A DNA stretch of 64,000 nucleotides from Ignavibacteriota bacterium (GTDB taxonomy: Bacteria; Bacteroidota; Ignavibacteria; UBA10030), in contig OY969585.1 in assembly GCA_963701295.1 (NCBI GenBank), forward strand, positions 3,520,001 through 3,584,000. The letters are read 5' to 3'. Position 1 is the first letter of the stretch; each line of letters begins with the position of its first letter. This document shows positions 1-64,000 of this stretch, one piece after another. The position numbers were made by a program, and so were the translations under genes. The notes beneath the pieces are model-generated. The model was not told the DNA's origin. It ran no database searches and saw only the letters and a program-made list of their open reading frames with translations.

Positions 1-93
1 TGGCTGCCACCACCCCCACCATCCCACTCCTGCTACTACAAAAACAAGAAAGACAGCAAAAAGAACAATTGTATTTCTAAGTTTATTGGTCAC
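1..93 (-). CDS. 5' fragment of the next pil-operon gene (possibly PilO-like), running off the window
   Basis: GTG start just downstream of the 109..1710 gene, followed by a hydrophobic stretch; only about 30 codons visible. Confidence 0.3.
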   Translation of the reverse strand, partial: MTNKLRNTIVLFAVFLVFVVAGVGWWGWWQP

Positions 94-108
94 GGTTCTC
101 TCGCCCCC

Positions 109-1710
109 TTATCTTGTACCAAAATTGGGTTCGGGAATATCATATTTATCAACCTTTTCAATAACAATGTCAAATTCATATAATATTTTTTTACGTATTG
201 TGATGGTGCGTACCTCCCTCAACGTCGCTGTTTCAAAGATACTTGCAATGCGCGGTATGCGTGCGCGATAGATGGCCCTACCTGAGATAATGATATTCTG
301 CGAATTTCTGTCATCTGGTCTCAAACTGTAAATCCACAGGGAATTCAGATCCTCTATACTATTTGCAAGATAATGTAGAATTCGGCTCCATCGATCACTC
401 CCCGGAGCGATAGAATCATAGACACTGGTTGCATTACTATAGCGGTTAATATCCTCAGTTAATGCCGCTCTTCGCTGACGAAAAACATCCAGTTCGCCTA
501 GTTTTTGCCGCTTCTGCATGAGCTCCCCTTTAGCTCGTCTGATTTCAGCTTCCCGCCCTGTAATTTGAACAACGAAGAATGGAATCGTCAGACTTACAAG
601 AATGGCCACTGCCCAGCCATGCCAAGCCAACGCTAATGTCCGCTGACCTTCCAGAACAAAATGCGGAACGAGGTTGATATTATAAAAACCGGGAAGGGTG
701 GGTTGAAGTGTGCGCCATGCTGTTATGATCGGAATGACATATTCTGACACCGCTTCACCAATAGAGCCCTCGAATTCACCAATATCGAGAGTAGGGGCTT
801 TCATATATTCCACAAGAGCACTTGAGAATTGCGGAGCGATTGCTTCTAATAAATTCACTTTATGGCTTTCACCAGCCAGTAAAATTCGATCAATGCGCGT
901 CAATGCAATATTATCTTGCTCGAGTAAAATGCGGCTGTAGATAGTGTTCTCAATATTGGGCGATTCATATCCTTCACTAATGATAGGGGCAAAGTGAAGA
1001 TAGTTTTGACCCTGCATAAAAATCAAACGGCTAAAATCATGACCTACATAGATAAGCACGGAAACTTCTTCTTCTTGAGGTTCGTACTGTGTGCGCACCA
1101 TTTCCATCAACACTGCATCTGCACTGTCTAACAGTTTGATATTAGGAACACGCCCACCCATAAACGGCTTCACTTCCATAAGGAGATCATAGATATGCAT
1201 ACCATCTTCACGGATAAGTGAGAGCAACCCGCCTGATGCCGTGGGGACAACATCAATCGCATCTATCCCTGGAGCAGAGGCACGCATCATTGAAAGTTCT
1301 TGAGAGATCTTTTTCTTAAGCTTATCTCCTTTTAGCCCAAAGTCTCCCTCAAACTCTTGATAGGTCACAGCCGGTTCAGAAATAGCATAGGAAAGTAAAT
1401 ATTTCCTTGGAGAGCCAACTTCGTTTAATAGGCCAAGTAATACGGATGCATTTGTGTTGCCTTCTTCGCTTGAAGATTCAAGCGCTCCAGCAGACGAGAA
1501 AGAATCTCCCGATGAAATATCGGCAAATGATGGGCCTTCGCCAGCTGCCGCAATGGCTTGCTTTTCTTCAAATTTTCGCACTAAAGCAACGGTTTTAAAA
1601 TCCCTTAGCGTTACTTTATTTCCTTTGGCAGAAAGGCGTACAAACTTAAGTTCTAGTCCGTCCACAAATAAAGCAACTGCTGTTTTTCCTTCTCCTGCTT
1701 TAATAGGCAT
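109..1710 (-). CDS. Type IV pilus assembly protein, PilM-like actin-fold region fused to a TM and PilN-like C-terminal region
   Basis: Follows pilT/pilB/pilC; 'INLVP' motif (PilN N-terminal INLLP-like) followed by a TM helix and coiled coil. Confidence 0.65.
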   Translation of the reverse strand: MPIKAGEGKTAVALFVDGLELKFVRLSAKGNKVTLRDFKTVALVRKFEEKQAIAAAGEGPSFADISSGDSFSSAGALESSSEEGNTNASVLLGLLNEVGSPRKYLLSYAISEPAVTYQEFEGDFGLKGDKLKKKISQELSMMRASAPGIDAIDVVPTASGGLLSLIREDGMHIYDLLMEVKPFMGGRVPNIKLLDSADAVLMEMVRTQYEPQEEEVSVLIYVGHDFSRLIFMQGQNYLHFAPIISEGYESPNIENTIYSRILLEQDNIALTRIDRILLAGESHKVNLLEAIAPQFSSALVEYMKAPTLDIGEFEGSIGEAVSEYVIPIITAWRTLQPTLPGFYNINLVPHFVLEGQRTLALAWHGWAVAILVSLTIPFFVVQITGREAEIRRAKGELMQKRQKLGELDVFRQRRAALTEDINRYSNATSVYDSIAPGSDRWSRILHYLANSIEDLNSLWIYSLRPDDRNSQNIIISGRAIYRARIPRIASIFETATLREVRTITIRKKILYEFDIVIEKVDKYDIPEPNFGTR

Positions 1711-1765
1711 GAGTTGGTATTTCCTCGCTCGTTAATATTTAGAAAATTGTCATAGGCTACAAGAC

Positions 1766-3103
1766 CTATGGCCCAGTAGCACCTACACGACTAGAACTTA
1801 ATTCTGTTGTTTGTAATTGTAAAAGTTGTTGAAGACGCCGTTTGTTATTTGCATAGTTCATAGCGTTTTCCATCGAAATTTTCTTCTGCAAGTATAGACG
1901 TTTTAAGTCTTGTTCCATGGTGATCATACCAAGATCCGTGCCTTCCGCAATCATTTGATAGATCTCGCTAACATTATTATTTTTGATGGCAGCATATACT
2001 GAGGGAGTTCCAAGCATCACTTCTTTCGCGAGTACACGTTTACCGTCTAAACTGGGAACAAGTTTTTGCGAAATAACACATCGGATCGTCTCTGCTAAAC
2101 GATTCCGTACTCGTTCCTGCTCAATAGGCGGTGTCTCACCGATGATACGGTCAATGCTCTCAACTGCCGATGCCGTATGTAATGTAGAAAAGACTTTGTG
2201 ACCAGAATCTGTAATTTCCAGCGCTGCTAAAATCGTGTCAGCATCTCGCAACTCACCGACCATAATAATATCCGGGTCTTGACGTAATGCCTGCACTGCA
2301 CCGTCTCTAAAGGAAAGCACATCTCTGCCAACTTCTCTATGTCTAATGATGCATTTATCTGATTTATGAACAAATTCAATAGGCGAAGCAATAATAACAA
2401 CATGCCCTTCTACACTATGATTGTTGGCATCGATAATGGAATCCAGCGTGCAACTCTTCCCCGATCCAGTTATACCTGTGACGAGGCAAAGCCCTTCCTT
2501 CGTATGTGCCAGACTAAGTACTTTTGTGACATTTGAGTGCAACTCCAGTCCTTTATAAGGGCGAAGTGTGTTATTAATTGCGCGCATATTCAGCGCGAGC
2601 TGATCCAAGTCAAAATATACGTCCGCACGGAACCTTCTGAAATCTGAACTTTCCATATAAAGCATATGAGAGAAGTCAAGATTTCTGTTCTCAAAGAGAA
2701 ATGCTCTTTGCCGTTCTCCAACAATGCTTTGGATAAGAACATTAATTTCGTCCTGTGAATATTTTCCAAGCGATGGATCTGATCTTTTTGAACCGTACAC
2801 TCGATACCAGATATAGCCTTGCGAGCCATATCCTCCCATATCAATATCAGAAGCGTTGATCGTAAACATACGGGTGAGAAAATGATTAACCAGAGCCAAC
2901 AGCTTCATTTTCGTTGTTTCATCAGTCCGCGTCATGATATCGCTAATCATCATTTGCCGCTCAAGCCCTGTAACCGTTTTTGGGAATTGAGATGCTATCT
3001 CTTTCAAAATTTTTTGTGCATCGGTAACTATTGGCGGTAAGTCTGATGATACATCAACAACGGATGGTATATTTGGATATGGGTTTTTGACTTGTGCTGC
3101 CAT
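1766..3103 (-). CDS. pilT: Type IV pilus retraction ATPase PilT/PilU family
   Basis: Walker A GITGSGKS, 'ALRQDPDIIMVGELRD', 'GHKVFSTLHT'. Confidence 0.9.
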   Translation of the reverse strand: MAAQVKNPYPNIPSVVDVSSDLPPIVTDAQKILKEIASQFPKTVTGLERQMMISDIMTRTDETTKMKLLALVNHFLTRMFTINASDIDMGGYGSQGYIWYRVYGSKRSDPSLGKYSQDEINVLIQSIVGERQRAFLFENRNLDFSHMLYMESSDFRRFRADVYFDLDQLALNMRAINNTLRPYKGLELHSNVTKVLSLAHTKEGLCLVTGITGSGKSCTLDSIIDANNHSVEGHVVIIASPIEFVHKSDKCIIRHREVGRDVLSFRDGAVQALRQDPDIIMVGELRDADTILAALEITDSGHKVFSTLHTASAVESIDRIIGETPPIEQERVRNRLAETIRCVISQKLVPSLDGKRVLAKEVMLGTPSVYAAIKNNNVSEIYQMIAEGTDLGMITMEQDLKRLYLQKKISMENAMNYANNKRRLQQLLQLQTTELSSSRVGATGP

Positions 3104-3395
3104 GCAATTGAATTCTCTTATGTAACCTGATAATTAAAGTTCATAGATTCTTCAGTATCTTTCATTTTCATGGTCGGTTAGATAATAAGGAACTCCAATT
3201 AAAAAAGCAAATGATGAAAAGGATTTTTTTAAGTGTTAACCCCATCTTCCTATACTGACTCCATTTACCTGTTCCGTCACCTACGATTCTTCTTCCTGGA
3301 ATGAAGGGCAAAGCAAATAGAAAAGCAGTCGAGAATTTTCTCTGTCACATTGATTATTGCCTATTTTGCCCTATTTTCTTCATTCATCAGAATGG

Positions 3396-5188
3396 CTAAT
3401 CCTCTTCGGTTGTGTTCGAGACGACTTCTTCGAGAGTGGTACTTCCCTCTTTCATTCTCTCCATCCCCGATCGTCGCAATGACCACATTCCGTCCTTTAT
3501 TGCTTGATCACGGATAGCATTCTCGTCTACTTTATCGCCTGCATTCAAAATAATATCCTTAATTGGCTTAGTAAAGTATAAAGCCTCATGAATTGCAGCG
3601 CGTCCCTTATATCCGCCGCTACATTTTTCACATCCGACTGCTGTATAAAATGTATGGGTAGAGATATCTTCATCGGTAAGACCGAATTTCAAGAGGTCTT
3701 TCTTTTCACTATTATCCATCGGTTTCTTGCATACATTGCAAAGCGTGCGGATAAGTCGCTGGGCGACAATAACATTGATTGCATATGCAAGCAGGAATGG
3801 TTCAATACCCATTTTGAACAAACGCGCAATTGCACTGGGGGCATCATTTGTATGCAATGTTGAAAAAACCAAATGGCCTGTATTTGCCATCTTAATGGCC
3901 GTTTCTGCGGTTATCTTATCTCGCATTTCACCAACAAGCACAATGTCAGGATCGTGACGCAGGATTCCACGGATCGCCTCGTCAAATCCCATCTTAGGAC
4001 CAATTTTCAGCTGACGCGCTCCTTTGACGATATATTCTACCGGGTCTTCGATCGTCAACACATTCACAGTGGGATCAATAACCTGATACAACGCTGCAAT
4101 CAGTGTAGTTGATTTACCGGATCCAGTCGGACCTGTAAGAATGATAATCCCCTGAGGTTTATTAATGGCTTTATAAAAGAATTGACGTGCCGGTCCCTGT
4201 AACCCTAATTTTTCTAAATCGGTGATAACTTTGCGGTCATCCAATACGCGGATAACAACGCTCTCAAACTTATGTTTGAATTCCGTAGTTACGATTGGCA
4301 TGATTGAAACACGGAACCGGAGTTGATGCCCGTCAATAACGCGTTGTATGAATCCATCTTGAGTCATTTCACGCTCAAACCGATCTACATTCTTCGTACG
4401 ATCCTTGATCACCGCGAGCACTGCCTCAGGAACTGTGTTATCTTGAATGTGCCAGACTTGCAGATCGCCGTCCATGCGAAATAAAAAGTTGGTTCGGTTA
4501 CCTTCCGACGCGACGACGTGAATGTCACTTGCACCCCGTCTCACTGCTTCAACCAAACACCCCTCGAACAGATTGACCAAAGCGCTCTTGCTGATTTCTG
4601 CTTCGAGAGCCTGTTCATCAAGTTGTTCATCTCCTCCGCCACCTTCTTCAACAGTGATTTTATTATCATCAAGAAGTTTTAGAAACTCGTTTTGGGCTGG
4701 TGCCACTTTATCCATTAACGACTGGAATTCTTTTAAGCGCACATAACAAATTTCATATTTCTTCACATTGAAACTGCGAGCCACAATAGGCAGATTGCGA
4801 TCAGTAGGATCCGCTGCTATAATGATGAGTTTATCCGGCTGGCGTTCATCAAATTTGAACGGCAACATTTTTGATTGGATCATCATTTCGCGCTGCTGGT
4901 CTGAAAGCTGATCGACATATTTCTTTGTAAAAGCGATCCGTGCATCATCAACTTTTTCATCATCCTAAGAAATACTTCGCGGAAAGCATAAAGATTTGCC
5001 ACTTCGCGGAATACCGCATCGTGATCTGCTCCAAATTCTGTTACAAGGATCTGCCCAAGATTTTTTCGGTTTTTCTTATTTTCATCGGAATCCTTCATCT
5101 TGAGGGACTTCTCAAGCGTTTCAAAGTCGATAATCCCCTTTTTGAGGAGCGTGTAACCGATTTTATCAGTTATATCTATTTCGGCCAT
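3396..5188 (-). CDS. pilB: Type IV pilus assembly ATPase PilB/GspE, split by a +1 frameshift near 4966
   Basis: ORFs 4883..5188 (MshEN-like 'KIGYTLLKKGII', 'LGQILV') and 3396..4886 (GPTGSGKS, RHDPD, CxxC-CxxC) join in frame if one G is removed at ttcttaGgatgatgaa. Confidence 0.88.
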
Positions 5189-5244
5189 GGTTCCATTCCT
5201 CTTTCTTTCATAACACTCTCCGCATGTCTTGCACTATATATATT

Positions 5245-6615
5245 TTAAGGAAGTAAAAGGTGCAATGGCAAAAGCATATGCGGATTTTCAGGCTTTACCA
5301 ATGCCGTTTCCGAAGAAACGATAGTCAACGCTGTAAGCACAACCATCATGATCATCGACACTGACAATTGAATAACTTCGATGGCATTTTTCATGCGATA
5401 GGATGTTTCTTTTTCGTAGTACTCAGCCAATTGAAGCGCAGTCGCTTTTACTGTGCCTGTCTCGGCACCGGAACTAAATCTAGAAATAGCAGTTTTGGTG
5501 AACACACCTGTTGCCTCAAACGCCTCCGTCAAACCTTTGCCACGTTCGAGCATCATCGGTATCGCTATCGTTTTAATCTGATGTTCCATATATCTGTTAC
5601 CGCATGCCTCTGCTGCCATTCGGATAATTTCAATGTTTTCACCCGATCCGCTGTAGAGTGCGTAAAACACACGGCAGAATATTTCGATAGCTGTTTTGTG
5701 CAACATAGAACCAATCACCGGAATTTTAATTAAGTATTGATCTGCCAAGAATCTGCCCCGCTCTGTCCTTATAAATCGCAATAATACAATCAATGGCACA
5801 GTAAATAGGATGGTAAGAACAAGTGCATTGCCCATCAACCAGTCACTGAACTTTAGTGTCGCCGCAGTCATCGGAGGAAGTTTAATGTGAAATTTTATAA
5901 ACATTTCCGCTGTTTTGGGAAATATATATGCGACATAGAACAAACAGGCGAGGAACAATACGAACAACGTAATCAAAGGTGTTATGAGTGCACTCTTGAG
6001 GTTTCTTTTGAATTCTGCATTTCGTTCCATAAATTTTGCAGCGCTCTCATAAATCTCCACCATATTGCCGCTCTTTGATGCTAAGCCAAGCATTTGTGCG
6101 GTGAATTTGCCGATTACCGGCGCTTGTTTCATGAAAACTTTTTCGCTGTCTTTTCCTTGCTTCAATTCCGCATTAATTTCCTTAATGGATTCGCGAAGAG
6201 TTGCATTGGGAATGTCATTGATAAGCAATTGCATCACTTCATTGAATGGAAGTTTTTGCCTCATTAAATCTGTGCTCACTCGTACAAAAGTGATAACATC
6301 AACTGTGGGGGCGGCACGTTGTTTTGTGCCAAATAATTTTTTTCTAACGTAGACAACGCGAAACCCCATCTTCTCTAATGCAATACGAACTTCATCAGAA
6401 GTGAATGCTTTCTGTTCACCGTCAATCGGCTTGTCATCCCCCTTTTGTACACGATAGATGAACGAAAGCCGTTCGTGAATTCCCGTCACTTTAAATTTCT
6501 TGTCGTGAGAGAGTTCTGCTGCTTTTATTTTAGCAATGCTTCTAGTGTCGGCAGTAATTGACCCGGAAACCGCCTTCCCAGAAAGCGTCACACCATCGAT
6601 ACGATATTCAGGCAT
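5245..6615 (-). CDS. pilC: Type IV pilus inner membrane platform protein PilC (GspF family)
   Basis: Two GspF-like repeats, 'GAETG', TM helices, position in operon. Confidence 0.88.
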   Translation of the reverse strand: MPEYRIDGVTLSGKAVSGSITADTRSIAKIKAAELSHDKKFKVTGIHERLSFIYRVQKGDDKPIDGEQKAFTSDEVRIALEKMGFRVVYVRKKLFGTKQRAAPTVDVITFVRVSTDLMRQKLPFNEVMQLLINDIPNATLRESIKEINAELKQGKDSEKVFMKQAPVIGKFTAQMLGLASKSGNMVEIYESAAKFMERNAEFKRNLKSALITPLITLFVLFLACLFYVAYIFPKTAEMFIKFHIKLPPMTAATLKFSDWLMGNALVLTILFTVPLIVLLRFIRTERGRFLADQYLIKIPVIGSMLHKTAIEIFCRVFYALYSGSGENIEIIRMAAEACGNRYMEHQIKTIAIPMMLERGKGLTEAFEATGVFTKTAISRFSSGAETGTVKATALQLAEYYEKETSYRMKNAIEVIQLSVSMIMMVVLTALTIVSSETALVKPENPHMLLPLHLLLP

Positions 6616-6798
6616 ACGATTTTATATTTTATTGGTGAATAAATGATTTGAATAGAATTATCTCCGTTTTCATACTACGATAATACACTTTTTCGCTCTC
6701 TGTGTCAAGAACCCATGGTTCAACAATTCTCCTACTACTACTCAAAACTGTCAAATCGGCTGCCGAATCTCGCATACCGGGTTACGCAGTCTCAATCT

Positions 6799-8319
6799 CT
6801 ATCCCCTTTGTAGCTTATCTCGTACCATTTCAGTAATGTGGCGGAAGTCTATCTTGCCGTTTCCCATCTTTGGAAGATCTTCAATCACCACAAAGTGCTT
6901 CGGCAAAGCGATATTCGGTAATTCTTCGGACATTTTTCTTAGAATTATCTTTTCGTCAATTTTCCGTGTAATGGCTGCGACAATCTTTGCTCCACGCACA
7001 GAATCCGGCACTTCCACAACGCAGCATGAAATTTCTTCCGGCAGAAGATGCTCCAGCACATTTTCTACTCGGATCAAGGACACCATCTCGCCACCAATTT
7101 TCATGAACCGTTTTAATCGGCCCACATGCCAGAGATATCCTTCTGCATCGTGATATCCCATATCTCCGGTATCATACCACCCGTGGCGAATACTGAGTGT
7201 TGTCGCTTCAAAATCATCGAAATATCCCTTCATGATATTTTCGCCCTTCACGAGTATCTTTCCAATTTCACCAACACCGCATTCCTCGCCAGTCTCGTAG
7301 TTCTCAACGCGCACCTTTACATTAGGTAATGGCTGTCCCACACTTCCAGCCCGATTGGCCACAGGAGAATTTACACTAATCACAGGACTTGTCTCTGTAC
7401 AGCCGTATCCTTCCAGTAGAGTAATATTATGTTTATGAAGAAATTCCTCCCGAAGTGAGTCGGGTGTTTTGTCCGCACCGGTCAGCATGATACGGCATGT
7501 GGAAAAATCTCCCGGAACAGATTTTCTCAAATATCCCCACATGAATATCGGCGTGCCCACAACAAATGTAATTTTTTCCTCGCGGATGATATCGCAAATA
7601 TTTTTAAAATCCAATGGATTAGCATATGTCACAATCGTCATCCCATAATACAACGGAAGCCACAAGTTTGCCGTCAATCCAAATACATGGAAGAATGGAA
7701 GGTTGGCGAGAAAAATATCTTCATCGCTAAGATCAAACACCTGGGAAATACCGATGAGATTAGCAGAAATATTCCGGTGCGTTAAGAGAACCGCTTTAGG
7801 ATCTTTTTCACTTCCGCTTGTAAAAAGAACAACGACATTATCATCTTCCTCGCCACCATGGATTTTTTTCAGAAGCCGTTCCACTGGAAGCTTTGCACGG
7901 AGCGCTGCTTTAATTTTATCGAGAATAGATACTTTCGCCAAAACATCCTCAATAAAGATCATACCAGGAACTCGTGGACAATTAACCTTTTCAAGGAGCG
8001 CTTTCGATGTGATGATAATTCTCAATGCGCATTTCTTCTGGGTATATTCGCAGTTTTGTGCAGCACCGGTGGAATAGTTGATCATCACTGGAGTTCGGCC
8101 GCTCATAAGCGCTCCAAGAATGGAAAACGCACACCCGGCAGAAGTTGGTATCATAATACCGATAAAACCCTCTTCGAATTTCCTGAACTTATCCGCCAAG
8201 ATAAGTGAAGCTATAAGTGCTTTTCCGTAGCTGAAATTCTTACCTGTTGTGCGATCGATAATTGCTGTTTTGTTTTCAAATTTTTTGGCGATGCGTACAA
8301 AGTGGTGATGAAGAAGCAT
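6799..8319 (-). CDS. AMP-dependent acyl-ACP/CoA synthetase (Aas-like synthetase domain)
   Basis: 'LFTSGSEKDPKAV', 'EGYGCTE', 'WYDTGD', 'GRLKRF.KIGGEMVSL'. Confidence 0.85.
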   Translation of the reverse strand: MLLHHHFVRIAKKFENKTAIIDRTTGKNFSYGKALIASLILADKFRKFEEGFIGIMIPTSAGCAFSILGALMSGRTPVMINYSTGAAQNCEYTQKKCALRIIITSKALLEKVNCPRVPGMIFIEDVLAKVSILDKIKAALRAKLPVERLLKKIHGGEEDDNVVVLFTSGSEKDPKAVLLTHRNISANLIGISQVFDLSDEDIFLANLPFFHVFGLTANLWLPLYYGMTIVTYANPLDFKNICDIIREEKITFVVGTPIFMWGYLRKSVPGDFSTCRIMLTGADKTPDSLREEFLHKHNITLLEGYGCTETSPVISVNSPVANRAGSVGQPLPNVKVRVENYETGEECGVGEIGKILVKGENIMKGYFDDFEATTLSIRHGWYDTGDMGYHDAEGYLWHVGRLKRFMKIGGEMVSLIRVENVLEHLLPEEISCCVVEVPDSVRGAKIVAAITRKIDEKIILRKMSEELPNIALPKHFVVIEDLPKMGNGKIDFRHITEMVRDKLQRG

Positions 8320-8485
8320 ATCTCATTCCTTTTGAATGATAATCGAAATATAAAATATATTCCGTGCTGTCAACTGAACGGTAATGCATTTTGATTCAAG
8401 ATAGAAGAGTTTGCGAACAACGGCAAGAAGAATTTTCCTAATCAAGAATCCTGGCGTAAAAATAATGAAAACTCAGAATAGAGCA

Positions 8486-9670
8486 TTAATGCCAGTCCCA
8501 AAATATTGTAACGAGATAGAAGATAGTAAGAATTGCTCCAACAGCCGAAATGCCAAATGTCATCGCCGGTGAGAATGCATACCATAGCCATCCCGCAACA
8601 CTGCTGGCAATCAATATGCAAATACTTTGCATGCCAGTATAGAATCCGATGGCAGTTGCTACATCGTTCTTTGGAACAATATTGGATATCCACGCCTTCG
8701 ATATTCCCTCAGTACCTGCGGCATACATTCCATAGAAGAAGAACAGCACAAGCAAATCAGTCGTTGATGTTGCAAAAATTATTCCACCATAGACAAATGC
8801 AAACAACGCTAATCCGAGAACGAGTGTTGTCTTCAATCCGATCTTATCTCCCAGCGCGCCTATCGGATATGACATCATCGCATAGATAAAATTATAGAAA
8901 ATGTACACACCAATCACTTGTAGGTCGGTTGCTCCTTGATGCCGCATCATTAAGAGAAGCAGGATATCGGAACTATTTATTAACGCAAAAAAGAGAAGTC
9001 CGACAACAAGAAATCTGAATTGAAGCGGAGCTGTTTTCCAGTACTTCAGGAATGCAAAGAATCCGGGCATCTCCACCGATACTGATTGTCGGTATTTTTC
9101 CTGCACACGAAATGTTAAAGCACTTGCAAGAACTCCTGGAATAAAAGCCAACAGAAACAGCGTTTTATACTGCCCCGGATAAAATATCAGAAAGACCAAC
9201 GCTGCAAGCGGACCAAGCGTTGCGCCGAGTGTATCGAATGCCCGATGAAATCCAAACACTCGTCCTTTAAACTCTGGTGCGGTTTCTGCCGATAGCATCG
9301 CATCGCGAGCACCAGTCCGAATTCCTTTCCCCAACCGATCAAGCGTGCGTACACCAAATATCCAGAGTGGAAATGACAAGACCGCCATCATCGGCTTGGA
9401 AATTGCACTGAGGGAGTAACCCAATTGGATAAACCTTTTTCTTCTCCCTACTGTATCCGAAAGATGACCAAAATATCCTTTACTCAATCCAGCGGTCGCT
9501 TCCGCAACACCTTCCAAAAGACCTATGAACACAACGGAAAAGCCAATGCTGGTAAGATACATCGGCATGACAGGATAGAGCATTTCACTAGCGATGTCGG
9601 TACAAAAACTCACGAGCGAAAGAAGAACTATCGTACGAGTAATAAATTTCATCACATTTTTCCGTATCAA
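8486..9670 (-). CDS. MFS transporter
   Basis: About 12 TM helices; 'GHLSDTVGRRK' MFS motif A. Confidence 0.85.
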   Translation of the reverse strand: MIRKNVMKFITRTIVLLSLVSFCTDIASEMLYPVMPMYLTSIGFSVVFIGLLEGVAEATAGLSKGYFGHLSDTVGRRKRFIQLGYSLSAISKPMMAVLSFPLWIFGVRTLDRLGKGIRTGARDAMLSAETAPEFKGRVFGFHRAFDTLGATLGPLAALVFLIFYPGQYKTLFLLAFIPGVLASALTFRVQEKYRQSVSVEMPGFFAFLKYWKTAPLQFRFLVVGLLFFALINSSDILLLLMMRHQGATDLQVIGVYIFYNFIYAMMSYPIGALGDKIGLKTTLVLGLALFAFVYGGIIFATSTTDLLVLFFFYGMYAAGTEGISKAWISNIVPKNDVATAIGFYTGMQSICILIASSVAGWLWYAFSPAMTFGISAVGAILTIFYLVTIFWDWH

Positions 9671-9960
9671 AACATTTTAATATACTCACCAACTCTCGAG
9701 AGAGCAATACCGCCACATTCATTCCTGGATATTTCGATGGAATGAAAGAAAAAGTTTGTTATATTTCTAGCAAATCATTTTATAAAAAATTCGTATAAGA
9801 ACAGGAAGTGTATGAACTCAGAGCTAATCATTCAGGGCATGCTTGGCGGAACATTGCAACGTTGATGACAGTAGCCATCACAGGAATTCTTATCGATGGA
9901 TAGATCACATCGCACTATACTTCTGCACAATGTTAAACTTATTTTGAAAAATATTTCACT

Positions 9961-10725
9961 TTGATTCGCTCCTTACTCATCTGGATCACTACAGGTATAG
10001 TCATTTTTTTTTGGCTATTCTTACTTGCCCTGAGCCGTCTCTTCGACCATGATCCCGTTTTGTATCGAACAGGGTTTCTATTCAGAAAACTCGGGAAGAC
10101 TCTGACCCAAATCAATCCTGCATGGAAGCTTCACATTTCAGGAGAAACCATTTCAAATCCGAGGCAGCCGTATGTTGTTGTGTGCAACCATCAATCAATG
10201 GCAGATATTCCGTTGATCAGCAACTTACCTTGGGAAATGAAATGGATGGCGAAAAAGGAATTATTTAGGATTCCAGTAGTCGGATGGATGATGCGGCTTG
10301 CGGGTGATATTTCTGTTGATCGGAAAAATCCTCGCAGCGGTGCACTTGCACTTATTAAAGCCCAGCGAGTGCTTGAACAAAAATGTTCTGTGATGATTTT
10401 CCCTGAAGGTACACGCACACTCGACGGGCGTGTGCGGCAATTCACCGATGGAGCATTTCACCTTGCCATCAAAGCCAAAGTACCGATCCTGCCGCTCGTC
10501 ATCGAAGGTTCGCGCGATTGTATTCCGAAGAATAGCTGGAAATTTGGCAAACCCTCGAACATTTTTTTGAAAGTCCTGCCTCCCGTCGATACTTCTTCGT
10601 TGACCGTACAAGATGTTTCTACCTTGCGCGATACCATACGCATGGCAATTATGAAACAAATAGCAGAATCGCGCTCTGTACCTGTAGAGTCTGTAGATGG
10701 TATGAATTCGTTTTCTGCAACATAA
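9961..10725 (+). CDS. plsC: 1-acyl-sn-glycerol-3-phosphate acyltransferase
   Basis: NHQSMAD and FPEGTR acyltransferase motifs. Confidence 0.85.
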   Translation: MIRSLLIWITTGIVIFFWLFLLALSRLFDHDPVLYRTGFLFRKLGKTLTQINPAWKLHISGETISNPRQPYVVVCNHQSMADIPLISNLPWEMKWMAKKELFRIPVVGWMMRLAGDISVDRKNPRSGALALIKAQRVLEQKCSVMIFPEGTRTLDGRVRQFTDGAFHLAIKAKVPILPLVIEGSRDCIPKNSWKFGKPSNIFLKVLPPVDTSSLTVQDVSTLRDTIRMAIMKQIAESRSVPVESVDGMNSFSAT

Positions 10726-11083
10726 CGTCGCTCGTAGCCTTGCTGCTCGTTAACTCTAGTATATGAAAAGTACTTTTCTGTTCCACGAAGTTATTACTTG
10801 CGATTACGCACGTCTCGTTGTGCAGAAGACAAATTACTACCCTCGCCGTTGCTCGAAAATTACTCCTGCTGATCTATACTTTGTGGAAAACAAATTTCCC
10901 CTATATCCCTGATTATAAATCTATCTAGAATACATCAGAAGGTCTTTCGTTTTAAAACATTCTTCGTTAGTTATTCTATTACGCCACAGGCGTATCAGTC
11001 TTTGGCGGAGAAATATTTTTTGCTTAGACTCTTGACATTGAACACAGTACATGGTTAGACGACAAAAAAATACTTTACGGCTA

Positions 11084-11425
11084 TTATGACAAGTAAAACA
11101 AGCGAGCTGACGAACGGATAACAATGAAATAGATAGTGCAAGCAGTGTTTTTATTTGAAATAATTTCAGTGGGATTTGATAGTTCGTTTATCTGATCGGC
11201 AATTTTATCAATCAGCTCTGCTTGTTCAAGTTCATTTTGTTCTAGAAGTTTTACTCGTTTCTCTCCTTGTTCCAACGAGATATTTTTATGCTTGCCGTCC
11301 TCTTTCGAAGCGTTTCTGAAATATTTCTTAACATCGCCGAAAATCTTTCCGCCGGTTTCAACAATGATCGGACCATATTTCAAGATTTTATACCATGGTA
11401 TTTTCGAAAGAATGCTAACGGCACT
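11084..11425 (-). CDS. Small hypothetical coiled-coil protein, probably the most distal cassette gene
   Basis: ORF 11084..11383 extends to an upstream GTG just inside the GTTAAGC core at 11468-11474. Confidence 0.45.
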   Translation of the reverse strand, partial: SAVSILSKIPWYKILKYGPIIVETGGKIFGDVKKYFRNASKEDGKHKNISLEQGEKRVKLLEQNELEQAELIDKIADQINELSNPTEIISNKNTACTIYFIVIRSSARLFYLS

Positions 11426-11467
11426 TATTGGATTATCTTCCTATGTTTATTGAAGAATGTTTTTACC

Positions 11468-11487
11468 GCTTAACGGATGGGCGCTGA
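11468..11487 (-). repeat. Isolated R'-side arm of an attC
   Basis: gcttaacggatgggcgctg matches the arm at 17551; no partner arm nearby. Confidence 0.6.
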
Positions 11488-11563
11488 TCGCACACGATCT
11501 CCTTTGTTTGCTTTCTATTATATATATTCTTTATCAACGGAACAGTAATCTGTCGGTTTCTCC

Positions 11564-12820
11564 TTACGAACCAGAAGGATTTACTATCTTGCCAATAAAC
11601 AATATCGTTCCAGATTGATGTTCACGAATGGCAAAAATAAAAGGATGATCAATGCGCATAACATTGATTTCAGGTCTACCGGGGTATACAGCTGTTATTC
11701 CAACACCTATTATTGTCACAGCAGCAGCCTCTGTCCCTTCCTCATCAACATCCACATACGTTTTGTGTAATACGTCGGAAACGAATAATCCGCCAATAGC
11801 ACTTATGTGACTAAGGTCTGCCCTCAAAGGGTCAAACGCTATTCCCATACCTAGTGCCTTCAATTCATCCTTCAATGATTGAGAATATTTCAGCGTAAAT
11901 TTAGGCATATATACATCGACTTTTGCTGAATCTAATTTGTTTATAATTGTATTCCATTGAGCTTGCGTCAGTGCCGATGCAAATTGATCAATGGAAATTC
12001 CGGCAGAAGGTAATATAATCGTCATACTATATGACCGATCACTGTAAGGTAAATCTATCGCTTGTACAGAACTATCTGCATAATATGCATAGGTGTCTTC
12101 CTGGCTCATTAACTTGCATGTTGTAACGCTTCCATCTTCGCATGTGAAAGATGCATCTTTAGTACCCGATGTGTCAAATTTATACGTCCACGTCCCTTTA
12201 AAATATATTGCATTGATGAGATACATTACGATATCGGATGGAATATTGCCATCTATTATCGTCGGGATTTTACCGTTTGTCTTCGTGTTCACCCAATTGT
12301 TGATGGCTTGTGATGCACTGGGCAGAGTAAAATTCAGAGAGTCCACTTCTGCATCGAAATAGTTTTTATTGACATTCAAGAAATTGGACAACACCGGAAA
12401 TCCACCTCTATACCAGATAGAATTAGCATTTTGGAATGTGACGTGAGCATCAAGGGTTGTTAATAAGGCAGAGACATTTTTATACGCATTGTTTATATCA
12501 TTCAATGACATACCAGCATCGCCAAGCGCCTGTTCCAACGAATCAAGCGTAGAACCATTTGCACCATTGAGCAGCATGCCAAATGCCATGGAAACACTAA
12601 AGGGAGAGATGAACACGTTCTTGTTTTGTTCACTTCCGTTGATTCGGGCAAAGAGCTTGAAGCCGAATGAATTATCAGATGAGACAATGGTATTTTCTAC
12701 TATATCAAGATGACGGATATTTGGCTGAACTTGTGACGGTTCAGTGCAATTAGTTCGACAACCCAATAAAACAGTTGTGGCAATTACGAAAACAAGAATT
12801 AGAAATATTGTTTTATTCAT
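11564..12820 (-). CDS. Serpin (serine protease inhibitor), lipoprotein
   Basis: 'NVFISPFS', 'NAIYFKGTW', hinge 'VDEEGTEAAAVT', 'DHPFIFAI'; lipobox LLGC. Confidence 0.92.
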   Translation of the reverse strand: MNKTIFLILVFVIATTVLLGCRTNCTEPSQVQPNIRHLDIVENTIVSSDNSFGFKLFARINGSEQNKNVFISPFSVSMAFGMLLNGANGSTLDSLEQALGDAGMSLNDINNAYKNVSALLTTLDAHVTFQNANSIWYRGGFPVLSNFLNVNKNYFDAEVDSLNFTLPSASQAINNWVNTKTNGKIPTIIDGNIPSDIVMYLINAIYFKGTWTYKFDTSGTKDASFTCEDGSVTTCKLMSQEDTYAYYADSSVQAIDLPYSDRSYSMTIILPSAGISIDQFASALTQAQWNTIINKLDSAKVDVYMPKFTLKYSQSLKDELKALGMGIAFDPLRADLSHISAIGGLFVSDVLHKTYVDVDEEGTEAAAVTIIGVGITAVYPGRPEINVMRIDHPFIFAIREHQSGTILFIGKIVNPSGS

Positions 12821-12932
12821 AAGACGCTCCTTTGTATGAGAATAAATAGAACAAGTCCATCCTCTTCACTTTTAAGCCGGAGGCTCATACGCCTTGGACT
12901 TACAAATCCGTACCCACTGTTGCAAATCATAA

Positions 12933-12977
12933 ATTTTGAAAAGCGTTCATTCCGTCAGCTTGAGTGCCTGGTTAGGC
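12933..12977 (-). repeat. Isolated R''-side arm of an attC
   Basis: gcgttcattccgtcagcttgagtgcctggttaggc; no TAACGGA arm between it and the serpin start. Confidence 0.75.
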
Positions 12978-13388
12978 AGCATTACTTTGTCCCGACGAAT
13001 ATTTCGATTCAAAATACTTTTTTTGGCATTCCTTCCAATCCATAAATCCAACCCACCCAAACATTACGACCATTGGAAGAACAACGAATACTATTGTATA
13101 TAATATTTTTGCTTCATACGACAGAAACCAAGTCAAAAGCAATGACAGAGGTAGCCCATAGAGCAGGCTAAATTTCAACGAGTAAGCAATCTGCTTATTC
13201 TTAATTCTTTCAAATTGAACGACACGTTTCTTCATGCTCTTTTCTAAAAAAAAGAATAAAGCAAACAAAAGAAATAATATTACAAATATTCCGACAACCA
13301 TCATATTTAATGGCGGTGGATTAAATATCAATCTTACCAATAGTGGAACAAAGAAAATGAATGGAATATATTTATTTTTGTTTTCCAT
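12972..13388 (-). CDS. Hypothetical membrane protein (4 TM), cassette gene
   Basis: RBS GAGGAG; stop codon TAA lies inside R'' (GCCTAAC). Confidence 0.7.
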   Translation of the reverse strand: MENKNKYIPFIFFVPLLVRLIFNPPPLNMMVVGIFVILFLLFALFFFLEKSMKKRVVQFERIKNKQIAYSLKFSLLYGLPLSLLLTWFLSYEAKILYTIVFVVLPMVVMFGWVGFMDWKECQKKYFESKYSSGQSNAA

Positions 13389-13412
13389 GTGTCTCCTCGT
13401 TTTGATAATGTT

Positions 13413-13953
13413 ACCTAACGGATGGCGGCTAAGTCCCGATTTGATCTTCGATCAAATCGAGTATCCCGTACAGCGGGACTGACGTGCTGATAACTTTTGC
13501 GCCAGAGGCGCATGTGCCTTGGGCACACAATATACACAAAACGAACAAAGTTCATTCTAAAAAGTTTATTATTAATAACCAAACCTCTGCTCGCCATGCT
13601 TGGCGTACCACACCTGCCCCGCGTTTTTGCAGGGCTCATTCCGTTAGCTTGAATATTATGACAAAGTCAAGCCGATTTCAAGAGTACCAAATTGACCGAT
13701 TTGTAATTCGGAATATAACCGACTCCGACCACACTAACGCACACACCACCAGGTGAAACGAGCTTTCTCCATTGAATAGCCTTTGCTGACGTACATACTA
13801 TCTAGCTTCTGCGACTTGAAGAGTTGGGTCTTCTTCAAGCTGTAGGCTCGATGCGCCTTGAGCCGCGTTAGACTTCTTCAACTCTTCCTTGGTGTATGAC
13901 TTGTGTACCTTCCGTTATTTATGTCTTTAGTCTAATGGAACCGCTGGTTATGT
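13413..13953 (-). repeat. attC interrupted by two hairpin insertions and an insert of about 290 bp
   Basis: acctaacgga at 13413, ctggttatgt at 13944-13953, consensus arms broken by inserts. Confidence 0.8.
13653..13939. mobile_element. Putative non-autonomous, non-coding element inserted in attC
   Basis: Extra sequence between AGCTTGA and ACCGCTGG of the attC arm, GAA at both junctions, weak sub-terminal inverted repeats, several internal hairpins. Confidence 0.5.
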
Positions 13954-13963
13954 TGCAATTGTT

Positions 13964-15276
13964 TCATCTAAGTAAAACAAGTTTCTTCGTTTCTGTAAAT
14001 GTTCCGGCTTGCAAACGATAAAAATAAATTCCGCTCGACATATTTGCCGCATTCCATTGTTTAGAACAATTTCCCGCTGACATTTCTTCCGAGACAAGTG
14101 TTGCAACTTCTCTTCCTAATAAATCAAATACTTTTAATGATACAAACGATTCTTTTGGAAGATCATAAGAAATAGTAGTTGTTGGATTAAATGGATTGGG
14201 ATAATTCTGACTCAGAGTAAATCTCTTTGGCTGAGAAGAAGGTTGCTTTACATTAGTCATTAAATCAGAAAGAGGCCGCCTCCACGCACCGCCACCCTCA
14301 GTTCCGACCAAGAGATCCTTGCCGCCTTTCCCATCGGGAGATACGGTGACAGTCCAGTCCCAAGGGTTCATCGAGGCCGAATGAATGTCAGTCCAATGAG
14401 CACCGTTGTCAGTAGAAAAAAAGACACCGCCACCCCATGTCCCAACAAAGATATTTGTGTCACCTGTCTCTTCGGGAGATACGGCGATTGAATTGATAAA
14501 AGTGGTTGTGAGACCGGAATTAACGGCAGTCCAATTAATGCCGTTGTTTGTGGAAAGAAAGATCCCATTATGTGTACCTGCAAAAAGATTCGTTCCACTA
14601 ACAGCAAGAGCATTTACATTGGTATTAGCTAGACCTGAGTTGACGGCAGTCCAATACGTGCCGTTATTGGTAGAAAGAAAGACTCCGCCACCCTGAGTCC
14701 CGGCAAAGATATTTGAGCTGTCCGTTCCGTTTTGGGTTACGGCCAGAGCATAGACTGTATCGTTCGTCAAACCAGAATTGACAGCAGTCCAGTGTGTCCA
14801 ACTTGACCCGTTAAAGGCTGAGCGAAATATCCCGTTGCCTTTAGTACCGACAAAGAGATTTAAGCTATCGGTCCTTCCAGGTGATGGACTCACGGCAAGT
14901 GACCAAATATCCGTGTTCGATATACCGGAATCGACTGCAGTCCAATTTGTCCATCCAGTTCCATTATAGATCGATAGAAAAACCCCATGGTGAAATGTGC
15001 CTGCAAAGAGAAGCGTGTCAGATGCTGTAAGAACAGTGGCAACAATATTCGTAGATCCAAATGGATCCCAGCGTGTTCCATTGTTAGTCGATAGAAAGGC
15101 TCCACCATCGGTTGTTGAAAAGAGATACGTGCCGCCTGCCCCGTTTGGAACGACGGCAAAAGAAAGAACAGCATAATTAGTTAACCCGGAATCAATAGCA
15201 GTCCATTGAGCAGAAGTTTCAGCCGGCAAAAAGAACAATCCACCAATGAATAAAACAGCAACGAAAAGAACTTCAT
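13964..15276 (-). CDS. Secreted beta-propeller (BNR/Asp-box-like repeats) with T9SS C-terminal domain; frameshift in the signal peptide
   Basis: Repeats 'GVFLSTNNGT.W'; CTD 'SQNYPNPFNP'; RBS-preceded ATG at 15276 is out of frame with the body, and the called ORF start lies inside attC. Confidence 0.8.
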
Positions 15277-15326
15277 AAGATTTTCCTCTTTTAATTGTTC
15301 TTTTTAGGTAATTAAATAAGAATGCA

Positions 15327-15512
15327 ACATAACGGACGGGCGCTAAGCTGCGGCGCTGCAAACGTTCAACATGCTGATAACGGAACAAATTCATTGTACT
15401 TATTTTCATATTAAAGCAAAATCTCTGCTTGTCATGCTAATTGTAGCGAACCTGCCCGCCATACTTTATATTTTGGCGCGCTCATTCCGTCAACTTGAGC
15501 GCCCGGTCAGGC
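15327..15512 (-). repeat. attC (R'' variant GCCTGAC)
   Basis: acataacggacgggcgctaagctgcgg...ccgtcaacttgagcgcccggtcaggc. Confidence 0.85.
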
Positions 15513-15917
15513 GGTAATTTTATCCTTTCTATCTAAATATTCAGCCAATGACAAAAATTTCTTCGGCCATACATATCCATTCTCTTCGCTTAGGAGCACT
15601 CCAATTCCTTTTACCGAAGAATTATCAATCGGTCCATAGACGTGTGGAAAAACCGATGAAGTACTTATATGCTGTGTTCCAGCTCCTTTTTCCGGTGCTG
15701 CCGATTCGTATTTTGTTTGTGATTTTAACTTTAATGGATCGATTTTGAGAAGTAATAATTTATCCTCAACATTCGAATAATAATCATTGGCAACTGAGAT
15801 TACTGAAGCTTCGAGTGCGCAATGAACAAAACCATTTTCGTCAAAATCGATAGGGATATAACTATCTCCTTTGATTAAATGCAGATAGTCTTTTTCTTTT
15901 ACGATATGATAAATCAT
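15507..15917 (-). CDS. DUF952 family protein
   Basis: 'MIYHI', 'GFVHC', 'FPHVYGPI'. Confidence 0.8.
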   Translation of the reverse strand: MIYHIVKEKDYLHLIKGDSYIPIDFDENGFVHCALEASVISVANDYYSNVEDKLLLLKIDPLKLKSQTKYESAAPEKGAGTQHISTSSVFPHVYGPIDNSSVKGIGVLLSEENGYVWPKKFLSLAEYLDRKDKITA

Positions 15918-15939
15918 TTCTAATTCTTTCTAAATTATC

Positions 15940-16170
15940 GCCTAACGGACGGCAACTAAGCTGCCGCAACGAGAAGCCGCAAGTTGCTGAATACAATCCA
16001 AGTTTATTCTGAAAAGTTTATTATTAAATATCTGAACCTCTACGCGCCATGCTTAATGTACCCATTTACCCGCCATGCTTTATCTTTGGGCGGGCGCTCA
16101 TTCATAATTAGTATCACGCTTCGCGTGATTCATTCTTCTCGACAAGCCGAGCTTGAGCGCCTGGTTAGGC
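15940..16170 (-). repeat. attC with a hairpin insertion of about 45 bp
   Basis: gcctaacgga...cttgagcgcctggttaggc; extra atcacgcttcgcgtgat hairpin at 16113-16129. Confidence 0.85.
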
Positions 16171-16338
16171 GATGCTGGTGAACAACACTCACAGAATTGA
16201 TCCTGGAACCGTCAATCTTCGTAATAAGGATAAGGACATTAAAAAATAATTCTGTGAATTTATCAGTACTCCACAATCGTTGAGCCACGCCAAATGAAAG
16301 TGAAGAAACCTGAAAAAGAGTCGACCTATTATGGAATA

Positions 16339-16618
16339 TTATCCCATTAGCTTATCGAAGTCTTCCACACTTACCGCTGGTGCTGTACGAAACGCAATCC
16401 CTAATAATTTAGTCAAGGCTACTGAGATCTTCATCGCTTGCTCAAAATCAGGCAGATCTATGATAAGAACTAAATCTAATTCCCCGAGCAGTGCAATATC
16501 CAGCCTTGATCTTTCCACCATGCTTCTTGATTAAAGCGTTGGCTTTATCGGTGCGTTTCGCGCTGATTGACTTTAGCGCATCTTGTGAGTAATTACCAAA
16601 CATCAGAAAAGTAGTCAT
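16339..16618 (-). pseudogene. GYD-domain protein, frameshifted near 16495
   Basis: 'MTTFLMFGNYSQDALKSI...GGKIKAGY' continues in another frame as 'ALLGELDLVLIIDLPD'. Confidence 0.7.
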
Positions 16619-16779
16619 ATCAATCTCTCCTTTCTTTTGGTGTTTGAGGACGCGACTACCATGACTCATTGGGATTCTCCAGGCAAATTTGACCTGAGAG
16701 CGGATAATAATTAAAGTGAAAGTTTCTTTCTAACATGGGCGGACTCTCATAAAGTGGTCAGGCAAAGTATTTTGCATAA

Positions 16780-17496
16780 TCAAAAACTATAACTTAACTG
16801 AAGTTGTAGACCATTCTTACTCGGTACAATGTTGAAATTGTACTGTTTCTTTTCCATTATTTTGTTGTAGAGTTGTTCGTTATACTTGTCAACCTGAGCA
16901 GAAGCATCTATCGCTTCCCAAACAGCAGAAACAAGGGCAACTCCAAACCCGATATAAAACCAAGCGGTAATTCTTGTTTCCGTATTGTAATAATAATTCC
17001 AGGAGTATCCATATGGATTCGGAGTTGAGTAAACATCTGACGTATAGCCGGCAGTTAATGCAAGAACAACTCCGCCCACTCTAGCAGCAGAGAAGAGAAG
17101 TCCTCGTCCCCAATTGCCGGCGTACAAATGTCCAGTGCTCGTGAGGAGAATCGAAAGAAGAACAGCCGTGGTGGGACTTTTCTTTTCATTCTCGTAGTAT
17201 ATCATTTTTTGAGCATCGGATTGACTACTTGATTCCTGCTGACGCGGCTGTTGCTGAATCTGTGAATCGGTTGAAACCTTCTCTTTGGTGAACTTGAGTA
17301 TGTTGCTATATTTTACTGTTAATGTTGATCCTCCAATCAATTCAATTTTCACATATTTCTTTGGAACGTTTTCGATTATCGTTCCCTTGAGAATGTCTCC
17401 ATTTTTGAGATAGATAACATCTATACGCTCTTGTCCAAGAGCATAAAACAAGGGGAAGAGAATTAGAACAACGATTGCGATTAGATTGCTTTTCAT
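16780..17496 (-). CDS. Exported hypothetical protein: 'DVIYLKNG' small beta domain plus TM2-like membrane region
   Basis: Signal peptide; 'KKSPTTAVLLSILL..GHLYAG' TM2-like motif; C-terminal Phe. Confidence 0.65.
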   Translation of the reverse strand: MKSNLIAIVVLILFPLFYALGQERIDVIYLKNGDILKGTIIENVPKKYVKIELIGGSTLTVKYSNILKFTKEKVSTDSQIQQQPRQQESSSQSDAQKMIYYENEKKSPTTAVLLSILLTSTGHLYAGNWGRGLLFSAARVGGVVLALTAGYTSDVYSTPNPYGYSWNYYYNTETRITAWFYIGFGVALVSAVWEAIDASAQVDKYNEQLYNKIMEKKQYNFNIVPSKNGLQLQLSYSF

Positions 17497-17550
17497 TGAA
17501 GTATCCTTTCGATTTTTAGACATCGTTATGATCCGGATATAAAACATTTC

Positions 17551-17769
17551 GCCTAACGGATGGGCGCTAAGCTGCGGCGCTGAGAACTTTCAAATTGTAC
17601 GAAACGAAACAAGTTCATTCGCAAAACCAAATTAATAAACACTCAACTTAATAATTACAATAAACAAAATTAACTAACGAGAACCCACAACAAGTCATGT
17701 TTAACGTACCACGCTTGCCCGCCGCATTTTTGGCGGGCTCATTCCGTCAGCTTGAGCGCCTGGTGAAGC
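17551..17769 (-). repeat. attC (R'' variant GCTTCAC)
   Basis: Consensus arms present. Confidence 0.85.
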
Positions 17770-17780
17770 GGGCAAGCTTT

Positions 17781-18590
17781 TTACCTTTTCTGCTGATTAT
17801 ATTCGTTCACATACTTTGCAATTTCCAGCATTGGGGCAATCCATATCTGTCCTTCGTTTTCTTTGATAAAATGCAGCAATTTGCTATGTGCCTCCAAAGA
17901 AACATTCAGCGAATGTTCACCCCCGACTCCATGAAAAAGGAATACAATAAGGGAGTTACTCTCCATTGCTTTCTTCACCAAAGCAATAAGCACATCACCA
18001 GGTTCTCCGTTAATCATATAGGATCCGATATCGTATAAATCAATTTCATTGATTCTTTTCATTTTTCCCTCTACACCTCTCGCCGCAATAAACGTCCTTT
18101 TTATTTTCGGTACATACGATGAATCACCTGCATGAGTATCTCCACATGGATATGCGAATGTTCTCATTTTCTCTCCATCGATAGCATTCAATAAAACATT
18201 GGTCATATCAATTTCGTCGCTCATTCGTTGCATTGAATATGAATGGAGATCATAATCAGGTTGAACCCATTTTCTATCAGGTCTATTTCCTTCGCAAGGA
18301 TGAAATAATGTATGATTTCCAAGCTCATTTCCTTTCGATGCGATGATTTTCCATTCAGCTGATCGTTCGCGAAACCCTTGGAAAAATCCTGATATATAAA
18401 ATGTTGCCTTTAGACCAAGAGAATCTAATAGAGGAACAACATGATCTAGATGCACATTCAAAGCATCGTCATATGTAAGACAAACTGCACATCTCTTATT
18501 GTGCCATATGGTATTTTCTTGTGCATGTACTAGCGCTGCCATAAGAGTGATAATAAAACAAAACAATATCAATATTCGTGTTATTTTCAT
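17781..18590 (-). CDS. Secreted polysaccharide deacetylase (CE4/NodB-like)
   Basis: 'LTYDD', 'GNHTLFHP', 'FAYPCG', 'LFHGV'. Confidence 0.85.
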   Translation of the reverse strand: MKITRILILFCFIITLMAALVHAQENTIWHNKRCAVCLTYDDALNVHLDHVVPLLDSLGLKATFYISGFFQGFRERSAEWKIIASKGNELGNHTLFHPCEGNRPDRKWVQPDYDLHSYSMQRMSDEIDMTNVLLNAIDGEKMRTFAYPCGDTHAGDSSYVPKIKRTFIAARGVEGKMKRINEIDLYDIGSYMINGEPGDVLIALVKKAMESNSLIVFLFHGVGGEHSLNVSLEAHSKLLHFIKENEGQIWIAPMLEIAKYVNEYNQQKR

Positions 18591-18603
18591 CTGAAAGGAT
18601 CCC

Positions 18604-19527
18604 TTAGTTTATAATTTTATTCTTTCTGAGAAATTCTCGTATCGCTGCAAAACTGTCTATAAATGATTGCCGGGAAAAACCACCATGCATTGCACCTTGA
18701 ATTGTAACCAATTTATTGGGCACACCTATTGAATCTAGAGCCGCATGAAATTTTACGGTATTATCATATACTGAAACATCATCTTTACTCCCCTGAATAG
18801 ATATAATAGGAGGAAGTCCTGGACGCACATAGTTGATAGGCGATAACTGCTTAGCAAGCTCCTTACGATTTTCAATGCTGCCAAACCATTCAATTGCATA
18901 ATGTTTTGCACTTGGGCCGTCAAGAAGATCGGCAACATCGGTTATGCCGTACCAATTAATGATAGCAGCGACATGAATCTGCAATTCGTCCGCTTTATTC
19001 CAGCGAACACTATTATCGGTGGGATACCGACGATCAAATGCCGATTGTGCTTGTAGCATCCCCGTCATCAATGCTAAGTGTCCACCTGCTGATCCGCCAG
19101 TAAGGACAATCTTCGACGTATCAACATTATATTCTTTAGCATGAGAAACGAGCCAGCGAAGAGCGCATCGACAATCTTCAACAGCTGCAGGTGCTAACGA
19201 ATTTCGGGCTAAACGATATTCCACATTGATAACAACCCAGCCAAGTGACAAATATGGCAGAAGCTGCAGAACATTGCGTTCCTTCTGGCCTTCAACCCAA
19301 CCGCCACCGTGGAAAAGTAATAATGCTGGCACAGTGGTATTCATTGTCTTAGGCAAGTAGAGATCAAGTTTTAAATCTGTATTATTTGCTGTCGAATAGA
19401 CAATATTGGGATATATTTCATATTCATCAGATGCATAGTCAATCCAAGGATCTGTACTTATTGATTGTGTGTGGCATACTGTTGTAAACAAAAGGACTAT
19501 GAGGGTTAAAGAATTATATCTGATCAT
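18604..19527 (-). CDS. Secreted alpha/beta hydrolase (HSL-like esterase)
   Basis: HGGGW oxyanion motif, GGSAGG nucleophile elbow. Confidence 0.85.
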   Translation of the reverse strand: MIRYNSLTLIVLLFTTVCHTQSISTDPWIDYASDEYEIYPNIVYSTANNTDLKLDLYLPKTMNTTVPALLLFHGGGWVEGQKERNVLQLLPYLSLGWVVINVEYRLARNSLAPAAVEDCRCALRWLVSHAKEYNVDTSKIVLTGGSAGGHLALMTGMLQAQSAFDRRYPTDNSVRWNKADELQIHVAAIINWYGITDVADLLDGPSAKHYAIEWFGSIENRKELAKQLSPINYVRPGLPPIISIQGSKDDVSVYDNTVKFHAALDSIGVPNKLVTIQGAMHGGFSRQSFIDSFAAIREFLRKNKIIN

Positions 19528-19557
19528 AACTACTCCATAAAATAAATTTGATAATCT

Positions 19558-19636
19558 GCTTGCCAGCCGTCTTTTTGGCGGGCTCATTCCGTCAGCTTGT
19601 CACGAAATGACCACTTCGTGAAGCGCCTGGTTAGGT
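19558..19636 (-). repeat. Half attC (R'' arm only) with a 22 bp hairpin insertion
   Basis: ggctcattccgtcagcttg[tcacgaaatgaccacttcgtga]agcgcctggttaggt; R' arm absent. Confidence 0.8.
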
Positions 19637-19650
19637 TGTGTTTTGCCGAT

Positions 19651-20340
19651 TTATTTTTTCTGTTTAAGCATCCATTCATATATTTCAGGATTCTTTTCAT
19701 AGAGAAACTGTAAATGATGTCCTTCATTTTCTAAGCGTGTATATTTGATATTACCATTGCATTTTTTCAATGCGTTTACTATTCGCTCTGTTTCGCTAAT
19801 TGGAATTATAGTATCTGCTGTTCCATGAAAAGCCCAAATAGGAGTATTTTTGAGATTACAAATTCTTGAAGTGTCGCTATCAAAACATCCGCCACATAGG
19901 GGAATTAAGGCAGCAAATTTATCAGGATAATCCATTCCGACCCCATAGACACCGTATCCGCCCATGCTTATTCCTGTAACATATACTCTGGTACTATCAA
20001 TCTTATACTTAGTAATTAAATCCAAATATAAACTATCGAACCAATCCTCTAATGTCCAATATTTGTCGTCAGGGCATTGTGGTGAAGCAATGATAAAATC
20101 AAAGTTCTGTCCCTTCTCAATAAGATAAGGCAAGCCATACCCTTTTAACTTGTTTAAATCGTTTCCTCTTTGTGAGGCGCCATGTAAATAAATTACAAGC
20201 GGATACTTATTTGTCTGCTTAGAACAGTCTCTTGGTAAATACAGCAGATAACTATAATTCGCTTTTGTCTTTATCTGCGAATAGGAATAAACATGAAAAG
20301 AAAGAAGTAAAATAAAAAAGAATCTCAATTTGCTTTTCAT
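19651..20340 (-). CDS. Secreted esterase/peptidase (alpha/beta hydrolase)
   Basis: 'PLVIYLHG', GISMGG, 'WAFHG..D'. Confidence 0.8.
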   Translation of the reverse strand: MKSKLRFFFILLLSFHVYSYSQIKTKANYSYLLYLPRDCSKQTNKYPLVIYLHGASQRGNDLNKLKGYGLPYLIEKGQNFDFIIASPQCPDDKYWTLEDWFDSLYLDLITKYKIDSTRVYVTGISMGGYGVYGVGMDYPDKFAALIPLCGGCFDSDTSRICNLKNTPIWAFHGTADTIIPISETERIVNALKKCNGNIKYTRLENEGHHLQFLYEKNPEIYEWMLKQKK

Positions 20341-20367
20341 CTGGTTGAATGCTTTTCTCAAAACGCA

Positions 20368-20556
20368 ACCTAACGGACCGGCGCTAAGTTGCGCCGCTGA
20401 TAACTTTCAAAGTGTACTACACGAAACGAGTTCATGCTGAAAAATTTATTATTAAGAACCGAAACTTATGCAAGCCATGCTTAACGTACCCATTTACCCG
20501 CCATGCTTTATTTTTGGGCGGGCGTTCATTCCGTCAGCTTGAGCGCCTGGTTATGT
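20368..20556 (-). repeat. attC
   Basis: acctaacggaccggcgctaag...cagcttgagcgcctggttatgt. Confidence 0.92.
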
Positions 20557-20565
20557 GCAATTGCA

Positions 20566-22053
20566 TTATTTCAGTAGAATAAGTTTCTTTGTTTCAGTAA
20601 ACGCTCCGGCTTGCAATCGATAAAAATAAATTCCACTCAATACATTTACTGCATTCCACTGCTTAGAATGACTTCCTGCCGACATTTCTTCAGAGACAAC
20701 AGTTGCTACTTCTCTTCCAATAATATCAAATACCTTCAACGAAACAAATGATTTTGATGGAAGACGAAAAGAGATAGTCGTCGATGGATTGAACGGATTT
20801 GGATAATTTTGAGACAGTGAATAACCTTTGACGATGGTACTCCCATCCGTTGGGACATCTGTTGTATTTACCGGAATCCATGAAATAATGATTCTGTAGC
20901 CGGTAAAATTATACGTAGAGCCGCTTACAGCAAGAGGAAAGTTGTAATCTGTCGGTACCCATGAAGAACCGGACCACAATGTATTATTTCCCGTAAGCTC
21001 ATTCCCATGTGCATCGTAGGTGAAGGTGGATTGCCGATAATTTGTCCATAGCCCATTTAGCCAGTCTTGAATTAATTCATTAACCATATTTCCATTTGGA
21101 TCGTACGTGTATGTGTAGAGCGATCCATTCATCCACGTTTCATTTGTCCATCCCTTTAACCAATCTGTAAGCATTTTTCCATTCGCATCGTAGGTGTACG
21201 TGTGGAGCGTTGAATTTGTCCATTGCCCATTAGCCGAGTTCTGTAAGAGAAAACTAAGCATATTTCCGTTCGCATCGTAGGTGTAGGTGGATAGTGTTGC
21301 ATTTTCCCATTGCCCATTCCAAACCTGCATCAAGCCGGTAAGCATGTGCCCATTTCCATCATAGGTATAGGTCCACTGTTCTGAATTTGTCCACTTACCG
21401 GACAACCATTGCTCAAACAAAAAAGTTAGGTGATTCCCGCTGTTGTCATTGGTGTAAGTGCTTCGATCATGATTTACCCATTGCCCATTTGTCATGTACT
21501 CACCTAAATTAGTAAGCATACCCCCATTTGCATCATAAGTGCGAACGCTAAAAATAGAATCCTTTCTTACCCCTCCAGACCAATAACTAAACAAATGAAC
21601 AAGCATATTGCCCTTTGCATCAAAGGTTGAGCTGTCTAATGTTGAATTTACCCATTGCCCATTCAGCCACATCTGCTCCAGATCAATGCTGTTATCATTC
21701 GCACCAAAGTATGTCCAGGTGTCCAGCATATAATTTCCCCAATTCCCATTCACCCAAGCTTTTACTAATCTTTGAGTAGTTGAACCCTTCTGGTCATAAG
21801 AAGCAGTTATGAGTATAGTATCTTCCATTGAATAAAGTGTTAATGAATCAGGAAGATAAATTTGAGCATTAGGAGCAGTTTTTTTGTTTAATCCTGAGTT
21901 AAGCTGAGCTTGTTTATTGAAGATAGGTCCGGAACCATGCTTTTGTTGAGCCGCCATTTTTTCTATGTTCAAGCTCTGTGTCCCTTGTGCTCTGAGATTG
22001 TGTGCAGGTATAATGAAGAACATAACTGCAAGAATTGCCAAAAAAAGTTTCAT
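20566..22053 (-). CDS. Secreted repeat protein ('YTYDANGN...W.NG.W' repeats) with T9SS C-terminal domain
   Basis: Repeats of about 29 aa; signal peptide; CTD. Confidence 0.8.
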   Translation of the reverse strand: MKLFLAILAVMFFIIPAHNLRAQGTQSLNIEKMAAQQKHGSGPIFNKQAQLNSGLNKKTAPNAQIYLPDSLTLYSMEDTILITASYDQKGSTTQRLVKAWVNGNWGNYMLDTWTYFGANDNSIDLEQMWLNGQWVNSTLDSSTFDAKGNMLVHLFSYWSGGVRKDSIFSVRTYDANGGMLTNLGEYMTNGQWVNHDRSTYTNDNSGNHLTFLFEQWLSGKWTNSEQWTYTYDGNGHMLTGLMQVWNGQWENATLSTYTYDANGNMLSFLLQNSANGQWTNSTLHTYTYDANGKMLTDWLKGWTNETWMNGSLYTYTYDPNGNMVNELIQDWLNGLWTNYRQSTFTYDAHGNELTGNNTLWSGSSWVPTDYNFPLAVSGSTYNFTGYRIIISWIPVNTTDVPTDGSTIVKGYSLSQNYPNPFNPSTTISFRLPSKSFVSLKVFDIIGREVATVVSEEMSAGSHSKQWNAVNVLSGIYFYRLQAGAFTETKKLILLK

Positions 22054-22289
22054 AACATCCTCCTTTTTAAATAAAAAGTTAAAAAATTAGTATTTAGTTT
22101 ACATAATATACTAAACGAAACAAGTTCATGCTGATAACCAAATTAATTTATCCCCAACCAACGAGGTACCGAAAAGGTAATAATAAAAACGTCAACCCAC
22201 CATTAGCCATGAATTTTGCAGTGCGCTCTTACCGTCAGCTTGAGCGCCTGGTATGTTGAGTCTGTGACAATTATTTTCGTATCCTAATC

Positions 22290-22475
22290 CATTGGCAAAG
22301 TCATAGGAGAGATAGGAGCCGCTAGATATCTTCCCAGAAGAATATCGTTAACCAGATACATCTCCCTATGACTTTCCGCTTCTCAAGAATCTGAACAGTA
22401 CTTTGAGATCCATATTTCTTTCCCGTGGAATCCCGTATAACGCACGAGTCAAGATCACAAGGAAGCTGCCAATGT
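22290..22475 (+). ncRNA. Putative bridge RNA of the IS621-like element
   Basis: Stem aaagtcatagg-agagat/atctc-cctatgacttt encloses GAGCCGCT and TAACCAG (attC target match); downstream ACAGTAC matches the element's right end. Confidence 0.75.
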
Positions 22476-22513
22476 ATTTCTTCTCTTAACCTCTATTTCA
22501 AGGAGCTTTTGCT

Positions 22514-23537
22514 ATGACGATCTTAAAACAAACCATCGGTATCGATGTCTCTTACAAATCCTTCGATGCCAGATTCGGTACCATCAATACTCAACAAGAA
22601 ATAAACCTATCTGCTTCAAAATCCTTCAAAAACTCACTCGCAGGATTCAAACTCTTTCTGCGATGGCTCAAGAAATATATCCTCTCCGACGATATTCCTC
22701 TGGTCTTTGTCATGGAAGCTACTGGCGTCTATTACGAACACCTCTCTCACTTCCTCTTCCAGCAGGGGTATCAAGTTGCCGTTATCCTGCCCAATAAAAT
22801 TAGAAATTATGCCAAATCTCTCGAATCCAAATCCAAAACCGATCCTCATCGATGCCGCCGTCATTACTCGATTTGGCCTTGAACGACAACTCTCACTCTG
22901 GATGCCGCCTTCAGAGACTATAAAAACTCTGCGCGATCTCTGCAGGGAATACCACTGCCTCAAAGCTAACTGCACGCAAATTAAGAATCAACTCCACGCT
23001 CTCCAATCTTCCTTCAAGCCGCACAGAGAGTCCTTCAAACGCAAAACCCAACTCCTCAAATTCCTCGAACGGCAGGTCGCGCTTATTAAAAAGGAACTTC
23101 TCGCCTTAGTCAAGACCGAGCCTGATCTTCTGGCCCAGCGTCTCAAGAAAATCAAAACAGCTAAAGGCCTCGGCGATATGACCATCCTCACCGTCCTATC
23201 TGAAACTCGCTGCTTTGAGCTTGTCTCCAATCAAAAGCAGCTTACCAGCTACGCTGGTTTCGACATCGTCTTTAACGACTCTGGCTTGAAGAAAGGAAAA
23301 ACTTCTATCTCAAAAAAGGGCAATAAGTTTATCCGTAAAGCTCTCTTTATGCCTGCCATCTCTGCCTGCCGGGCTAATCCTGATCTCAAAGAACTCTATC
23401 AACGTCTTATTGCTAAAGGCAAAAATAAAAAACTTGCCATCGTTGCTGTCGCTCGTAAATTATTACTCCTGATCTCCACGCTCTGGAAATCTAATTCTGT
23501 TTACGTCCCCACTTATAAACCGATCCAACTCGTTTAA
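22514..23537 (+). CDS. IS110 transposase/recombinase, frameshifted near 22845
   Basis: 'IGIDVS', 'MEATGVY', 'KTD.IDA', 'DSG' serine motif, 'ISKKGNKFIRKAL', 'AVARKLL'. Confidence 0.88.
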
Positions 23538-23622
23538 TACTTACGCTGTCTCTTGTTCTTTGAAATATTTTTTACTCTAACTCTTGACTTTTACCACAGT
23601 ACCTGGTTAGGCAGCAATTGTA

Positions 23623-26282
23623 CTAACGAAGTAAAATGAGTTTTTTTGTTTCTTTAAATAAACCTGCATCCAAACAATAGAAATATATACCACTCGAGAA
23701 ATTCGATGCATCCCATTGTATAAGATGTTTCCCCGCTGTTTCTTCCCCATTTACTAAAATTGATACTAATCGTCCAAGAGGATCATAGATTTTCAACATT
23801 ACATACGATTGGGACGCAAGTTCGTAGCTGATGGTTGTTTCAGGATTAAAGGGATTGGGAAAATTATTGTTGAGTTTAAACTGTTTAGGGATTTCTTTAT
23901 GTTCTTCAACATCGGTCGTTTTTTGAAATGAAATCCAGTTGATGTTGAAACCTCCAGTGATAACCTCCAAACGGAGTACCTTATTCACACCCGATTTTAT
24001 TGTGATATTCGACAGGGAAACGGTCTTCCATTGCTGCCATCCGGAAGTATTAGGTATACTTATCGTGCCAAGATCGGTGCCGTCAAAAATAATTTTTAAT
24101 TTGCCACTTGCACTAACTGAAGCAATGCGCACGTCGAGCATTGATATATCAGCATTGACGTCAACCGTATAGGTCAACCATTCGCCATCACTAATCCAAC
24201 CGACATCATAGCCACCCCCTGTATCGCTGCATGTCTCTATATCCACGTCATCAGTTCTGTACTGACCGCCATTATTTCCGGCATCTGTATCAAAATAAGA
24301 AACACCGTTACTTCCGAGATCATAATTTTCAGCTTCTATTTTCCCGGGAATTTGAGCAGGCGTACCTGAATACGGACCGGTTTAATCAATGTTAATACTG
24401 AAGTTGTAATTGAAGGATAAGAGTAACCATCATTGTTCTTACCGGTAATACGATACATATACAAGGTGCTGCCTGATAAACTGGAATCGGTAAATACAGT
24501 ATCGTTGGCAATGGTACTTCCGATCGAATCAAATTTAGTATTGCCGTATCGTTCTATCAGGTAGCCGGTTTCATTAGAAATATTATTCCAGACAATCTTT
24601 GCCTGATTAAACGAAGGCGATGTCGCAGAAACGATAACCGGGGTTTCCATATTGTTTTGCATCTCTTTTGGGCCTATAGCCCAGGTGTAAGGCAGGAATG
24701 GATCTTCTTCATAATCGAACCAGTCGAAATCTGCAGGGTTAACATTTTTAAATCCATTCCCTGATGCGTACATTCCGATGAAAACACCGGTAAAGCCCCC
24801 GATGACTTCTGTGGACAGGTCTTTTGTTAATGCAGAACCTATCAGCTCGGCTGATTTTCCTTCCTGCTGTATCCAAAACTGGTACTGAAGGTCTGTTGCA
24901 CTGATCCGTAAGATGATATCGCCGTCAGGAATTTCTTTATAATTGAGTCCAACAACTTTATCCTGCAAATATTTCCGAAGCATTATCACTCGTTTCCCTG
25001 CAAACATAGTAATGAGAAGATCATAATGATTTTTATCGTCTCCACGAACCACCAAACCAACTTCTTCATTTTCAGCAGTTGGAATAAAACTAATGTTCGT
25101 TGATGCAACAAGATTAAATGCCGTTTGTCTGCGACCTATAAAAGCAGGCGAATCTTGTTCTTTAAAACTAATTTTTGAACCATTTAGCCTGAGAAATCCA
25201 GGTTTTGCACTAAGCGACCAATCTGCAGCATAAGGATTACGGATAAAATTCCAAGGCAGGCGCAATGCCACACTGTCGAAATTATCTCGGATGGAATCTT
25301 TTTCCCAGACATACTGAGGAAGATTTGGAGCGTTGTACACGGAATCTACGATTCCATTCGTTCCACCTTTAGGCCACCCATCGGAATTCCAGGCAATAGG
25401 TGCCAGAAATGTTTCACGACCTAAATGATGATAGTTGCCACCTTTGGGTCTGATACCGAGGCAAACCAACCACCAGCTACTATCTTGGAGTTGAACTAAA
25501 TCAGCGTGTCCAATAGCCTGAAAAGGATTATTGGGAACATCCTTATGCGAAATAACCGGGTTTATAGGACTTACAGTATAAGGTCCCCAAGGTGATTGAC
25601 TCCTCTGAATTACTTCCATGTGCTGATAACCCGTTCCTCCTTCAGCAGACATCAAATAATAGTATCCATTAATTTTATACAAATGTGAACCTTCGGGAGA
25701 TGCTCCACCAGTCCCTGAAGCTATCTTTGTCAATGGCTTAATGAAGTTGCCCGTTTTAGGATTCATTGTACCTAGCAAAAAACTACCATTATTGTCAGGA
25801 CTAACATAGTACATGCTATCGTTTTCGAACAATAGCGAAGGATCTACGTACCAGTAGTTTATCCAATGAGGATCGGACCAAGGACCAGCGGGATTTGTGG
25901 CAGTTACATAAAACTCCCCTTGAGAACCTTGCCCGCCATAGTTTGTGCAAATTACATAAAAAGTGCTGTCTTTATAGCGCAAAGTCGGGGCATATTGACC
26001 ACCCGAACCTGATGCACAACCCATCAAAGGATTGTTGCTTGCACGGGATAAAACATATCCAATCATTTTCCAATGCACCAAATCTTTACTGTGATATATT
26101 GGCAACCCGGGAAAATACTCAAAAGTAGATGTTATCAAATAATAGTCATCACCAACACGGCATATACTTGGATCAGGATTCATACCAGTAATTATTGGGT
26201 TTCGAAAGGTCGTTTGCGCAAGGACCTTAAATGTAAGGGCAATCAATCCTAAAAAAATTATTGTCGTTAATCTGTTCCACAT
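23623..26282 (-). CDS. GH43 xylosidase/arabinofuranosidase + FN3 + CBM6 + T9SS CTD, frameshifted near 24378
   Basis: 'NPDPSICRVGDDYYL', 'PEGSHLYK'; CBM6 'IPGKIEAENYD...GYDVGWI..GEW'; CTD. Confidence 0.88.
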
Positions 26283-26325
26283 AATGTTTGTTCCTTCTCT
26301 TATTCATTTACGTTATACAATTGCC

Positions 26326-26465
26326 GCTTCATGGATGGCGGTTAAGCTGCGACAACGTGAACTTCCAAATTGCACTACCCGAACCAAGTTCATTCGCTTC
26401 ATTTTCAAATCTGTACTAAACCTCTATACGCCAAGCTAAATGCACCAACGATTTTACGGTCAATC
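26326..26465 (-). repeat. Degenerate attC
   Basis: gcttcatggatggcggttaagctgcg plus typical interior; both core triplets lost. Confidence 0.65.
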
Positions 26466-26567
26466 CCGAAATCACTATTGTTAATATCGATAGTAAGTAT
26501 TTTTTCATATTCCAATTTTTTTTAGATGTTTATTATAAATTTTAAACGCGTGAATTCATTATGATTA

Positions 26568-28208
26568 CTATTCTTTTAGTATTTTAAATACCATCGCAAT
26601 ATTGTTTGGAATAATATTCGGTTTTTTTATTACAAGTGAATCAGAATATTGTTTCCACTGAAGCTTTTCTTTGCTGCCAAGTATTCCGATGTTTTTAATT
26701 TTGGCATTGTCTTTCGTTTTGCCAAGCGATTTCAAGCATACATCATCTGTTGGTACGCCCAATACAGTTGCATAAAGCATATTTCCTTTCTGGTTGAATC
26801 GAATATCTTTTGAAGAGAATTTGCTCTTCCCTTCGTTAAACCCTGGTGAATTAACCGTCCTTACTGTTTCGGTAGAGGGACCTTCGCCATAGATTAGCCA
26901 AGGACGTGTATCGTAAATACTTTCTTTATTAATGTCCATCCAAGCAGCAATTCCATCAAGTACTGCAATTTCTTTTTCGTCTATAGTCCCGTCACCACGA
27001 ACCGGTATGTTTAGTAGCAAGTTGCCATTTTTGCTGACAATATCGACAAGCATGTGAATCACAGTTATCGCTGATTTGTATTCGTTTTTCTCATAAATCG
27101 ATCTCTTATAATGCCAGTCGCCAATGCATGTACATGTTTGCCAAGCTTCAGCTTGAATGCTCTCAGGCGCTCCCCGCTCTACATCCCATACTATACATTT
27201 TTTTTGCTCATCGGTAAGAACTTTCCCAAACAAAACAGCTTCGAGCTTACCATTGTGGGTTGCCATATTATGATTGTAAAAGTGGGCAGCAATTTTTAAT
27301 CCGGCATCACTTATTGGATAAAGCGGAAGGGCAGTATCATCGAAATAAAGCAGATCGGGGTTAAACCGGTTAATCAGGTCAACAGTGCGGTTGTAAAACT
27401 TATCACAGTAGTTTTGCGAAGGTATGGAAGCGCCATTGCCCCATGTCCATTGCCCGAATATGGAGTTGATATCATAACTACCTTCGCTTAGCAAATGGTT
27501 TTGAGCGTAGAGCTCCTGCGGGTCAAGTCCTTCCCACCATGTTCCTTTACCATCGGTCTTTGTGAGTTTCCCATCGTATGGAACACCCACAAGCTCTCCA
27601 TTTTTATCAGAATGTTGAGAGGTTTCCAACCACGTCCATGAACGTGATGCATGTACACTCAATCCGAATGGAAGGCCATATTTTTTAGCAGCTTTAGCCC
27701 AACCGTCAATAATATCCTTTTTGGGCCCAACGTGTACAGTGTTCCATTCCTGGTACTTACTATTCCACAAGTCAAGATTATCGTGATGGTTTGCCAGGGC
27801 AAAGAAGTATTGGGCACCTGCCCGTTTATAAAGTGCCACAAGTTTTTCCGGATCCCAATTTTGAGCTTTCCAGTCATTAATAACTTCCTTAAAACCTGCT
27901 TTGGATGGATGTCCATAATGTGCAACATGCCATTTATATTGGTCGCTGCCTTCGTTGTACATGTACCGCGCATACCAGTCACCTTGCTCAGGCTGACACT
28001 GTGGGCCCCAATGAGCCCAAATGCCAAACTTGGCGTTACGAAACCATTCGGGCGCTTTATATTGCAGGAGCGACTGCCATGTAGCTTCGAACTTTCCCGG
28101 GGCAGCAGGTTCGTTACCTGGACGAACAGGACAAGGATAACTGGTTTGTGCAAAAGATATTTGCTGAAAATAAAGTGTAACAATTAATAAAAAAGTTGTT
28201 TTCATCAT
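26568..28208 (-). CDS. Alpha-L-fucosidase (GH29)
   Basis: 'WFRNAKFGIWAHWG', 'HHD', 'LYFD', 'DIVSKNGNLLLN'. Confidence 0.92.
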   Translation of the reverse strand: MMKTTFLLIVTLYFQQISFAQTSYPCPVRPGNEPAAPGKFEATWQSLLQYKAPEWFRNAKFGIWAHWGPQCQPEQGDWYARYMYNEGSDQYKWHVAHYGHPSKAGFKEVINDWKAQNWDPEKLVALYKRAGAQYFFALANHHDNLDLWNSKYQEWNTVHVGPKKDIIDGWAKAAKKYGLPFGLSVHASRSWTWLETSQHSDKNGELVGVPYDGKLTKTDGKGTWWEGLDPQELYAQNHLLSEGSYDINSIFGQWTWGNGASIPSQNYCDKFYNRTVDLINRFNPDLLYFDDTALPLYPISDAGLKIAAHFYNHNMATHNGKLEAVLFGKVLTDEQKKCIVWDVERGAPESIQAEAWQTCTCIGDWHYKRSIYEKNEYKSAITVIHMLVDIVSKNGNLLLNIPVRGDGTIDEKEIAVLDGIAAWMDINKESIYDTRPWLIYGEGPSTETVRTVNSPGFNEGKSKFSSKDIRFNQKGNMLYATVLGVPTDDVCLKSLGKTKDNAKIKNIGILGSKEKLQWKQYSDSLVIKKPNIIPNNIAMVFKILKE

Positions 28209-28246
28209 ATATTAATTTTTTACAATTGATATTAATGCCCTTTACA

Positions 28247-30292
28247 TCATTTGATTTCAATAAATTCCGGCTCAAAAGGTAAAATTGTAAAATTACCGGT
28301 ATAATCTTTATCAAAGAGGATACTCCGCGAGTTTCCTTTCATATGAATCTCTTTTGATTCACCACTTACATTCATATATAGGAAATGGTTCTTATCTATT
28401 TGTCTTGCCATTACATCCGAAGGAACATCTGGACCCTTATTTATTGACAGCTCGCTTATCAGCTCATCAAGCAAAGGATTAAGTATGTCAACTTTTGCAG
28501 GAAGGCCAACATAAATTGCTCTGCCTTTACCATATTTATTAGAAGTTATAATTGGGTAGTCTTTATCTAAGCTGGTTATGCTGCCGAGAATTTCTGCACC
28601 TTTAGGTTCGATAACATCAAACCGTGACGATTCTGTAGTAATAGCTTTCCCTTTATAGGTAAATTCAATCATTTTACCCTTAAATGATTTTCTGGATATT
28701 TCATTTAACGCTTCAGGTTCTTCGAAACTTCCAACACGTATTCCGAATATATCATTTAAACGGCCAGGGTGGGTAGAAGCAAACACCTGTCCGGTTTCAT
28801 CAACAACAGCCGAATTACTTGTCATAATAACAGTTCCGCCATTTTTCACAAAATTGCAGATTTTAGCAGCAGTTACTTCGTCCATTACCGCTACGCCAGG
28901 TATAATCAGCAATTTGTAGTTTAACGGGCTTTTGGTAATCTCAACAATACGGACATCCATGTTACGATGATAAAACAAATCAAAACAACTCTGCAGCTGG
29001 TTTTGATGTTGTTCCGGAAAATAGCTGCTTGCTATCTGACTGGGAAAGGAAAAAGCTAATCCTACTTCAGCCTGAACTTTATAAGGGAAATACTTCTCAA
29101 TCTTTTTGAATTCTGCAGCGATTTTTTTGTATTCTTCGTATTTGCGGTTTGGAATTCCGTCCCAATCTATCATACCTTCCAGGTATTGTTCTTCTCCGCC
29201 GTGCATACTTTGCCAGGTCCATCCGCAAACCATCTCGTTACCATACATAAGCGTAGCATAGGCTGACTTTCTGATAGAATTGGGAACAGCAGTCATAGTT
29301 GTAAATTCAGTATTCCAGTAAGGATTTGTGCTTTCAAATTGAACACGCGAAATCCCAAACAAAGCGTCCATAACACCCCAATTGGTAGTTAAAGATAGTC
29401 CCGGATAAAAACCAGTACCTTCGCGGGTCATTTTACCTGAATAGGCAATTGGGGAATAATCAAAATATTTCATTTGGCTATAATACCATGCATTGGTGTT
29501 TACTAAGGCATTCGGAGCATTTGTGTTCACTACATCAATGACCTTAAATAGGAACTCAACGATTTCATCTGAAACAAAACGTCTGAAATCGAGCATTCTT
29601 TCAGGCACATCGGTAGTGTGGGTTGCTACAGGAAAGCCAATTTCTTCAAACTGGTTTATCCTTCTCGACCAGCGTTGGGTTGCCCATGCTTTATTCAAAT
29701 TATCAAGGTTGGTATATTTATTCTTTATCCAGGCAATGAATCTTTGTCGGGCTGTTTCAGAATAGGAAATCCGGCCATCCCCAGATTCGTTGTCAACTCC
29801 GAAAGCCAACAATGCCGGATGATTTCCATACCGTCTAGTAAGTGAATCAGCATACCTCGCTGCATATTTCTGGTACATCGGGTCGCCAATATCTTCCATA
29901 TATCGATGATTTGGGTATTGCACATCGCCATTTGCATCTGTAATATCAATTGAAGGATATTTGTGGTGCAGCCAGATTGGGGCAGGCCGAATAGCAATAT
30001 CTAAAATTACTTTAATTCCAGCTTCGTTCATCAAATCCATAACCTTATCAAACCAATCAAAATCGAATTTTCCATCAGATGGTTCGTAACTGTCCCATGC
30101 TAAATGACCCATTCGTACAACTTTGAATCCAGCATCTTTCATTAGCTTGATATCACTTTTTATTTTTTTAGGATTTTTATCGTCATGAGGATGATAGTTA
30201 GCTCCAACATATAACTCCCGAGCTTTTAAAACAAGTCCCTGAGAGAATAATATGGCGGTCAGGATTAGTGTTATGTAAAATTTTGTTTTCAT
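28247..30292 (-). CDS. Beta-galactosidase (GH42-like)
   Basis: 'GANYHP', 'AWDSYEPSDG.FDF.W', 'DNE' acid/base motif, trimerisation domain. Confidence 0.85.
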   Translation of the reverse strand: MKTKFYITLILTAILFSQGLVLKARELYVGANYHPHDDKNPKKIKSDIKLMKDAGFKVVRMGHLAWDSYEPSDGKFDFDWFDKVMDLMNEAGIKVILDIAIRPAPIWLHHKYPSIDITDANGDVQYPNHRYMEDIGDPMYQKYAARYADSLTRRYGNHPALLAFGVDNESGDGRISYSETARQRFIAWIKNKYTNLDNLNKAWATQRWSRRINQFEEIGFPVATHTTDVPERMLDFRRFVSDEIVEFLFKVIDVVNTNAPNALVNTNAWYYSQMKYFDYSPIAYSGKMTREGTGFYPGLSLTTNWGVMDALFGISRVQFESTNPYWNTEFTTMTAVPNSIRKSAYATLMYGNEMVCGWTWQSMHGGEEQYLEGMIDWDGIPNRKYEEYKKIAAEFKKIEKYFPYKVQAEVGLAFSFPSQIASSYFPEQHQNQLQSCFDLFYHRNMDVRIVEITKSPLNYKLLIIPGVAVMDEVTAAKICNFVKNGGTVIMTSNSAVVDETGQVFASTHPGRLNDIFGIRVGSFEEPEALNEISRKSFKGKMIEFTYKGKAITTESSRFDVIEPKGAEILGSITSLDKDYPIITSNKYGKGRAIYVGLPAKVDILNPLLDELISELSINKGPDVPSDVMARQIDKNHFLYMNVSGESKEIHMKGNSRSILFDKDYTGNFTILPFEPEFIEIK

Positions 30293-30357
30293 GCTTGCCT
30301 TTAATGGTATTATATCAAAATTATTTTTTTAGCAATGTATAAAGTAAAATTGTTGCC

Positions 30358-30508
30358 GCCTAACGGACGAGCGCTAAGCTTCTGCACTAAATATTTTCAA
30401 TATATACAAAATAAGTTGATCGTACCAACTTTCAATGAAACACGAAACCTCTGCTTGTCATGAATTTTGCAGTGAGCTCATTCCCTCAGCTTGAGCTGCT
30501 GGATAGGA
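30358..30508 (-). repeat. attC (R'' mutated to TCCTATC)
   Basis: gcctaacggacgagcgctaagc...cagcttgagctgctggatagga. Confidence 0.8.
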
Positions 30509-30630
30509 AGAGGCGTTTCCAGTCCTCATTAATTACAAAGAGTATCATTTACGATTCAAATATATCTACTGCTGTCCCATTATTTATGAGACCGCAATTT
30601 CAACTGTTGTGACCTCTACGTAATTCGTTA

Positions 30631-31503
30631 TTAAAATAATACACCTACATGGAGTATTAAATTAGCCATAGATGCAGTACCAGATATGTCGGAATTTACA
30701 TTAAAACTGCAAGAGGTTGATGCAATTAATTTTAGACTTACTATAAACTTCTTATTTATCTGTATTCCAGCAGAAGCTCCCCAAGCAAATCCAGTACCGC
30801 TTGTTACATCTGCGATATCAATTGTTTGACCCTCATACGAAGCACTCATCGATGGAAACCACCCTACCATCAAACCAAGCTGTACCGATACATATCCTAC
30901 TAGTGCTGGTGAAAATTGAGATTGAGCGCCTAAACCAACCATAGGAGTCAAAGAATACCACGACCCAGTATTAAGTGTTGCCGAACTCGGCATACCCTGA
31001 CTCTGTTGAGCTTGTGTAAAACTTTTATTATCAAAAGAATTAGATGAAAAAGTAAGAGAGGCGAGACCAAATAATATTTTATTTACTGGTAAATCGTATT
31101 CCGCGCTAAAAGAATAACCAATTTTAGCATAACCGTCAGTGTTTAGATCGCTCGTTCCACCAAAACTTCCTACTGGAAACGCAATTCCGCCTGAAAGAAC
31201 GAATCCACCTTTCCATTCCTCTGTTTCACTAGAAGAAGTCATCCCAATTTTTCCTGTTGATTGAGTTTCCACTGTGTCTTTCGTCATTTTTTCGATATCC
31301 AAAAAATTATAAATAAAAATATTTCCATCTGATGTCTGAATTTTAATTGATTCGTTTGGGATTTGTTCAATAATCTCTCCTTTTATAACAGACCCATTTT
31401 TTAAATATACAACATCCCTTGTTTGATCTTGAGAAAAAGCCAAATTAGCAAACAGGATAAGAAGAAGAAAAAGAATAGGCAATACAACAAAGAATTTTTT
31501 CAT
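30631..31503 (-). CDS. Outer membrane beta-barrel protein with an N-terminal 'DVVYLKNG' domain
   Basis: Signal peptide, amphipathic strands, C-terminal Phe. Confidence 0.7.
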   Translation of the reverse strand: MKKFFVVLPILFLLLILFANLAFSQDQTRDVVYLKNGSVIKGEIIEQIPNESIKIQTSDGNIFIYNFLDIEKMTKDTVETQSTGKIGMTSSSETEEWKGGFVLSGGIAFPVGSFGGTSDLNTDGYAKIGYSFSAEYDLPVNKILFGLASLTFSSNSFDNKSFTQAQQSQGMPSSATLNTGSWYSLTPMVGLGAQSQFSPALVGYVSVQLGLMVGWFPSMSASYEGQTIDIADVTSGTGFAWGASAGIQINKKFIVSLKLIASTSCSFNVNSDISGTASMANLILHVGVLF

Positions 31504-31703
31504 GGCGGTTCCTTATTAAATAGGTTATTTAATTTTATTAGTGATTTATGAGAGTACTAATACAAGACTTATCCACAATTATGGCCAATGTCCATTAGGA
31601 ATTTTCCATCCCAGTATTGGCAACCCTGCAGAGATAAATATTTTTTTTGTACCTAAAATGTAAACAAATATCACCCACAAAAATGTGATATAATAAAAAT
31701 GCG

Positions 31704-31857
31704 CCCTAACGGATTGGTGCTAAGCTGCGGCGTTGATAACTATCATAATGCAACCAACGAAACAAGTTCATACTGGTTCTCTCAATCTTGCACTAACCTA
31801 TGCTCGCCATGAATTTTGCACCCAGCTCATTCCGTCAGCTTGAGCGCCTGGTTAGGC
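31704..31857 (-). repeat. attC
   Basis: Consensus arms present. Confidence 0.92.
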
Positions 31858-31888
31858 CGCTCCTCGCGGCATAAGACTCGAATTGGAC

Positions 31889-32302
31889 CTACGCATTAGA
31901 TTGCTTCGCAAATACATACGAGAAAGGTATCGCTATCAGATCCCCTATAACATAGGTCGCGTAGATTATGGCAATCGGTATCGCATACGTCGGAAACCTC
32001 CCTGCAACCAAGAGAGGCAGAATGACTCCGACGAACCACACTACCTTGTAGCTTAGTTGCAATAACAGAATCGGCGCATATTTGAGGGGAGCTCGTAGGC
32101 CGAGTATAGCGAGAAGCCCGAATGATAGATACACACTACCAGTAATTCCAAGCGTGATTGGATCCCCGTTGGGTAGACTGAACACAGATTTCATCACCTC
32201 GGGAACGGCGATTATCCCCAGCCCGATTCCTCCAGCTCCCACAATGGTGTAAATGTACATGAACTTCAGCCAACCCCATCGAACATCTCTCTCTTTGGAC
32301 AT
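31889..32302 (-). CDS. Hypothetical membrane protein (4 TM)
   Basis: RBS AGGAGG before the ATG at 32302; hydrophobic helices. Confidence 0.75.
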   Translation of the reverse strand: MSKERDVRWGWLKFMYIYTIVGAGGIGLGIIAVPEVMKSVFSLPNGDPITLGITGSVYLSFGLLAILGLRAPLKYAPILLLQLSYKVVWFVGVILPLLVAGRFPTYAIPIAIIYATYVIGDLIAIPFSYVFAKQSNA

Positions 32303-32350
32303 TGTTATCCTCCTTTCGAAATTGGGTATTCTAATGCTCAGCATCGAGCG

Positions 32351-32507
32351 GCCTAACGGATGGCAACTAAGCTGTCACGCTGAATATTTTCAATATACAC
32401 AAAACGGAACAAGTTCATGTTGATAAGTTTATTATTAAACACAAAACCTCTACTCGCCATGCTTAACGTACCACGCTCATTTGGTCAGCTTGAGCCGATG
32501 GTTAGGT
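32351..32507 (-). repeat. attC
   Basis: gcctaacggatggcaactaagctg...cagcttgagccgatggttaggt. Confidence 0.9.
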
Positions 32508-32712
32508 TGCGTTTTGTTAATTTCCTTTTTATGTATATTTTTTGCCAACAACTACCTTTCATTTCTAAATAACGGCTAACAAAATGATGTCACGAATTTT
32601 TGACTTCCTCCAATAAGCAAACAGAAACTGTCTATGAAGAAATGATGTCTCATGTGTAACAATTGTTTCTGCCGTTTAAGAAAGTTTATATATATCTTAT
32701 TTAACATAGTAT

Positions 32713-33693
32713 TTATTCATTGAACACTTTAATAATCTTTGATACAGAATAAACAAAGAAATACCCAGCAGCTTTATTGGCAGGTTCAATGTTAGTCGGC
32801 AGGTTTGTTGGTATTTTTAATTGGTCATATATATTATTATAATTAAATTCGTTGTTGCTAGTAGTATTGTTATCAAACTCTTTTAAAAATTCATATTGAT
32901 CTTTATTAAAGTTAAGGCCAACAATACAGATAGTATCTCCTTCATTTATTATACTCATTTGCGGTTCTACCCAATAATCTACACGCCCATTTACAACTAA
33001 TCCAGGAGTATTCACCTTTTTAGTCTTATATTGAAATTCACGACTGGTAAGGTATCCACTTCCAAGTTCATCAGTTATAGTATAAAAACTTTTATTCTTT
33101 ACAATGACATAATAATATAAATAGTCTGGCCCATTATAAAATGTAGTATAATATCCACTATTCTTTACAGTACCTTCAATATTATCACCATTCATGCCAT
33201 AATAGGATGCCATTGAATCGAATCTAACCGGTACTGGCATCATCGTTTGAGCAGTATATATTTCATATTTTCCATCACCGTCAATATCAACATTAGAAAT
33301 ATTTAAAGTATATATATGCCCACCTATACCTCCAACTTTGCCTACTGTTTGATATAATCCAAGCGTGTCTTTATTTTCAATGTAATCAAATGTGTTTATG
33401 CCGTCAGTTACATATATTTTAGCGCCTGAAACAATTGTTTGGGGCCTGCCAGTGATAAGGCTGCCTGAACAATATAATCTAGTGCTGTGAACAATTGTAT
33501 CATTTGTAAATTCGCCATCAACCAGTAACCGTTTATCGTTTGTTTGAATTTCAATATTCATATCCTGTTCGCATGAACTGAAAAGAAAAGCTAATATTAA
33601 AAGACAGAAACAAAGAAGTATATTTTTAATAGGAATTATTCTTTCTGTATTGTAGATATATTTTTGAAACGTCATGTTGCGATACAGTATCAT
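32713..33693 (-). CDS. DUF4249-like lipoprotein, partner of the TonB receptor
   Basis: Lipobox FSSC, 'LLVDGEF', 'PTNI....GYF'. Confidence 0.75.
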   Translation of the reverse strand: MILYRNMTFQKYIYNTERIIPIKNILLCFCLLILAFLFSSCEQDMNIEIQTNDKRLLVDGEFTNDTIVHSTRLYCSGSLITGRPQTIVSGAKIYVTDGINTFDYIENKDTLGLYQTVGKVGGIGGHIYTLNISNVDIDGDGKYEIYTAQTMMPVPVRFDSMASYYGMNGDNIEGTVKNSGYYTTFYNGPDYLYYYVIVKNKSFYTITDELGSGYLTSREFQYKTKKVNTPGLVVNGRVDYWVEPQMSIINEGDTICIVGLNFNKDQYEFLKEFDNNTTSNNEFNYNNIYDQLKIPTNLPTNIEPANKAAGYFFVYSVSKIIKVFNE

Positions 33694-33708
33694 AGAGTTT
33701 TTCGGAAA

Positions 33709-36090
33709 TTAAAAATTAAAACGATACGAAATAGACGGTACAAAACCTAACATAGATACACCTTTCGCATTGATAATGTTAGGATTATCTTGTGAAGTGA
33801 CAAAATCAACATATTGAATGTTGGCGTGGTTTAGAACATTGATAACGGAAATGTTCCATTCGCTATGATAGCGTTTGCCGGGAGTCTGTTCGCTTTTAAT
33901 GGTAAGGCTAATATCAAGCCTTTGATAGGTTGGTAAACGATAATCATTTCGATCAGAATATCCCGCTAATGTTTTGCCCCAGAGATTCATTATATAAATA
34001 GGAATAGTAGTAACCTGACCACTTTGATATCTGTAATTGGTTGAAACTGTTACTCGTTCTGAAATATTATAATTTAAGAACAAATCGAAGGTATGTGGCT
34101 TATCGAAAGGTGAAAGATAAGTTTGCCCGAAGTTAATATCGGGTATTGTACGAAAGCTTCGTGCATAGGTATAACTGACAAAACCATTTATTTTATCGAA
34201 ATTACTTTTTAGCATCAGTTCTGTACCATACGTGTAGCCACTGCCTGTTCGTAATTGTTCTTCAAAATTATAACTGGTTTTATTAATGGTATACATTGAG
34301 CTATTTTCCAGAAAGGTTGCACCGTCTTTATAATCAATAATATTGTTCATGTCTTTATAATAGCCCTCAATACTTGCTTCTAATAAATTATCTGAAAAAT
34401 ATTGTATATACCCTAGGCTGTATTGCGATGCTGTTTGTGGTTTTATATTATTGTCTGACGGAAACCAAATATCAAGAGGCCCTCCGCCATTTGTTTTCAT
34501 GAGCAATTGGTCTTGTTGGGTTGTGTATGTATAACTAGCTTTTAAGGATGAATTTTCAGATACCCTGTAATTAATGCCAAGCCTTGGTTCAACACTGTAC
34601 GAATTTGCATAGGTTTTGTTTTGGGCAACATAAAATGAATCGGCTACCTGATAATTCTGTAAATCATAAACCCAATGTCCACCGATATTTTGATATAAAC
34701 TTGCCCGTATACCATATTTAAAAGATAATGTTTCAGATATTTTTTGTTGGTTTGAAATATACAACGCATGATCGAAAACGCCTTGCTCAGAAACAACCCT
34801 ATTACTGAAAGGCTCTGATTGTGTAATGTTGTCAATGGCTGTTTCATTGCCTTCTAATTTACCGGGCATGAAATCCCTATAAGTCGTTGATGCACCAAAA
34901 TCAATTGTGTTATTGTTATCAGGATAATAATTATACTCAGCTTTCAGCGTAAATTGTTTAATCCCTGAGTTCCAACTATAATCTATAGAACCGTTGCCAT
35001 TGGAAGAATTATAAGCGTCAGAGTATTTGTAATTACTATATATAAAGGAAACATTGCTAAAAAGGTTTGGATTGTAAACATGATTCCAACGTGCAGACAT
35101 TGTGTTGTTATGATAATTAGCATTCAAACTTATCGTAGCATTGTCGTTACCAATGTATGAAGAAATATAAATGCGGTTTTTGCTGTCTAAAATTGCATTG
35201 AATTTACAATTTAGGTCGTAAAACGTTAAATCAACATTAGATTTTATGAGTTTATAAAGCCAGCTTAAATATGAAACCTTCCCCGATACAATAAAAGAAG
35301 CACGGTCATTAACAAGAGGCCCTTCAACACTTAAATCGGAACAAATAATTCCTAATCCTCCTGCCACGTTATAATTTTGCATGTTTCCATCTTTAAGCCT
35401 TATATCAACTATCGAGGACAAACGTCCTCCATAATTGGCTGGAATGTCGCCCTTGTAAATCCTTACATCGTTTACAGCATCATTATTAAATACGGAAAAA
35501 AAGCCCATCAAGTGCGAAATTTGAAATACAGGTGCATCATCGAGTAAAAAAAGGTTTTGGTCAATACTGCCTCCTCTTACACTAATTCCTGTACTCCTTT
35601 CATTTGCTCCCTGTATACCGGGCAATATTTGCAGCGAACGCATAACATCGGGCTCGCCCAGAAATACAGGTAATGCTTTTACATCATTATTTGTCATAGT
35701 CATTTGCCCCATTTGTGCTTGCGATAATTTGGCCTCGGGACTAGAACCGACAACCGTAACTTCACCTAATTTAATCGGCTGAGATGTGGCAAGTTTTATT
35801 ATTATGGTCGTGTCTTTACTTATTTTAAGGTTTATCGATTGGTCAACATAACCAAGGTAGTGTGCGAGAATTTTGCAGTCACCTTCATTTTGTGTGATGT
35901 TAAAGTATCCAAAAGCGTTTGTTGTGACACCTTTTTTGCTTACAGAATTTATTACATAACATCCTATTAAATTTTCACCACTTCCTTTATCTTGCACATA
36001 TCCATTTACAGAAAAAGTTTTTATGCTTTGCGAAAATACCGGCGAAAGAATAAAAAGAAAAATCAGGATTATATAGGTCTGTCTCATCAA
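33709..36090 (-). CDS. TonB-dependent receptor with a carboxypeptidase-regulatory-like N-domain
   Basis: Plug motifs 'VRGGSIDQNL.LLD', 'YGGRLSS'; C-terminal 'PSISYRFNF'. Confidence 0.9.
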   Translation of the reverse strand: MMRQTYIILIFLFILSPVFSQSIKTFSVNGYVQDKGSGENLIGCYVINSVSKKGVTTNAFGYFNITQNEGDCKILAHYLGYVDQSINLKISKDTTIIIKLATSQPIKLGEVTVVGSSPEAKLSQAQMGQMTMTNNDVKALPVFLGEPDVMRSLQILPGIQGANERSTGISVRGGSIDQNLFLLDDAPVFQISHLMGFFSVFNNDAVNDVRIYKGDIPANYGGRLSSIVDIRLKDGNMQNYNVAGGLGIICSDLSVEGPLVNDRASFIVSGKVSYLSWLYKLIKSNVDLTFYDLNCKFNAILDSKNRIYISSYIGNDNATISLNANYHNNTMSARWNHVYNPNLFSNVSFIYSNYKYSDAYNSSNGNGSIDYSWNSGIKQFTLKAEYNYYPDNNNTIDFGASTTYRDFMPGKLEGNETAIDNITQSEPFSNRVVSEQGVFDHALYISNQQKISETLSFKYGIRASLYQNIGGHWVYDLQNYQVADSFYVAQNKTYANSYSVEPRLGINYRVSENSSLKASYTYTTQQDQLLMKTNGGGPLDIWFPSDNNIKPQTASQYSLGYIQYFSDNLLEASIEGYYKDMNNIIDYKDGATFLENSSMYTINKTSYNFEEQLRTGSGYTYGTELMLKSNFDKINGFVSYTYARSFRTIPDINFGQTYLSPFDKPHTFDLFLNYNISERVTVSTNYRYQSGQVTTIPIYIMNLWGKTLAGYSDRNDYRLPTYQRLDISLTIKSEQTPGKRYHSEWNISVINVLNHANIQYVDFVTSQDNPNIINAKGVSMLGFVPSISYRFNF

Positions 36091-36424
36091 ATAATTTAAA
36101 TTTAAATTTAAATTTAACGGAGAATTTTTCTTTTTAGTATCAATAAAGCTTTAAATTTCATCGAAGTTCGGCTTGCACTTAACTATTTCAAAACGCAACC
36201 TAACGGATGGCAACTAAGCTGCGGCACTAAAAACCCTCAAGTTGCCGAAAACGAACCAAGTTTATTATAAAATATTTCAATCAATAATCCCTAAGCGCCA
36301 TGCGTAACATACAAACGCTCATACCGTCAGCTTGAGTTGCTGGATATTACCAAAAAGGAATCTCCCGATTATGTACATTGATAATTCTCTAGGTCACCAA
36401 CATCCACAATCTAAGGAGATTCCC

Positions 36425-37426
36425 ATGTATTACTCAGGTATCGATTTGCATTCTGATAATTGTTTTATCACCACTGTTGATGACACTGGTGCTGTCATCA
36501 AGCGACAACGTGTCGAGAATAACAATGAACGTGTTCTTGATTACTTCCACTCTCTGCCCGGTCCTCATCACGCAGTCGTTGAGTCTACCACAGGATGGTA
36601 CTGGCTCAACGATCTTCTCAGCGATCACGGCATCGAGCTTGTCCTTGCTCACGCCAAATATCTCAAAGCCATCAGTTATGCTAAAGTTAAAACAGATAAA
36701 GTCGATTCGCAAACTCTTGCTCTTCTCTTACGACAGGGACTCATTCCACGGGCTCACAAAATCAGCCGAGAACTACGCGGCCTGCGCGATACCATGCGTA
36801 TTCGTCTACGGCTCGTTCAGCAACGAACTGCCAGTCTTCTGCGTCTCTACAGTATTCAGACCAAATTTAACGGCTCTGTTCCGGATCCGTATCGTTTTCA
36901 ACTTGCTGTCTTGCAACATACCAGAGACACTTTTACTGCTCAGATCCTCTCGCTGGAAAAATCTCTCCATCCTGTGCTGATTCCCAACGACGATATTCAA
37001 CGGCTCTTGCACATTCCAGGTATCGGCAAGCTCACCGCATTCACGGTGTATCTTGAAATCGACGGCATTGAACGATTCGACTCCGATAAAAAGTTTGTCT
37101 CTTACTGCCGACTCGTCCCTGCTGCCGATAACTCCAATCGCTCTGTGCACCATCGCTCCAGCAAAGACGGCAATAAGTATCTCAAAATCGCCTTCTCCGA
37201 TGCCGCTGTTCATGCTATTCAGTACTATCCGGAATACAAACGCTTATTCCAGAAATTAGCTCGTCGCTCCAATGAGGCGACTGCGCGAACCGTCGTTGCC
37301 AAAGAACTTGCGAAGATTGTTTACTATGTCTTAAAAAACAAAACAATATATAAAGGTCTCAAAGGTCAGCCGATCAGCCGGCATAAATCTCAGCAGTGGC
37401 CGCGCCTCTCAAGCCCGCTTTCCTAA
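36425..37426 (+). CDS. IS110-family transposase/recombinase
   Basis: RBS AAGGAG; 'GIDLH', 'VEST', 'KTDKVDS', 'IPGIG', 'SKDGNKYLK'. Confidence 0.92.
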   Translation: MYYSGIDLHSDNCFITTVDDTGAVIKRQRVENNNERVLDYFHSLPGPHHAVVESTTGWYWLNDLLSDHGIELVLAHAKYLKAISYAKVKTDKVDSQTLALLLRQGLIPRAHKISRELRGLRDTMRIRLRLVQQRTASLLRLYSIQTKFNGSVPDPYRFQLAVLQHTRDTFTAQILSLEKSLHPVLIPNDDIQRLLHIPGIGKLTAFTVYLEIDGIERFDSDKKFVSYCRLVPAADNSNRSVHHRSSKDGNKYLKIAFSDAAVHAIQYYPEYKRLFQKLARRSNEATARTVVAKELAKIVYYVLKNKTIYKGLKGQPISRHKSQQWPRLSSPLS

Positions 37427-37700
37427 CTGATCCCGACTGCGTCGGGATCGTTCGCTGGATTGGGAAGAGAGTGCGCTGTGCCGTGGTAATATCTGGAACA
37501 TCTCGCTCGACGAGATACGCTTTCACCATCGTTTCTTCAATGAGTGAATGTAAATCCGTAAACTGGTTTGGACGGCATTGCTCTGGTAATCGCCTGTCTA
37601 TTCGATAGAGAACGCGGCATCGGCACGGATTCGGTCGTCCTTAATGTTAAAGAACTCTGCATTCCGATTGCGCGGAACGCATCGGGAGTATATTATTTAC
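37400..37700 (+). ncRNA. Putative bridge/seek RNA of the IS1111-like element, copy 1
   Basis: Two stem-enclosed loops carrying CCTAAC + GCTGG (target) and GGTAATATC + TAAACTGG (donor junction). Confidence 0.7.
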
Positions 37701-37740
37701 TTGACTCTTTCCTTTTTAAACTGGTTATGTTGCAATTGTT

Positions 37741-39819
37741 TCATTTGAGCAAAACAAGTTTCTTCGTTTCAATAAATAAACCCACTTGTAAACGATAAAA
37801 GTAAATTCCGCTCGAAATAGTAGCCGCATTCCATTGACGTGCATGATTTCCTGTCGACATTTCTTCCGAAACCAGTGTTGCTACTTCTCTTCCTAAAATA
37901 TCAAACACCTTCAACGAGACAAAAGATCTATATGGAAGACTAAACGAAATAGTGGTCGACGGATTAAACGGATTAGGATAGTTTTGTTTAAGAGTGAAAT
38001 GCGTTGGTAAGTCGGTCGAATGTTTTACCACTGAAGTGATCACCTCCGACAACTGACGTCTCCAGACGCCGTCCCCAGTCCCTGCAAAAAGATTCGAATC
38101 GGATAAAGCAAGAGCTTGGACAAAATCGTTTGTTAATCCGGTATTGACTTGAGTCCAACTTGTACCATTGTTGGTAGAAAGAAAGACACCGTCATCCAAA
38201 GTTCCAGCAAAGAGAGTTGTACCGGATACAGCAAAAGCATTGATATAATTAGCGTAATTTCCTGTCAATCCTGAATTGACCGCAGTCCAGCTCGCGCCGT
38301 TGTTGGTAGAAAGAAATACACCACCGCCAGAAGTCCCTGCAAAAAGATTCTGGCCGGAAACTGCAAGAGCTAGAACGGTATCATTCGTCAATCCAGTGTT
38401 GACTTGAGTCCAATTTGTACCATTGTTAGTAGAAAGAAAAACGCCATAATAAGTCCCGGCAAAGAGATTCTGGCTGGAAACTGCAAGAGCTAGAACGGTA
38501 TCATTCGTCAATCCAGTGTTGACTTGAGTCCAATTTGTGCCATTGTTAGTAGAAAGAAAAACGCCATAATAAGTCCCGGCAAAGAGATTTGTTCCGGAAA
38601 GGGCAACAGTAGAGACATGAGTGTTCGTCGGTAACCCTGAATTAACAGCATTCCAGCTTGTACCGCTGTTGCTGGAACGAAAGACGCCATCCCTAGTCGC
38701 TGCAAAAAGATTCGAATCGGATAAAGTAAGAGCTTGAACAGTATCGTTCATCAATCCGTTATTGACTACAGTCCAGTTCGTGCCGTTGTTAGTCGAAAGA
38801 AAAACACCACCGCCTTGAGTCCCTGCAAATATTTTTTTATTGGAGATCGCGAGTGTTAAGACTTGAATATCTGTCAAGCTGGTATTAACATCAGTCCAAC
38901 TAATACCGCTATTGGTCGAAAGAAAGATGCCGGCGTCCCGAGTTCCTGCAAAGAGATTTGTACTGGAGACTACAAGAGCATTGACCCAATTGGACGTTAA
39001 GCCGCTATTAACCGCAGTCCAAGTCGTACCATTGGAAGTAGAAAGAAAGACACCTCCGTTCGGGTACGCAGCAAAGAGATTTGTGCCTGAGACTGCAAGA
39101 GCATTGACACCAGCATACTTTAAACCGGTGATGTCCCAGCCTGCGCCGTTATTGGTGGAAAGAAAAACGCCTCCGTTAGCTCCTGCAAAAAGATTTGTGT
39201 CGTAAGCGACAAAAGCATAGACATTAGTGTACGATAAACCGGTATTAACCCAACTTGTACCGTTGTTAGTGGAACGAAAGATACCACCAGAAGTTCCTGC
39301 AAAGAGATTCGTGTCAAAAGCGGCAAGTGTCCATACACAGGTATTCGTCACGCCGGTATTAACCCAACTTGTACCGTTATCACTGGAACGAAAGACGCCG
39401 CTCCAAGTCCCTGCAAAAAGATTCCCGCTAAATACTGTAAGAGCTGTAATAAAATTGTCTGTCAATCCGGAATTGACCGCAGTCCAGCTCATGCCGTTGT
39501 TAATAGAGAGAAAGACACCCCCGCCAGAAGTCCCTGCAAAGATATTCTTTCCAGAAACTGCAAGAGAAGAGACTTCATTATTTGTCAAGCCATTGCTCGC
39601 CGCAATCCAGCTTGTACCGTTATTGGTAGAGAGAATGACACCACCGTCCCAAGTTCCTACGAAGAGATTCGTGTCTGACACGGCAAAGCAAGTTACGTCG
39701 GAGCTACCGACTCCTTTGGTTTGGATCCATTGAGCACGCAATTGATTTGTAGTTGTGAAGAAAACCAATAATACAAAGAGAAATCTGCTAGAACGGACAA
39801 TTCGGAAAATATTTTTCAT
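37741..39819 (-). CDS. Secreted beta-propeller repeat protein with T9SS CTD (paralogue of 13964..15276)
   Basis: About 14 'NLFAGT..GVFLSTNNG..W' repeats; CTD. Confidence 0.85.
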   Translation of the reverse strand: MKNIFRIVRSSRFLFVLLVFFTTTNQLRAQWIQTKGVGSSDVTCFAVSDTNLFVGTWDGGVILSTNNGTSWIAASNGLTNNEVSSLAVSGKNIFAGTSGGGVFLSINNGMSWTAVNSGLTDNFITALTVFSGNLFAGTWSGVFRSSDNGTSWVNTGVTNTCVWTLAAFDTNLFAGTSGGIFRSTNNGTSWVNTGLSYTNVYAFVAYDTNLFAGANGGVFLSTNNGAGWDITGLKYAGVNALAVSGTNLFAAYPNGGVFLSTSNGTTWTAVNSGLTSNWVNALVVSSTNLFAGTRDAGIFLSTNSGISWTDVNTSLTDIQVLTLAISNKKIFAGTQGGGVFLSTNNGTNWTVVNNGLMNDTVQALTLSDSNLFAATRDGVFRSSNSGTSWNAVNSGLPTNTHVSTVALSGTNLFAGTYYGVFLSTNNGTNWTQVNTGLTNDTVLALAVSSQNLFAGTYYGVFLSTNNGTNWTQVNTGLTNDTVLALAVSGQNLFAGTSGGGVFLSTNNGASWTAVNSGLTGNYANYINAFAVSGTTLFAGTLDDGVFLSTNNGTSWTQVNTGLTNDFVQALALSDSNLFAGTGDGVWRRQLSEVITSVVKHSTDLPTHFTLKQNYPNPFNPSTTISFSLPYRSFVSLKVFDILGREVATLVSEEMSTGNHARQWNAATISSGIYFYRLQVGLFIETKKLVLLK
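38341..38580. repeat. Near-perfect 120 bp intragenic tandem duplication
   Basis: 38341-38460 and 38461-38580 differ at only a few positions. Confidence 0.85.
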
Positions 39820-39857
39820 ATGTTCATCTTTTGTGAAATGGTAAAATATCAATTGCA

Positions 39858-40011
39858 ACATAACGGACCGGCGCTAAGCTGCGGCGCTGATAATTTTCAA
39901 TATCTACTAAACGAAATGAGTTCATGCTGGTTCTTTCAAATTACACCAAGCCTTTGCGCGCCATGAATTTTGCACTACGCTCATTCCGTCAGCTTGAGCG
40001 CCTGGTTAGGG
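39858..40011 (-). repeat. attC
   Basis: Consensus arms present. Confidence 0.92.
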
Positions 40012-40023
40012 CGCAGCTACATA

Positions 40024-40052
40024 TTGACAATGTATACTCATTGTAGTATATT
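40024..40052 (+). promoter_or_regulatory. Sigma70-type promoter with a palindromic operator for the TA cassette
   Basis: TTGACA-17 bp-TATATT; ACAATG/CATTGT inverted repeat across the spacer; ATG 5 nt after the -10 box. Confidence 0.8.
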
Positions 40053-40057
40053 TACTT

Positions 40058-40339
40058 ATGAACATCATCTGGGATGAAGAGAAAAACAACAAACTAAAGA
40101 AAGAACGCCACATTTCGTTTGAAGAAATCGAATCATTAATATTGGCAAAGAAATATATAGAAATAGTGAAACATCCAAAACGTATTGGCCAGAGAGTTTT
40201 TATAATTCCAATTAAAGGATATGTACACGCTGTACCGTTCTTGTTAGATGATGACAACAATATTGTTTTGAAAACTGCGTTTCCAAGTCGGAAATTTCAT
40301 AAAAAATATGGACAAAAGAACAATGAAAACAAAACTTGA
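40058..40339 (+). CDS. BrnT-like toxin
   Basis: 'WDEEKN..LK.ER.ISFE' motif; overlaps the downstream antitoxin. Confidence 0.8.
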   Translation: MNIIWDEEKNNKLKKERHISFEEIESLILAKKYIEIVKHPKRIGQRVFIIPIKGYVHAVPFLLDDDNNIVLKTAFPSRKFHKKYGQKNNENKT

Positions 40340-40622
40340 TAAATACGAAAAAGAAATAGAACGATCCGCTAATTCCTACCATTCAGTATCGAAAAATGAG
40401 CGGAACAAAATAGAAGGCGTCTTAGATCGCATAAGAAAAACTAGAAACGTAAATATTCGCCTTTCTGAATCCGTCTTGGAACAACTGAAACGACGTTCCC
40501 GTGAAGAAGGAATCCCTTATCAGACACTTATTTCTAGTGTTTTGCATAAATTTGTTACCGATCGTCTTATAGACGAAGCCGCTATAAGAAAGTCTGTACG
40601 ACTGCTTCATTCTGCCCAATAG
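40323..40622 (+). CDS. BrnA/CopG-like RHH antitoxin
   Basis: 'VNIRL....L..LK.....EGIPYQTLI.S.LH'. Confidence 0.8.
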   Translation: MKTKLDKYEKEIERSANSYHSVSKNERNKIEGVLDRIRKTRNVNIRLSESVLEQLKRRSREEGIPYQTLISSVLHKFVTDRLIDEAAIRKSVRLLHSAQ

Positions 40623-40662
40623 CCCCACAATAACTTCAGTTAATATTGGATTATGCTGCGCT

Positions 40663-40861
40663 GCCTAACGGATGGCAACTAAGCTGACGCACTGATAACT
40701 TTCAAAATGTACTGAACGAAACTGGATTTCATGCTGAATACAAAATTAATTAATACTAAAGTTATGAAGTACAATAAACGTATTAATAAAAACGATAACC
40801 CACCACCAGCCATGCGCAACGTACCCGGCTGGCAACCGTCAGCTTGAGCGCCTGGTTAGGC
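40663..40861 (-). repeat. attC
   Basis: Consensus arms present. Confidence 0.9.
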
Positions 40862-40892
40862 AGCATCCATCGATCAACCGCCAGCGAGGTGT

Positions 40893-41888
40893 TCATGGCT
40901 GCGCGAGAAACCGTCGAATGGCATCAGCCACTTTTATGGAGTCCGACAAAAATACATAATGGTTATTTACTTGATAGTTTGTCTGCTTAAGTTCCAATAT
41001 TTCACCGTTACGCATCTCACGTCGAAAGCGCGCACGCTCGGTTGATAAATAATCGATAGCCCACTGCCCATAAATCGTCGTCGTTCGGCGTTCAGTGGAA
41101 TCCATTTGCGCCCACCTAGAAGGCAAAACAATGAATTCGGGTGACTCACACATCCGATAAATGGCGAGTGCTGGTGCTGAAACCTGCGAGTATGGCGGAT
41201 GCTCCGATCCCCGAAGGAAAACCACGGTGAACGAATCAGGTGTAACATCGCGCTCAATCTTGCCACTTGCATCGAAAACGTACCAAGTTCGTATTTCTGC
41301 CTCAGGCAGCGGATACCCTTTGGCTGCCCAAAAAGCCCGAACAGCTCCCGGTGATGCGGAATCAGCTGCTGTCATGGGTTTGGATTTTACAAATTTAGGT
41401 TGGTTGAGCTGAGCCGTGTGATCGTATGCGGCATCCAGATAAACGAGTCGGCGAACGCGGCTCGGGAAGCGGGCGGCAAGACCGGTAAGTTCGCCTCCTG
41501 CAATTGAATGACCAATGAAGGAAGCACGCGCCACACCTAATGAATCGAGCAGTGACACGAGATCTTTAATCCGTGTCTCAATATCGTATCCGTATGCTGT
41601 CTGGCTCGAGGCGCCAAACCCACGGCGTGTCACTGCCATCACATGGAAGTGGTCTCTGAACTGTGGCGCGAAATCGTCGTAGACATGGGCGGAGAGTCCA
41701 AGACCGGAGAGGAAAATCAATGTATCTCCTCGTCCTCCCCAATCAAGCACTTCCAAGCGTACGTTCGGTGCGACCGTAACAAACTGTATACGATGCGGCG
41801 ATGGATCCGTCCAAGTCTGTGGTGTCGCAGACTGAACAAGAGCGATCAGCAGAACGAAGACTAAGCCACTAATTTTATGTGTATTCAT
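40893..41888 (-). CDS. Secreted alpha/beta hydrolase
   Basis: 'RRGFGAS', GHSIAG; signal peptide; higher GC than neighbours. Confidence 0.85.
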   Translation of the reverse strand: MNTHKISGLVFVLLIALVQSATPQTWTDPSPHRIQFVTVAPNVRLEVLDWGGRGDTLIFLSGLGLSAHVYDDFAPQFRDHFHVMAVTRRGFGASSQTAYGYDIETRIKDLVSLLDSLGVARASFIGHSIAGGELTGLAARFPSRVRRLVYLDAAYDHTAQLNQPKFVKSKPMTAADSASPGAVRAFWAAKGYPLPEAEIRTWYVFDASGKIERDVTPDSFTVVFLRGSEHPPYSQVSAPALAIYRMCESPEFIVLPSRWAQMDSTERRTTTIYGQWAIDYLSTERARFRREMRNGEILELKQTNYQVNNHYVFLSDSIKVADAIRRFLAQP

Positions 41889-41938
41889 TGTATCCTCCGT
41901 GAAATTGGTTTGGGATCAAATCTGTTCATTGCGTTGCA

Positions 41939-42125
41939 GCCTAACGGAACGGCGCTAAGCTGCGGCGCTGATAAGTTTCATAATGCAACCAACGAAACAG
42001 GTTCATGATACTATCTTTCAATTAAACACAAAACCTATGCTCGCCATGCTTAACGTACCCATTTACCCGCCATGCTTTATCTTTGGGCGGGCGCTCATTC
42101 CGTCAGCTTGAGCGCCTGGTTAGGG
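41939..42125 (-). repeat. attC
   Basis: Consensus arms present. Confidence 0.92.
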
Positions 42126-42133
42126 CGCATTTA

Positions 42134-42592
42134 TTATTTCTCGACTGTTTCGTTCGGTTTAATCCCGGGAGATATTGTCCTAAAATTAAAATCTTTAAAT
42201 CTCAGAACCTTTTGTCCGAGGTCTTTCCTAATCGCTAAGATAATTGATCGAATTATATTATCCTGTTGTTCAATGGAATAATCGTCCCCTCGGTGAGTAC
42301 CAATGTAATCAAGAAGATCATGCACTTTCTCCAAGACCTCACGGCTTGCAATAAGATTCATCAAATTGACTGAGTTCGCAAGTTTCCGATGCGCTTCATA
42401 GGATTTATAAATACTTCCCATTTCGGAAAAACCAGACAGGAAATCCATATATCGGTCAAGTTTGAATTTAAGTTCCTGCAATTTTATTTCTCGTCTACGA
42501 TTGAGAAATTGACCGATGACAGCCGCAATTAATGTGGCAAGAGCACCGATGATTGCTACTAAAAGCACATGATTATTTGATGTTGATTCCAT
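42134..42592 (-). CDS. Hypothetical protein with one N-terminal TM helix
   Basis: ORF fills the cassette; ATG about 10 nt from the core, with little room for an RBS. Confidence 0.7.
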   Translation of the reverse strand: MESTSNNHVLLVAIIGALATLIAAVIGQFLNRRREIKLQELKFKLDRYMDFLSGFSEMGSIYKSYEAHRKLANSVNLMNLIASREVLEKVHDLLDYIGTHRGDDYSIEQQDNIIRSIILAIRKDLGQKVLRFKDFNFRTISPGIKPNETVEK

Positions 42593-42829
42593 ATGAAATG
42601 CGCCCTAACGGATGGCAACTAAGCTGCGGCACTAAAAACCCTCAAGTTGCCGAAAACGAACCAAGTTTATTATAAAATATTTCAATCAATAATCCCTAAG
42701 CGCCATGCGTAACATACAAACGCTCATTCCGTCAGCTTGAGTTGCTGGATATTACCAAAAAGGAATCTCCCGATTATGTACATTGATAATTCTCTAGGTC
42801 ACCAACATCCACAATCTAAGGAGATTCCC

Positions 42830-43831
42830 ATGTATTACTCAGGTATCGATTTGCATTCTGATAATTGTTTTATCACCACTGTTGATGACACTGGTGCTGT
42901 CATCAAGCGACAACGTGTCGAGAATAACAATGAACGTGTTCTTGATTACTTCCACTCTCTGCCCGGTCCTCATCACGCAGTCGTTGAGTCTACCACAGGA
43001 TGGTACTGGCTCAACGATCTTCTCAGCGATCACGGCATCGAGCTTGTCCTTGCTCACGCCAAATATCTCAAAGCCATCAGTTATGCTAAAGTTAAAACAG
43101 ATAAAGTCGATTCGCAAACTCTTGCTCTTCTCTTACGACAGGGACTCATTCCACGGGCTCACAAAATCAGCCGAGAACTACGCGGCCTGCGCGATACCAT
43201 GCGTATTCGTCTACGGCTCGTTCAGCAACGAACTGCCAGTCTTCTGCGTCTCTACAGTATTCAGACCAAATTTAACGGCTCTGTTCCGGATCCGTATCGT
43301 TTTCAACTTGCTGTCTTGCAACATACCAGAGACACTTTTACTGCTCAGATCCTCTCGCTGGAAAAATCTCTCCATCCTGTGCTGATTCCCAACGACGATA
43401 TTCAACGGCTCTTGCACATTCCAGGTATCGGCAAGCTCACCGCATTCACGGTGTATCTTGAAATCGACGGCATTGAACGATTCGACTCCGATAAAAAGTT
43501 TGTCTCTTACTGCCGACTCGTCCCTGCTGCCGATAACTCCAATCGCTCTGTGCACCATCGCTCCAGCAAAGACGGCAATAAGTATCTCAAAATCGCCTTC
43601 TCCGATGCCGCTGTTCATGCTATTCAGTACTATCCGGAATACAAACGCTTATTCCAGAAATTAGCTCGTCGCTCCAATGAGGCGACTGCGCGAACCGTCG
43701 TTGCCAAAGAACTTGCGAAGATTGTTTACTATGTCTTAAAAAACAAAACAATATATAAAGGTCTCAAAGGTCAGCCGATCAGCCGGCATAAATCTCAGCA
43801 GTGGCCGCGCCTCTCAAGCCCGCTTTCCTAA
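42830..43831 (+). CDS. IS110-family transposase/recombinase
   Basis: Same protein as 36425..37426. Confidence 0.92.
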   Translation: MYYSGIDLHSDNCFITTVDDTGAVIKRQRVENNNERVLDYFHSLPGPHHAVVESTTGWYWLNDLLSDHGIELVLAHAKYLKAISYAKVKTDKVDSQTLALLLRQGLIPRAHKISRELRGLRDTMRIRLRLVQQRTASLLRLYSIQTKFNGSVPDPYRFQLAVLQHTRDTFTAQILSLEKSLHPVLIPNDDIQRLLHIPGIGKLTAFTVYLEIDGIERFDSDKKFVSYCRLVPAADNSNRSVHHRSSKDGNKYLKIAFSDAAVHAIQYYPEYKRLFQKLARRSNEATARTVVAKELAKIVYYVLKNKTIYKGLKGQPISRHKSQQWPRLSSPLS

Positions 43832-44105
43832 CTGATCCCGACTGCGTCGGGATCGTTCGCTGGATTGGGAAGAGAGTGCGCTGTGCCGTGGTAATATCTG
43901 GAACATCTCGCTCGACGAGATACGCTTTCACCATCGTTTCTTCAATGAGTGAATGTAAATCCGTAAACTGGTTTGGACGGCATTGCTCTGGTAATCGCCT
44001 GTCTATTCGATAGAGAACGCGGCATCGGCACGGATTCGGTCGTCCTTAATGTTAAAGAACTCTGCATTCCGATTGCGCGGAACGCATCGGGAGTATATTA
44101 TTTAC
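43805..44105 (+). ncRNA. Putative bridge/seek RNA, copy 2
   Basis: Same sequence as 37400..37700. Confidence 0.7.
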
Positions 44106-44161
44106 TTGACTCTTTCCTTTTTAAACTGGTTAGGTGCTGTGCCCAGCATTTGCCCGTTATT

Positions 44162-44581
44162 TTATACTCTGAAATCATAGGATTTAAAGTTTTCATACAT
44201 CCTGCAAACTTTAGTCGTAAATTTTAATACACAGTAATCTGGATCGGTTATTCCCTTTGAATAATATATTGTATCACCATCTCGCCAAATTCTATCTTTT
44301 GTAGGTTGATCTTGCAATACTTCCATAAAACCTTTTAACATAATTCCGCGAAAAGAACTACTATCATAGAAATAAATAGAAGCTTTGGAATTCTTCATGT
44401 ATTGTTTCACACGCACCGACGATGTATTGGTAGTAAAATAAAATATTTTTAAACCGTCATTTTCTCTTGGTTTTAACATGGCTTTCAAATTCGGAAACCC
44501 ATCTTCATCAACAGATGAAATAATTGTATTACTACTTTTTCCAACAATAGATAAACCTTTTTTTATTAAGTCTTCATTCAA
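44162..44581 (-). CDS. Pyridoxamine 5'-phosphate oxidase-like FMN-binding protein (general stress protein 26 type)
   Basis: 'SVDEDGFP', 'YFTTNTSS.RV', 'DPDYCVLKF'. Confidence 0.82.
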   Translation of the reverse strand: MNEDLIKKGLSIVGKSSNTIISSVDEDGFPNLKAMLKPRENDGLKIFYFTTNTSSVRVKQYMKNSKASIYFYDSSSFRGIMLKGFMEVLQDQPTKDRIWRDGDTIYYSKGITDPDYCVLKFTTKVCRMYENFKSYDFRV

Positions 44582-44616
44582 TGAATATCTCCTTTTTATA
44601 TTTATGATTGCACAGC

Positions 44617-44814
44617 ACCTAACGGATCGGCGCTAAGCTGCGGCAACGATAACACGCAAGTTGCTGAAAACGAAACAAGTTCATGCTGACAACCAAATTA
44701 AATATTTCCCAACCAACGAGGTACTGAAAAGTTAATTATAAAAACCTAAACCCGCCACAAGCCATGCTCTAAAGTACTCGGGCTCATTCCGTCAGCTTGA
44801 GCGCCTGGTTAGGC
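44617..44814 (-). repeat. attC of the first cassette
   Basis: Consensus arms present. Confidence 0.92.
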
Positions 44815-44905
44815 GCAGGCAAAGTTCTATAGCAACCGCGTTTCCCATTATCTAACCAATGCCTGCCTGCCAATATCAAACTCGATGCTTTTCTTTCAAG
44901 CTAAT

Positions 44906-45376
44906 TCACCGTTTAGCGAGATAGAGCATCCCATTTTGATCAGAGAAGAGGTCTTTTACTCTAATAGTAGATCCAGGCACAGCAGTTCGTTTACAAATAA
45001 ATTGGTACGAGACATTTGCGGAGTCGACAATTGAATTGTGATACTGCAATCCGTTCATCTCCAGACATTCTTTTCCCTCACCGTCGATAAAAGCAATCGG
45101 GAGCTTCTCGATAAAGGCAAATCCATGTTTTAGGTTTCTTATCGAAAGCACCACGTCGTAGAATACCATGGATGAATCGGGTGGGCGAAATGTTCGAGGG
45201 CCAAAGTTTGGATCAAAGAACTCAATAGTCTCATGAATGTAAATCGAATCCACTTTGTATTCGGTACCACCTAAAATTAATCTTTCTCCAAAAAATGTCT
45301 TTTGGGAGACCTTGCCACAACGAGAAAAGCTCATGACAAATGTCAATATGAGCAAAATGTAGAATGTTTTAAACAT
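44906..45376 (-). CDS. Hypothetical putative lipoprotein
   Basis: Signal-like N-terminus ending FSRC. Confidence 0.6.
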   Translation of the reverse strand: MFKTFYILLILTFVMSFSRCGKVSQKTFFGERLILGGTEYKVDSIYIHETIEFFDPNFGPRTFRPPDSSMVFYDVVLSIRNLKHGFAFIEKLPIAFIDGEGKECLEMNGLQYHNSIVDSANVSYQFICKRTAVPGSTIRVKDLFSDQNGMLYLAKR

Positions 45377-45406
45377 AGTTCAAATTTCTCTTTCTCAAAG
45401 GGATAT

Positions 45407-46306
45407 TCATGGTTTCTGTGCGTTAAGAAGTTTTTGCCCCTCAGAAGTGGATAGAAGAATCAATTTTATCTTACCGCACTTAGAACAAGTTGGATTAATT
45501 GCATTTTTCATCACATAAAATGATAGGAGAATACTTATCGCGTTGAAAAACCAAAAACCATTGGGATCAGCTTTTACCAATCTTGCGAAGAGGTAAAGAA
45601 CGAAAGGGATGATTGTGATAAGTAAGGCAGACAAAATAATTGCTGACCCGATTGATTGAGGTTTTAATACTTCTCGACAGCTGGGGCAAATCCTAGCTCT
45701 GGGATCATGTAAGAGTTCGTCTGAAGGTGGTATCGTATTCGTTGGTGCTTTTGGATTAGCTACTTCTAGCGCAAAGTGAACAACCTCGTCACTTAGTGTA
45801 GATAATAACTTGCTATAAGTGTGCTCAGTTCCATCTTTAAATCGAATAGTAACATTAAAGAATTCCCCGTCACGTGTATGCTTGTATTGATCGACATCCG
45901 ATAATTTATATTCGACGTATTGGCTCGTTTCCACGGCATACAACCACATTCTTTGATCTGTTATTACCGCTGAGAGTTGTTTCTTATCCTTGGTTTTCGC
46001 AAAACCACATAGGAATTCACCAAACTGCGGCGAATGGATAGAAAAAAATTCAGTCAATGGAGAAAAGCTAACATTAACGACTTTTTTAATAAAAATCTCA
46101 AAGTTCAGTGTGGCGAGTTTTTTATAATTCGGGTTAACTCTAAATAATAATCCTCGTCGCCACACTGCCCAAGTAGCTCGCCAGAATTTTGTTAAATTGT
46201 CATCAATAGAAACAGATGATTTAATATCAGAATCCTTAAATTCATACCCACAATCACAATGCCATGTACCCTCAGGGTTCTCTCTTCCGCATTTTGGACA
46301 TTTCAT
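45407..46306 (-). CDS. Zinc-ribbon membrane protein (first cassette)
   Basis: N-terminal CPKC...CDC; CPSC and CSKC flanking 2 TM helices; RBS GGAGG. Confidence 0.7.
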   Translation of the reverse strand: MKCPKCGRENPEGTWHCDCGYEFKDSDIKSSVSIDDNLTKFWRATWAVWRRGLLFRVNPNYKKLATLNFEIFIKKVVNVSFSPLTEFFSIHSPQFGEFLCGFAKTKDKKQLSAVITDQRMWLYAVETSQYVEYKLSDVDQYKHTRDGEFFNVTIRFKDGTEHTYSKLLSTLSDEVVHFALEVANPKAPTNTIPPSDELLHDPRARICPSCREVLKPQSIGSAIILSALLITIIPFVLYLFARLVKADPNGFWFFNAISILLSFYVMKNAINPTCSKCGKIKLILLSTSEGQKLLNAQKP

Positions 46307-46435
46307 AACACCTCCGTGAATATTTTAGTGAACTACTTAACTATTGTTTATATTACTTCCAGATAATTCTACTCTCTCGATGTGTGCGATTAGATGTGCT
46401 ACACGATGCCTTCTTAGGAATGCACCTTTGCTTGC

Positions 46436-46550
46436 GCCTAACTCTGATTAGACTGCATACCGCAGCCTAATACGCTTTTTTGAGTGTTAGACTGCATATT
46501 GCAGCCTAACATGATGAAATTGTCTGGGAAACTGATAAGTCTGCAGCCAA
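46436..46550 (-). other. attI site with two 25 bp palindromic direct repeats
   Basis: Core GTTAGGC at 46442-46436 lacks an attC arm; repeats at 46447-46471 and 46486-46510; lies upstream of intI. Confidence 0.75.
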
Positions 46551-46705
46551 ACTTGACAATTATTAAATGGGCTCTGGCACTGTAATTGTTTATTCTTCTG
46601 ATGGCTCCCAACAAATCCCCTCTTTCTTAAGACACGTTTACATCGTATCTTTCAGGTGCGCGCTTTTAATCTATCAATTACCATACAAATACGCAAGGGA
46701 AAAAT

Positions 46706-47665
46706 ATGGCCGAACAAAAGTTGTTAGATCGCGTCCGCGATTGCATACGAACCAAACACCTCAGCATTCGCACCGAAGAAGTCTATCTCAATTGGATCAA
46801 ACGTTACATCCTCTTTCATCAAAAGAAGCATCCTCGTGAATTGCGGGAACCGCACATTGAACAATTTCTCACTTCCCTGGCAGTGGATAGCCAGGTCTCT
46901 GCTTCCACACAAAATCAAGCACTGAATGCCATCTTGTTTCTCTATCGCGAAGTGCTTCATATAAAGATCGGGGACATGAATGAAATTATCAGGGCAAAGA
47001 GAACTCAGCGTATCCCTGTCGTCTTTACGAAAAAGGAGATTGAATCTATCCTGCAATATCTCCACGGATCACAAAGACTGATCTGTGCCCTGCTCTACGG
47101 CAGCGGCATGCGCCTGCTCGAATGTCATCGACTGCGCATAAAAGACATCGACTTTCTCAGAAAACAAATCATCGTACGCGAAGGAAAAGGAGAAAAAGAC
47201 CGCATAACGATTCTTCCTGCATCGCTTCTTACGCACCTCGAACATCAAATCGCTAAAGTGAAACTCCTGCATCAAGAAGATAAAACCGATGGCTATGGCG
47301 ATGTATATTTACCGGATGCCATCCGCATAAAATTTCCGCGGGCTGCAAAAGAATTACTATGGCAATATGTATTCCCCTCTTCAAGGCGTTCGATGGATCC
47401 GCTAACAGGAGCCGTCCAACGGCACCATATTGATGAAAGTGTTGTGCAACGCGCTTTTAAAACAGCGTTACAAAAATCCAAAGTGAGAAAAGCAGGAACA
47501 ATACACTCCTTGCGTCACTCATTCGCAACACATCTCTTAGAAGATGGGCACGACATCCGCACCGTCCAGGAATTATTAGGGCACAAAGATGTTAGGACTA
47601 CGATGATCTACACTCACGTCCTGAACAAAAAAGGTCTCACCGTCCGAAGCCCGCTGGATACATAA
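46706..47665 (+). CDS. intI: Integron integrase
   Basis: Tyrosine recombinase residues ('YGSGMR', '[10 protein letters not shown]', 'LGH', 'TMIYTHV') plus the IntI-specific insert 'VYLPDAI..KFP.A...WQYVFPS...RHH'. Confidence 0.96.
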
Positions 47666-47703
47666 GTTCAAATATTTTCTTTTCTTGATTTTTTACTCGG
47701 ACT

Positions 47704-47834
47704 GCGAAATCGATAGAAGTGAACATTGCCAAGGCGAGTTAAATTTATGTACTTCTACTTTTCCTTTCTTAAATAATTAACCCATCGCTTCCGAAATCTT
47801 AGCTCCTTCTTGAGAAAACACGTTTCGATTTCGC
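47704..47834. repeat. 131 bp element with 10 bp terminal inverted repeats, copy 1
   Basis: GCGAAATCGA...TCGATTTCGC. Confidence 0.7.
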
Positions 47835-47869
47835 GAGCGTTTTGCCGCTTTAAAAATAAATGTGCGGCA

Positions 47870-48140
47870 TCCCGTACAACGGGACTTTCTGCCATTATCC
47901 TCCCCTTACTTAAGGGGAGGTGTCGAGATGAACTGTTAGTTCATCGAGACAGAGGGGTCACTTTGTGCAGCCAAAGAAAGCGGTGATCTGAACACTCAAA
48001 CTTTTCTTTGATGATTCGGTCTTTGCCCGTCTCGTCATCGCATAACGATGACGGACGCGATCGCGATCCCGTTCTGTGGGATCGGACAGATCGCTTCATC
48101 ATTCATCACACTTCGTATGATTCATTCCTCGCAATGACAT
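47870..48140. repeat. Cluster of REP-like short palindromes
   Basis: tcccgtacaacggga, cctccccttacttaaggggagg, gatgaactgttagttcatc, cgtcatcgcataacgatgacg, tcccgttctgtggga, ...cctcgcaatgac. Confidence 0.7.
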
Positions 48141-48220
48141 CTCATTTTTCGATGTTTTGCTCAGCCTACGAAATCGTTTAAAGTAATTTATCTGGAATTT
48201 TTAGTCTTCTCCTCAAGCAC

Positions 48221-48351
48221 GCGAAATCGACAGAAGTGAACCAAGACAAGGTGAGGTAATTCTTATTCAATCTCCAATCGGAATCTCAAACGAGATTCTT
48301 ATTAAATCCGTAATGGTAATTCCTCCTTGAGATTACATTTTTCGATTTCGC
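48221..48351. repeat. 131 bp element with 10 bp terminal inverted repeats, copy 2
   Basis: Same termini and length as copy 1, with a diverged interior. Confidence 0.7.
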
Positions 48352-48509
48352 ATGCGTTTCTTTCAGTCGCTTTCTTTGCGCAATCAAAGAAAGCGGCAAA
48401 ATAAATATTACACGGGTAAAAACCTCACTATCCACATATTTCGCGAGAATGATAGTGTGTATATTTTTCTTTTCCCCCTTTTACTCCCCTCTTCCTTTTC
48501 TCTCTTCAA

Positions 48510-51500
48510 TTATTTTATCAGCACAAGTTTCTTTGTGTCAACGAAATAACCTGCTTGAAGCCGATAGAAATACACTCCACTTGAGAAATGCGATGCTTCC
48601 CATCTCACCGAATATGTTCCAGCCGGCTTTATCTCATCCACCAAAATTGCCGCTTCTCGCCCAAGCATGTCATACACTTTCAGACTGATGCGGCCAGCCG
48701 ATAGTAATTGGTAGCTGATGGTTGTTGCTGGATTAAATGGATTCGGATAATTTTGTGAAAGCTCATACTGTTCCGGTATATTGCTTTTTTTCTCTTTGAC
48801 ACCTGTGATGGTACCCGACCCGCCGCTTTCTTTGTAGCGCTCGCTGAATTCCTGCACATACTGTCTCGCGATAATGCCAGAATGGATGATGAGTGTGTTC
48901 TCGTCGTTGTCAACTTCAGCCGCCGTGGACCAGTTATGGCTTCCTGTAATCACCAACGGATCGCTTGTGTCATCGAATGGATCGACAATACAATATTTGT
49001 GATGAAAGAGTCCGGTGACCACCGAATGTCCCGCTTGCATCGCATCGACACCGGCAGATTGCAGCATGCCCAATTCGCTTGGCTGTTGATCGATCATCCC
49101 TCTCACAATAACACCCGCATTTTTGCTCGCAATAAGCTGCTCGCGTACATCATCGCGCGTGAACGTGAGTAAACCAAAAAAGATATTCGAATGTGCCGTA
49201 GAAAGCGCTTGAATAATTCGCGAAGTCGTTTGGTCGGATGGGCTGAAGTACACTTCCACTCTCGTTCCGTGAATGATTGTAAAGTGCGGTGTGTTATCCA
49301 GCTTTACGGGCCCGAACCGCGCCAGACCCGGATTCGCTATATCGCCTGAGCTTCCGAACATTTCTTCGAACTCTAATGTGTAAATACGCGCTAATGATTG
49401 ATCCTGAATAAAGACGGCATTTTGTGCATCGAGATAGGTCCCTATGTCCGTCACATTCCAGGAACCACTTATGACCCAATCATCCGCTGCGTTCGTAGTA
49501 TCGCGTCCGTCAAAAATAAAAAACTTGTTATGCATAATGCCGTTATTGTCGGCCAGGTTTCTTTTCTGCACCGGGATTCCGGCAGTGGTCAGTTTTGCTA
49601 ACGGTGAAGAAGTTTGTTTGTCGTCAAACACTATACGTACTGCAACGCCGCGATTCTTCGCTGCAATCAATGAGTCTGCAACGCGGTTTGCAACGACCTC
49701 CACGGAACTGTTGAAATCATCGAATGAATAGAGTGCAAGATCGATCGACTTCGTTGCATGTGAAATCCGCTCCAGCAGCTTCGTCTGGAGATCAACGTTC
49801 CCATTCGCTGCCGGTTGTAATCCTATTGTCCCATCGACGGAGTAATTAAAATAGACATTTATTTGTCCGGAACTCTGGGACGAAGTCGTCACCACGGGAT
49901 AAGTTGCAGAAGAACTCGTGCCTGTGCCATTCGTCGATGCCGCTCGGAAATAATAAAGCCGGCCCGCTTTTCTTCCCGGTACTGTAAATACATGAGATGT
50001 GACCAACGCGGAGCTTGACGCGGTGATGGAATCATCGAATACAGGCGTCGTCCCGAATGAAATATGGGAATATGCGGGCGCTGATGTCGTCCAACCTACA
50101 GTGAAACTTGTATCGGTAAGTGCTGTGATCGTCGGTGGAGAATCGATGACCGGTCCGGGTAATTGTTCGATGTCGCTTTGTGTACGCGGCATAAGCTGGT
50201 ACCTCGTATCGTATTGACAAAGTATTCCGGAAAGATTGATTGTACCCGCAGGAATTGCAGTCCCTTCCAATGCTGTACCATAAGGCACTCGCACATCCAA
50301 TTGTGTCATGCCGTTGGTTACGTGGTAGTTTGTTCCGCTTGTTCCTCCTGTAAATTTTCCTATCTCGACAAATTGAACAGCCATGATACGCACAAGTTGA
50401 CTCTCAGAGGTCTCCGAGGCTTGCGAGACATTCAAATCTTTTACTGCCGGCAGCGGAACACCGCGCGCAAGAAGTGTCAGCAAATCGAGGAACTTGACCT
50501 CTTGCAGATTGTGAAAATTCACGAGCTTCCCTTTTACCTCAATGGAATCACCAACGAATAAGGTGTCGCTCTTCACGTCATAGGAAGCCAATCCGCCCGT
50601 TCGGTCCTGGAAGTAAATTGTGTGCGCCGTCGGTGTTGTTGAAGAAGCGGGTTGAACGTATGTGACAACACCGCGTACCTGTACAACGGTGCTATCCGGC
50701 AAACCACGCGCGGCAAAAATTTCTATCCACGATTGTTCAGGCAGCGGGTCAATAATGCCGATATCGCTGATACTGCGAGGCTGCAATTGGTACGCGCCTT
50801 TATAATCTGTCAAGACACCGACGATGTTCACAGAATCGGCGGGAATCGGCCTGACGGGAATATTTGAGTCTTTATCTACTCGAACTGTCATACTCCCGAA
50901 CGGATCACCGGCAGAATAGCTGCTGTCACCAGCGCCAAAACTGCCTGTCGCAGCAAACTTCACTTTGTTGATACGAACAAGCTGCGCTTCCAATGCTTCG
51001 CTCAGATCAGTAGACTTGACGACTTTTGGTAACGGAAGTGGATTACCGGAACTGAGCCGCACTGTATCGGTAATCGGATCGATCTCCAAAAGTCCATTGA
51101 AATCTTTCAGCACACCAGCAATCTCCCAGAGATCTCCAACGCACGCTGAACTACTGAAGTTTGGACTGTATATCGCAACACCGGCAGTTGCATCTTGAAT
51201 ACATGATGGAGATTTGAATTCGTTTGCAACAGTCACAACACCACGCACACGCACCGCAGCTCCGGCTCCTGCTGAGCGTGCTTGAGCGATAGTAAGAACT
51301 CCGAATACAAATGAGAAAGTCTTTGAAGTTGTCATCTCATTTCCAGCGATATCTTTAACATTGTGGATAGTGAGTGTATAGAAATCATTTGCCATTTGTG
51401 TTATGGTTAAGAGAACAAGTTTCAAATTTACAGCGTCACGCTGTGCATGTGTTACCATGAGCGCTTTGTTGATCGCATAATTTGTGGAAGTCGATGAAGA

Positions 51501-52256
51501 AAGAGAATCGACAGCTTCATTGAAGAACACTTCGATCTGCGTACTGGTAAGGGCCTTCACCGAATCGACAACCGGCGGTGTGAAATCCGTTGATAATGAT
51601 TCTGTTGGACTTGCCGAGTTTTGCGGCTGTGGAGTACGGGTTAAGAAATCGCTGCTGTTGTCATTTGAATCGTACGCATTTCCAAGAAATTCTTCTGCCC
51701 CTCCCGAACCCATCGTCTCTGCTGTCGATGCAGCCGATGCTTTGCGTTCAATGGAACGAGTACTCGACGGTGCAGGTGCAGGACCGCTTCCTTCATAGAA
51801 ATTTGCGGTTGTGCCAAATCCGACCAGATCAATAATTTCTATACTCGCAGGATTTGCGCCGGTCAACGCAGCTGTTGTACTGCATAATGCAACTTTTCCG
51901 GCAGTTGCCGCTATGGCGACAGAACCGGCCGCATCGGGAGTCGGCAAATTCATAGTCCCTCCGGAACCAGAATCTTCCTGAATGAGATAGAATCCATGCG
52001 GTGCGATTGAACCCGTGAGCTTGGTAACCTTCCACGTACCGGTTCCTGTCGCTGAAATGTACTGAACCGACCATCCGTCAAGGGGAACCGAAAAATCGAC
52101 AGGGTTATAAAGCTCGATAAAGTCATTTTTCCAAATCGATCCGGAATTCCCGCCTCCTCCATAAATTTCACTGATAACCACCTGCGCGAAGATTTGTTGT
52201 GTGAACGTGATGAAATATATCGAAAACACGAAGAACAGACTTCGAAGAGTACACAT
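48510..52256 (-). CDS. Secreted multidomain protein: lamin-tail, Ig-like, OB-fold repeats, FN3, two PLD (HKD) nuclease-like domains, T9SS CTD
   Basis: 'VVISEIYGGGG...DFIELYN'; 'MHNKFFIFD' and 'HHKYCIVD' with GSWN/GSHN; CTD. Confidence 0.85.
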   Translation of the reverse strand: MCTLRSLFFVFSIYFITFTQQIFAQVVISEIYGGGGNSGSIWKNDFIELYNPVDFSVPLDGWSVQYISATGTGTWKVTKLTGSIAPHGFYLIQEDSGSGGTMNLPTPDAAGSVAIAATAGKVALCSTTAALTGANPASIEIIDLVGFGTTANFYEGSGPAPAPSSTRSIERKASAASTAETMGSGGAEEFLGNAYDSNDNSSDFLTRTPQPQNSASPTESLSTDFTPPVVDSVKALTSTQIEVFFNEAVDSLSSSTSTNYAINKALMVTHAQRDAVNLKLVLLTITQMANDFYTLTIHNVKDIAGNEMTTSKTFSFVFGVLTIAQARSAGAGAAVRVRGVVTVANEFKSPSCIQDATAGVAIYSPNFSSSACVGDLWEIAGVLKDFNGLLEIDPITDTVRLSSGNPLPLPKVVKSTDLSEALEAQLVRINKVKFAATGSFGAGDSSYSAGDPFGSMTVRVDKDSNIPVRPIPADSVNIVGVLTDYKGAYQLQPRSISDIGIIDPLPEQSWIEIFAARGLPDSTVVQVRGVVTYVQPASSTTPTAHTIYFQDRTGGLASYDVKSDTLFVGDSIEVKGKLVNFHNLQEVKFLDLLTLLARGVPLPAVKDLNVSQASETSESQLVRIMAVQFVEIGKFTGGTSGTNYHVTNGMTQLDVRVPYGTALEGTAIPAGTINLSGILCQYDTRYQLMPRTQSDIEQLPGPVIDSPPTITALTDTSFTVGWTTSAPAYSHISFGTTPVFDDSITASSSALVTSHVFTVPGRKAGRLYYFRAASTNGTGTSSSATYPVVTTSSQSSGQINVYFNYSVDGTIGLQPAANGNVDLQTKLLERISHATKSIDLALYSFDDFNSSVEVVANRVADSLIAAKNRGVAVRIVFDDKQTSSPLAKLTTAGIPVQKRNLADNNGIMHNKFFIFDGRDTTNAADDWVISGSWNVTDIGTYLDAQNAVFIQDQSLARIYTLEFEEMFGSSGDIANPGLARFGPVKLDNTPHFTIIHGTRVEVYFSPSDQTTSRIIQALSTAHSNIFFGLLTFTRDDVREQLIASKNAGVIVRGMIDQQPSELGMLQSAGVDAMQAGHSVVTGLFHHKYCIVDPFDDTSDPLVITGSHNWSTAAEVDNDENTLIIHSGIIARQYVQEFSERYKESGGSGTITGVKEKKSNIPEQYELSQNYPNPFNPATTISYQLLSAGRISLKVYDMLGREAAILVDEIKPAGTYSVRWEASHFSSGVYFYRLQAGYFVDTKKLVLIK

Positions 52257-52403
52257 AGGTTTTTCCTTTTTGAATAGTTGGCGCTTGAATCAATATAGTC
52301 TTTTTCTCTTTTTTTTCAAGTTAATTTTCAATAAGTATAAAAAAGAGAACCATTGGATTTCCATTGGTGTTTCAATATATTCAACTCCATACAGAAGGAT
52401 GAA

Positions 52404-52784
52404 ATGACAGAGGTAGCAGTCGGCATACTCCAAAAAAACGGGAAGATACTTATCTGCCAGCGAAAGAAAGGCGGCAGATATGAATTAAAATGGGAATTCC
52501 CCGGCGGAAAACTTGAAAAAGGAGAAACCACCGAACAATGCGTGCGCCGCGAACTGCGCGAGGAACTGAGCATCGAAATTCATTCCATCGAACGCATCCA
52601 AACACAAACTGCGTATTATGAAGATGGTGGGATGTTCAGCGTGGCGTACTGCTTCCTCTCCGGCTTTGAAGGAGAACCGCAGAACAATGTCTTTGAACAG
52701 ATTCGCTGGGTAACCGTAGATGAATTAAAACACATGGATTCACTCGACGGCAATAAACCTTTCATAGCACATCTTATGCGGTAA
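52404..52784 (+). CDS. mutT: NUDIX hydrolase, MutT-like
   Basis: 'WEFPGGKLEKGET...RRELREEL'. Confidence 0.75.
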   Translation: MTEVAVGILQKNGKILICQRKKGGRYELKWEFPGGKLEKGETTEQCVRRELREELSIEIHSIERIQTQTAYYEDGGMFSVAYCFLSGFEGEPQNNVFEQIRWVTVDELKHMDSLDGNKPFIAHLMR

Positions 52785-52840
52785 GAAAGAAATAGGGCTC
52801 TCTCTTATCATTCAGCGATCACGTACCACCAAAGTGCATA

Positions 52841-53737
52841 GTGAACATCGGCAATCGAAAATCATCAATTACGAAATCTCTCTTACATTGGTATAAGCGG
52901 AATGCTCGCCCGCTTCCCTGGCGAAAGACACGAAACCCTTATCGCATCCTTGTCTCGGAAGTGATGCTTCAGCAGACTCAGGTGAGCCGCGTACTGCAAA
53001 AGTATCCGGAGTTCCTGCGTTTGTTCCCGAACTTCTCGTTGCTTGCTCACGCTCGAACTGCCGATGTGATTCGCGCTTGGGCAGAAATGGGTTATAATAA
53101 CCGTGCAATACGCCTACAGCAGATTGCCAAAGAGATTACGAATGATAACAACGGTCGTCTGCCCTCCGACATTCATATTCTCCAAAAACTTCCTGGTATT
53201 GGACGTTACACGGCTCACGCTGTCGCTTGCTTTTCATTCGGACAACACACAGCCGTCGTCGACACAAACGTGCGCAGGATTCTTGCTCGGTTGTTCCCCC
53301 AACAAGCCACTTCCCTGGATGAATGGGAACTTGCTGAATCGATACTCCCCAAAAGAAAAGCATACGAATGGAATCAAGCACTCATGGAACTTGGCAGTAT
53401 TTTTTGTACAGCAGCTCATCCGCGCTGTATTGACTGTCCGCTCAAACAGTATTGTCCGAGCGCATTTCAAATCCGTGAATCGAAGAAATCTTATGCCAGG
53501 AAGAATCATCGCGTCATGATTCCGAACAGAATGTACCGCGGACGAATTGTTGCACTGCTGCGCACTATACGCCCTCGTCAATCGATCGAATCAAATCGGT
53601 TGCTGCACATGATACGGCCGGAAGCAAGAAGTCAAAATCAAAAATGGTTCTCGCTGGTATTAGCCGGACTTCAACGCGACGGATTGATTCAAATACGCTT
53701 CCAAAAAGAGAAAAGATTTATTTCGCTGCCAAAATGA
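52841..53737 (+). CDS. mutY: A/G-specific adenine glycosylase (short form)
   Basis: 'LPWR', 'SEVMLQQTQV', HhH 'LPGIGRYTA', 4Fe-4S motif C-x6-C-x2-C-x5-C. Confidence 0.88.
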   Translation: MNIGNRKSSITKSLLHWYKRNARPLPWRKTRNPYRILVSEVMLQQTQVSRVLQKYPEFLRLFPNFSLLAHARTADVIRAWAEMGYNNRAIRLQQIAKEITNDNNGRLPSDIHILQKLPGIGRYTAHAVACFSFGQHTAVVDTNVRRILARLFPQQATSLDEWELAESILPKRKAYEWNQALMELGSIFCTAAHPRCIDCPLKQYCPSAFQIRESKKSYARKNHRVMIPNRMYRGRIVALLRTIRPRQSIESNRLLHMIRPEARSQNQKWFSLVLAGLQRDGLIQIRFQKEKRFISLPK

Positions 53738-54381
53738 AAACCGCTCCCCTCGATAAAATAAAACTACTCGATGAAATTGAACATCACTATCTGACGCACA
53801 AGGAAGCAATCCGAGTTCGATTGTCGGAATTTCAATCTATTCCACCTTCAGAATACTTCTATGAACTTACCTATTGCCTTCTCACACCTCAATCAAGCGC
53901 AGCACACGCTGAACAGGCTGTCGCTCAGCTGCGTAATGCCGGATTCCATTCTCAATATACAGATCCTGAACCTATCCTTCGGCGTAAAAAATATTATATC
54001 CGCTTTCATAGAACAAAAACGCGGCATCTCATACTAATGAAGAAAGAATTCTCTGTCATTGCACAAAAATTATCGGAACCAGCTTCAGCATTCGATCTTC
54101 GAGAGTGGCTTGTGATGCACATCATCGGTTTAGGTTATAAAGAGGCTACACATTTTCTACGTAACATAGGTAAAAACAACGGGCTCGCCATTCTTGATCG
54201 GCACATCTTGCGCACGTTGGAACGATTGGGAGTCATTGATTCCATCCCAAATTCGATAAATAAAAACCGATATCTTGAAATCGAACAGCGATTTAAAATA
54301 TTTTCCTACAACATTGGCATAGTATTGGATGAATTAGACCTGGTTCTTTGGAGCATGGGTACGGGAGAAATCCGTAAATGA
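53734..54381 (+). CDS. ogg: 8-oxoguanine DNA glycosylase/lyase (archaeal/Thermotoga OGG2 type)
   Basis: 'IRF...K', 'GLGYKEATHFLRNIG', 'AILDRHILR', 'LDLVLW...TG...K'; ATGA overlap with mutY. Confidence 0.85.
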   Translation: MKTAPLDKIKLLDEIEHHYLTHKEAIRVRLSEFQSIPPSEYFYELTYCLLTPQSSAAHAEQAVAQLRNAGFHSQYTDPEPILRRKKYYIRFHRTKTRHLILMKKEFSVIAQKLSEPASAFDLREWLVMHIIGLGYKEATHFLRNIGKNNGLAILDRHILRTLERLGVIDSIPNSINKNRYLEIEQRFKIFSYNIGIVLDELDLVLWSMGTGEIRK

Positions 54382-54625
54382 GATACTTCCCCTGGCGCTC
54401 CGGTTATAGTTCTGATTGACTGTTATTGTGAAAGTAACAACGTTCCGGCAAAAATAATGAAACAGAGCAAATTTCAACAACTTTATTTATTAGAAACGAG
54501 ATATACACTATAGGAGTTTTTTTAAGTATGAACAGTACTCAATTACAAAATTTTCACAATAGAACGAATTGATAGGGAAAAGAATAGTACGGACTTCAAT
54601 CGATAATTTAGAAAATGGAGGTAAT

Positions 54626-55015
54626 ATGGGATCCCAGCAATTGTTGTTGATTATGCTTATCATGCTGTTAGTCGGTATCGCTATGACAGTCGCAATCACG
54701 ATATCTCAAGCAAAAGCGGTCGAAGCAAACTGCAATGCCCTCACGAATGACCTGCTTTATTATGCCGCTAAGGCACGTGAGTTCTATTGGAGACCATCAA
54801 CGCTTGGAGGTGGCAATAGAAGTTTTTCCGGGGTGACACTTCCAAAGCTTTCTTTGGCGTCCTCAAATGCAAATGGGCGATTTTTTATTGTAGGCTCTCC
54901 AACAAAAGATGAAATTGTAATAAAAGGTATTGGCACGGTTACAGTCGGGAAAAACACAACACAGGTACAAGTAATCGTCAACGAACAAAATAACTCCTTT
55001 TGGATCATCCATTAA
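54626..55015 (+). CDS. Pilin-like protein with a very short leader (MG-SQQLLL...)
   Basis: RBS GGAGG; N-terminal hydrophobic helix followed by a small beta domain. Confidence 0.55.
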
Positions 55016-55019
55016 CACG

Positions 55020-55517
55020 ATGGCGCAGCAAAATTCTTTCGATATTGTGTCCGAAGTGAATCTTCAGGAAGTTGATAATGCAGTCAATCAGGCACATAAA
55101 GAGATCACTCAGCGGTATGATTTCAAAGGAATCCATACGACTGTTGAACTTGACCAAAAAGAGAAAAAGCTCGTTATTACCACTGGCGATGAATTTCATT
55201 TGAAAAGCGTCATCGATATTTTACAATCAAAGTTGATCAAACGCAGCGTTTCTCTGAAGGCGCTCAAATATGGAAATGTTGAACCTGCCGCCTCCAGTTC
55301 GGTACGGCAAATCATTACTCTGCAGGTTGGTATTGCGAAAGACGATGCAAAAAAAATTACAAAACTCGTGAAAGATTCAAAATTGAAAGTGCAAGCACAG
55401 ATCATGGAAGACCAAGTACGCGTAACCGGCAAGGATAAAGATGATCTGCAAGCTGTTATCAGCCTGCTTCGCGGTCAGGACTTTCCATTTGCACTGCAAT
55501 TCGTGAATTATCGTTAG
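55020..55517 (+). CDS. yajQ: YajQ family nucleotide/c-di-GMP-binding protein
   Basis: 'SFDIVSEV', 'RYDFKG', 'RVTGK..DDLQ', 'LQFVNYR'. Confidence 0.93.
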
Positions 55518-57107
55518 ATGAACCGCTCCTGCTTTTGGAAATTCATATTTCTCTCTGTCATTTCTTTTCCCTTGTGTCATTCCCAAGAGGCCGGTCAGGA
55601 AACTCCGATCACATTTCGTCTGGCAAACGGCGACACGGCACTCGTCCGTACTCTCGACAGCACTGAAGTACTCTACTTCTCTCTCACCGATTTTTTGAAG
55701 CCGTTGCAACTCCCCAGCATTCTGAACGACAGCACCGGAAAGGTCGAATGTCTCATTGCTTCGCAGCTTGTTCGATTTACGGATCAGAATCCTTTCGTCG
55801 TCATCACGGAACGTTTATCGAACGCCGCTACGGTGTATCAAATGCCGACACAAGTGATTCGCAAACATGGAGAATTTTATATTCCCGCGTTGACTTTCGT
55901 CGCGCTGTTTGAACGGATAACAGACAAACCCTTATTGTTCGATGCAGAACGCAAAATGCTCGAGTTACGTTTATCCACTTCACCATATGATATTGCAGGG
56001 ATTGAAATTGAAAAGAAACTGAACGGGTCTCTCATCACCGTTCTTGCCAATAAGAAACTCGGCGATATCGAAACTTGGCTAAAACCTGATGGCTGGCTGT
56101 TTGTAACCATCACCGGAGTCACGGCTGATACAGCTGCGTTGAATAGAATCAAACCCTCCGAAGCGGTAAAGAAAATTCTCGCATTTCAATCACCTGCTTC
56201 TGTCCAATTGACATTTCGCGTTACTCCCGATGTTGTGCAAGCAGAAGCGGCAAACGATCCGGCATCGAACAACCTTTTCATCTCACTGAGGATCCGTTCT
56301 GAATCCGAAAGAAAAGAGATAGAAAAAAAGAGACTTGAAGCCGTCAAGCAGAACCATGAACACAAACGCGATCGCTGGAAACTTGATGTCATCGTTATCG
56401 ACGCCGGACATGGCGGCAAAGATCCGGGAACTGTTGGTGTTGTAGGCACCTACGAAAAAGATATTACTCTGAGTGTCGCACTCAAGCTTGGACACCTTAT
56501 TGAAAAGAATTTAAAAGATATTCGGGTTGTGTACACACGGACAGCAGACCGATTTGTCGAGCTGTACCGGCGCACACAAATCGCCAACGAAGCCGCAGGA
56601 AAATTATTTGTCAGTCTTCATTGTAATGCATTGCCGTATAAACCATCGAGCATGAATGGCTTTGAGATCTACTTGCTTCGCCCCAACCGCTCGGAGGAGG
56701 CGGTTTCAATCGCTTCTCGAGAGAATGCTGTCATTCAATTGGAAGAAGGATACCAAGAGCGATATCAAAAATTGACGGAAGAGGAATTCATCATCGTTAC
56801 GATGGCACAGAGTTCCTATATGAAACAGAGCGAACAATTTGCCGAGTGTGCTATCGGATCAATGGCTAAAAACCTGCGTATCAAGAACAGTGGCGTGAAA
56901 CAAGCCGGATTCTATGTCCTTGTCGGCGCATCCATGCCCAATGTTCTCGTAGAGCTTGGATATCTTTCCAATAGAAAAGAAGAGCAGTTCCTTCGCAGTC
57001 AGGATGGCCAAAGAAATATTGCCGAGGCGCTTTTTAAAGGAGTGAAGGAGTATAAAAGGAAATACGAACAAGCGTTGCAAGAAGGTATAGAAAACGATGT
57101 TCCGTAA
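55518..57107 (+). CDS. N-acetylmuramoyl-L-alanine amidase (Amidase_3)
   Basis: 'IDAGHGGKDPG', 'FVSLHCNA', 'MPNVLVELGYLSN'. Confidence 0.9.
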   Translation: MNRSCFWKFIFLSVISFPLCHSQEAGQETPITFRLANGDTALVRTLDSTEVLYFSLTDFLKPLQLPSILNDSTGKVECLIASQLVRFTDQNPFVVITERLSNAATVYQMPTQVIRKHGEFYIPALTFVALFERITDKPLLFDAERKMLELRLSTSPYDIAGIEIEKKLNGSLITVLANKKLGDIETWLKPDGWLFVTITGVTADTAALNRIKPSEAVKKILAFQSPASVQLTFRVTPDVVQAEAANDPASNNLFISLRIRSESERKEIEKKRLEAVKQNHEHKRDRWKLDVIVIDAGHGGKDPGTVGVVGTYEKDITLSVALKLGHLIEKNLKDIRVVYTRTADRFVELYRRTQIANEAAGKLFVSLHCNALPYKPSSMNGFEIYLLRPNRSEEAVSIASRENAVIQLEEGYQERYQKLTEEEFIIVTMAQSSYMKQSEQFAECAIGSMAKNLRIKNSGVKQAGFYVLVGASMPNVLVELGYLSNRKEEQFLRSQDGQRNIAEALFKGVKEYKRKYEQALQEGIENDVP

Positions 57108-57247
57108 ATACGGCAATTGATTGGCACTAGGAAGAACATTGAACCTGCTCGATACGTAATAATTTAAACCAAACACAATATTTCATTGTCTCACCTTCAG
57201 AACTGAAAAGCAGCATTGATACATTCATTAAAATAGGAGGAGGAGGT

Positions 57248-57587
57248 ATGAAAAAAATCCTATCTAATGATCATCACATTGTCAATTTCTTTATTCTGTT
57301 GGAGTGTTTCGGCACAGGAACAAACGGCGCCGCCAAAGACTCCAAAAATCACAAAAAAACAGATACACCAACAAGCACGAATTAAACAAGGTGTCCAAAG
57401 CGGAGAACTCACCAAAGGCGAGACTGTACATCTGGAGAAAGAGCAAGGAAAGATTCAGGCTGAAAAATTGCAGGCAAAATCAGACGGAAAAGTAACGCCA
57501 CAAGAACGTAAAAAAATTCGTCGTGATCAAAGGAAAGCGAACCGCGATATATATCGAGCAAAACATAACGATAAGACTCAAAAATAA
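57248..57587 (+). CDS. Small basic secreted protein ('G.LT..E' repeats); frameshift just after the start
   Basis: Strong RBS before the ATG at 57248, which is out of frame with ORF 57267..57587. Confidence 0.7.
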
Positions 57588-57610
57588 ATCTCTATACTAT
57601 GAAAATATCG

Positions 57611-57643
57611 AAGCTGAGCTGATAAAAACCAGTTCGGCTTTTT
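57611..57643. terminator. Probable bidirectional intrinsic terminator
   Basis: aagctgagctg/cagttcggctt hairpin with a T-tract, between convergent genes. Confidence 0.6.
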
Positions 57644-57660
57644 GTTTATTGATGAGAGTA

Positions 57661-59526
57661 TTACTGAATAACAAGAACAGGTATCTTTAAAGCATGACGA
57701 ACCTTTGAGATTGAAGTACCAAAGATCAAATCTTTCATTCCCCGATGCCCATGACCACCCATTACGAGCAGGTCGATTTTCTGTTCTTGGGCAATGCGAA
57801 CAATTTCTTTGGGCACACGGCCAAAGCCAAGCACTGCTTGAACATCAATCCCTGTAATCCGAAGTTCTTCTGCATGTTTTTCCAAATGCTGCATATCATC
57901 CCGGGTTTCGTCATCGTAGGCATATGCGCCAAACAACTGCCCGCCCACTCCTTCAACAATATGCATAAGAACAAGATGCGCGCCATTGTGCTGTGCAAGT
58001 GATTGTGCATGCGAAAGCACTTTCGAATCCATCAAACCTAAATCGAGTGCGACTCCGATTCGAGTATATGGATGCGGTACAAATTCGAGTTGTTCAATTT
58101 CTGATGGCATTGTTGGTTTTCTCCTTCGCCAAGATTTTGGTAAAGAGATATAGATAAGCAATATAAAAATTCCTGCAATCAAGGGAACAACCGTGAACCA
58201 CAGAATGATCGATCCATTCCCCGTATTTGTAATCCAATCTCTTATCGTACTGATCACCAATTGGGCGTTCAACACGACGATAATCACAGCGGCAATCGAT
58301 GCAAGAATCTTCACCCACTGTTTATTGACAAATGTCCCCATGCGTTCTTTATCACTTGTAAAATGGATTAGCGGAACAACGGCAAACGGAAGTTGAAGAC
58401 TCAATACTACCTGGCTCAAAATGAGTAACTCATATGATCCTTGATCGCCACGCAACGTGATAACGGTGACTGCCGGAATAATAGCAAGGGTGCGTGTCAA
58501 GAGCCGCCGGAGGACCGGCCGCATTTTAAAATGAAGAAAACCCTCCATCACAATCTGTCCGGCATAGGTACCGGTAAGAGTGGAACTTTGTCCTGACGCC
58601 AAAAGTGCGACAGCAAAAAGCGTGCTTGCCAACATTGTGCCAAGCAAGGGCGCTAAGAGTGTATGTGCCTGCTGGATTTCCGTCACAAGCATTCCATTTT
58701 TAAAAAAAACTGATGCAGAAAGAATAAGAATTGCTGCGTTGATAAGAAATGCGGCATTTAATGCAATCAAGGTGTCAACGAAATTGAATTTACACGCTTG
58801 CCGTTTCCCTTGTTCCGTTTGCTCAACGAGCCGTGTTTGAACAAGTGCCGAGTGAAGATATAAATTGTGAGGCATAACCGTGGCGCCAAGAATCCCAATT
58901 GCAATATAGAGATTTCCGGAGTTTAGCCGCGGAATAAATCCGTTCGCAATCTCGCCGATCAGCGGCTTGGAAAGCAGCATCTCAATGCCAAAACACGCGC
59001 CCATCACTGTTACCATCATGACGATAAAAAATTCCATTTTCCGAATACCAAAATTTTGGATGAGCAGGAAAAGGATTGTATCAAACCCCGTGATGATAAC
59101 GCCGACGATCAAGGGCATGCCGAAGAGGAGATTTAATCCGATGGCTGTGCCAAGCACTTCGGCAAGATCACAAGCGGCAATCGCAATCTCGCAAAGAACC
59201 CATAAGACGTAGGTGATAGGCTTTGGATATTCATCCCGACAACTTTGTGCAAGATCGCGTCCTGTGACGATACCGAGACGAGCGGAGAGTGTTTGCAGGA
59301 GCACCGCCATCAAATTCGACATCAAGATGACCCACAGAAGTTGAAATCCAAATCGCGAGCCGCCTTCGATGTCTGTTGCCCAATTGCCCGGATCCATATA
59401 GCCGACACTGACAAGATACGCTGGACCGGCAAAAGCAAAGAAACGTTTCATCATTCCATAATGCCTGGGAATGGTCACGGATCCATGGACTTCAGACAAT
59501 GAAACAGATGTGTTATCTATTGCCAT
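57661..59526 (-). CDS. mntH: NRAMP Mn2+/Fe2+ transporter with a C-terminal universal stress protein domain
   Basis: 'YMDPGN', 'MPHNLYLHS', 'GQSST.TGTYAGQ'; USP 'DLLVMGGHGH'. Confidence 0.93.
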   Translation of the reverse strand: MAIDNTSVSLSEVHGSVTIPRHYGMMKRFFAFAGPAYLVSVGYMDPGNWATDIEGGSRFGFQLLWVILMSNLMAVLLQTLSARLGIVTGRDLAQSCRDEYPKPITYVLWVLCEIAIAACDLAEVLGTAIGLNLLFGMPLIVGVIITGFDTILFLLIQNFGIRKMEFFIVMMVTVMGACFGIEMLLSKPLIGEIANGFIPRLNSGNLYIAIGILGATVMPHNLYLHSALVQTRLVEQTEQGKRQACKFNFVDTLIALNAAFLINAAILILSASVFFKNGMLVTEIQQAHTLLAPLLGTMLASTLFAVALLASGQSSTLTGTYAGQIVMEGFLHFKMRPVLRRLLTRTLAIIPAVTVITLRGDQGSYELLILSQVVLSLQLPFAVVPLIHFTSDKERMGTFVNKQWVKILASIAAVIIVVLNAQLVISTIRDWITNTGNGSIILWFTVVPLIAGIFILLIYISLPKSWRRRKPTMPSEIEQLEFVPHPYTRIGVALDLGLMDSKVLSHAQSLAQHNGAHLVLMHIVEGVGGQLFGAYAYDDETRDDMQHLEKHAEELRITGIDVQAVLGFGRVPKEIVRIAQEQKIDLLVMGGHGHRGMKDLIFGTSISKVRHALKIPVLVIQ

Positions 59527-59628
59527 AATCTTTTTCTAAGTTTTCCATTTCGGAGCATAGATGAAAGATCCGCCTTTCCTTCCTTTCAACTGCTCCCTTA
59601 TTGCTGGGAACCGATAACGATCAACTGA

Positions 59629-60348
59629 CTACTTTTTTTTCTCCTCAAAAACAGCATCTTCAAGCCCAACATTCACTTTATAATTTGAATACTGAATAGT
59701 CGCCGAGCCATTTCTTGGCACTCCGCGTTGTATTTGACTGAACTGATCGGCAGGCTGGGAAATCGAATCATTCTCAGTTTTCTCTCCTTCCGTCGTCGAT
59801 CCGAAAATAACAATCATCTTTGATGGCAGCCAAAACTTCTCCTGCACAAATTCATAGGTAAAAACTATAGAAAGTGTTCGGCCTTCGCGCGGAATAGTTT
59901 CTATCTTTGCAATTGTCCAATGCGTAGAATCGATCCATGCGTACATCTGCCGTAAGCGTGTTTTCTTTTCCTTTGCAGCAAGCTGAAGTTTGTATAACAT
60001 TCGGCCATCGAGAGTGTCTGTTCCAAGAAATGATGCATCGTAGCGTTCAAATAACACTGCTGGATTCAAAGTGACACCTTCGCGTGGTACGAACAAAAAA
60101 CCCTGCGATGTAAAATGAACTTTATCCGGCCTCTTAAAATCCATCGTTGCATGCATCTTGGGAACTTGTACGCGCTCCATCTTAACTTCTGCATCGATAG
60201 TTGCTACAAAGTCATGGACCTCTGCGAATCCATTCACGACTCTCGCGAGAAGAGTGTCGGCATTTAGCGCTTCTGATAACTTTTGTGCACAAGTCGTATT
60301 CAATACTAAACTGGTCATTAATGCTATTCTTACAATTTTCATTGTCAC
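59629..60348 (-). CDS. LolA-like / outer-membrane lipoprotein-sorting protein
   Basis: 'FKRPDK', 'WID', C-terminal 'VNVGL.D..F'. Confidence 0.6.
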   Translation of the reverse strand: MTMKIVRIALMTSLVLNTTCAQKLSEALNADTLLARVVNGFAEVHDFVATIDAEVKMERVQVPKMHATMDFKRPDKVHFTSQGFLFVPREGVTLNPAVLFERYDASFLGTDTLDGRMLYKLQLAAKEKKTRLRQMYAWIDSTHWTIAKIETIPREGRTLSIVFTYEFVQEKFWLPSKMIVIFGSTTEGEKTENDSISQPADQFSQIQRGVPRNGSATIQYSNYKVNVGLEDAVFEEKKK

Positions 60349-60407
60349 CTCTTTATTATTTCATAGGACAAGATGGCTCCCTATCCCATACTAGATATAA
60401 ACATATT

Positions 60408-61679
60408 TTAAATGGTTCTTGTTTCTTGAGCATGTACAAATTTATTATAGAGAACCATCAACAACGTACCAAGTGCGCCTATGCCTATGAGTGCAAACCA
60501 CACCATTTCCGGTTTGCCATTTGCTTTGGAAGTTTGATAGAGCCATCCGCCAAGGGGATCGCCGACAAATCTTGCTATGGCAATGGGCAAAAATGCATAT
60601 CCCTGATACAATCCTTGCTGGCCTGGAGGAGCGATTTCTGAAATATACTCATAATATCGTGGTGCTTGGATCATTTCACCGATAGCGAATGCAACGATGC
60701 CGGCTGCAATTGTTGGAATACTTGGATAGATGCCGATGATGAGCCAGATGAAACTCGATACCGCGAATCCAAGAACGATTGCAGTACGTGTCGGAATATT
60801 CTTCGTGACACGATTGAGCGGAATCTGAAAGAGAATAATCGCCCCGGCTCCAGCCCATGATTGAAGAATCTCATACGGCGCGTTTGCATTGATGTAATCA
60901 GTGACATAATAGGGGACGATGATGAATTCCTGCCAAAAGATAATCCAGTAGAGAGAATAGATAAGCAGAAAGATCATGAATTTGAAATTTGCCAGTACCA
61001 CAAACAGATTGGTGATCTTTTTCCCAAGAGATTCGATGACTTCCGTGCGTGCGCTCTTCACTTCCTTGTAGAGAATTAAATTGACAATGAGCATTGCAAG
61101 GCAGCTGATCGACGAAACCACATAGACAAATTCATTCCCAAATTTGTCGCGCACAAAATAGGCGATTGTGGGTCCAAGTAATGCTCCGACATTGACTAAC
61201 CAGTAGTACACCGCAAACCCCAGCGACTTTGTTTCCTCTTTCGATGTCACGGCAACCGTTCCAAGTACAGACGGTTTGATGAATGAACCGCCAAACGCCG
61301 TCAGGACTAGAAAAATCAGCAATAACCAGTACAGATTGAAATTACTATAAACACCGGCAAATGCACTCATTCCGACAGATCCGATTAAAAAATATCCGAG
61401 CGCCAGAATGGAAAAGGCAATATTAAATGCACGGCGAAATCCCCACTTATCTGCGAGCGTGCCTCCGAGGATCGGCAGCAAATAAATCAATCCACCGAAG
61501 ATTCCAGAAAGTTGTCCGGCTTCTGTCTCTGTGAATCCAAGTTTATTACGGAGGTAAATCATGAAAACAATTTGCTGTCCGTAATATGCCAGCCGCTCGA
61601 ACAGCTCCATTCCGTTGGCGACCCAGAATGTCGGGTGAAAACCGTTGCGGATTTCTTGCGCTCTCGCTCGAATTTTCAA
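60408..61679 (-). CDS. MFS transporter, POT/PTR-like
   Basis: 'ELFERLAYYG' (ExxERF/xYYG), 'GGTLADKWG', 'IKP'. Confidence 0.85.
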   Translation of the reverse strand: MKIRARAQEIRNGFHPTFWVANGMELFERLAYYGQQIVFMIYLRNKLGFTETEAGQLSGIFGGLIYLLPILGGTLADKWGFRRAFNIAFSILALGYFLIGSVGMSAFAGVYSNFNLYWLLLIFLVLTAFGGSFIKPSVLGTVAVTSKEETKSLGFAVYYWLVNVGALLGPTIAYFVRDKFGNEFVYVVSSISCLAMLIVNLILYKEVKSARTEVIESLGKKITNLFVVLANFKFMIFLLIYSLYWIIFWQEFIIVPYYVTDYINANAPYEILQSWAGAGAIILFQIPLNRVTKNIPTRTAIVLGFAVSSFIWLIIGIYPSIPTIAAGIVAFAIGEMIQAPRYYEYISEIAPPGQQGLYQGYAFLPIAIARFVGDPLGGWLYQTSKANGKPEMVWFALIGIGALGTLLMVLYNKFVHAQETRTI

Positions 61680-61725
61680 ATATCACCCTTCCTGCAATTT
61701 GAGAGATGAAATTTTACATTTTGTA

Positions 61726-62619
61726 TCAGATCGTACTTAATCCAGCTTCCTTGACGATGACTGGTGTTATGCTTTCCCACATAACAGGCATGATATGGAT
61801 GCCCCGTACTCCTTTTATCTTTTTGAGCGCTTTAATCATTTCAATCGCAATTTTTATTCCTTCTTCTTTTGGGTCGGAAGCGTTTTCCAAGCGGTTGATA
61901 TACTCGTCATTTATTTTTACACCGGGAACTTCCTTTTTCATATGATGTAAAGCCTTTACAGATTTCACCGGCATAACGCCGGCAAGAATTGCGCATTTCT
62001 CATGCAGCCCCATCTCAACAACTTTTTCCATCCAGCGGGTAAAAATATCCATATCAAATACCGGCTGAGTCTGGATGAAACGTGCTCCTGTTTTTACTTT
62101 TTTATGTAAACGGATGAGCCGCATTTCAAACGGCTCGGCAAATGGATTCGCTGCAGCACCAACGAAAAAGTCGGGAGCTTTTTTCATTTCTTGTTCGGAA
62201 AGTAAAAAACCGCTGTTCATCTTAGCAACTGTAGCAATGAGCTGTATTGAATCTAAATCAAACACGCCTTTTGCTTCCGGCTGGTCGCCGAATTTCTGGT
62301 AATCGCCGGTTAAACAGAGTAAGTTATGAATGCCAAGTGCAGCAGCCCCCAACAAATCGCTCTGAAGAGCAATCCTATTACGATCGCGGCATGTCATCTG
62401 CATAATCGGTTCGAGGCCTTCCTCCAACAATATTTTTGCTGAAGCTATGCTTGATAACCGAACAATAGCAGTCTGATTATCTGTTATATTCACCGCGTCA
62501 ACAACGCCTTTGAAATACTTGGATTTTTCCCTGATGACATTCCCGTCGCAGCTTTTTGGCGGACCAATCTCACCGCAAACGATAAACCTTCCTGATTCAA
62601 TTTTTTCTTTGAGTGTCAT
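61726..62619 (-). CDS. metF: Methylenetetrahydrofolate reductase
   Basis: 'E..PP', 'NITDN', 'TCRDRNR', 'LTGD', 'IQTQP'. Confidence 0.9.
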   Translation of the reverse strand: MTLKEKIESGRFIVCGEIGPPKSCDGNVIREKSKYFKGVVDAVNITDNQTAIVRLSSIASAKILLEEGLEPIMQMTCRDRNRIALQSDLLGAAALGIHNLLCLTGDYQKFGDQPEAKGVFDLDSIQLIATVAKMNSGFLLSEQEMKKAPDFFVGAAANPFAEPFEMRLIRLHKKVKTGARFIQTQPVFDMDIFTRWMEKVVEMGLHEKCAILAGVMPVKSVKALHHMKKEVPGVKINDEYINRLENASDPKEEGIKIAIEMIKALKKIKGVRGIHIMPVMWESITPVIVKEAGLSTI

Positions 62620-63055
62620 CGGATAGAATTTCCTTCACTTTCCGCTTATCGCCGCGAACAAACCAAATCGGTGCATCAATTCGTTTCATGAATACGTTGA
62701 GCCAGGCGGATGTGCCCTCTAAATTCCAGTTATGGATCTTATTTATTTTATATAACAAGTTTAAGCGATTCAACATTTTCGAACGATAATAGATCCTATA
62801 CCAAACACATTTTCGTTCTGGATATACTTCGCACGATCCTCCTGCGCCTGTTCCTCCACACGGCCCATTGCGTATCCTTTTGGGACATCTCTGACTGCAG
62901 ATGAAAGCTGTAGACGATAATATGCATTCGCCGCAGTGCTGACAACCGAAGACCGGCACTTTTACAATGTCTTCAAAAAGAAGTAGGAGGCGTGAGATTT
63001 TTTTTTCGCGCGGTGATATCGGAGGTTTTCCGGATGTAACAAAATCAATTGACAT
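62597..63055 (-). CDS. MetV-like Cys-rich MTHFR partner subunit
   Basis: 'CQHCGEC', 'CPK..RNGPCGG', 'CEV', 'CVW'; overlaps metF. Confidence 0.8.
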   Translation of the reverse strand: MSIDFVTSGKPPISPREKKISRLLLLFEDIVKVPVFGCQHCGECILSSTAFICSQRCPKRIRNGPCGGTGAGGSCEVYPERKCVWYRIYYRSKMLNRLNLLYKINKIHNWNLEGTSAWLNVFMKRIDAPIWFVRGDKRKVKEILSDDTQRKN

Positions 63056-63091
63056 GTGATCTATTTCTCTTTTCTCTCAGAAATTTCTTTT

Positions 63092-63964
63092 CTAAGAATA
63101 GAAACCCATTACCCTCATAATTGCATCAAAACCATCCAATTGAAGTACATCTTTTAAGCATTGCATTGCAGGGTGATCCTCCGTCAGGATCGAATAATTA
63201 CGTTTGACAGAACCGATAATAGTATTCAATCCCATCGGCATCGCCATAGTTAAGAAAGCGCTCTCCAAAGGACCCTTTACCGGTGATCCGTCAGCCCGTT
63301 TGGAAGGAAGCATAACGGTAAAATTGCTTAACCCAACTGATATATTCACACTTTGAAGGTCCGCATCTTCATGAATCAATTTGATTGTATTTATCAATCT
63401 CTTAAAATTTCCTTCCGAATCACTTCCAATCGGCACGATACCTGGATCAAGAATAACCTCACTGTTCTTTACACTGCTTATGCGCTCACGGGCGATATTC
63501 ATCATAACTTTTGCCGTCGCATGCGTTTCTTCTGCTGTTTTATTCATTTTTAAATCGCCGCTTTGATCCGAACCTTCTGTAACAAGGAGGATCGGAATAA
63601 ATGGCTGCTTTTTATAAATATCGAACATTTGCAGTCGCGCCTGAGAGATTGAATTTATGATCGGCTTTCTTTTTCCTGCACGTTCAGGATTGTACGCTTC
63701 CAGCCCTGCGGTGGCTATTTCAGGATCAGGTGTATCGATCGAAAGAGGAAGTGCAATGTGCTCTTGAATTTTCGTTACAATATCTGCCATGAATCCAGGG
63801 GAACGCAATCCTACATTTACATCTATATAGGCAGCGCCGCTTTCTGCCTGCGATTTTGCCAGCTCCACTATTCCAGCAATATCATTCTTTTCGAATAATG
63901 TATGGGTAGAAGGCACAGAATCATTTATTGATTCGCCGATAATCGTCAGGCCTGCAATGCTCAT
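63092..63964 (-). CDS. Pterin-binding methyltransferase (AcsE or stand-alone MetH folate domain)
   Basis: 'IIGESIN', 'IDVN', 'LSIDT', 'INS', 'GLSN'. Confidence 0.8.
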   Translation of the reverse strand: MSIAGLTIIGESINDSVPSTHTLFEKNDIAGIVELAKSQAESGAAYIDVNVGLRSPGFMADIVTKIQEHIALPLSIDTPDPEIATAGLEAYNPERAGKRKPIINSISQARLQMFDIYKKQPFIPILLVTEGSDQSGDLKMNKTAEETHATAKVMMNIARERISSVKNSEVILDPGIVPIGSDSEGNFKRLINTIKLIHEDADLQSVNISVGLSNFTVMLPSKRADGSPVKGPLESAFLTMAMPMGLNTIIGSVKRNYSILTEDHPAMQCLKDVLQLDGFDAIMRVMGFYS

Positions 63965-64000
63965 AGACGTTCCTTTTTCGTTAAGACATTTTTACAATAA

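Follow-up and report, generated by a model that had tools for sequence, protein, structure and literature searches.

In the 64,000-nt stretch of DNA that we analyzed (the window), an extended array of integron cassettes runs on the minus strand; the window also has many related attC sites and an integron integrase gene at 46706-47665 (TIGR02249, 453 bits; cut-off 265). The host genome (G000) is a single contig of 3.64 Mb with a completeness rating of 99.3%. A loose pattern count in this genome gives 110 intact-looking attC arms, arms interrupted by the two kinds of IS110-family element that we call type A (11 arms) and type B (1 arm), one arm interrupted by the insert described here, and 12 other matches. 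Members of the attC family occur in eight or more separate arrays of the genome, near 225-261, 1156-1163, 1797-1810, 2374-2496, 2820-2833, 3135-3172, 3439-3456 and 3533-3565 kb. The genes at 13964-15409, 20566-22053, 23623-24246, 37741-39861 and 48510-52256, most of them in cassettes, share a secretion C-terminal sorting domain end (PF18962 was tested for 13964-15409); others are glycoside hydrolase-like (24336-30292), an unusual cassette cargo.

The insert separates AGCTTGA from ACCGCTGG within an arm that is conserved in this family of long attC sites. A preliminary description of the DNA had placed it within attC, splitting the L box arm; the sequence and the attC family of the array agree, and the box that is split is L''. 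The boundaries given there correspond to the element plus one copy of a 2-nt core, with 287 nt from core to core. The GAA reported at both junctions is present, but the core of the family is only GA (TC on the minus strand), and relatives have CTC at the left and TTC at the right. The features of the locus are collected in Table 1, in which the names R'', L'', L' and R' are assigned according to the usual anatomy of attC sites.

Table 1. Features of the interrupted attC site and its insert (window positions; target, donor and promoter functions are predictions)
Feature	Position	Strand	Basis
Internally deleted IS110-group element, 285 bp plus one core copy	13653..13939	-	Ends match 1260-bp elements
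Start of the host attC: R'' (13947-13953), spacer of 5 nt, initial two bases of L''	13940..13953	-	Sequence compared with the attC family of the array
Remainder of the host attC: final part of L'' (13647-13650), variable region, then L' (13428-13433) and R' (13413-13419)	13413..13650	-	Sequence
Separate 45-nt hairpin insert on the L' side of the same attC	13434..13478		Related copies at the same attC position
Core dinucleotide TC, left junction	13938..13939	-	TC in 30-31 of 31 element variants
Core dinucleotide TC, right junction	13651..13652	-	20/20 distinct right junctions (the pattern required TC); also by alignment
Left end, with the bases CATT of the right donor and a predicted -10 box, TAGACT	13929..13937	-	Invariant in alignment A1
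Right end, with a predicted -35 box, TTGACT (13665-13670), and the left donor (13653-13659)	13653..13670	-	Conserved in the family
Predicted target-binding loop, three helices around two guide strands	13818..13887	-	RNAalifold consensus and pair counts
Left target guide, overlapped by CTTGAGCCGC of the preliminary description	13860..13868	-	Covariation
Right target guide, identical to TTCAAGCT of the preliminary description	13835..13843	-	Covariation
Predicted donor-binding loop	13761..13806	-	Pairing in 90.7% (helix 4) and 84.3% (helix 5) of cells
Left donor guide ATAGTAT (the element's own end is ATAATAT)	13793..13801	-	Covariation
Right donor guide, identical to TCCATT of the preliminary description	13767..13775	-	Covariation
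3' end of the transposase gene (~26 codons and the stop), with one base missing mid-way	13667..13747	-	tblastn and two-frame translation
9-bp microhomology at the deletion joint	13739..13747	-	Comparison with run X2, by eye

The same attC also carries the 45-nt hairpin insert, which has related copies at G000:1810161-1810205 and G000:30957-30980. Because the site has thus been struck twice, it is probably dead for the integrase. The rejoined empty attC, folded as DNA, adopts an alternative pairing with no clean canonical hairpin, although such folding is no test of attC function. Small hairpin inserts with CCCG...CGGGA-like arms and differing inner hairpins recur at or near one L'-side position of attC, also in two loci from relatives (L002, near 950-1000, and L004, near 1800-1850); they may be a fourth, REP-like kind of attC passenger.

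On the minus strand, the 287-bp insert corresponds, at its positions 1-180 and 223-287, to both termini of elements that are 1260 bp long and code for a transposase of 345 aa. The earlier proposal that the insert derives from an RNA-guided IS110-family element is thereby borne out by parents in other genomes. We found such parents by a DNA search of 101 related genomes, 7 of which match (host genome included), and by a guide-region pattern that recovered 37 metagenome loci and 12 genome loci, the latter assigned by title to Bacteroidota (8), Anaerolineae (3) and an archaeon bin (1). The 51 distinct loci comprise 22 of full length, 20 cut by a contig end, 4 with the left end only and 5 otherwise broken; one locus counted under 'other' (L049) probably represents a complete element, and among the full loci there are some in which a single element recurs at different sites. 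Full elements measure 1258-1275 bp, against 287 for the insert. Their layout is a left end, the guide region, the transposase gene and a short right end; in L003, ~205 nt precede the start codon and 14 nt follow the stop, and the other full-length loci are built alike. The parent protein scores 192 bits with NF033542 (cut-off 140), and its nearest solved structures are IS621 (E 1e-30) and ISCro4 (E 9e-30). Its named best matches belong to the IS621 family, and none of the 60 matches listed is named IS5075 or IS4321; among the matches listed from a plasmid collection there is no relative above 34%.

Target and donor of these elements have the 2-nt core TC in common, and empty attC sites hold one TC, so there is no target duplication. 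The attC pattern R''-spacer-L'' is fitted by 30 of 43 distinct left flanks. The remaining flanks include 3 with another IS110 end stacked in the same site, 2 that resemble worn attC and 8 other targets with changed guides. As this comparison shows, the insertion point of the parent family is the TC within the attC L'' box. The eight members at other targets (L005, L029, L040, L054, L057, L059, L063 and L067) lie at repeat-like sequences with guides changed to match, i.e., they are cases of natural reprogramming. Separately, L026, L027 and L035 have two different IS110-family elements back to back in one attC, 8 nt apart. In the literature searched, we found no IS110-group family aimed at attC; ISfinder, subscription papers and supplements could still describe one.

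The insert had been called IS1111-like. The attC-targeting elements found in print, as far as the available text of those papers goes, do belong to the IS1111 group, and elements of this kind are resident in the host genome. Type A elements are IS1111-like, with a long downstream non-coding region and 9-bp sub-terminal repeats; they lie at 36344-37720 and 42749-44125 of the window and at nine more places in the genome, all in attC, with 9 identical copies and 2 at 81-83%, and they look recently active. Type B elements, at 22252-23603 of the window and at G000:254501-255734, occupy the same attC position as type A, and both of their transposase genes are broken; because their long non-coding region is upstream, two IS110-group families target attC here. 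The core of both types lies 6 bp from that of the insert, and in opposite orientation, so that the distance given in the preliminary description is confirmed by comparison of the junctions. As an observation on the IS1111-like family alone, right-end-only remnants occur at G000:1810050-1810108, 2384985-2385033, 2382032-2382078, 3157399-3157429 and 3333530-3333603, and at least three of them adjoin the front half of an attC on one side and GGTTAGG on the other, forming chimeric attC sites.

One could therefore suppose that the insert is a derivative of an IS1111-attC element with sub-terminal inverted repeats, or that the resident type A element at 36344-37720 or its 10 other copies moved it, particularly as one type of seekRNA can go with transposases that are only 46% identical (according to the available part of PMC11187229). 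We regard this as highly improbable. The non-coding region is upstream of the transposase gene in all parents. The inverted repeat noted previously is not above chance: a proportion of 0.078 of 500 shuffles scores as high, and the corresponding values in 17 full-length relatives are 0.17-0.96, while repeats of the IS1111 group are described, in the portion of the literature available, as 7-17 bp and near perfect. The bottom-strand match comes first in the guide order, as the available text describes for the IS110 type. Beyond short words, the insert has no DNA likeness to the resident elements (best E 0.09), and resident and parent proteins are 25% identical over 190 aa. The upstream non-coding region and the chance-level inverted repeat largely refute an IS1111 origin. 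By the criteria given in the available text of PMC11208160 and PMC11187229, and judging from gene order and protein likeness, the parent is to be placed in the IS110 group and not in IS1111.

We investigated the predicted bridge RNA mainly by alignment, as folding the insert on its own is uninformative (z -0.21 for the minus strand and -1.53 for the plus strand), so that the RNA structure is visible only by this means. Among 27 aligned guide regions, the RNAalifold consensus has a target loop closed by three helices. The two donor-loop helices were not recovered by RNAalifold and are weaker than the target loop. A model with all five helices pairs 94.1% of cells, compared with 31-45% when it is slid, and has two-sided changes in 60 cells, compared with 18.7 in shuffles.

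Agreement between guides and their cognate strands was counted over distinct variants and compared with shuffles. The left target guide matches the left target at 139/155 positions in 31 variants (shuffled 99.5 +/- 4.8; 0/10000 shuffles), the right target guide at 103/120 in 20 variants (83.8 +/- 3.9; 0/10000; a count lowered by L011 and L040, whose right guide is one base out of register), the left donor guide at 128/133 in 19 variants (122.9 +/- 1.2; 15/10000) and the right donor guide at 96/96 in 24 variants (88.1 +/- 1.6; 0/10000), although these shuffle counts are not probabilities because the shuffles ignore kinship. Duplicates were collapsed; L051, a tandem with a donor junction, was excluded from the left-target tests, and L004 and L051 were excluded from the right-donor test and from alignment A2. 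Single changes are also mirrored, e.g., donor CATT to TATT with AATGGA to AATAGA in the RNA. Across the parent family, each of the four guides covaries with its target or donor strand.

It is important to consider that exact matches within the insert itself are weak alone, and the case for the guides therefore rests on covariation. The longest exact match of the insert is 8 nt to its own target (63/1000 shuffles as good), 7 nt to its own junction (139/1000) and 9 nt to a typical attC (23/1000). The covariation nevertheless upholds the earlier suggestion of a guide-RNA region that matches attC and the element's own junction. The five short motifs on which that suggestion was based are all at the places given, and three are guides: CTTGAGCCGC (0/2000 shuffles) and TTCAAGCT (19/2000) are above chance, and TCCATT, though common in shuffles (193/2000), is a true donor guide by covariation. 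The other two are coincidental: TAGCTT (13803-13808; 274/2000) belongs to the stem of the donor loop, and GGAATAT (13710-13716), despite a count of 31/2000, consists of the transposase codons Y-I-P. The left donor guide had been missed. Of three stems proposed earlier, again all present, gaagagttg/caactcttc is kept in the family, with two-sided changes in 8 of 9 pairs over the 27 sequences, but cttgaaga/tcttcaag and ggctc/gagcc are not: these are paired at 70.8%, against 70.7% when shuffled (260/500 shuffles as high). At the gathering score, Rfam has 0 matches in the window, which speaks against a fragment of a group II intron or another known RNA family.

The ends, too, are those of the family. 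Once joined, they would bring the predicted -35 and -10 boxes to a spacing of 17 nt; a circle-junction promoter is predicted here by analogy with the one described in the available text of PMC11208160. Joined right and left ends were seen once, in L051, where they are followed by a left-end-only copy in an assembly that looks noisy.

Between these ends, the gene for the enzyme is almost entirely missing. The preliminary description rightly found no transposase and no convincing ORF, but overlooked the 3' end of the transposase gene, whose last ~26 codons are all that remains. A tblastn comparison gives 81% over residues 330-345 of the L003 protein, and the C-terminal sequence typical of the family can be read from the stump in two frames. 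Taken together with its ends, the insert is, on sequence grounds, the remains of an IS110-type jumping gene that lost nearly all of its enzyme gene and kept both ends and a predicted guide RNA.

How the gene was lost is suggested by a relative in run X2 that is ~95% alike. It is represented by three short contigs, with 17 other letters over 307, whose pieces cover 13646-13718, 13739-13841 and 13820-13950 with 5, 5 and 7 other letters, respectively. One contig follows the insert to 13739 and continues into a ribosome-binding site and ATG. Another covers the right end as far as 13718; of the 30 letters that follow, 25 match 13720-13747, with one extra base, and beyond these the contig is unlike the window. 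From these contigs, the guide region and the last transposase codons each had a 9-bp near-repeat (8/9 alike in X2), of which the insert retains a single copy at 13739-13747. The simplest reading of the joint is thus a microhomology deletion of ~970 bp, presumably after insertion rather than before it, although the exact parent is not among the sequences found. Run X1 is identical to the window over 151 nt spanning the deletion joint and also over part of the next gene; as it may be the same strain, it lends no support to the deletion. Run X4 gave no match, and run X3 only attC and end pieces.

These observations suggest the following course of events. In the parent family, the RNA would pair with the two strands of attC as well as those of the joined ends, and a DEDD recombinase would insert the circle at the TC core without target duplication, as covariation and the example of IS621 indicate. 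The enzyme was then likely lost by deletion between the two near-repeats, one just before the ribosome-binding site and the other in the last transposase codons, probably through slippage in the host or microhomology repair after insertion. With no cognate recombinase in the genome, the insert would not move. It would make the attC unusable by the integrase and thereby fuse the cassette gene 13964-15409 to the next cassette.

In the host genome, BLASTN, the covariance model and end motifs all find exactly one copy of the insert. The comparison with related genomes that had been proposed earlier located full-length, transposase-encoding parents in relatives, and the proposed covariance-model search likewise found one copy in the host and no second such element in 86 genomes of the family. 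PF02371 has 13 matches over the cut-off in the host genome, namely the 11 type A and 2 type B proteins, which are 25-34% identical to the parent protein; no cognate transposase was found there. All 16 perfect 12-nt targets in the genome are empty. A second element of this build was found neither among the 37 metagenome and 12 genome loci nor in 277 genomes of the order (right-end pattern) or the 86 of the family, a search that is not exhaustive because several hits end at contig edges. A class-wide DNA search has matches in 4 of 401 genomes, none of them a new case of this build. None of the 31 informative family loci has both ends without a transposase gene; most family loci come from fragmented assemblies (20/51 end inside the element), in which repeated short forms would be under-counted. 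The preliminary description had counted a single copy without a parent against itself: there is one copy, and no parent in its own genome, but a parent exists elsewhere.

The insert is an IS110-group element without its ~970-bp middle, with ends and predicted bridge RNA kept, and we consider it likely that it is a stranded relic. It appears to be a relic and not a spreading parasite because there is one copy and no matching enzyme gene in the genome. The term 'non-autonomous', in the sense of something mobile, is thus unsupported, given a single copy and a parent known only from other genomes. One observation does run against a relic: the parts needed in cis look intact, including both ends, the promoter spacing, both loops and compensated stem changes. 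These parts need not look intact in a long-dead relic; the insert may be young, given its ~95% likeness to X2.

Intact cis parts are also what a working mini-element would have, i.e., a short form with its own bridge RNA that entered attC as it is by means of a cognate recombinase, whether of the present host or of a previous one, and that could move again. The junction promoter and all four guides are retained along with both ends, and cassettes travel between hosts. There are precedents: mini-IS of IS621 and ISEc11 move with enzyme or RNA supplied in trans, according to the available text of PMC11208160 and PMC11187229, and MITEPpu9 is a natural case, as described in the available part of PMC12288879. 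However, the lone copy, the empty targets, the missing enzyme and the failure of every search to yield a second locus weigh against it. In addition, the left donor guide has one mismatch to the element's own end, so the insert is not tuned to itself, and a frameshifted piece of transposase gene is still carried. We therefore judge a working mini-element to be rather unlikely. In its fullest form, to which we would likewise give only a small chance, a 287-bp mini-element with a complete bridge RNA arrived short and is movable by an incoming cognate recombinase, and an undescribed L''-homing IS110-group family repeatedly sheds its enzyme, also by mis-excision at an internal TC that leaves guide-only scars.

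Such guide-only remnants do occur. Among the 9 broken loci, 4 (L002, L004, L036 and L051) are left-end-only remnants with part or all of the guide region, in which attC is rejoined exactly at the TC core and there is no right end; they were selected by that very ending, and the L051 assembly looks noisy. Mis-excision at an internal core, as reported for end mutants of ISPpu9 in the available text of PMC12288879, would explain them, as would short microhomology.

The retention of guides in these four remnants, together with the whole guide region of the insert, could also be taken to mean that the relic is kept for a purpose. Its orientation is that of cassette transcription, and read-through might yield a putative RNA that soaks up the recombinase of incoming full-length relatives and so protects the attC array; consistent with this, the genome has more than 100 attC-like sites and no other copy of the parent family. 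However, that absence needs no defence, since few genomes of the order have the family in any case (10 of 277, by right-end pattern). Moreover, a whole bridge RNA in trans helps IS621 recombination and does not block it, as far as the available text of PMC11208160 goes, and one genome (G009) has a guide-only remnant beside other copies of the family. A protective role thus seems very unlikely to us.

As a stranded relic, the insert would represent ordinary IS decay, and it matters indirectly, through the IS110-group family to which it leads. The predicted bridge RNA of this family naturally targets the attC L'' box, with some members reprogrammed to other targets, and the family differs from the attC-targeting IS1111 elements in print, as described in the text available. 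The insert may also catch the first step toward a guide-carrying MITE, in which one microhomology deletion removes the enzyme and every cis part stays. If the short form does move in trans, it would provide a minimal donor, usable as it is, with which DNA could be written into integron arrays, and it could act as a brake on cassette shuffling.

Among known systems, the parent family is most like IS621, ISCro4 and ISEc21, which, in the available text of PMC11208160 and PMC11187229, have a long RNA-bearing left end, a short right end and a 2-nt core, as well as target guides and then donor guides, each in the order left, right, and a promoter formed by the joined ends. Compared with IS621, the parent protein is only ~31% identical, the core is TC, the target is the L'' box of attC, and the insert is without the enzyme. 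The IS1111-attC group (ISKpn4, ISPst6 and ISPa25; available portions of PMC11187229 and PMC11089894) resembles the parent family in being guided by RNA to one place in attC, always in the same orientation. However, its non-coding region is downstream of the transposase gene and its sub-terminal repeats are 11-13 bp, whereas the parent family has the region upstream and no such repeats. The insert itself is best compared with MITEPpu9 (the ssr9 module) of ISPpu9 in Pseudomonas putida KT2440, which the available part of PMC12288879 describes as transposase-free, with IS110 ends and a small-RNA region, at a repeated host site. MITEPpu9 has 8 copies, forms circles, targets REP and has a helper in the same genome, whereas the insert has attC as its target; of the features of a MITEPpu9-type element, several copies at different sites and a cognate helper are lacking in the insert, and ends kept without a transposase are present. 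In comparison with MITEPpu9 as described there, the insert plainly keeps all four guides and a stump of the transposase gene.

Follow-up and report, generated by a model that had tools for sequence, protein, structure and literature searches.

The closest described counterparts of the element considered here are the bridge-RNA elements IS621 and ISCro4 (PMC11208160, PMC11208158; PDB 8wt6, 9t56). To judge from the accessible portions of these sources, it shares with them a recombinase with DEDD and serine motifs, a CT core, a long left end in which a target loop is followed by a donor loop, a donor starting with ACAGTA, the layout of a junction promoter, and the handshake positions. The IS110 group, to which these elements belong, is marked by a left end longer than the right one and by an RNA situated in that left end (PMC11208160, in part). 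Targeting of attC sites has been published for members of the IS1111 group, namely ISKpn4, ISPst6, ISPa21 and ISPa25 (seekRNA; PMC11187229, citing Tetu and Holmes 2008 and Post and Hall 2009). As far as the accessible text of that report goes, they too are RNA-guided elements of the IS110 family with a fixed position at one attC end, but they possess a 3' non-coding region and sub-terminal inverted repeats, whereas the present element has a 5' bridge RNA. A further parallel is offered by ISPpu10, an IS110-group element whose bridge RNA is aimed at a folded repeat, a REP target with a stem-loop (bioRxiv 10.64898/2026.03.19.712850, available text); its target is nevertheless a different one, and the words attC and integron are absent from that text, as they are from the available text of the IS622 preprint. 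By title or abstract opening no paper on attC targeting by the IS110 group was found, most subscription papers and the ISfinder notes lying outside this search. In Durrant et al. 2024 (PMC11208160) the terms attC and integron occur only in the references, and the searched parts of its supplements do not contain "integron", file 4 there being free of the guide motif of our clade. The mechanism itself has already been described, and what is added here is the targeting of attC by a clade of the IS110 group that belongs to the IS621 branch.

The window, by which we mean the whole analysed stretch of 64,000 nucleotides, belongs to a 3.64-Mb single-contig genome of an Ignavibacteriota bacterium. An integron integrase gene (46706..47665, plus strand; TIGR02249 at 453 bits, cut-off 265), the only one in the genome above that cut-off, heads an array of cassette genes. 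These lie on the minus strand and are divided by a repeat family of 105 complete copies, mostly 150–200 bp in length, whose plus strand folds such that CTAAC pairs with GTTAG, leaving an unpaired spacer and a bulged G and T. The bottom strand of attC is characterized by inverted boxes in the order R''-L''...L'-R' and by extrahelical bases (PMC2727003, in part); the repeats, with their inverted boxes, bulged bases, location between cassette genes and linkage to IntI, are attC sites by these features. Among the 105 sites the end beside R'' reads TGAGCGC-CT-GGTTA in 47, with TGAGTTG in 17 and TGAGCCG in 9. Genome-wide, approximately 149 attC R'' ends are scattered over many separate clusters alongside the one integrase gene, and many of the cassettes in the window encode large proteins with a type IX secretion C-terminal tail.

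One attC is occupied by an IS110-group element of the IS621 branch (22250..23604, plus strand; 1,355 bp including one CT core), delimited by its junctions and by ends common to its relatives. It adjoins the R'' box with one base in between, in the orientation opposite to the cassette gene. On the left, the target TGAGCGC and the core CT at 22248-22249 (together 22241..22249, plus strand) correspond to the L'' box and spacer of the attC bottom strand, while on the right a second core CT is followed by the right target GGTTAGGC (23603..23612, plus strand), in which 23606-23612 are the reverse complement of the R'' box. The left end measures 264 nt versus 67 nt for the right end, and contains the predicted bridge RNA. 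The right end (23584..23602, plus strand) comprises a predicted -35 box, TTGACT (23584-23589), and the left donor ACAGTAC (23596-23602), and a predicted -10 box, TATGTT, lies at 22252..22257 (plus strand); the predicted circle junction TTGACT-17-TATGTT, which the initial annotation had pointed out, can be read in the sequence as it described. TTGACT is present in 37 of 38 right ends of the clade and TATGT in 49 of 59 left ends.

The positions that the same annotation gave for the CCTGG copies (22247 and 23602), the stem, GAGCCGCT, TAACCAG and the ACAGTAC copies (22395 and 23596) were all correct. Its interpretation of CCTGG as the duplication was not: across relatives the right donor guide changes in step with how the left end begins, in 56 of 60 rows and through four versions (CGT, GGT, CAT and CCT), exceptions coming from the window copy, from a single wobble and from three rows with a GA core that are misaligned. 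The core is therefore CT, which excludes a CCTGG duplication; the preceding C is shared by chance and the GG on the left is a variant. It also placed the element inside an attC, and the site is indeed one, but it has lost its R'/L' end: the remainder (22100..22247, minus strand), compared with an intact sibling at 39858, is deleted beside the crossover point. At 22100-22112 the occupied site is cut at the R' crossover point with L' gone, which suggests that the integrase acted at a secondary site or that a deletion took place. The site at 13941, previously offered as a comparable attC, is a collapsed mini-site rather than a whole one, and that at 32492, offered as a close variant, differs from the guide in the core. 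Such collapsed mini-attC sites (CTAA..GGAACCGCTGGTTA), with the whole stem missing, are seen at 13930-13952 of the window and in the flanks of L003 and L052 (L numbers denote individual loci), and relatives of the element occupy them. The cassette upstream of the occupied attC (23623-26282) appears to be a single glycoside hydrolase gene split into frames of 648 and 207 amino acids.

The recombinase gene (22514..23537, plus strand) is a mosaic and has a single surplus base at 22846-22848, after the third of its catalytic acidic residues and before the fourth. A programmed frameshift is ruled out because ten aligned relatives lack this base; an assembly error is possible but less likely, since the site is no homopolymer and all 11 IS1111-type genes of the same assembly are unbroken. 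A second genomic copy (255738-254492) is internally deleted, a third survives as a 3' remnant in the window (10827..11059, plus strand) ending ACAGTAC-AT|GGTTAG, and neither tblastn nor an RNA covariance model recovered an intact copy from the genome. Over 22248-22837 and 23237-23436 the window copy is 95–100% like the second copy, while between these blocks (22937-23236) it is 72–82% like it, with one 100-column block 98% like L035. Given the frameshifted gene, a left end that mismatches its own donor guide and the lack of an intact sibling in the genome, the window copy is likely unable to move by itself. Intactness is common among its relatives, 27 of 30 full-length copies giving one unbroken match.

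The window recombinase contains PF01548 and PF02371 above cut-off, and the intact relative L003 likewise exceeds the cut-off of NF033542 (217.8 bits). A profile of the clade matches ISCro4 (E 1.5e-40) and IS621 (1.7e-34), and the residues D11, E68, D110 and D113 and the serine of the DSG motif are invariant in alignment A1 and also align to ISCro4/IS621; the window copy encodes all of them, divided by the frameshift. In a quick tree, which carries a long-branch warning, the clade groups with IS621-like proteins (support 98), apart from ISEc11, IS5075 and ISKpn2, and so in the main branch other than that of IS1111; the window element also lacks the long 3' non-coding end of that group. Domains, profile matches, the 5' bridge RNA and the tree thus bear out the original call of an IS621-like IS110 element. 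The clade differs from IS621 in being only about 28–30% identical to IS621-like proteins and in targeting attC rather than REP, and its hosts, unlike those of IS621 and ISCro4, are Bacteroidota and Ignavibacteriota by the titles of the records in which close relatives were found.

The core of the predicted bridge RNA (22290..22474, plus strand) is bounded by a closing stem of 22290-22296 with 22468-22474, identified by covariation. Its target-binding loop (22297..22375, plus strand), delineated by folding, RNAalifold and covariation, consists of an outer stem, in which 22297-22313 pairs with 22360-22375, and an inner hairpin. The loop displays a left target guide GGAGCCG-CT (22315..22323, plus strand, with GAGCCGCT at 22316-22323) and a right target guide TAACCAG (22349..22355, plus strand), which complements CT-GGTTA and is followed by the handshake AT. 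In the donor loop the left guide ACAGTAC-T (22395..22402, plus strand) covaries with the right end, and the right guide ACGAG (22444..22448, plus strand), followed by the handshake TC, complements CT-CGT and mismatches the window copy's own CT-GGT. The RNA thus has two internal loops whose computed guides pair with target and donor, core included, in an arrangement that agrees with the layout in the accessible part of PMC11208160; all four guides share local context with the IS621 sequence of its Supplementary Table 1. The core of this layout had been recognized in the initial annotation, which overlooked the right donor guide and the second IS110-family lineage at the same bond.

A stable two-loop fold, which had been proposed as a check, was recovered in part. 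The target loop folds by itself (z -4.25; 0 of 200 shuffles), while no stable fold by energy was obtained for the whole left end (z -0.45) or for the donor loop alone (z +0.41); the prediction of the donor loop rests on covariation, which is seen in both loops. A six-helix structure has 85% of cells paired across 32 aligned left ends, as against 40–47% in slid controls, and compensatory double-sided changes affect 39 of its 43 pairs; pairing reaches 84, 98 and 93% in the helices of the donor loop and 68% in the closing stem. These counts lean towards the structure as drawn, because it was derived from the window copy and the RNAalifold result. The derived covariance model R1 assigns the window copy 182 bits by construction and detects IS621-like left ends weakly (E 0.016–0.5), and an Rfam search of the window gave no match. 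Unlike IS621 and ISCro4, the window element has no predicted 5' stem-loop (z +1.46), the closing stem instead joining the two ends of the RNA. The contigs of 8 public runs (6 RNA, 2 DNA) hold relatives but no circle junction of right end to left end; as contigs cannot show RNA ends or strand, these runs say nothing on expression. Viral contigs yielded neither a relative of the window element nor a circle junction.

Relatives were collected from genome contigs (11 loci), metagenome contigs (36 loci) and 401-genome samples of the class (13 with a match) and the phylum (13); with duplicates counted once, these gave 65 left ends for alignment and 70 readable right junctions. The permutation test of guides against flanks used 60 rows with 28 distinct guide pairs, the whole attC clade being collapsed to the window copy and L019, L071, L073, L075 and L078 omitted for missing or misplaced left ends. 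Agreement between left guides and the flanks of the same copies amounted to 3.85 of 7 non-core bases, compared with 2.37 when permuted, and that for right guides to 4.62 of 5, compared with 1.94; neither value was reached in 20,000 permutations (0/20,000 each), figures that are not strict probabilities because the rows are related. The covariation of guides with insertion sites, which had been proposed as a check among homologues, thus exceeds permutation on both sides. Two loci, L019 and L026, come from an unpublished genome (G367); L026 enters the permutation test and alignment A2 and both enter the tree, and the conclusions do not depend on them alone.

The aim at attC is a property of the clade. 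At 61% identity or more, 35 of 38 right junctions read GGTTA, two GGATA and one TGTTA, the insertion point of the 35 being fixed at CT|GGTTA; below 61%, only 1 of 32 reads GGTTA, and the guides there differ and fit other flanks. The proposed retargeting to attC is upheld by these junctions together with the covariation of guides and flanks, and a search for the same guides at non-attC sites found all 38 clade right flanks to be one of those three sequences. All 33 aligned left ends with TAACCAG are at least 61% identical to L003, and no other right guide occurs above 60%. In the quick tree, with its long-branch warning, the 18 TAACCAG rows cluster together with support 90, and their sister L007 has different guides, matching a non-attC site at 7/7 and 5/5. 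Outgroups (L014-L017, L021, L022, L070, L130) target other short repeats, CTTCGTG-like or GTAGAGACGC-like, and the lineage therefore hops between repeat families.

A covariance-model search of genomes of the order returned hold-out elements in 10 of 151; eight of nine new left ends with TAACCAG follow an L''-like flank, and in the ninth, L129, the guide AGAATGA follows the odd flank GGAATGA at 6/7. Of the 110 sites in the window genome that have at most three left mismatches to the guide, 92 are attC ends. At 9 of the 25 clade sites with both flanks a strong attC duplex was seen at the far end; in the remainder the flanks are short, a further element stands in tandem, or the far end has collapsed or is missing. 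IntI exceeded the cut-off in three of four clade genomes tested, and in outgroup genomes too. Two reduced forms were also seen: a mini-element with the target loop only (L131:1005-1148), in which the DNA of the left donor guide is joined directly to GGTTAGG in a manner resembling a deletion between two ACAGTAC copies, and a left end with bridge RNA at an attC with no transposase behind it (L134:1501-1688). That the clade of the window element comprises attC-programmed IS621-type bridge recombinases, of which the window copy is a dead representative, is well supported. Since guide letters change with landing site across relatives, it is likely that integron targeting in this lineage is separate from that of the lineage known before.

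Counts at individual guide positions, from which L056 (left flank a remnant of another copy) and L002 (guide deletion) were left out, indicate that positions 6-7 of the left guide are loose. Guides with GT or GC lay on GC sites in 12 of 12 cases, GA on GA in 4/5 and CG on CG in 3/6, and GG guides lay on GC (10), CG (5) and TG (2) sites, position 7 being mismatched in 10 of 17 (GC sites) or worse. In a basal subclade (L013, L058, L127, L129) both guide and target have GA at positions 6-7, with full pairing through the TC handshake kept throughout the attC clade, and GA may be the ancestral target variant. Handshake pairing of this kind was described by Hiraizumi et al. 2024 (PMC11208158, in part), and 7 of 14 outgroup guide sets show pairing between target position 7 and the handshake base of the donor loop (119 of 20,000 permutations). 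Five outgroups (L017, L018, L020, L080, L083) have a poor left fit of 2/7 each. The earlier claim that the guides spell the occupied site holds on the right, where the guide fits CT-GGTTA; the left guide fits only 4 of 7 flanking bases, mismatches being usually 0–2 according to the accessible text of Durrant et al. 2024 (PMC11208160). The start of the window copy is also unusual: of 43 aligned left ends with the right donor guide RCGAG, 42 start CT|CG and only the window copy CT|GG, a second case (L137) occurring among the 9 hold-outs. It may reflect descent, or else junction repair, a possibility considered by Hiraizumi et al. (PMC11208158, in part).

The integron hosts other IS110-family lineages as well. 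An unrelated IS1111-type element (26% identity to the window IS110-group element over 203 residues) is inserted at 36342..37722 and again at 42747..44127 (both plus strand). It has a short left end and inverted repeats close to the termini, and its 3' non-coding region bears a putative guide RNA. Each of its 11 genome copies, including the two in the window, lies at the CT|GGTT bond used by the IS110-group element, on sites with GAGTTG (7), GAGCCG (3) or GAGTGC (1) and never the commonest GAGCGC. Its likely target guides are CCTAACTG at the stop codon (~37422) and TTCGCTGG (~37451), and its likely donor guides GGTAATATCTGG and TAAACTGG. Relatives occur in 17 of the 401 class genomes; inspection by eye suggests one guide on the top strand, at the stop codon, and another on the bottom strand, which tracks the site (CGCCTGG in L001, GACTGG in L091). 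In L001 (2187-3580) and L051 elements of both types stand in tandem at one attC bond, and the junctions suggest that the IS1111 type arrived first. A second clade of the IS621 branch (L074, L077), about 40% identical and separate in the tree, enters attC-like repeats of 121–128 bp inside L'', 13 bases before GTTA and 12 bases from the bond of the first clade, at 3–7 kb from an integrase gene in two genomes. The loci L074, L077, L081, L082, L084 and L086 (G582, G483) have guides ATCGCCG-CT and GTTTAAG, for another attC family.

The reading that we favor, with a probability of about 0.82, is an IS621 cycle whose target loop is programmed for the R''-side end of an attC family. Intact relatives would insert into attC by RNA-guided recombination, the predicted target loop spelling the site. 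By analogy with IS621, excision would yield a circle, whose junction would place TTGACT and TATGTT 17 bp apart and might drive an RNA of roughly 200 nt. The donor loop of this RNA would read ACAGTAC-CT-CGT and its target loop (T/G)GAGCNN-CT-GGTTA, and the DEDD/serine recombinase would exchange strands at CT. On the attC bottom strand the product would lie a single base short of R'', oriented opposite to the cassette gene, and would part R'' from the rest of the site. As R''-L'' is stated to be essential in attC (PMC2727003, in part), this split would probably abolish attC function and freeze the cassette, an effect suggested for ISPa21 (PMC11616780, accessible part).

The main rival is that the RNA guides give the address but the attC fold is also required, as for ISPpu10. 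The strand displaced by the left guide would fold L'' onto L', and core-adjacent mismatches would therefore be tolerated. The frequent position-7 mismatches of the clade fit such help, the top strand of the element is the folding bottom strand of attC, and the left guide of ISPpu10 is itself constrained near the core and aided by a stem-loop in the target (bioRxiv 10.64898/2026.03.19.712850, available text). We nonetheless consider this requirement unlikely: sequence alone selects attC in 92 of the 110 genome matches, R' would compete with the right guide in the fold, and copies in L003 and L052 sit in collapsed sites devoid of an L' arm, albeit the collapse may postdate insertion.

A narrower alternative, less probable than not to our minds yet likelier than a requirement for the fold, is that a sibling whose left guide fitted better inserted the window copy, which gained its present left end later by recombination between copies. 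The mosaic structure of the window copy speaks for it, as does the left flank of the second genomic copy, GGTGCCG, which fits the same guide at 6/7; against this, CG guides are found on GC or TG sites in L125 and L134 too, so that plain mismatch tolerance suffices. Placement by a sibling is compatible with the guided IS621 cycle and alters only the history of the window copy. It is highly improbable, on the other hand, that the guide-like letters are incidental and that the element reached attC through the integron integrase or homologous recombination. Recombinogenic and abundant as attC sites are here (105 complete copies), IntI recombines in R' (PMC2727003, in part) whereas the bond used lies beside R'', and the covariation of guides and flanks in outgroups at non-attC sites contradicts it. 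Moreover, the 38 clade junctions have 37 distinct right flanks and therefore represent separate insertion events.

More tentatively, attC might be a recurrent attractor for the reprogramming of bridge RNAs. At least three IS110-family lineages in one bacterial phylum, namely the window clade, the second IS621-branch clade cutting inside L'' and the IS1111 type with its opposite RNA layout, could have evolved attC guides independently, two of them to the identical bond. Retuning of the left guide to the attC variant of the host, tandem stacking and use of the attC fold to tolerate core-adjacent mismatches might accompany this, and cassette arrays would hence be frozen or reshaped. The present findings add the IS621 branch to the IS1111 group in the RNA-guided targeting of attC. 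They also yield a series of naturally varying guides whose landing sites are known, core-adjacent mismatches included, and for which intact relatives exist. They further indicate that two bridge-RNA architectures compete for one bond in one genome, which bears on the fixation of cassette arrays.

Follow-up and report, generated by a model that had tools for sequence, protein, structure and literature searches.

RNA-guided targeting of integron attC sites has been established for ISKpn4, ISPst6 and ISPa25 (PMC11187229, in part; citations so marked refer to a portion of the source), and the insertions of IS1111-attC elements lie close to the 5′ end of attC, in antisense orientation to the array (PMC3001079, in part). 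The long seekRNAs of ISEc11 and ISPa11 start 74 and 39 bp past the stop codon (bioRxiv 2024.04.26.591405, in part). In IS621, a handshake arrangement between RNA and DNA favours insertion (PMC11208158 and PMC13626964, both in part). The literature that we searched, with the primary papers of 2008–2009 and ISfinder outside the search, yielded no description of the clade reported below, of attC targeting of the ISGsu4 type, of the target or RNA of ISGsu4, or of a bridge RNA overlapping a recombinase gene. The parts of PMC11616780, PMC9229058, PMC12444791, bioRxiv 2026.10.21.760802 and bioRxiv 2025.10.25.684509 that were available likewise held nothing on the clade, on ISGsu4-type attC targeting or on RNA–gene overlap.

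Here we describe element B, which lies in an integron array within a window of 64,000 nucleotides (the window being the whole stretch of DNA analysed). We consider B to be an IS110-family insertion sequence, in this genome only in attC. A two-loop bridge RNA is predicted at its right end, and this RNA likely guides the recombinase to the 2-bp core GG that lies between R″ and L″ (probability of this account about 0.85). Sequence and comparison establish where the element ends and that its insertion point is constant; they likewise establish the gene with its catalytic residues, the conserved fold of the RNA and the covariation of guides with flanks. B is new by lineage, junction geometry and gene–RNA overlap, and the mechanism is a known one. 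We are fairly confident that B is a real element, probably active by the known bridge-RNA mechanism. The features of the element and its surroundings are as follows.

36199..36341, minus strand: R′, L′ and L″ part of the interrupted attC; the repeats of the site recur across the window, and the genome has 96 empty sites of the same form.
36340..37724, plus strand: element B copy 1, an intact IS110-family insertion sequence; the span includes the apparent 4-bp repeat CTGG at either end.
36342-36343 and 37723-37724: 2-bp core GG of copy 1; the core size comes from homologues.
36344..36351, plus strand: left-end donor segment ATATTACC; with a core G it gives GATATT, the predicted -10 box of a putative circle-junction promoter.
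36352..36360, plus strand: left subterminal inverted repeat AAAAAGGAA, from sequence.
36362-36369: second short repeat CTCCCGAT, pairing with 37681-37688.
36425..37426, plus strand: DEDD/Ser recombinase gene, encoding 333 aa; the predicted RNA begins within it, covering its stop and the 10 codons before.
37701..37706, plus strand: predicted -35 box TTGACT, 17 bp from the -10 box after end joining.
37709..37722, plus strand: right subterminal inverted repeat TTCCTTTTT and right-end donor bases AAACT.
37724..37730, minus strand: R″ box of the interrupted attC, which B has separated from L″; it belongs to the cassette with a 706-aa ORF at 37741-39861 (minus strand).
42745..44129, plus strand: element B copy 2, which interrupts a different attC of this array and is followed by TTAGG on the right; 99.7% identical block.
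46706..47665, plus strand: integron integrase of the array (TIGR02249, 453 bits, above cut-off).

The cassettes of the 64-kb window lie on the minus strand, separated by repeated attC sites, and B is inserted antisense to them near the 5′ end of attC. Joining the flanks of copy 1 recreated intact attCs of related cassettes. Genome-wide, there are nine copies of B (99.9–100% identity, with differing flanks), two copies of a variant that we call B′ (81–83% identity in nucleotides, 89% in amino acids) and five short matches to the ends alone. All 11 full copies (nine B and two B′) occupy the same attC position, between R″ and L″. G-CTGG was found at 8 of 9 occupied attCs versus 30 of 96 empty ones (p = 0.001); merging of copies with shared flanks left 6 of 7 occupied sites (p = 0.007). 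The first-pass annotation of this DNA had given TTAGG as the right target. This is the right flank at eight of the nine copies, but copy 1 (36340-37724), the one described there, has TTATG. The right flank starts with TTA at 89 of 99 sites of the B family. The annotation had also placed the end of the element at 37730; the actual end is 37724.

Some copies of B share flanks. The two in the window have almost the whole R′–L″ part of attC in common (36191-36339 and 42596-42744; four differences) next to different R″-side cassettes, and two further copies, outside the window, are flanked identically on the left and the right. These shared flanks suggest duplication or recombination through the element, not independent insertions. 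Five solo right ends of B-like elements (31–81 bp; G000:C1 near 1810043, 2382022, 2384975, 3157429 and 3333610) are likely deletion relics; after four of them comes R″-type TTAGG, and some have been joined to the left portion of an attC. On the same chromosome (G000:C1), attC-like sites number at least 107 and form about nine separate clusters.

The recombinase of B matched both PF01548 and PF02371 and scored 170 bits against NF033542 (cut-off 140). It has the DEDD RuvC domain and the Tnp domain with a catalytic serine that characterize IS110-family proteins, and residues D7, E53, D91, D94 and S237 were invariant in an alignment of 13 rows. The structure model gave TM scores of 0.75–0.76 against IS621 and ISCro4 (0.76 for IS621); residues 320–333, the tail encoded over the RNA, had pLDDT values below 50. 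B thus resembles IS621 in its fold and in its DEDD and serine active site (PMC11208160, PMC11208158 and PMC13626964, all in part). In the same sources, IS621 also has the two loops, the four guides overlapping a 2-bp core and the post-exchange handshake dinucleotides that we predict for B, and an RNA of 177 nt compared with the ≈ 183 nt predicted here. The two elements differ in that the IS621 RNA lies upstream and its core is CT, whereas the RNA of B lies downstream (≈ 295 bp of non-coding DNA follow the gene versus 85 bp before it) and the core is GG or, in relatives, TG. Unlike IS621, B and its homologues have inverted repeats of 6–14 bp, and the proteins are only about 20% identical. B also reads its site from the opposite strand relative to the gene, which accounts for its "IS1111-type" guide order.

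The RNA predicted at the right end of B has the following parts.

37396..37578, plus strand: predicted bridge RNA, ≈ 183 nt, from the consensus fold of 91 RNAs; its ends are those of the predicted structure.
37396-37400 with 37574-37578: outer stem closing the predicted RNA; 81–100% canonical pairs in about 90 RNAs.
37402..37476, plus strand: target-binding arm, with the stem GCGCCTCTC (37402-37410) and GAGAGTGCGC (37467-37476), beginning within the coding sequence.
37421..37427, plus strand: 5′ target guide (T)CCTAAC, complementary to a core G and the right flank TTAGG; contains the stop TAA.
37430-37449: hairpin in the target arm.
37452..37460, plus strand: 3′ target guide TCGCTGG, then the handshake dinucleotide AT; reads the left flank and core.
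37485..37493, plus strand: 5′ donor guide GGTAATATC, complementary to a core G and the left end; perfect in B.
37559..37568, plus strand: 3′ donor guide TAAACTGG (37559-37566), then the handshake dinucleotide TT; reads the right end and core.

The consensus fold of the 91 RNAs, from which loci L011 and L035 were excluded, consists of the outer stem, the target arm and the donor arm. In the target-arm stem, 84–99% of the pairs were canonical, with 26–53 double-sided changes at seven of the nine pairs. The RNA region of B by itself folded only moderately (z −1.9). Rfam gave no match within the 64-kb window. The first-pass annotation had proposed a second stem, between TGCCGT (37479) and ACGGCA (37572). 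Its pairs were canonical in 61, 89, 10, 97, 41 and 65% of about 90 RNAs versus the 81–100% of the outer stem, and we rejected it as a structure of the family.

The overlap of RNA and gene, also proposed there, is real at the level of sequence: the final codons contain a stem that covaries, and the TAA stop (37424-37426) lies inside the guide CCTAAC (37422-37427). The stop codon was within the R″-reading guide in 69 of 93 RNAs, and two RNAs keep a stop at the guide position as TGA. In the other 24 the stop was elsewhere or unscorable (read-through, frameshifts), and a strict stop-codon constraint on the guide is thus unsupported. A comparable overlap between guide RNA and the end of an ORF occurs with TnpB. 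In a more distant group (L183–L186; 30–31% identity, 14-bp inverted repeats and a very compact 3′ region), the RNA-like scaffold of L184–L186 also seems to start ahead of the stop codon.

To compare the guides with their flanks, we used homologues from searches of genomes and metagenomes, which returned 187 loci. The named hosts were mainly Ignavibacteria, Rhodothermales, Gemmatimonadota, Marinimicrobia and Calditrichia. The 198 candidates were these loci with L001 replaced by the 11 copies of its own genome; loci below 39% identity or incomplete were excluded. A rule relying on the inverted repeats, without recourse to the RNA, located both ends of 113 elements; its 15-bp repeat spacing had been derived from B and the earliest loci before being applied to the rest. 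After curation (L120 dropped, four elements re-registered by hand, L050 without anchor), 111 remained, and merging of duplicates and short flanks gave 99 distinct sites with 87 RNAs (effective n of 62). The covariation counts retain L011 (misaligned), L164 (uncertain register) and L007 (internal duplication).

In an unbiased scan of all well-filled RNA columns against all junction bases, the 5′ target guide (37426-37421) covaried with the right flank (kappa 0.27–0.66), the predicted base being the best at five of six positions and second at +5. The 3′ target guide (37452-37457) followed the left flank and core from LT−3 to core p3 (kappa 0.37–0.70; predicted base best at six of six). The strongest signal was that between the 3′ donor guide (37560-37565) and the right end (kappa 0.68–1.00; predicted base best at five of six and second at p3). 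The 5′ donor guide appeared in the scan at two positions only (kappa 0.45–0.50), and its match across the family fell from 98–99 of 99 at the core to 30 of 99 at +8. Diagonals were thus recovered for three of the four guides, and the fourth, GGTAATATC, is supported near the core only. Cognate matches were 5.5 of 7 for the 3′ target guide compared with 3.9 in shuffled pairings, 6.6 versus 4.4 of 7 for the 3′ donor guide, and 5.8 versus 5.2 of 7 and 6.4 versus 6.0 of 9 for the remaining two; the observed values were reached in 0 of 2000 shuffles for each guide, in a procedure that ignores relatedness.

Tree-aware pairs gave 7.0 changes in the same direction and 0 in the opposite of 9 at LT−1 (median p = 0.016), 5.9 and 0 of 7 at p2 (p = 0.031) and 6.7 and 0.2 of 10 at RT+4 (p = 0.031). 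For the right-end donor guide, the pairs were unanimous in the expected direction, at 1 to 5 per test and below significance. The same analysis gave no support for RD+3 (1.5 same and 0.7 opposite of 4), RD+6 (0.7 and 0 of 6) or LT−3 (1.7 and 0.3 of 7). We therefore do not retain the distal portion of the 9-nt 5′ donor guide or LT−3 as having tree-aware support.

The short strings on which the proposal of a guide RNA had been built were recovered in place or adjoining (including GCTGG at 37454-37458, TGCCGT at 37479 and ACGGCA at 37572). The annotation had warned that the target matches, of 5–6 nt, could be chance. This caution was justified: in 20,000 dinucleotide shuffles of 37395-37600, CCTAAC occurred in 3.0%, GCTGG in 30.7%, GGTAATATC in 0.04% and TAAACTGG in 0.3%, and all four together in none. 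The two target matches alone could thus be chance, and it is the covariation in homologues that settles them. A right-end guide RNA with target and donor loops, as originally suggested, is supported by both the conserved fold and the guides that covary with flanks; covariation bears out three guides and, near the core only, the 5′ donor guide. The claim that the donor guides match both strands of the predicted circle junction is borne out by covariation in the family for the 3′ guide; the 5′ guide matches perfectly in B and is supported in the family near the core. In the target loop, 37421-37427 is complementary to the top strand and 37452-37458 is identical to it.

The two B′ copies (G000:C1:2396400-2397750 and 2408600-2410040) have the guide CCTCAC instead of CCTAAC, as a result of which the B′ ORF extends by four codons, and their left junction is TTAG. 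The B′ flanks match this guide poorly. In one copy the donor guide has changed along with the right end; the other copy has a different right end. At L007, the right end runs back into the RNA gene of the element itself in a tandem duplication with its junction at the donor guide, which resembles the sequence of an element end.

The homologues also defined the core. Junction positions 1 to 4 were identical on the left and right in 17, 31, 76 and 98 of the 99 sites, from which we take the core of B to be GG (TG in many relatives). A 4-bp core CTGG was rejected, because positions 1 and 2 were shared in just 17 and 31 sites; only 11 of the 99 sites, those of B and three close relatives, have CTGG at both ends. 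At the left junction, positions 1 and 2 follow the target guide, and at the right junction they follow the donor guide. Core position 3 was unlike between the junctions in 23 of 99 sites and had the same letter in both loops in 94 of 97 (sites with both guides G or T, or scorable). The two bases after either 3′ guide spell the junctions formed by insertion. The first handshake base agreed with the post-exchange partner in 99 of 99 sites (target guide, donor base) and 97 of 98 (donor guide, target base), and with the pre-exchange partner in 2 and 0. The second did not discriminate (89 versus 82 and 80 versus 80). Since base 1 is invariant and base 2 undiscriminating, the handshake match is one of agreement and conservation, not of covariation. 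IS621 has the same A/U opposite donor A/T (PMC11208158, in part). B thus has further marks of the IS110 family: a predicted non-coding RNA with target and donor loops whose guides covary with flanks (near the core only for the 5′ donor guide), and a short shared core, here of 2 bp, with handshake bases of which the first is invariant.

These results bear on the possibility that the target arm alone works as a short seekRNA, the protein reading the ends at the inverted repeats and the donor loop being dispensable or used for excision only. A short RNA of 82 nt suffices for ISEc11 (PMC11187229, in part), B has inverted repeats, and its 5′ donor guide is poorly conserved distally. However, the 3′ donor guide has the strongest covariation of all (kappa up to 1.0), and core position 3 carries the same letter in the two loops. 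We regard a target arm acting alone as unlikely and favour a bridge RNA that uses both loops.

To place B among its relatives, we built a protein tree of 39 rows (57 proteins less 18 that were removed beforehand; a further 3 on long branches were taken out for the AU test). The IS1111 references, named by record annotation, were ISEc11, IS4321, ISKpn2 and IS5708; the tree was made without ISKpn4, ISPa21, IS621 and ISGsu4 themselves. The B clade was sister to ISGsu4-like proteins (99/98), and the four IS1111 references and the Piv/IS621-like group formed clades separate from it. A clade of B with the four references was rejected (AU p = 0.028); one uniting B, the ISGsu4-like proteins and IS1111 was not (p = 0.062). 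The transposase of B was 20–24% identical to the four references versus 31% to an ISGsu4-family protein. The sister group (ISGsu4, ISGsu5, ISShfr7 and ISShwo5 of ISfinder; PMC11187229 and PMC11208160, both in part) was identified via L188, annotated "ISGsu4 family". It has the GIDLH, WYW and SYCRLV motifs in common with B, a 3′ non-coding region and, by eye, a similar scaffold, and differs in being only about 31% identical. In the sister elements L013, L019, L188, L197 and L198 the stop precedes the RNA scaffold, unlike in B. The left flanks of the relatives L013, L014, L018, L019, L030 and L197 are attC-like by eye. Published source data list ISGsu4 as IS110 and ISShwo5 as IS1111 and place ISGsu4 at 17–18% identity to ISPst6, ISKpn4 and ISPa21 (PMC11187229, in part).

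The label "IS1111-like", given to B in the first-pass annotation, accordingly fits its layout and not its descent; the phylogeny suggested there did separate B from the window's other IS110 element, element A, but did not put B within IS1111. As in IS1111 elements, a long non-coding region lies downstream of the gene, the inverted repeats are subterminal, and the top-strand guide precedes the bottom-strand guide. The repeats are perfect over 9 bp in B, which is below the 11–13 bp of one definition (PMC11187229, in part) and within the 7–17 bp of another (PMC11208160, in part). Among homologues, the arms range from 6 to 14 bp and vary in concert, arm pairing having been the rule for calling ends. 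The terminal extensions of IS1111, 7 bp left and 3 bp right, were not found: the predicted circle junction has 15 bp between the two subterminal repeats rather than 10. The transposase did not cluster with IS1111-type proteins, represented by the four references only. B thus works in the IS1111 manner yet lacks two features of membership.

In these respects, B is like the IS1111-attC group as described in part of the literature (ISKpn4, ISPst6, ISPa21, ISPa25): RNA-guided, near the attC 5′ end and antisense to the cassettes (PMC3001079, in part), with the RNA downstream of the gene. It could be an ordinary member that owes its attC targeting to a common ancestor, and the wider clade that the AU test did not reject would allow this. 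We nevertheless find such membership quite improbable in view of the separate starred clades, the low identities of both B and ISGsu4 to IS1111 proteins, the wider spacing at the junction, and an RNA that overlaps the gene instead of starting past the stop as in ISEc11 and ISPa11. The B clade is likely a separate attC-targeting lineage, reached apart from the described ones. The 3′ RNA, the inverted repeats and the reversed guide order occur here outside the IS1111 clade, alongside IS621-type handshake bases. This mix suggests that the reversed order is a mere flip of the site relative to the gene and not another mechanism, a point left open in PMC11187229 (in part).

Protein recognition of the folded, single-stranded attC hairpin, with the RNA matches as by-products of chance or flank copying, is very improbable. 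In its favour, attC has structure, the matches to the target are of few bases (a 5-mer in 31% of shuffles) and 30 G-CTGG attCs are still empty. Against it, the guides track flank changes in independent lineages, including sites without the R″-type TTA (L009, L076, L102 and L152), their matches extend to either strand and to either side of the core, and occupied sites are enriched for the guide-matching base.

With a bridge RNA as the guide, insertion may be pictured by analogy with IS621. B would excise as a circle, and the joined ends would build the promoter TTGACT–17 bp–GATATT; the mRNA would then come from a single transcript whose 3′ portion also supplies the ≈ 183-nt RNA. The target loop would act on attC in double-stranded form, opening ≈ 11–13 bp of it ([C/T]G CT GG TTAG[G]), and the donor loop would hold the junction of the circle. 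The strands would be exchanged at the GG core with the aid of handshake bases, which form pairs only once the exchange has occurred. Insertion parts R″ from L″ by 1.38 kb and would block use of the attC by the integrase until B leaves. As to the promoter, 107 of 112 elements had TTGAC at a constant spacing, the calling rule itself having included a TTG-like word close to the end, and the first A and the fifth-position T of the left-end donor segment were invariant in 99 of 99 sites; the fixed-distance -35 box and the invariant -10 bases fit a circle-junction promoter. No end-to-end circle joint was seen in the contigs of four runs (X1, X2, X15 and X16, of 22 listed), or by a degenerate pattern in the homologous loci or the genome; the RNA runs comprised assembled contigs from relatives only (6–8% of words).

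The same array holds a second IS110 element.

22248..23606, plus strand: element A, an IS621/Piv-like IS110 element with a frameshifted transposase, a left-end RNA and core CT.
22316 and 22349: guides of element A, GAGCCGCT and TAACCAG, which end at CT.

Elements A and B are unrelated, as had been claimed, with 26% amino acid identity and separate starred clades, A falling in the Piv/IS621-like group. For the A family, 16 of 25 loci were used and 15 scored (two loci of genome G669 were excluded). CT was the core at 15 of 15 scored sites, and an attC-like right flank was found at three of the 15, two of them in this genome. The distant relatives of A thus mostly target other sequences, which upholds the proposed convergence of A and B on one attC spacer; from the tree and these non-attC relatives we infer that the two targeting habits arose independently. 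The proposal that both use the same 4 bp as core did not stand: the cores, CT and GG, are adjacent within the same four bases. The two genes point in the same direction, and the site is read from opposite strands.

Two unrelated recombinases thus converge on one spacer via different cores, and B extends RNA-guided parasitism of integron sites past the described IS1111-attC group. A broader reading has, in our view, about an even chance of being correct. By this reading, an undescribed and widespread clade, in the host groups named above, would be a third IS110 lineage converging on the R″–L″ spacer of attC. Its bridge RNA would be overprinted by the recombinase gene, with the gene's own TAA stop serving as the guide that reads the TAA of R″, such that producing the guide costs the mRNA its stop. 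In one array, B and an IS621-like element would cut adjacent 2-bp cores of the same four bases on opposite strands. Because guide RNA and stop codon overlap, a trade-off of mRNA against guide is predicted, which can be tested. B is intact and multi-copy and its relatives offer many natural guide variants, making it a ready candidate for the bench.

The left target guide of A (22316-22323) matches the GAGCCG-CT class of attC, which is also occupied by B, and not its own flank, GAGCGC-CT. An A-like remnant (10830-11060; gene tail and right end, 84% identity over 49 bp) occupies an attC-like site next to an acyltransferase gene, at the array's far end. Within the array, a BrnT/BrnA-like toxin–antitoxin pair (40058-40622) is on the strand opposite to the cassettes. 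The large cassette gene at 37741-39861 encodes BNR repeats and a type IX secretion C-terminal tail, and similar C-termini recur in cassettes near 13944, 20547 and 23603.

Follow-up and report, generated by a model that had tools for sequence, protein, structure and literature searches.

A shared attC body behind two unrelated gene cassettes in an Ignavibacteriota integron: probable homologous recombination between IS1111-type copies

INTRODUCTION

The attC site of an integron cassette governs how often that cassette is excised and captured. In an integron of an Ignavibacteriota bacterium, two cassettes with unrelated genes carry nearly the same attC body, each time interrupted by an identical IS1111-type element, which raises the question of how one attC came to stand behind two different genes. 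A first-pass annotation, made from the sequence alone, had proposed that attC body and insertion sequence (IS) were duplicated together as one unit, either by IS110 recombination at CTGG combined with the integron integrase (IntI) acting at G/TT or by IS-seeded gene conversion, and that attC sites may in this way pass from one gene to another. Here, we analyzed the window, i.e., the whole stretch of 64,000 nucleotides that contains the locus, together with its genome (G000, a single contig of 3.64 Mb), genomes of the same family, and more distant genomes. Positions refer to the window unless they are preceded by G000:C1.

RESULTS

The integron and the duplicated block

The window carries an apparently complete integron, in which minus-strand cassettes lie to the left of an intact integrase gene, intI (46706 to 47665, + strand; 453 bits for TIGR02249 against a cut-off of 265), that is divergent from the array. 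A candidate attI region was read from the sequence at 46435 to 46515 (− strand), at the end of the first cassette, where a short direct repeat holds two CCTAAC motifs at a distance of 70 bp. Between 13964 and 39861, many cassettes encode large T9SS-sorted or carbohydrate-active proteins, and some are two-gene cassettes of up to ~3.7 kb, large by the standards of integrons. From the 134 paired hits of a genome-wide attC catalogue, we removed 11 that were weak or duplicated or lacked a clean end and retained 123 bodies in 11 clusters. The genome has ~120 attC sites in 11 clusters and one intact intI; an intI C-terminus-like fragment of 45 codons (98% identical) lies at G000:C1:581744-581878. The genome also contains recA.

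Two copies of a 1,529-bp block were found on the (+) strand, at 36199 to 37727 and 42604 to 44132 (offset, 6,405), each consisting of CCTAAC, a 140-bp attC body, a 1,377-bp IS, and CTGGTTA. The copies differ by a single mismatch (36323 A versus 42728 T), and identity fails directly outside the block, with positions 36198 and 37728 already differing between the copies. These data confirm the initial reading that identity extends beyond the IS over the whole attC body, with one SNP. With the IntI crossover point and the CTGG adjoining the IS taken as limits, the attC bodies run from 36204 to 36343 in cassette A and from 42609 to 42748 in cassette B (both − strand, the [+] strand being the bottom strand) and are 99.3% identical. 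Cassette A (36204 to 39863) carries gene A, which encodes a BNR/Vps10-like repeat protein with a T9SS C-terminal sorting domain (37741 to 39861, − strand; likely start at 39819). Cassette B (42609 to 44622), the second cassette counted from the integrase end, carries gene B, which encodes a pyridoxamine-5′-phosphate-oxidase-like (PNPOx-like) protein (44162 to 44581, − strand). Between them lie three cassettes (39864 to 42608, − strand), each with a different attC, that encode a BrnT/BrnA-like toxin-antitoxin pair, an alpha/beta hydrolase, and an unknown protein of 152 aa.

As had been claimed, the owner genes are unrelated, and each cassette keeps its own terminal inverted repeat, with 14 (A) and 13 (B) matching bases. 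The first-pass annotation had also placed the ends of the identity at the core sites; the identity does end exactly there, but this stop is uninformative about mechanism because the homology of any two cassettes ends at these sites anyway. The SNP lies inside attC, not in the IS, at a distance of 21 bases from the latter. Its A allele is a standing allele of attC, present in 26 of 113 other sites and in 9 of the 23 sites of the same arm type, and a post hoc count revealed that only 54 of the 4,563 substitutions possible in the block are as common.

The IS element and its predicted guide RNA

The two IS1111-type elements, copy 1 (36344 to 37720, + strand; 1,377 bp) and copy 2 (42749 to 44125, + strand), are identical and lie between the L″ and R″ boxes of attC, in the orientation opposite to that of the cassettes. 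Each carries an IS110-family transposase/recombinase gene (36425 to 37426 in copy 1, + strand; 42830 to 43831 in copy 2) with PF01548 and PF02371 domains and a score of 169.8 bits for NF033542 (cut-off, 140), and the closest homologues of this transposase come from Ignavibacteriota/Bacteroidota assemblies. The non-coding ends of the IS measure 81 bp on the 5′ side of the gene and 294 bp on the 3′ side. Perfect 9-bp sub-terminal inverted repeats, AAAAAGGAA and TTCCTTTTT, are located at 36352 to 36360 and 37709 to 37717; the published range is 7–17 bp (PMC11208160).

A bridge/seek RNA is predicted from the sequence at 37398 to 37600 (+ strand), with putative target guides in one internal loop (CCTAAC, 37422 to 37427; GCTGGAT, 37454 to 37460) and putative donor guides GGTAATATC (37485 to 37493) and AAACTGGTT (37560 to 37568); Rfam gave no match in the window. 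In an alignment of nine related IS right ends, the predicted fold displayed a conserved loop with an invariant CCTAAC, and the loop motif (G/C)CTGG tracked the target in most, although not all, of the nine elements. The predicted donor guide matched the IS right end in 17 of 18 rows, several of which are identical copies, and the predicted guides cover only ~10 target bases. Among distinct IS targets, six of seven end in GCTGG, compared with 33 of 112 IS-free sites (P = 0.005), a bias that the predicted guides fit.

All 11 full IS copies in the genome occupy the same fixed attC position, antisense to the cassettes, and no same-IS dimer was detected among them. Nine identical copies occupy seven different attC bodies, which indicates that the IS normally moves alone; the suggestion that the same attC body might accompany further copies of the IS is therefore not borne out. 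When the empty attC sites of A and B were rebuilt, their bottom strands were predicted to fold by pairing of the R and L boxes, with an extrahelical base (−17.1 and −19.1 kcal/mol, respectively), while the R box is unpaired in the fold predicted for the IS-interrupted attC.

Further IS arrangements were noted in the course of this survey. A second, distant IS110 element lies at 22250 to 23610, inserted at roughly the same position in a different attC, and is probably frameshifted, its open frame being without the N-terminus. Both IS types seem stacked at one site in L021, near position 6000. In addition, attC outer arms are joined directly to 30–65 bp of the IS right end, with the remaining attC and IS deleted, at G000:C1:1810044-1810230, 2384979-2385112, and 3157399-3157430. 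A distant genome (L204, L206, L214, and L217) has a large, Vibrio-like array of very homogeneous, ~220-bp attC sites, in which two copies of one gene (99% alike) have attC bodies that differ at 14 alignment positions and are both IS-bearing.

The shared attC body is unique among unrelated genes

We aligned the 123 attC bodies all against all, as the first-pass annotation had recommended, which revealed a mean identity of 0.63 over 7,503 pairs and only nine pairs of ≥96% identity. Eight of these are copies of the same cassette, and the A/B pair alone sits on unrelated genes, the next-best pair on unrelated genes reaching 95.2%. No IS-free copy of the A/B body occurs among the 123 sites of the genome (nearest, 87.9%). 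The exact body was likewise absent from 85 genomes of the family (best, 86%, with up to nine candidates scored per genome) and found no match among viral contigs. With best values of 87.9% for IS-free bodies in the genome and of 86% among the candidates scored in the family, simple target preference of the IS for an attC body that is common without it, the alternative against which the annotation had set its own proposal, does not account for the pair.

The accompanying claim that the other attC bodies differ from one another holds for whole bodies but not for their parts, in that unrelated IS-free sites share blocks of up to 114 bp. Specifically, two unrelated IS-free cassettes share 114 bp of attC with one mismatch (G000:C1 2495570 versus 3144272), and an identical 288-bp IS-free cassette exists with its outer arm swapped (G000:C1 2479130 versus 2486395). 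Mixing between attC sites therefore does not depend on the IS.

A second IS-linked tract

Over 78 bp of attC and 1,235 bp of IS, two variant IS copies located 12 kb apart on the (−) strand (G000:C1:2396324-2397947 and 2408632-2410242; sites 2397732 and 2410023) agree at every position. This tract ends in the middle of attC and in the middle of the IS, with neither end at a core site, and three attC alleles within it were found in just those 2 of the 123 sites. One of the two variant copies has a predicted donor guide reading ATGG and an own end reading GTGG, whereas guide and end agree in all 16 other rows (several of them identical copies) and in the partner of this copy. The mismatch marks this variant copy as a recombinant, its left part being derived from the partner.

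Overall, at least 70 IS-side bases on unrelated genes are shared by 2 of 54 IS-IS pairs, compared with 2 of 6,209 IS-free pairs (Fisher P = 0.0004, the pairs not being independent). In contrast to the second tract, whose ends lie away from the recombinase cores, the focal pair has an outer arm that is common to many sites: 7 of the 23 sites of the same arm type share at least 16 bases of it with the focal attC, so the true left end of the focal tract may fall within the arm. In another genome (G012, L022), an IS-side tract of 85 bases was considered and discarded as weak, since its module recurs, with two mismatches, at a third site nearby.

Homologous recombination between IS copies

We consider it likely that the A/B pair was made by homologous recombination seeded by IS copies, either through conversion or through duplication by the integrase and a subsequent deletion from IS to IS. 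Pairing would take place in the identical 1.4-kb IS copies, and the attC of one cassette would thereby be placed behind the gene of the other. In the duplication route, IntI would make a second copy of the IS-bearing cassette B at the front of the array; the old B copy and cassette A would then cross over within their IS elements, with loss of the old gene B and of A's own attC, leaving attC-IS-gene A. In the conversion route, a gap or break at one IS would be repaired from the other IS copy, and attC would be copied until homology resumes in the conserved outer arm. The observed ends are expected from both routes alike. Moreover, the SNP allele fits a remnant of the recipient attC, given that a common standing attC allele is what a leftover of the recipient is expected to be.

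Cassette B is second from intI, where the duplication route would put the front copy, and copy-and-paste duplication of cassettes has been shown experimentally (Souque et al. 2021, PMC8024014). The genome also holds an IS-bearing cassette duplicated exactly from crossover point to crossover point, with different neighbours (G000:C1:234188-236151 and 2473896-2475859), which is the only other case of an attC body shared among the nine identical IS copies. This duplicate hints that interruption by the IS may not stop IntI from moving an attC, but it could instead represent two separate insertions. The duplication route needs an IS-interrupted attC that IntI can use and is therefore weakened by the R box being unpaired, in the predicted fold, with the IS in place. 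IntI1 is reported to tolerate single changes in the core triplet (PMC2811028). Of the two mechanisms originally offered, the IS-seeded one, taken as conversion or homologous recombination, is the best-supported reading, with the second tract ending mid-attC and mid-IS.

A strain with the ancestral arrangement was not found, gene B itself being without a match in the 85 family genomes. This attC was downstream of gene B homologues in none of the 16 metagenome loci inspected (of 80), and none of 10 other T9SS cassettes in the genome has a similar attC; look-alike attC sites in relatives sit on many gene types. Among 75 near-identical IS pairs from seven other genomes (55 of them from a single genome with uniform attC sites, IS-bearing and IS-free alike), none shares the whole body at 99%, indicating that the event is rare.

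Alternative explanations

A shared attC body might have existed first without the IS, through attC-to-attC recombination or a common template, and then received an independent IS insertion in each cassette. The preference of the IS for GCTGG arms, the 114 bp of attC that unrelated IS-free sites can share, and the location of the SNP in attC rather than in the IS are all compatible with such a history, but it requires a rare event plus two hits, and neither an unrelated IS-free pair of ≥96% nor an IS-free copy of the body was found in the genome, which leaves it unlikely. Alternatively, the bridge recombinase might have cut between neighbouring IS copies, at the right junction of one and the left junction of the next, releasing an IS-free hybrid cassette circle and leaving an IS dimer; the dimer would later have collapsed to one copy, which would end up between the first attC and the second gene. 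RNA-guided excision and inversion of DNA by IS110 recombinases has been described (PMC11208160); the element studied here has predicted target and donor guides, and the IS copies are directly oriented in one array. However, the SNP is suggestive of a crossover on the upstream side of the CTGG core, the second tract (2397732/2410023) ends away from the cores, none of the 11 copies forms a same-IS dimer, and the re-joined empty target of ISEc11 was not detected (PMC11187229), so that we rate this scenario as quite unlikely. It is similarly improbable that attC-targeting IS1111 elements form a dedicated attC-exchange system and a main source of the mosaic attC sites in these arrays, in which the bridge recombinase would recombine the junctions of neighbouring copies and set free hybrid circles without the IS, each holding the gene of one cassette and the attC of another, for re-integration by IntI.

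We also weighed whether the pair was produced during assembly or polishing, by one attC being copied over the other beside the repeated IS. The block adjoins a nine-copy repeat, and no read or contig bridges either copy from end to end. Nevertheless, the same single-contig assembly retains seven bodies beside identical IS copies, as well as the SNP, and a 1,200-base contig of run X1, which may be the source sample, matches 36300 to 37499 with no difference and crosses the attC-IS junction with the copy 1 allele, the copy 2 junction being outside its cover. Contigs of 7 of the 20 runs were compared; long exact pieces occurred only in X1, and the runs with small shares represent other strains, which, like gaps in cover, count neither for nor against the pair. 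No joint of a circular IS intermediate appeared among these contigs. An artefact appears quite improbable. Still more doubtful is that one cassette was newly built by a process that copied an existing attC with the IS inside. A published model, as outlined in PMC7923331, has two copies of an attC-targeting intron joining a gene to an attC by homologous recombination, and the closest metagenome homologues of gene B that were inspected (16 of 80 loci) are without such an attC, but both genes, as is the case for other cassettes, own terminal repeats of 13–14 bp, which downstream joining alone would not supply, and the second tract is only partial. Finally, we give very little credence to the other mechanism of the first-pass annotation, a mobile unit of attC body plus IS on which IS110, at CTGG, and IntI, at G/TT, would have acted jointly. 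Although the exact end of identity at both core sites is what such a unit would leave, homology stops there for any cassette pair, and the true left end may fall within the outer arm, which many sites share. In addition, one circle would presumably need different recombinases at its two ends, other bodies stand at seven of the nine IS copies, and the whole body at 99% accompanied none of the 75 pairs elsewhere. We also rejected, as support for a mobile unit, a distant genome in which near-identical attC bodies surround 11 IS copies, as its IS-free attC sites are of that homogeneous family too.

DISCUSSION

Rather than representing a new mobile unit, the A/B pair most likely captures a change of attC between cassettes. 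As both genes have their own terminal repeats, the exchange took place between existing cassettes and says little on how an attC is first gained.

The element shares several features with the IS1111-attC group, represented by ISPa21, ISPst6, and ISKpn4: an IS110-type transposase, sub-terminal inverted repeats, a long downstream non-coding region, and insertion at one fixed point near the attC 5′ end, antisense to the cassettes (PMC3001079 and PMC11187229). It differs from those elements in its Ignavibacteria-like host, and the likeness is one of features. Within the available text of the same two accounts, exchange of attC bodies between cassettes through the IS is not described. The group IIC-attC intron model (Leon & Roy 2009) likewise invokes two attC-targeting copies and the joining of a gene to an attC by homologous recombination (as outlined in PMC7923331 and PMC3001079). 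In contrast to that model, the present case involves a DNA IS and two partners that are cassettes from the outset, and attC is replaced rather than first acquired.

Gene conversion of attC sites (59-be), proposed for Vibrio (Boucher et al. 2006; PMC1382264), is a non-reciprocal recombination that makes the attC sites of unrelated cassettes alike. Unlike in the Vibrio proposal, the attC sites here are diverse (mean identity, 63%), so that single tracts stand out; on unrelated genes, the two longest tracts on the IS side adjoin IS copies. Copy-and-paste by IntI places duplicates at the array front, and redundant copies are lost, among other ways by homologous recombination (PMC8024014); in our case, by contrast, IS copies of different cassettes would delimit the deletion, and its product would be a hybrid cassette.

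In the literature searched, no account of IS1111-mediated attC exchange was found, although Tetu & Holmes 2008, Leon & Roy 2009, and Post & Hall 2009 may discuss it; in the bridge RNA literature searched, attC was encountered only in the title of a reference. Gene conversion of attC (PMC1382264) and gene-attC joining via two element copies (as outlined in PMC7923331) are already proposed. What may be new, and modest in extent, is the use of IS1111-attC copies as portable homology that reassigns attC between existing cassettes.

The origin of cassettes from genes is not solved by an attC swap, and the basis for the present reading is two events in one assembly. The arrangement itself is real and rare, and most likely made by ordinary parts. 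These two snapshots, in which IS copies apparently serve as portable homology, offer a DNA-IS counterpart of the intron and Vibrio ideas. Because attC sets the frequency of excision and capture, swapping it would re-tune the mobility of the gene, and it undermines the assumption that an attC marks the origin of its cassette.
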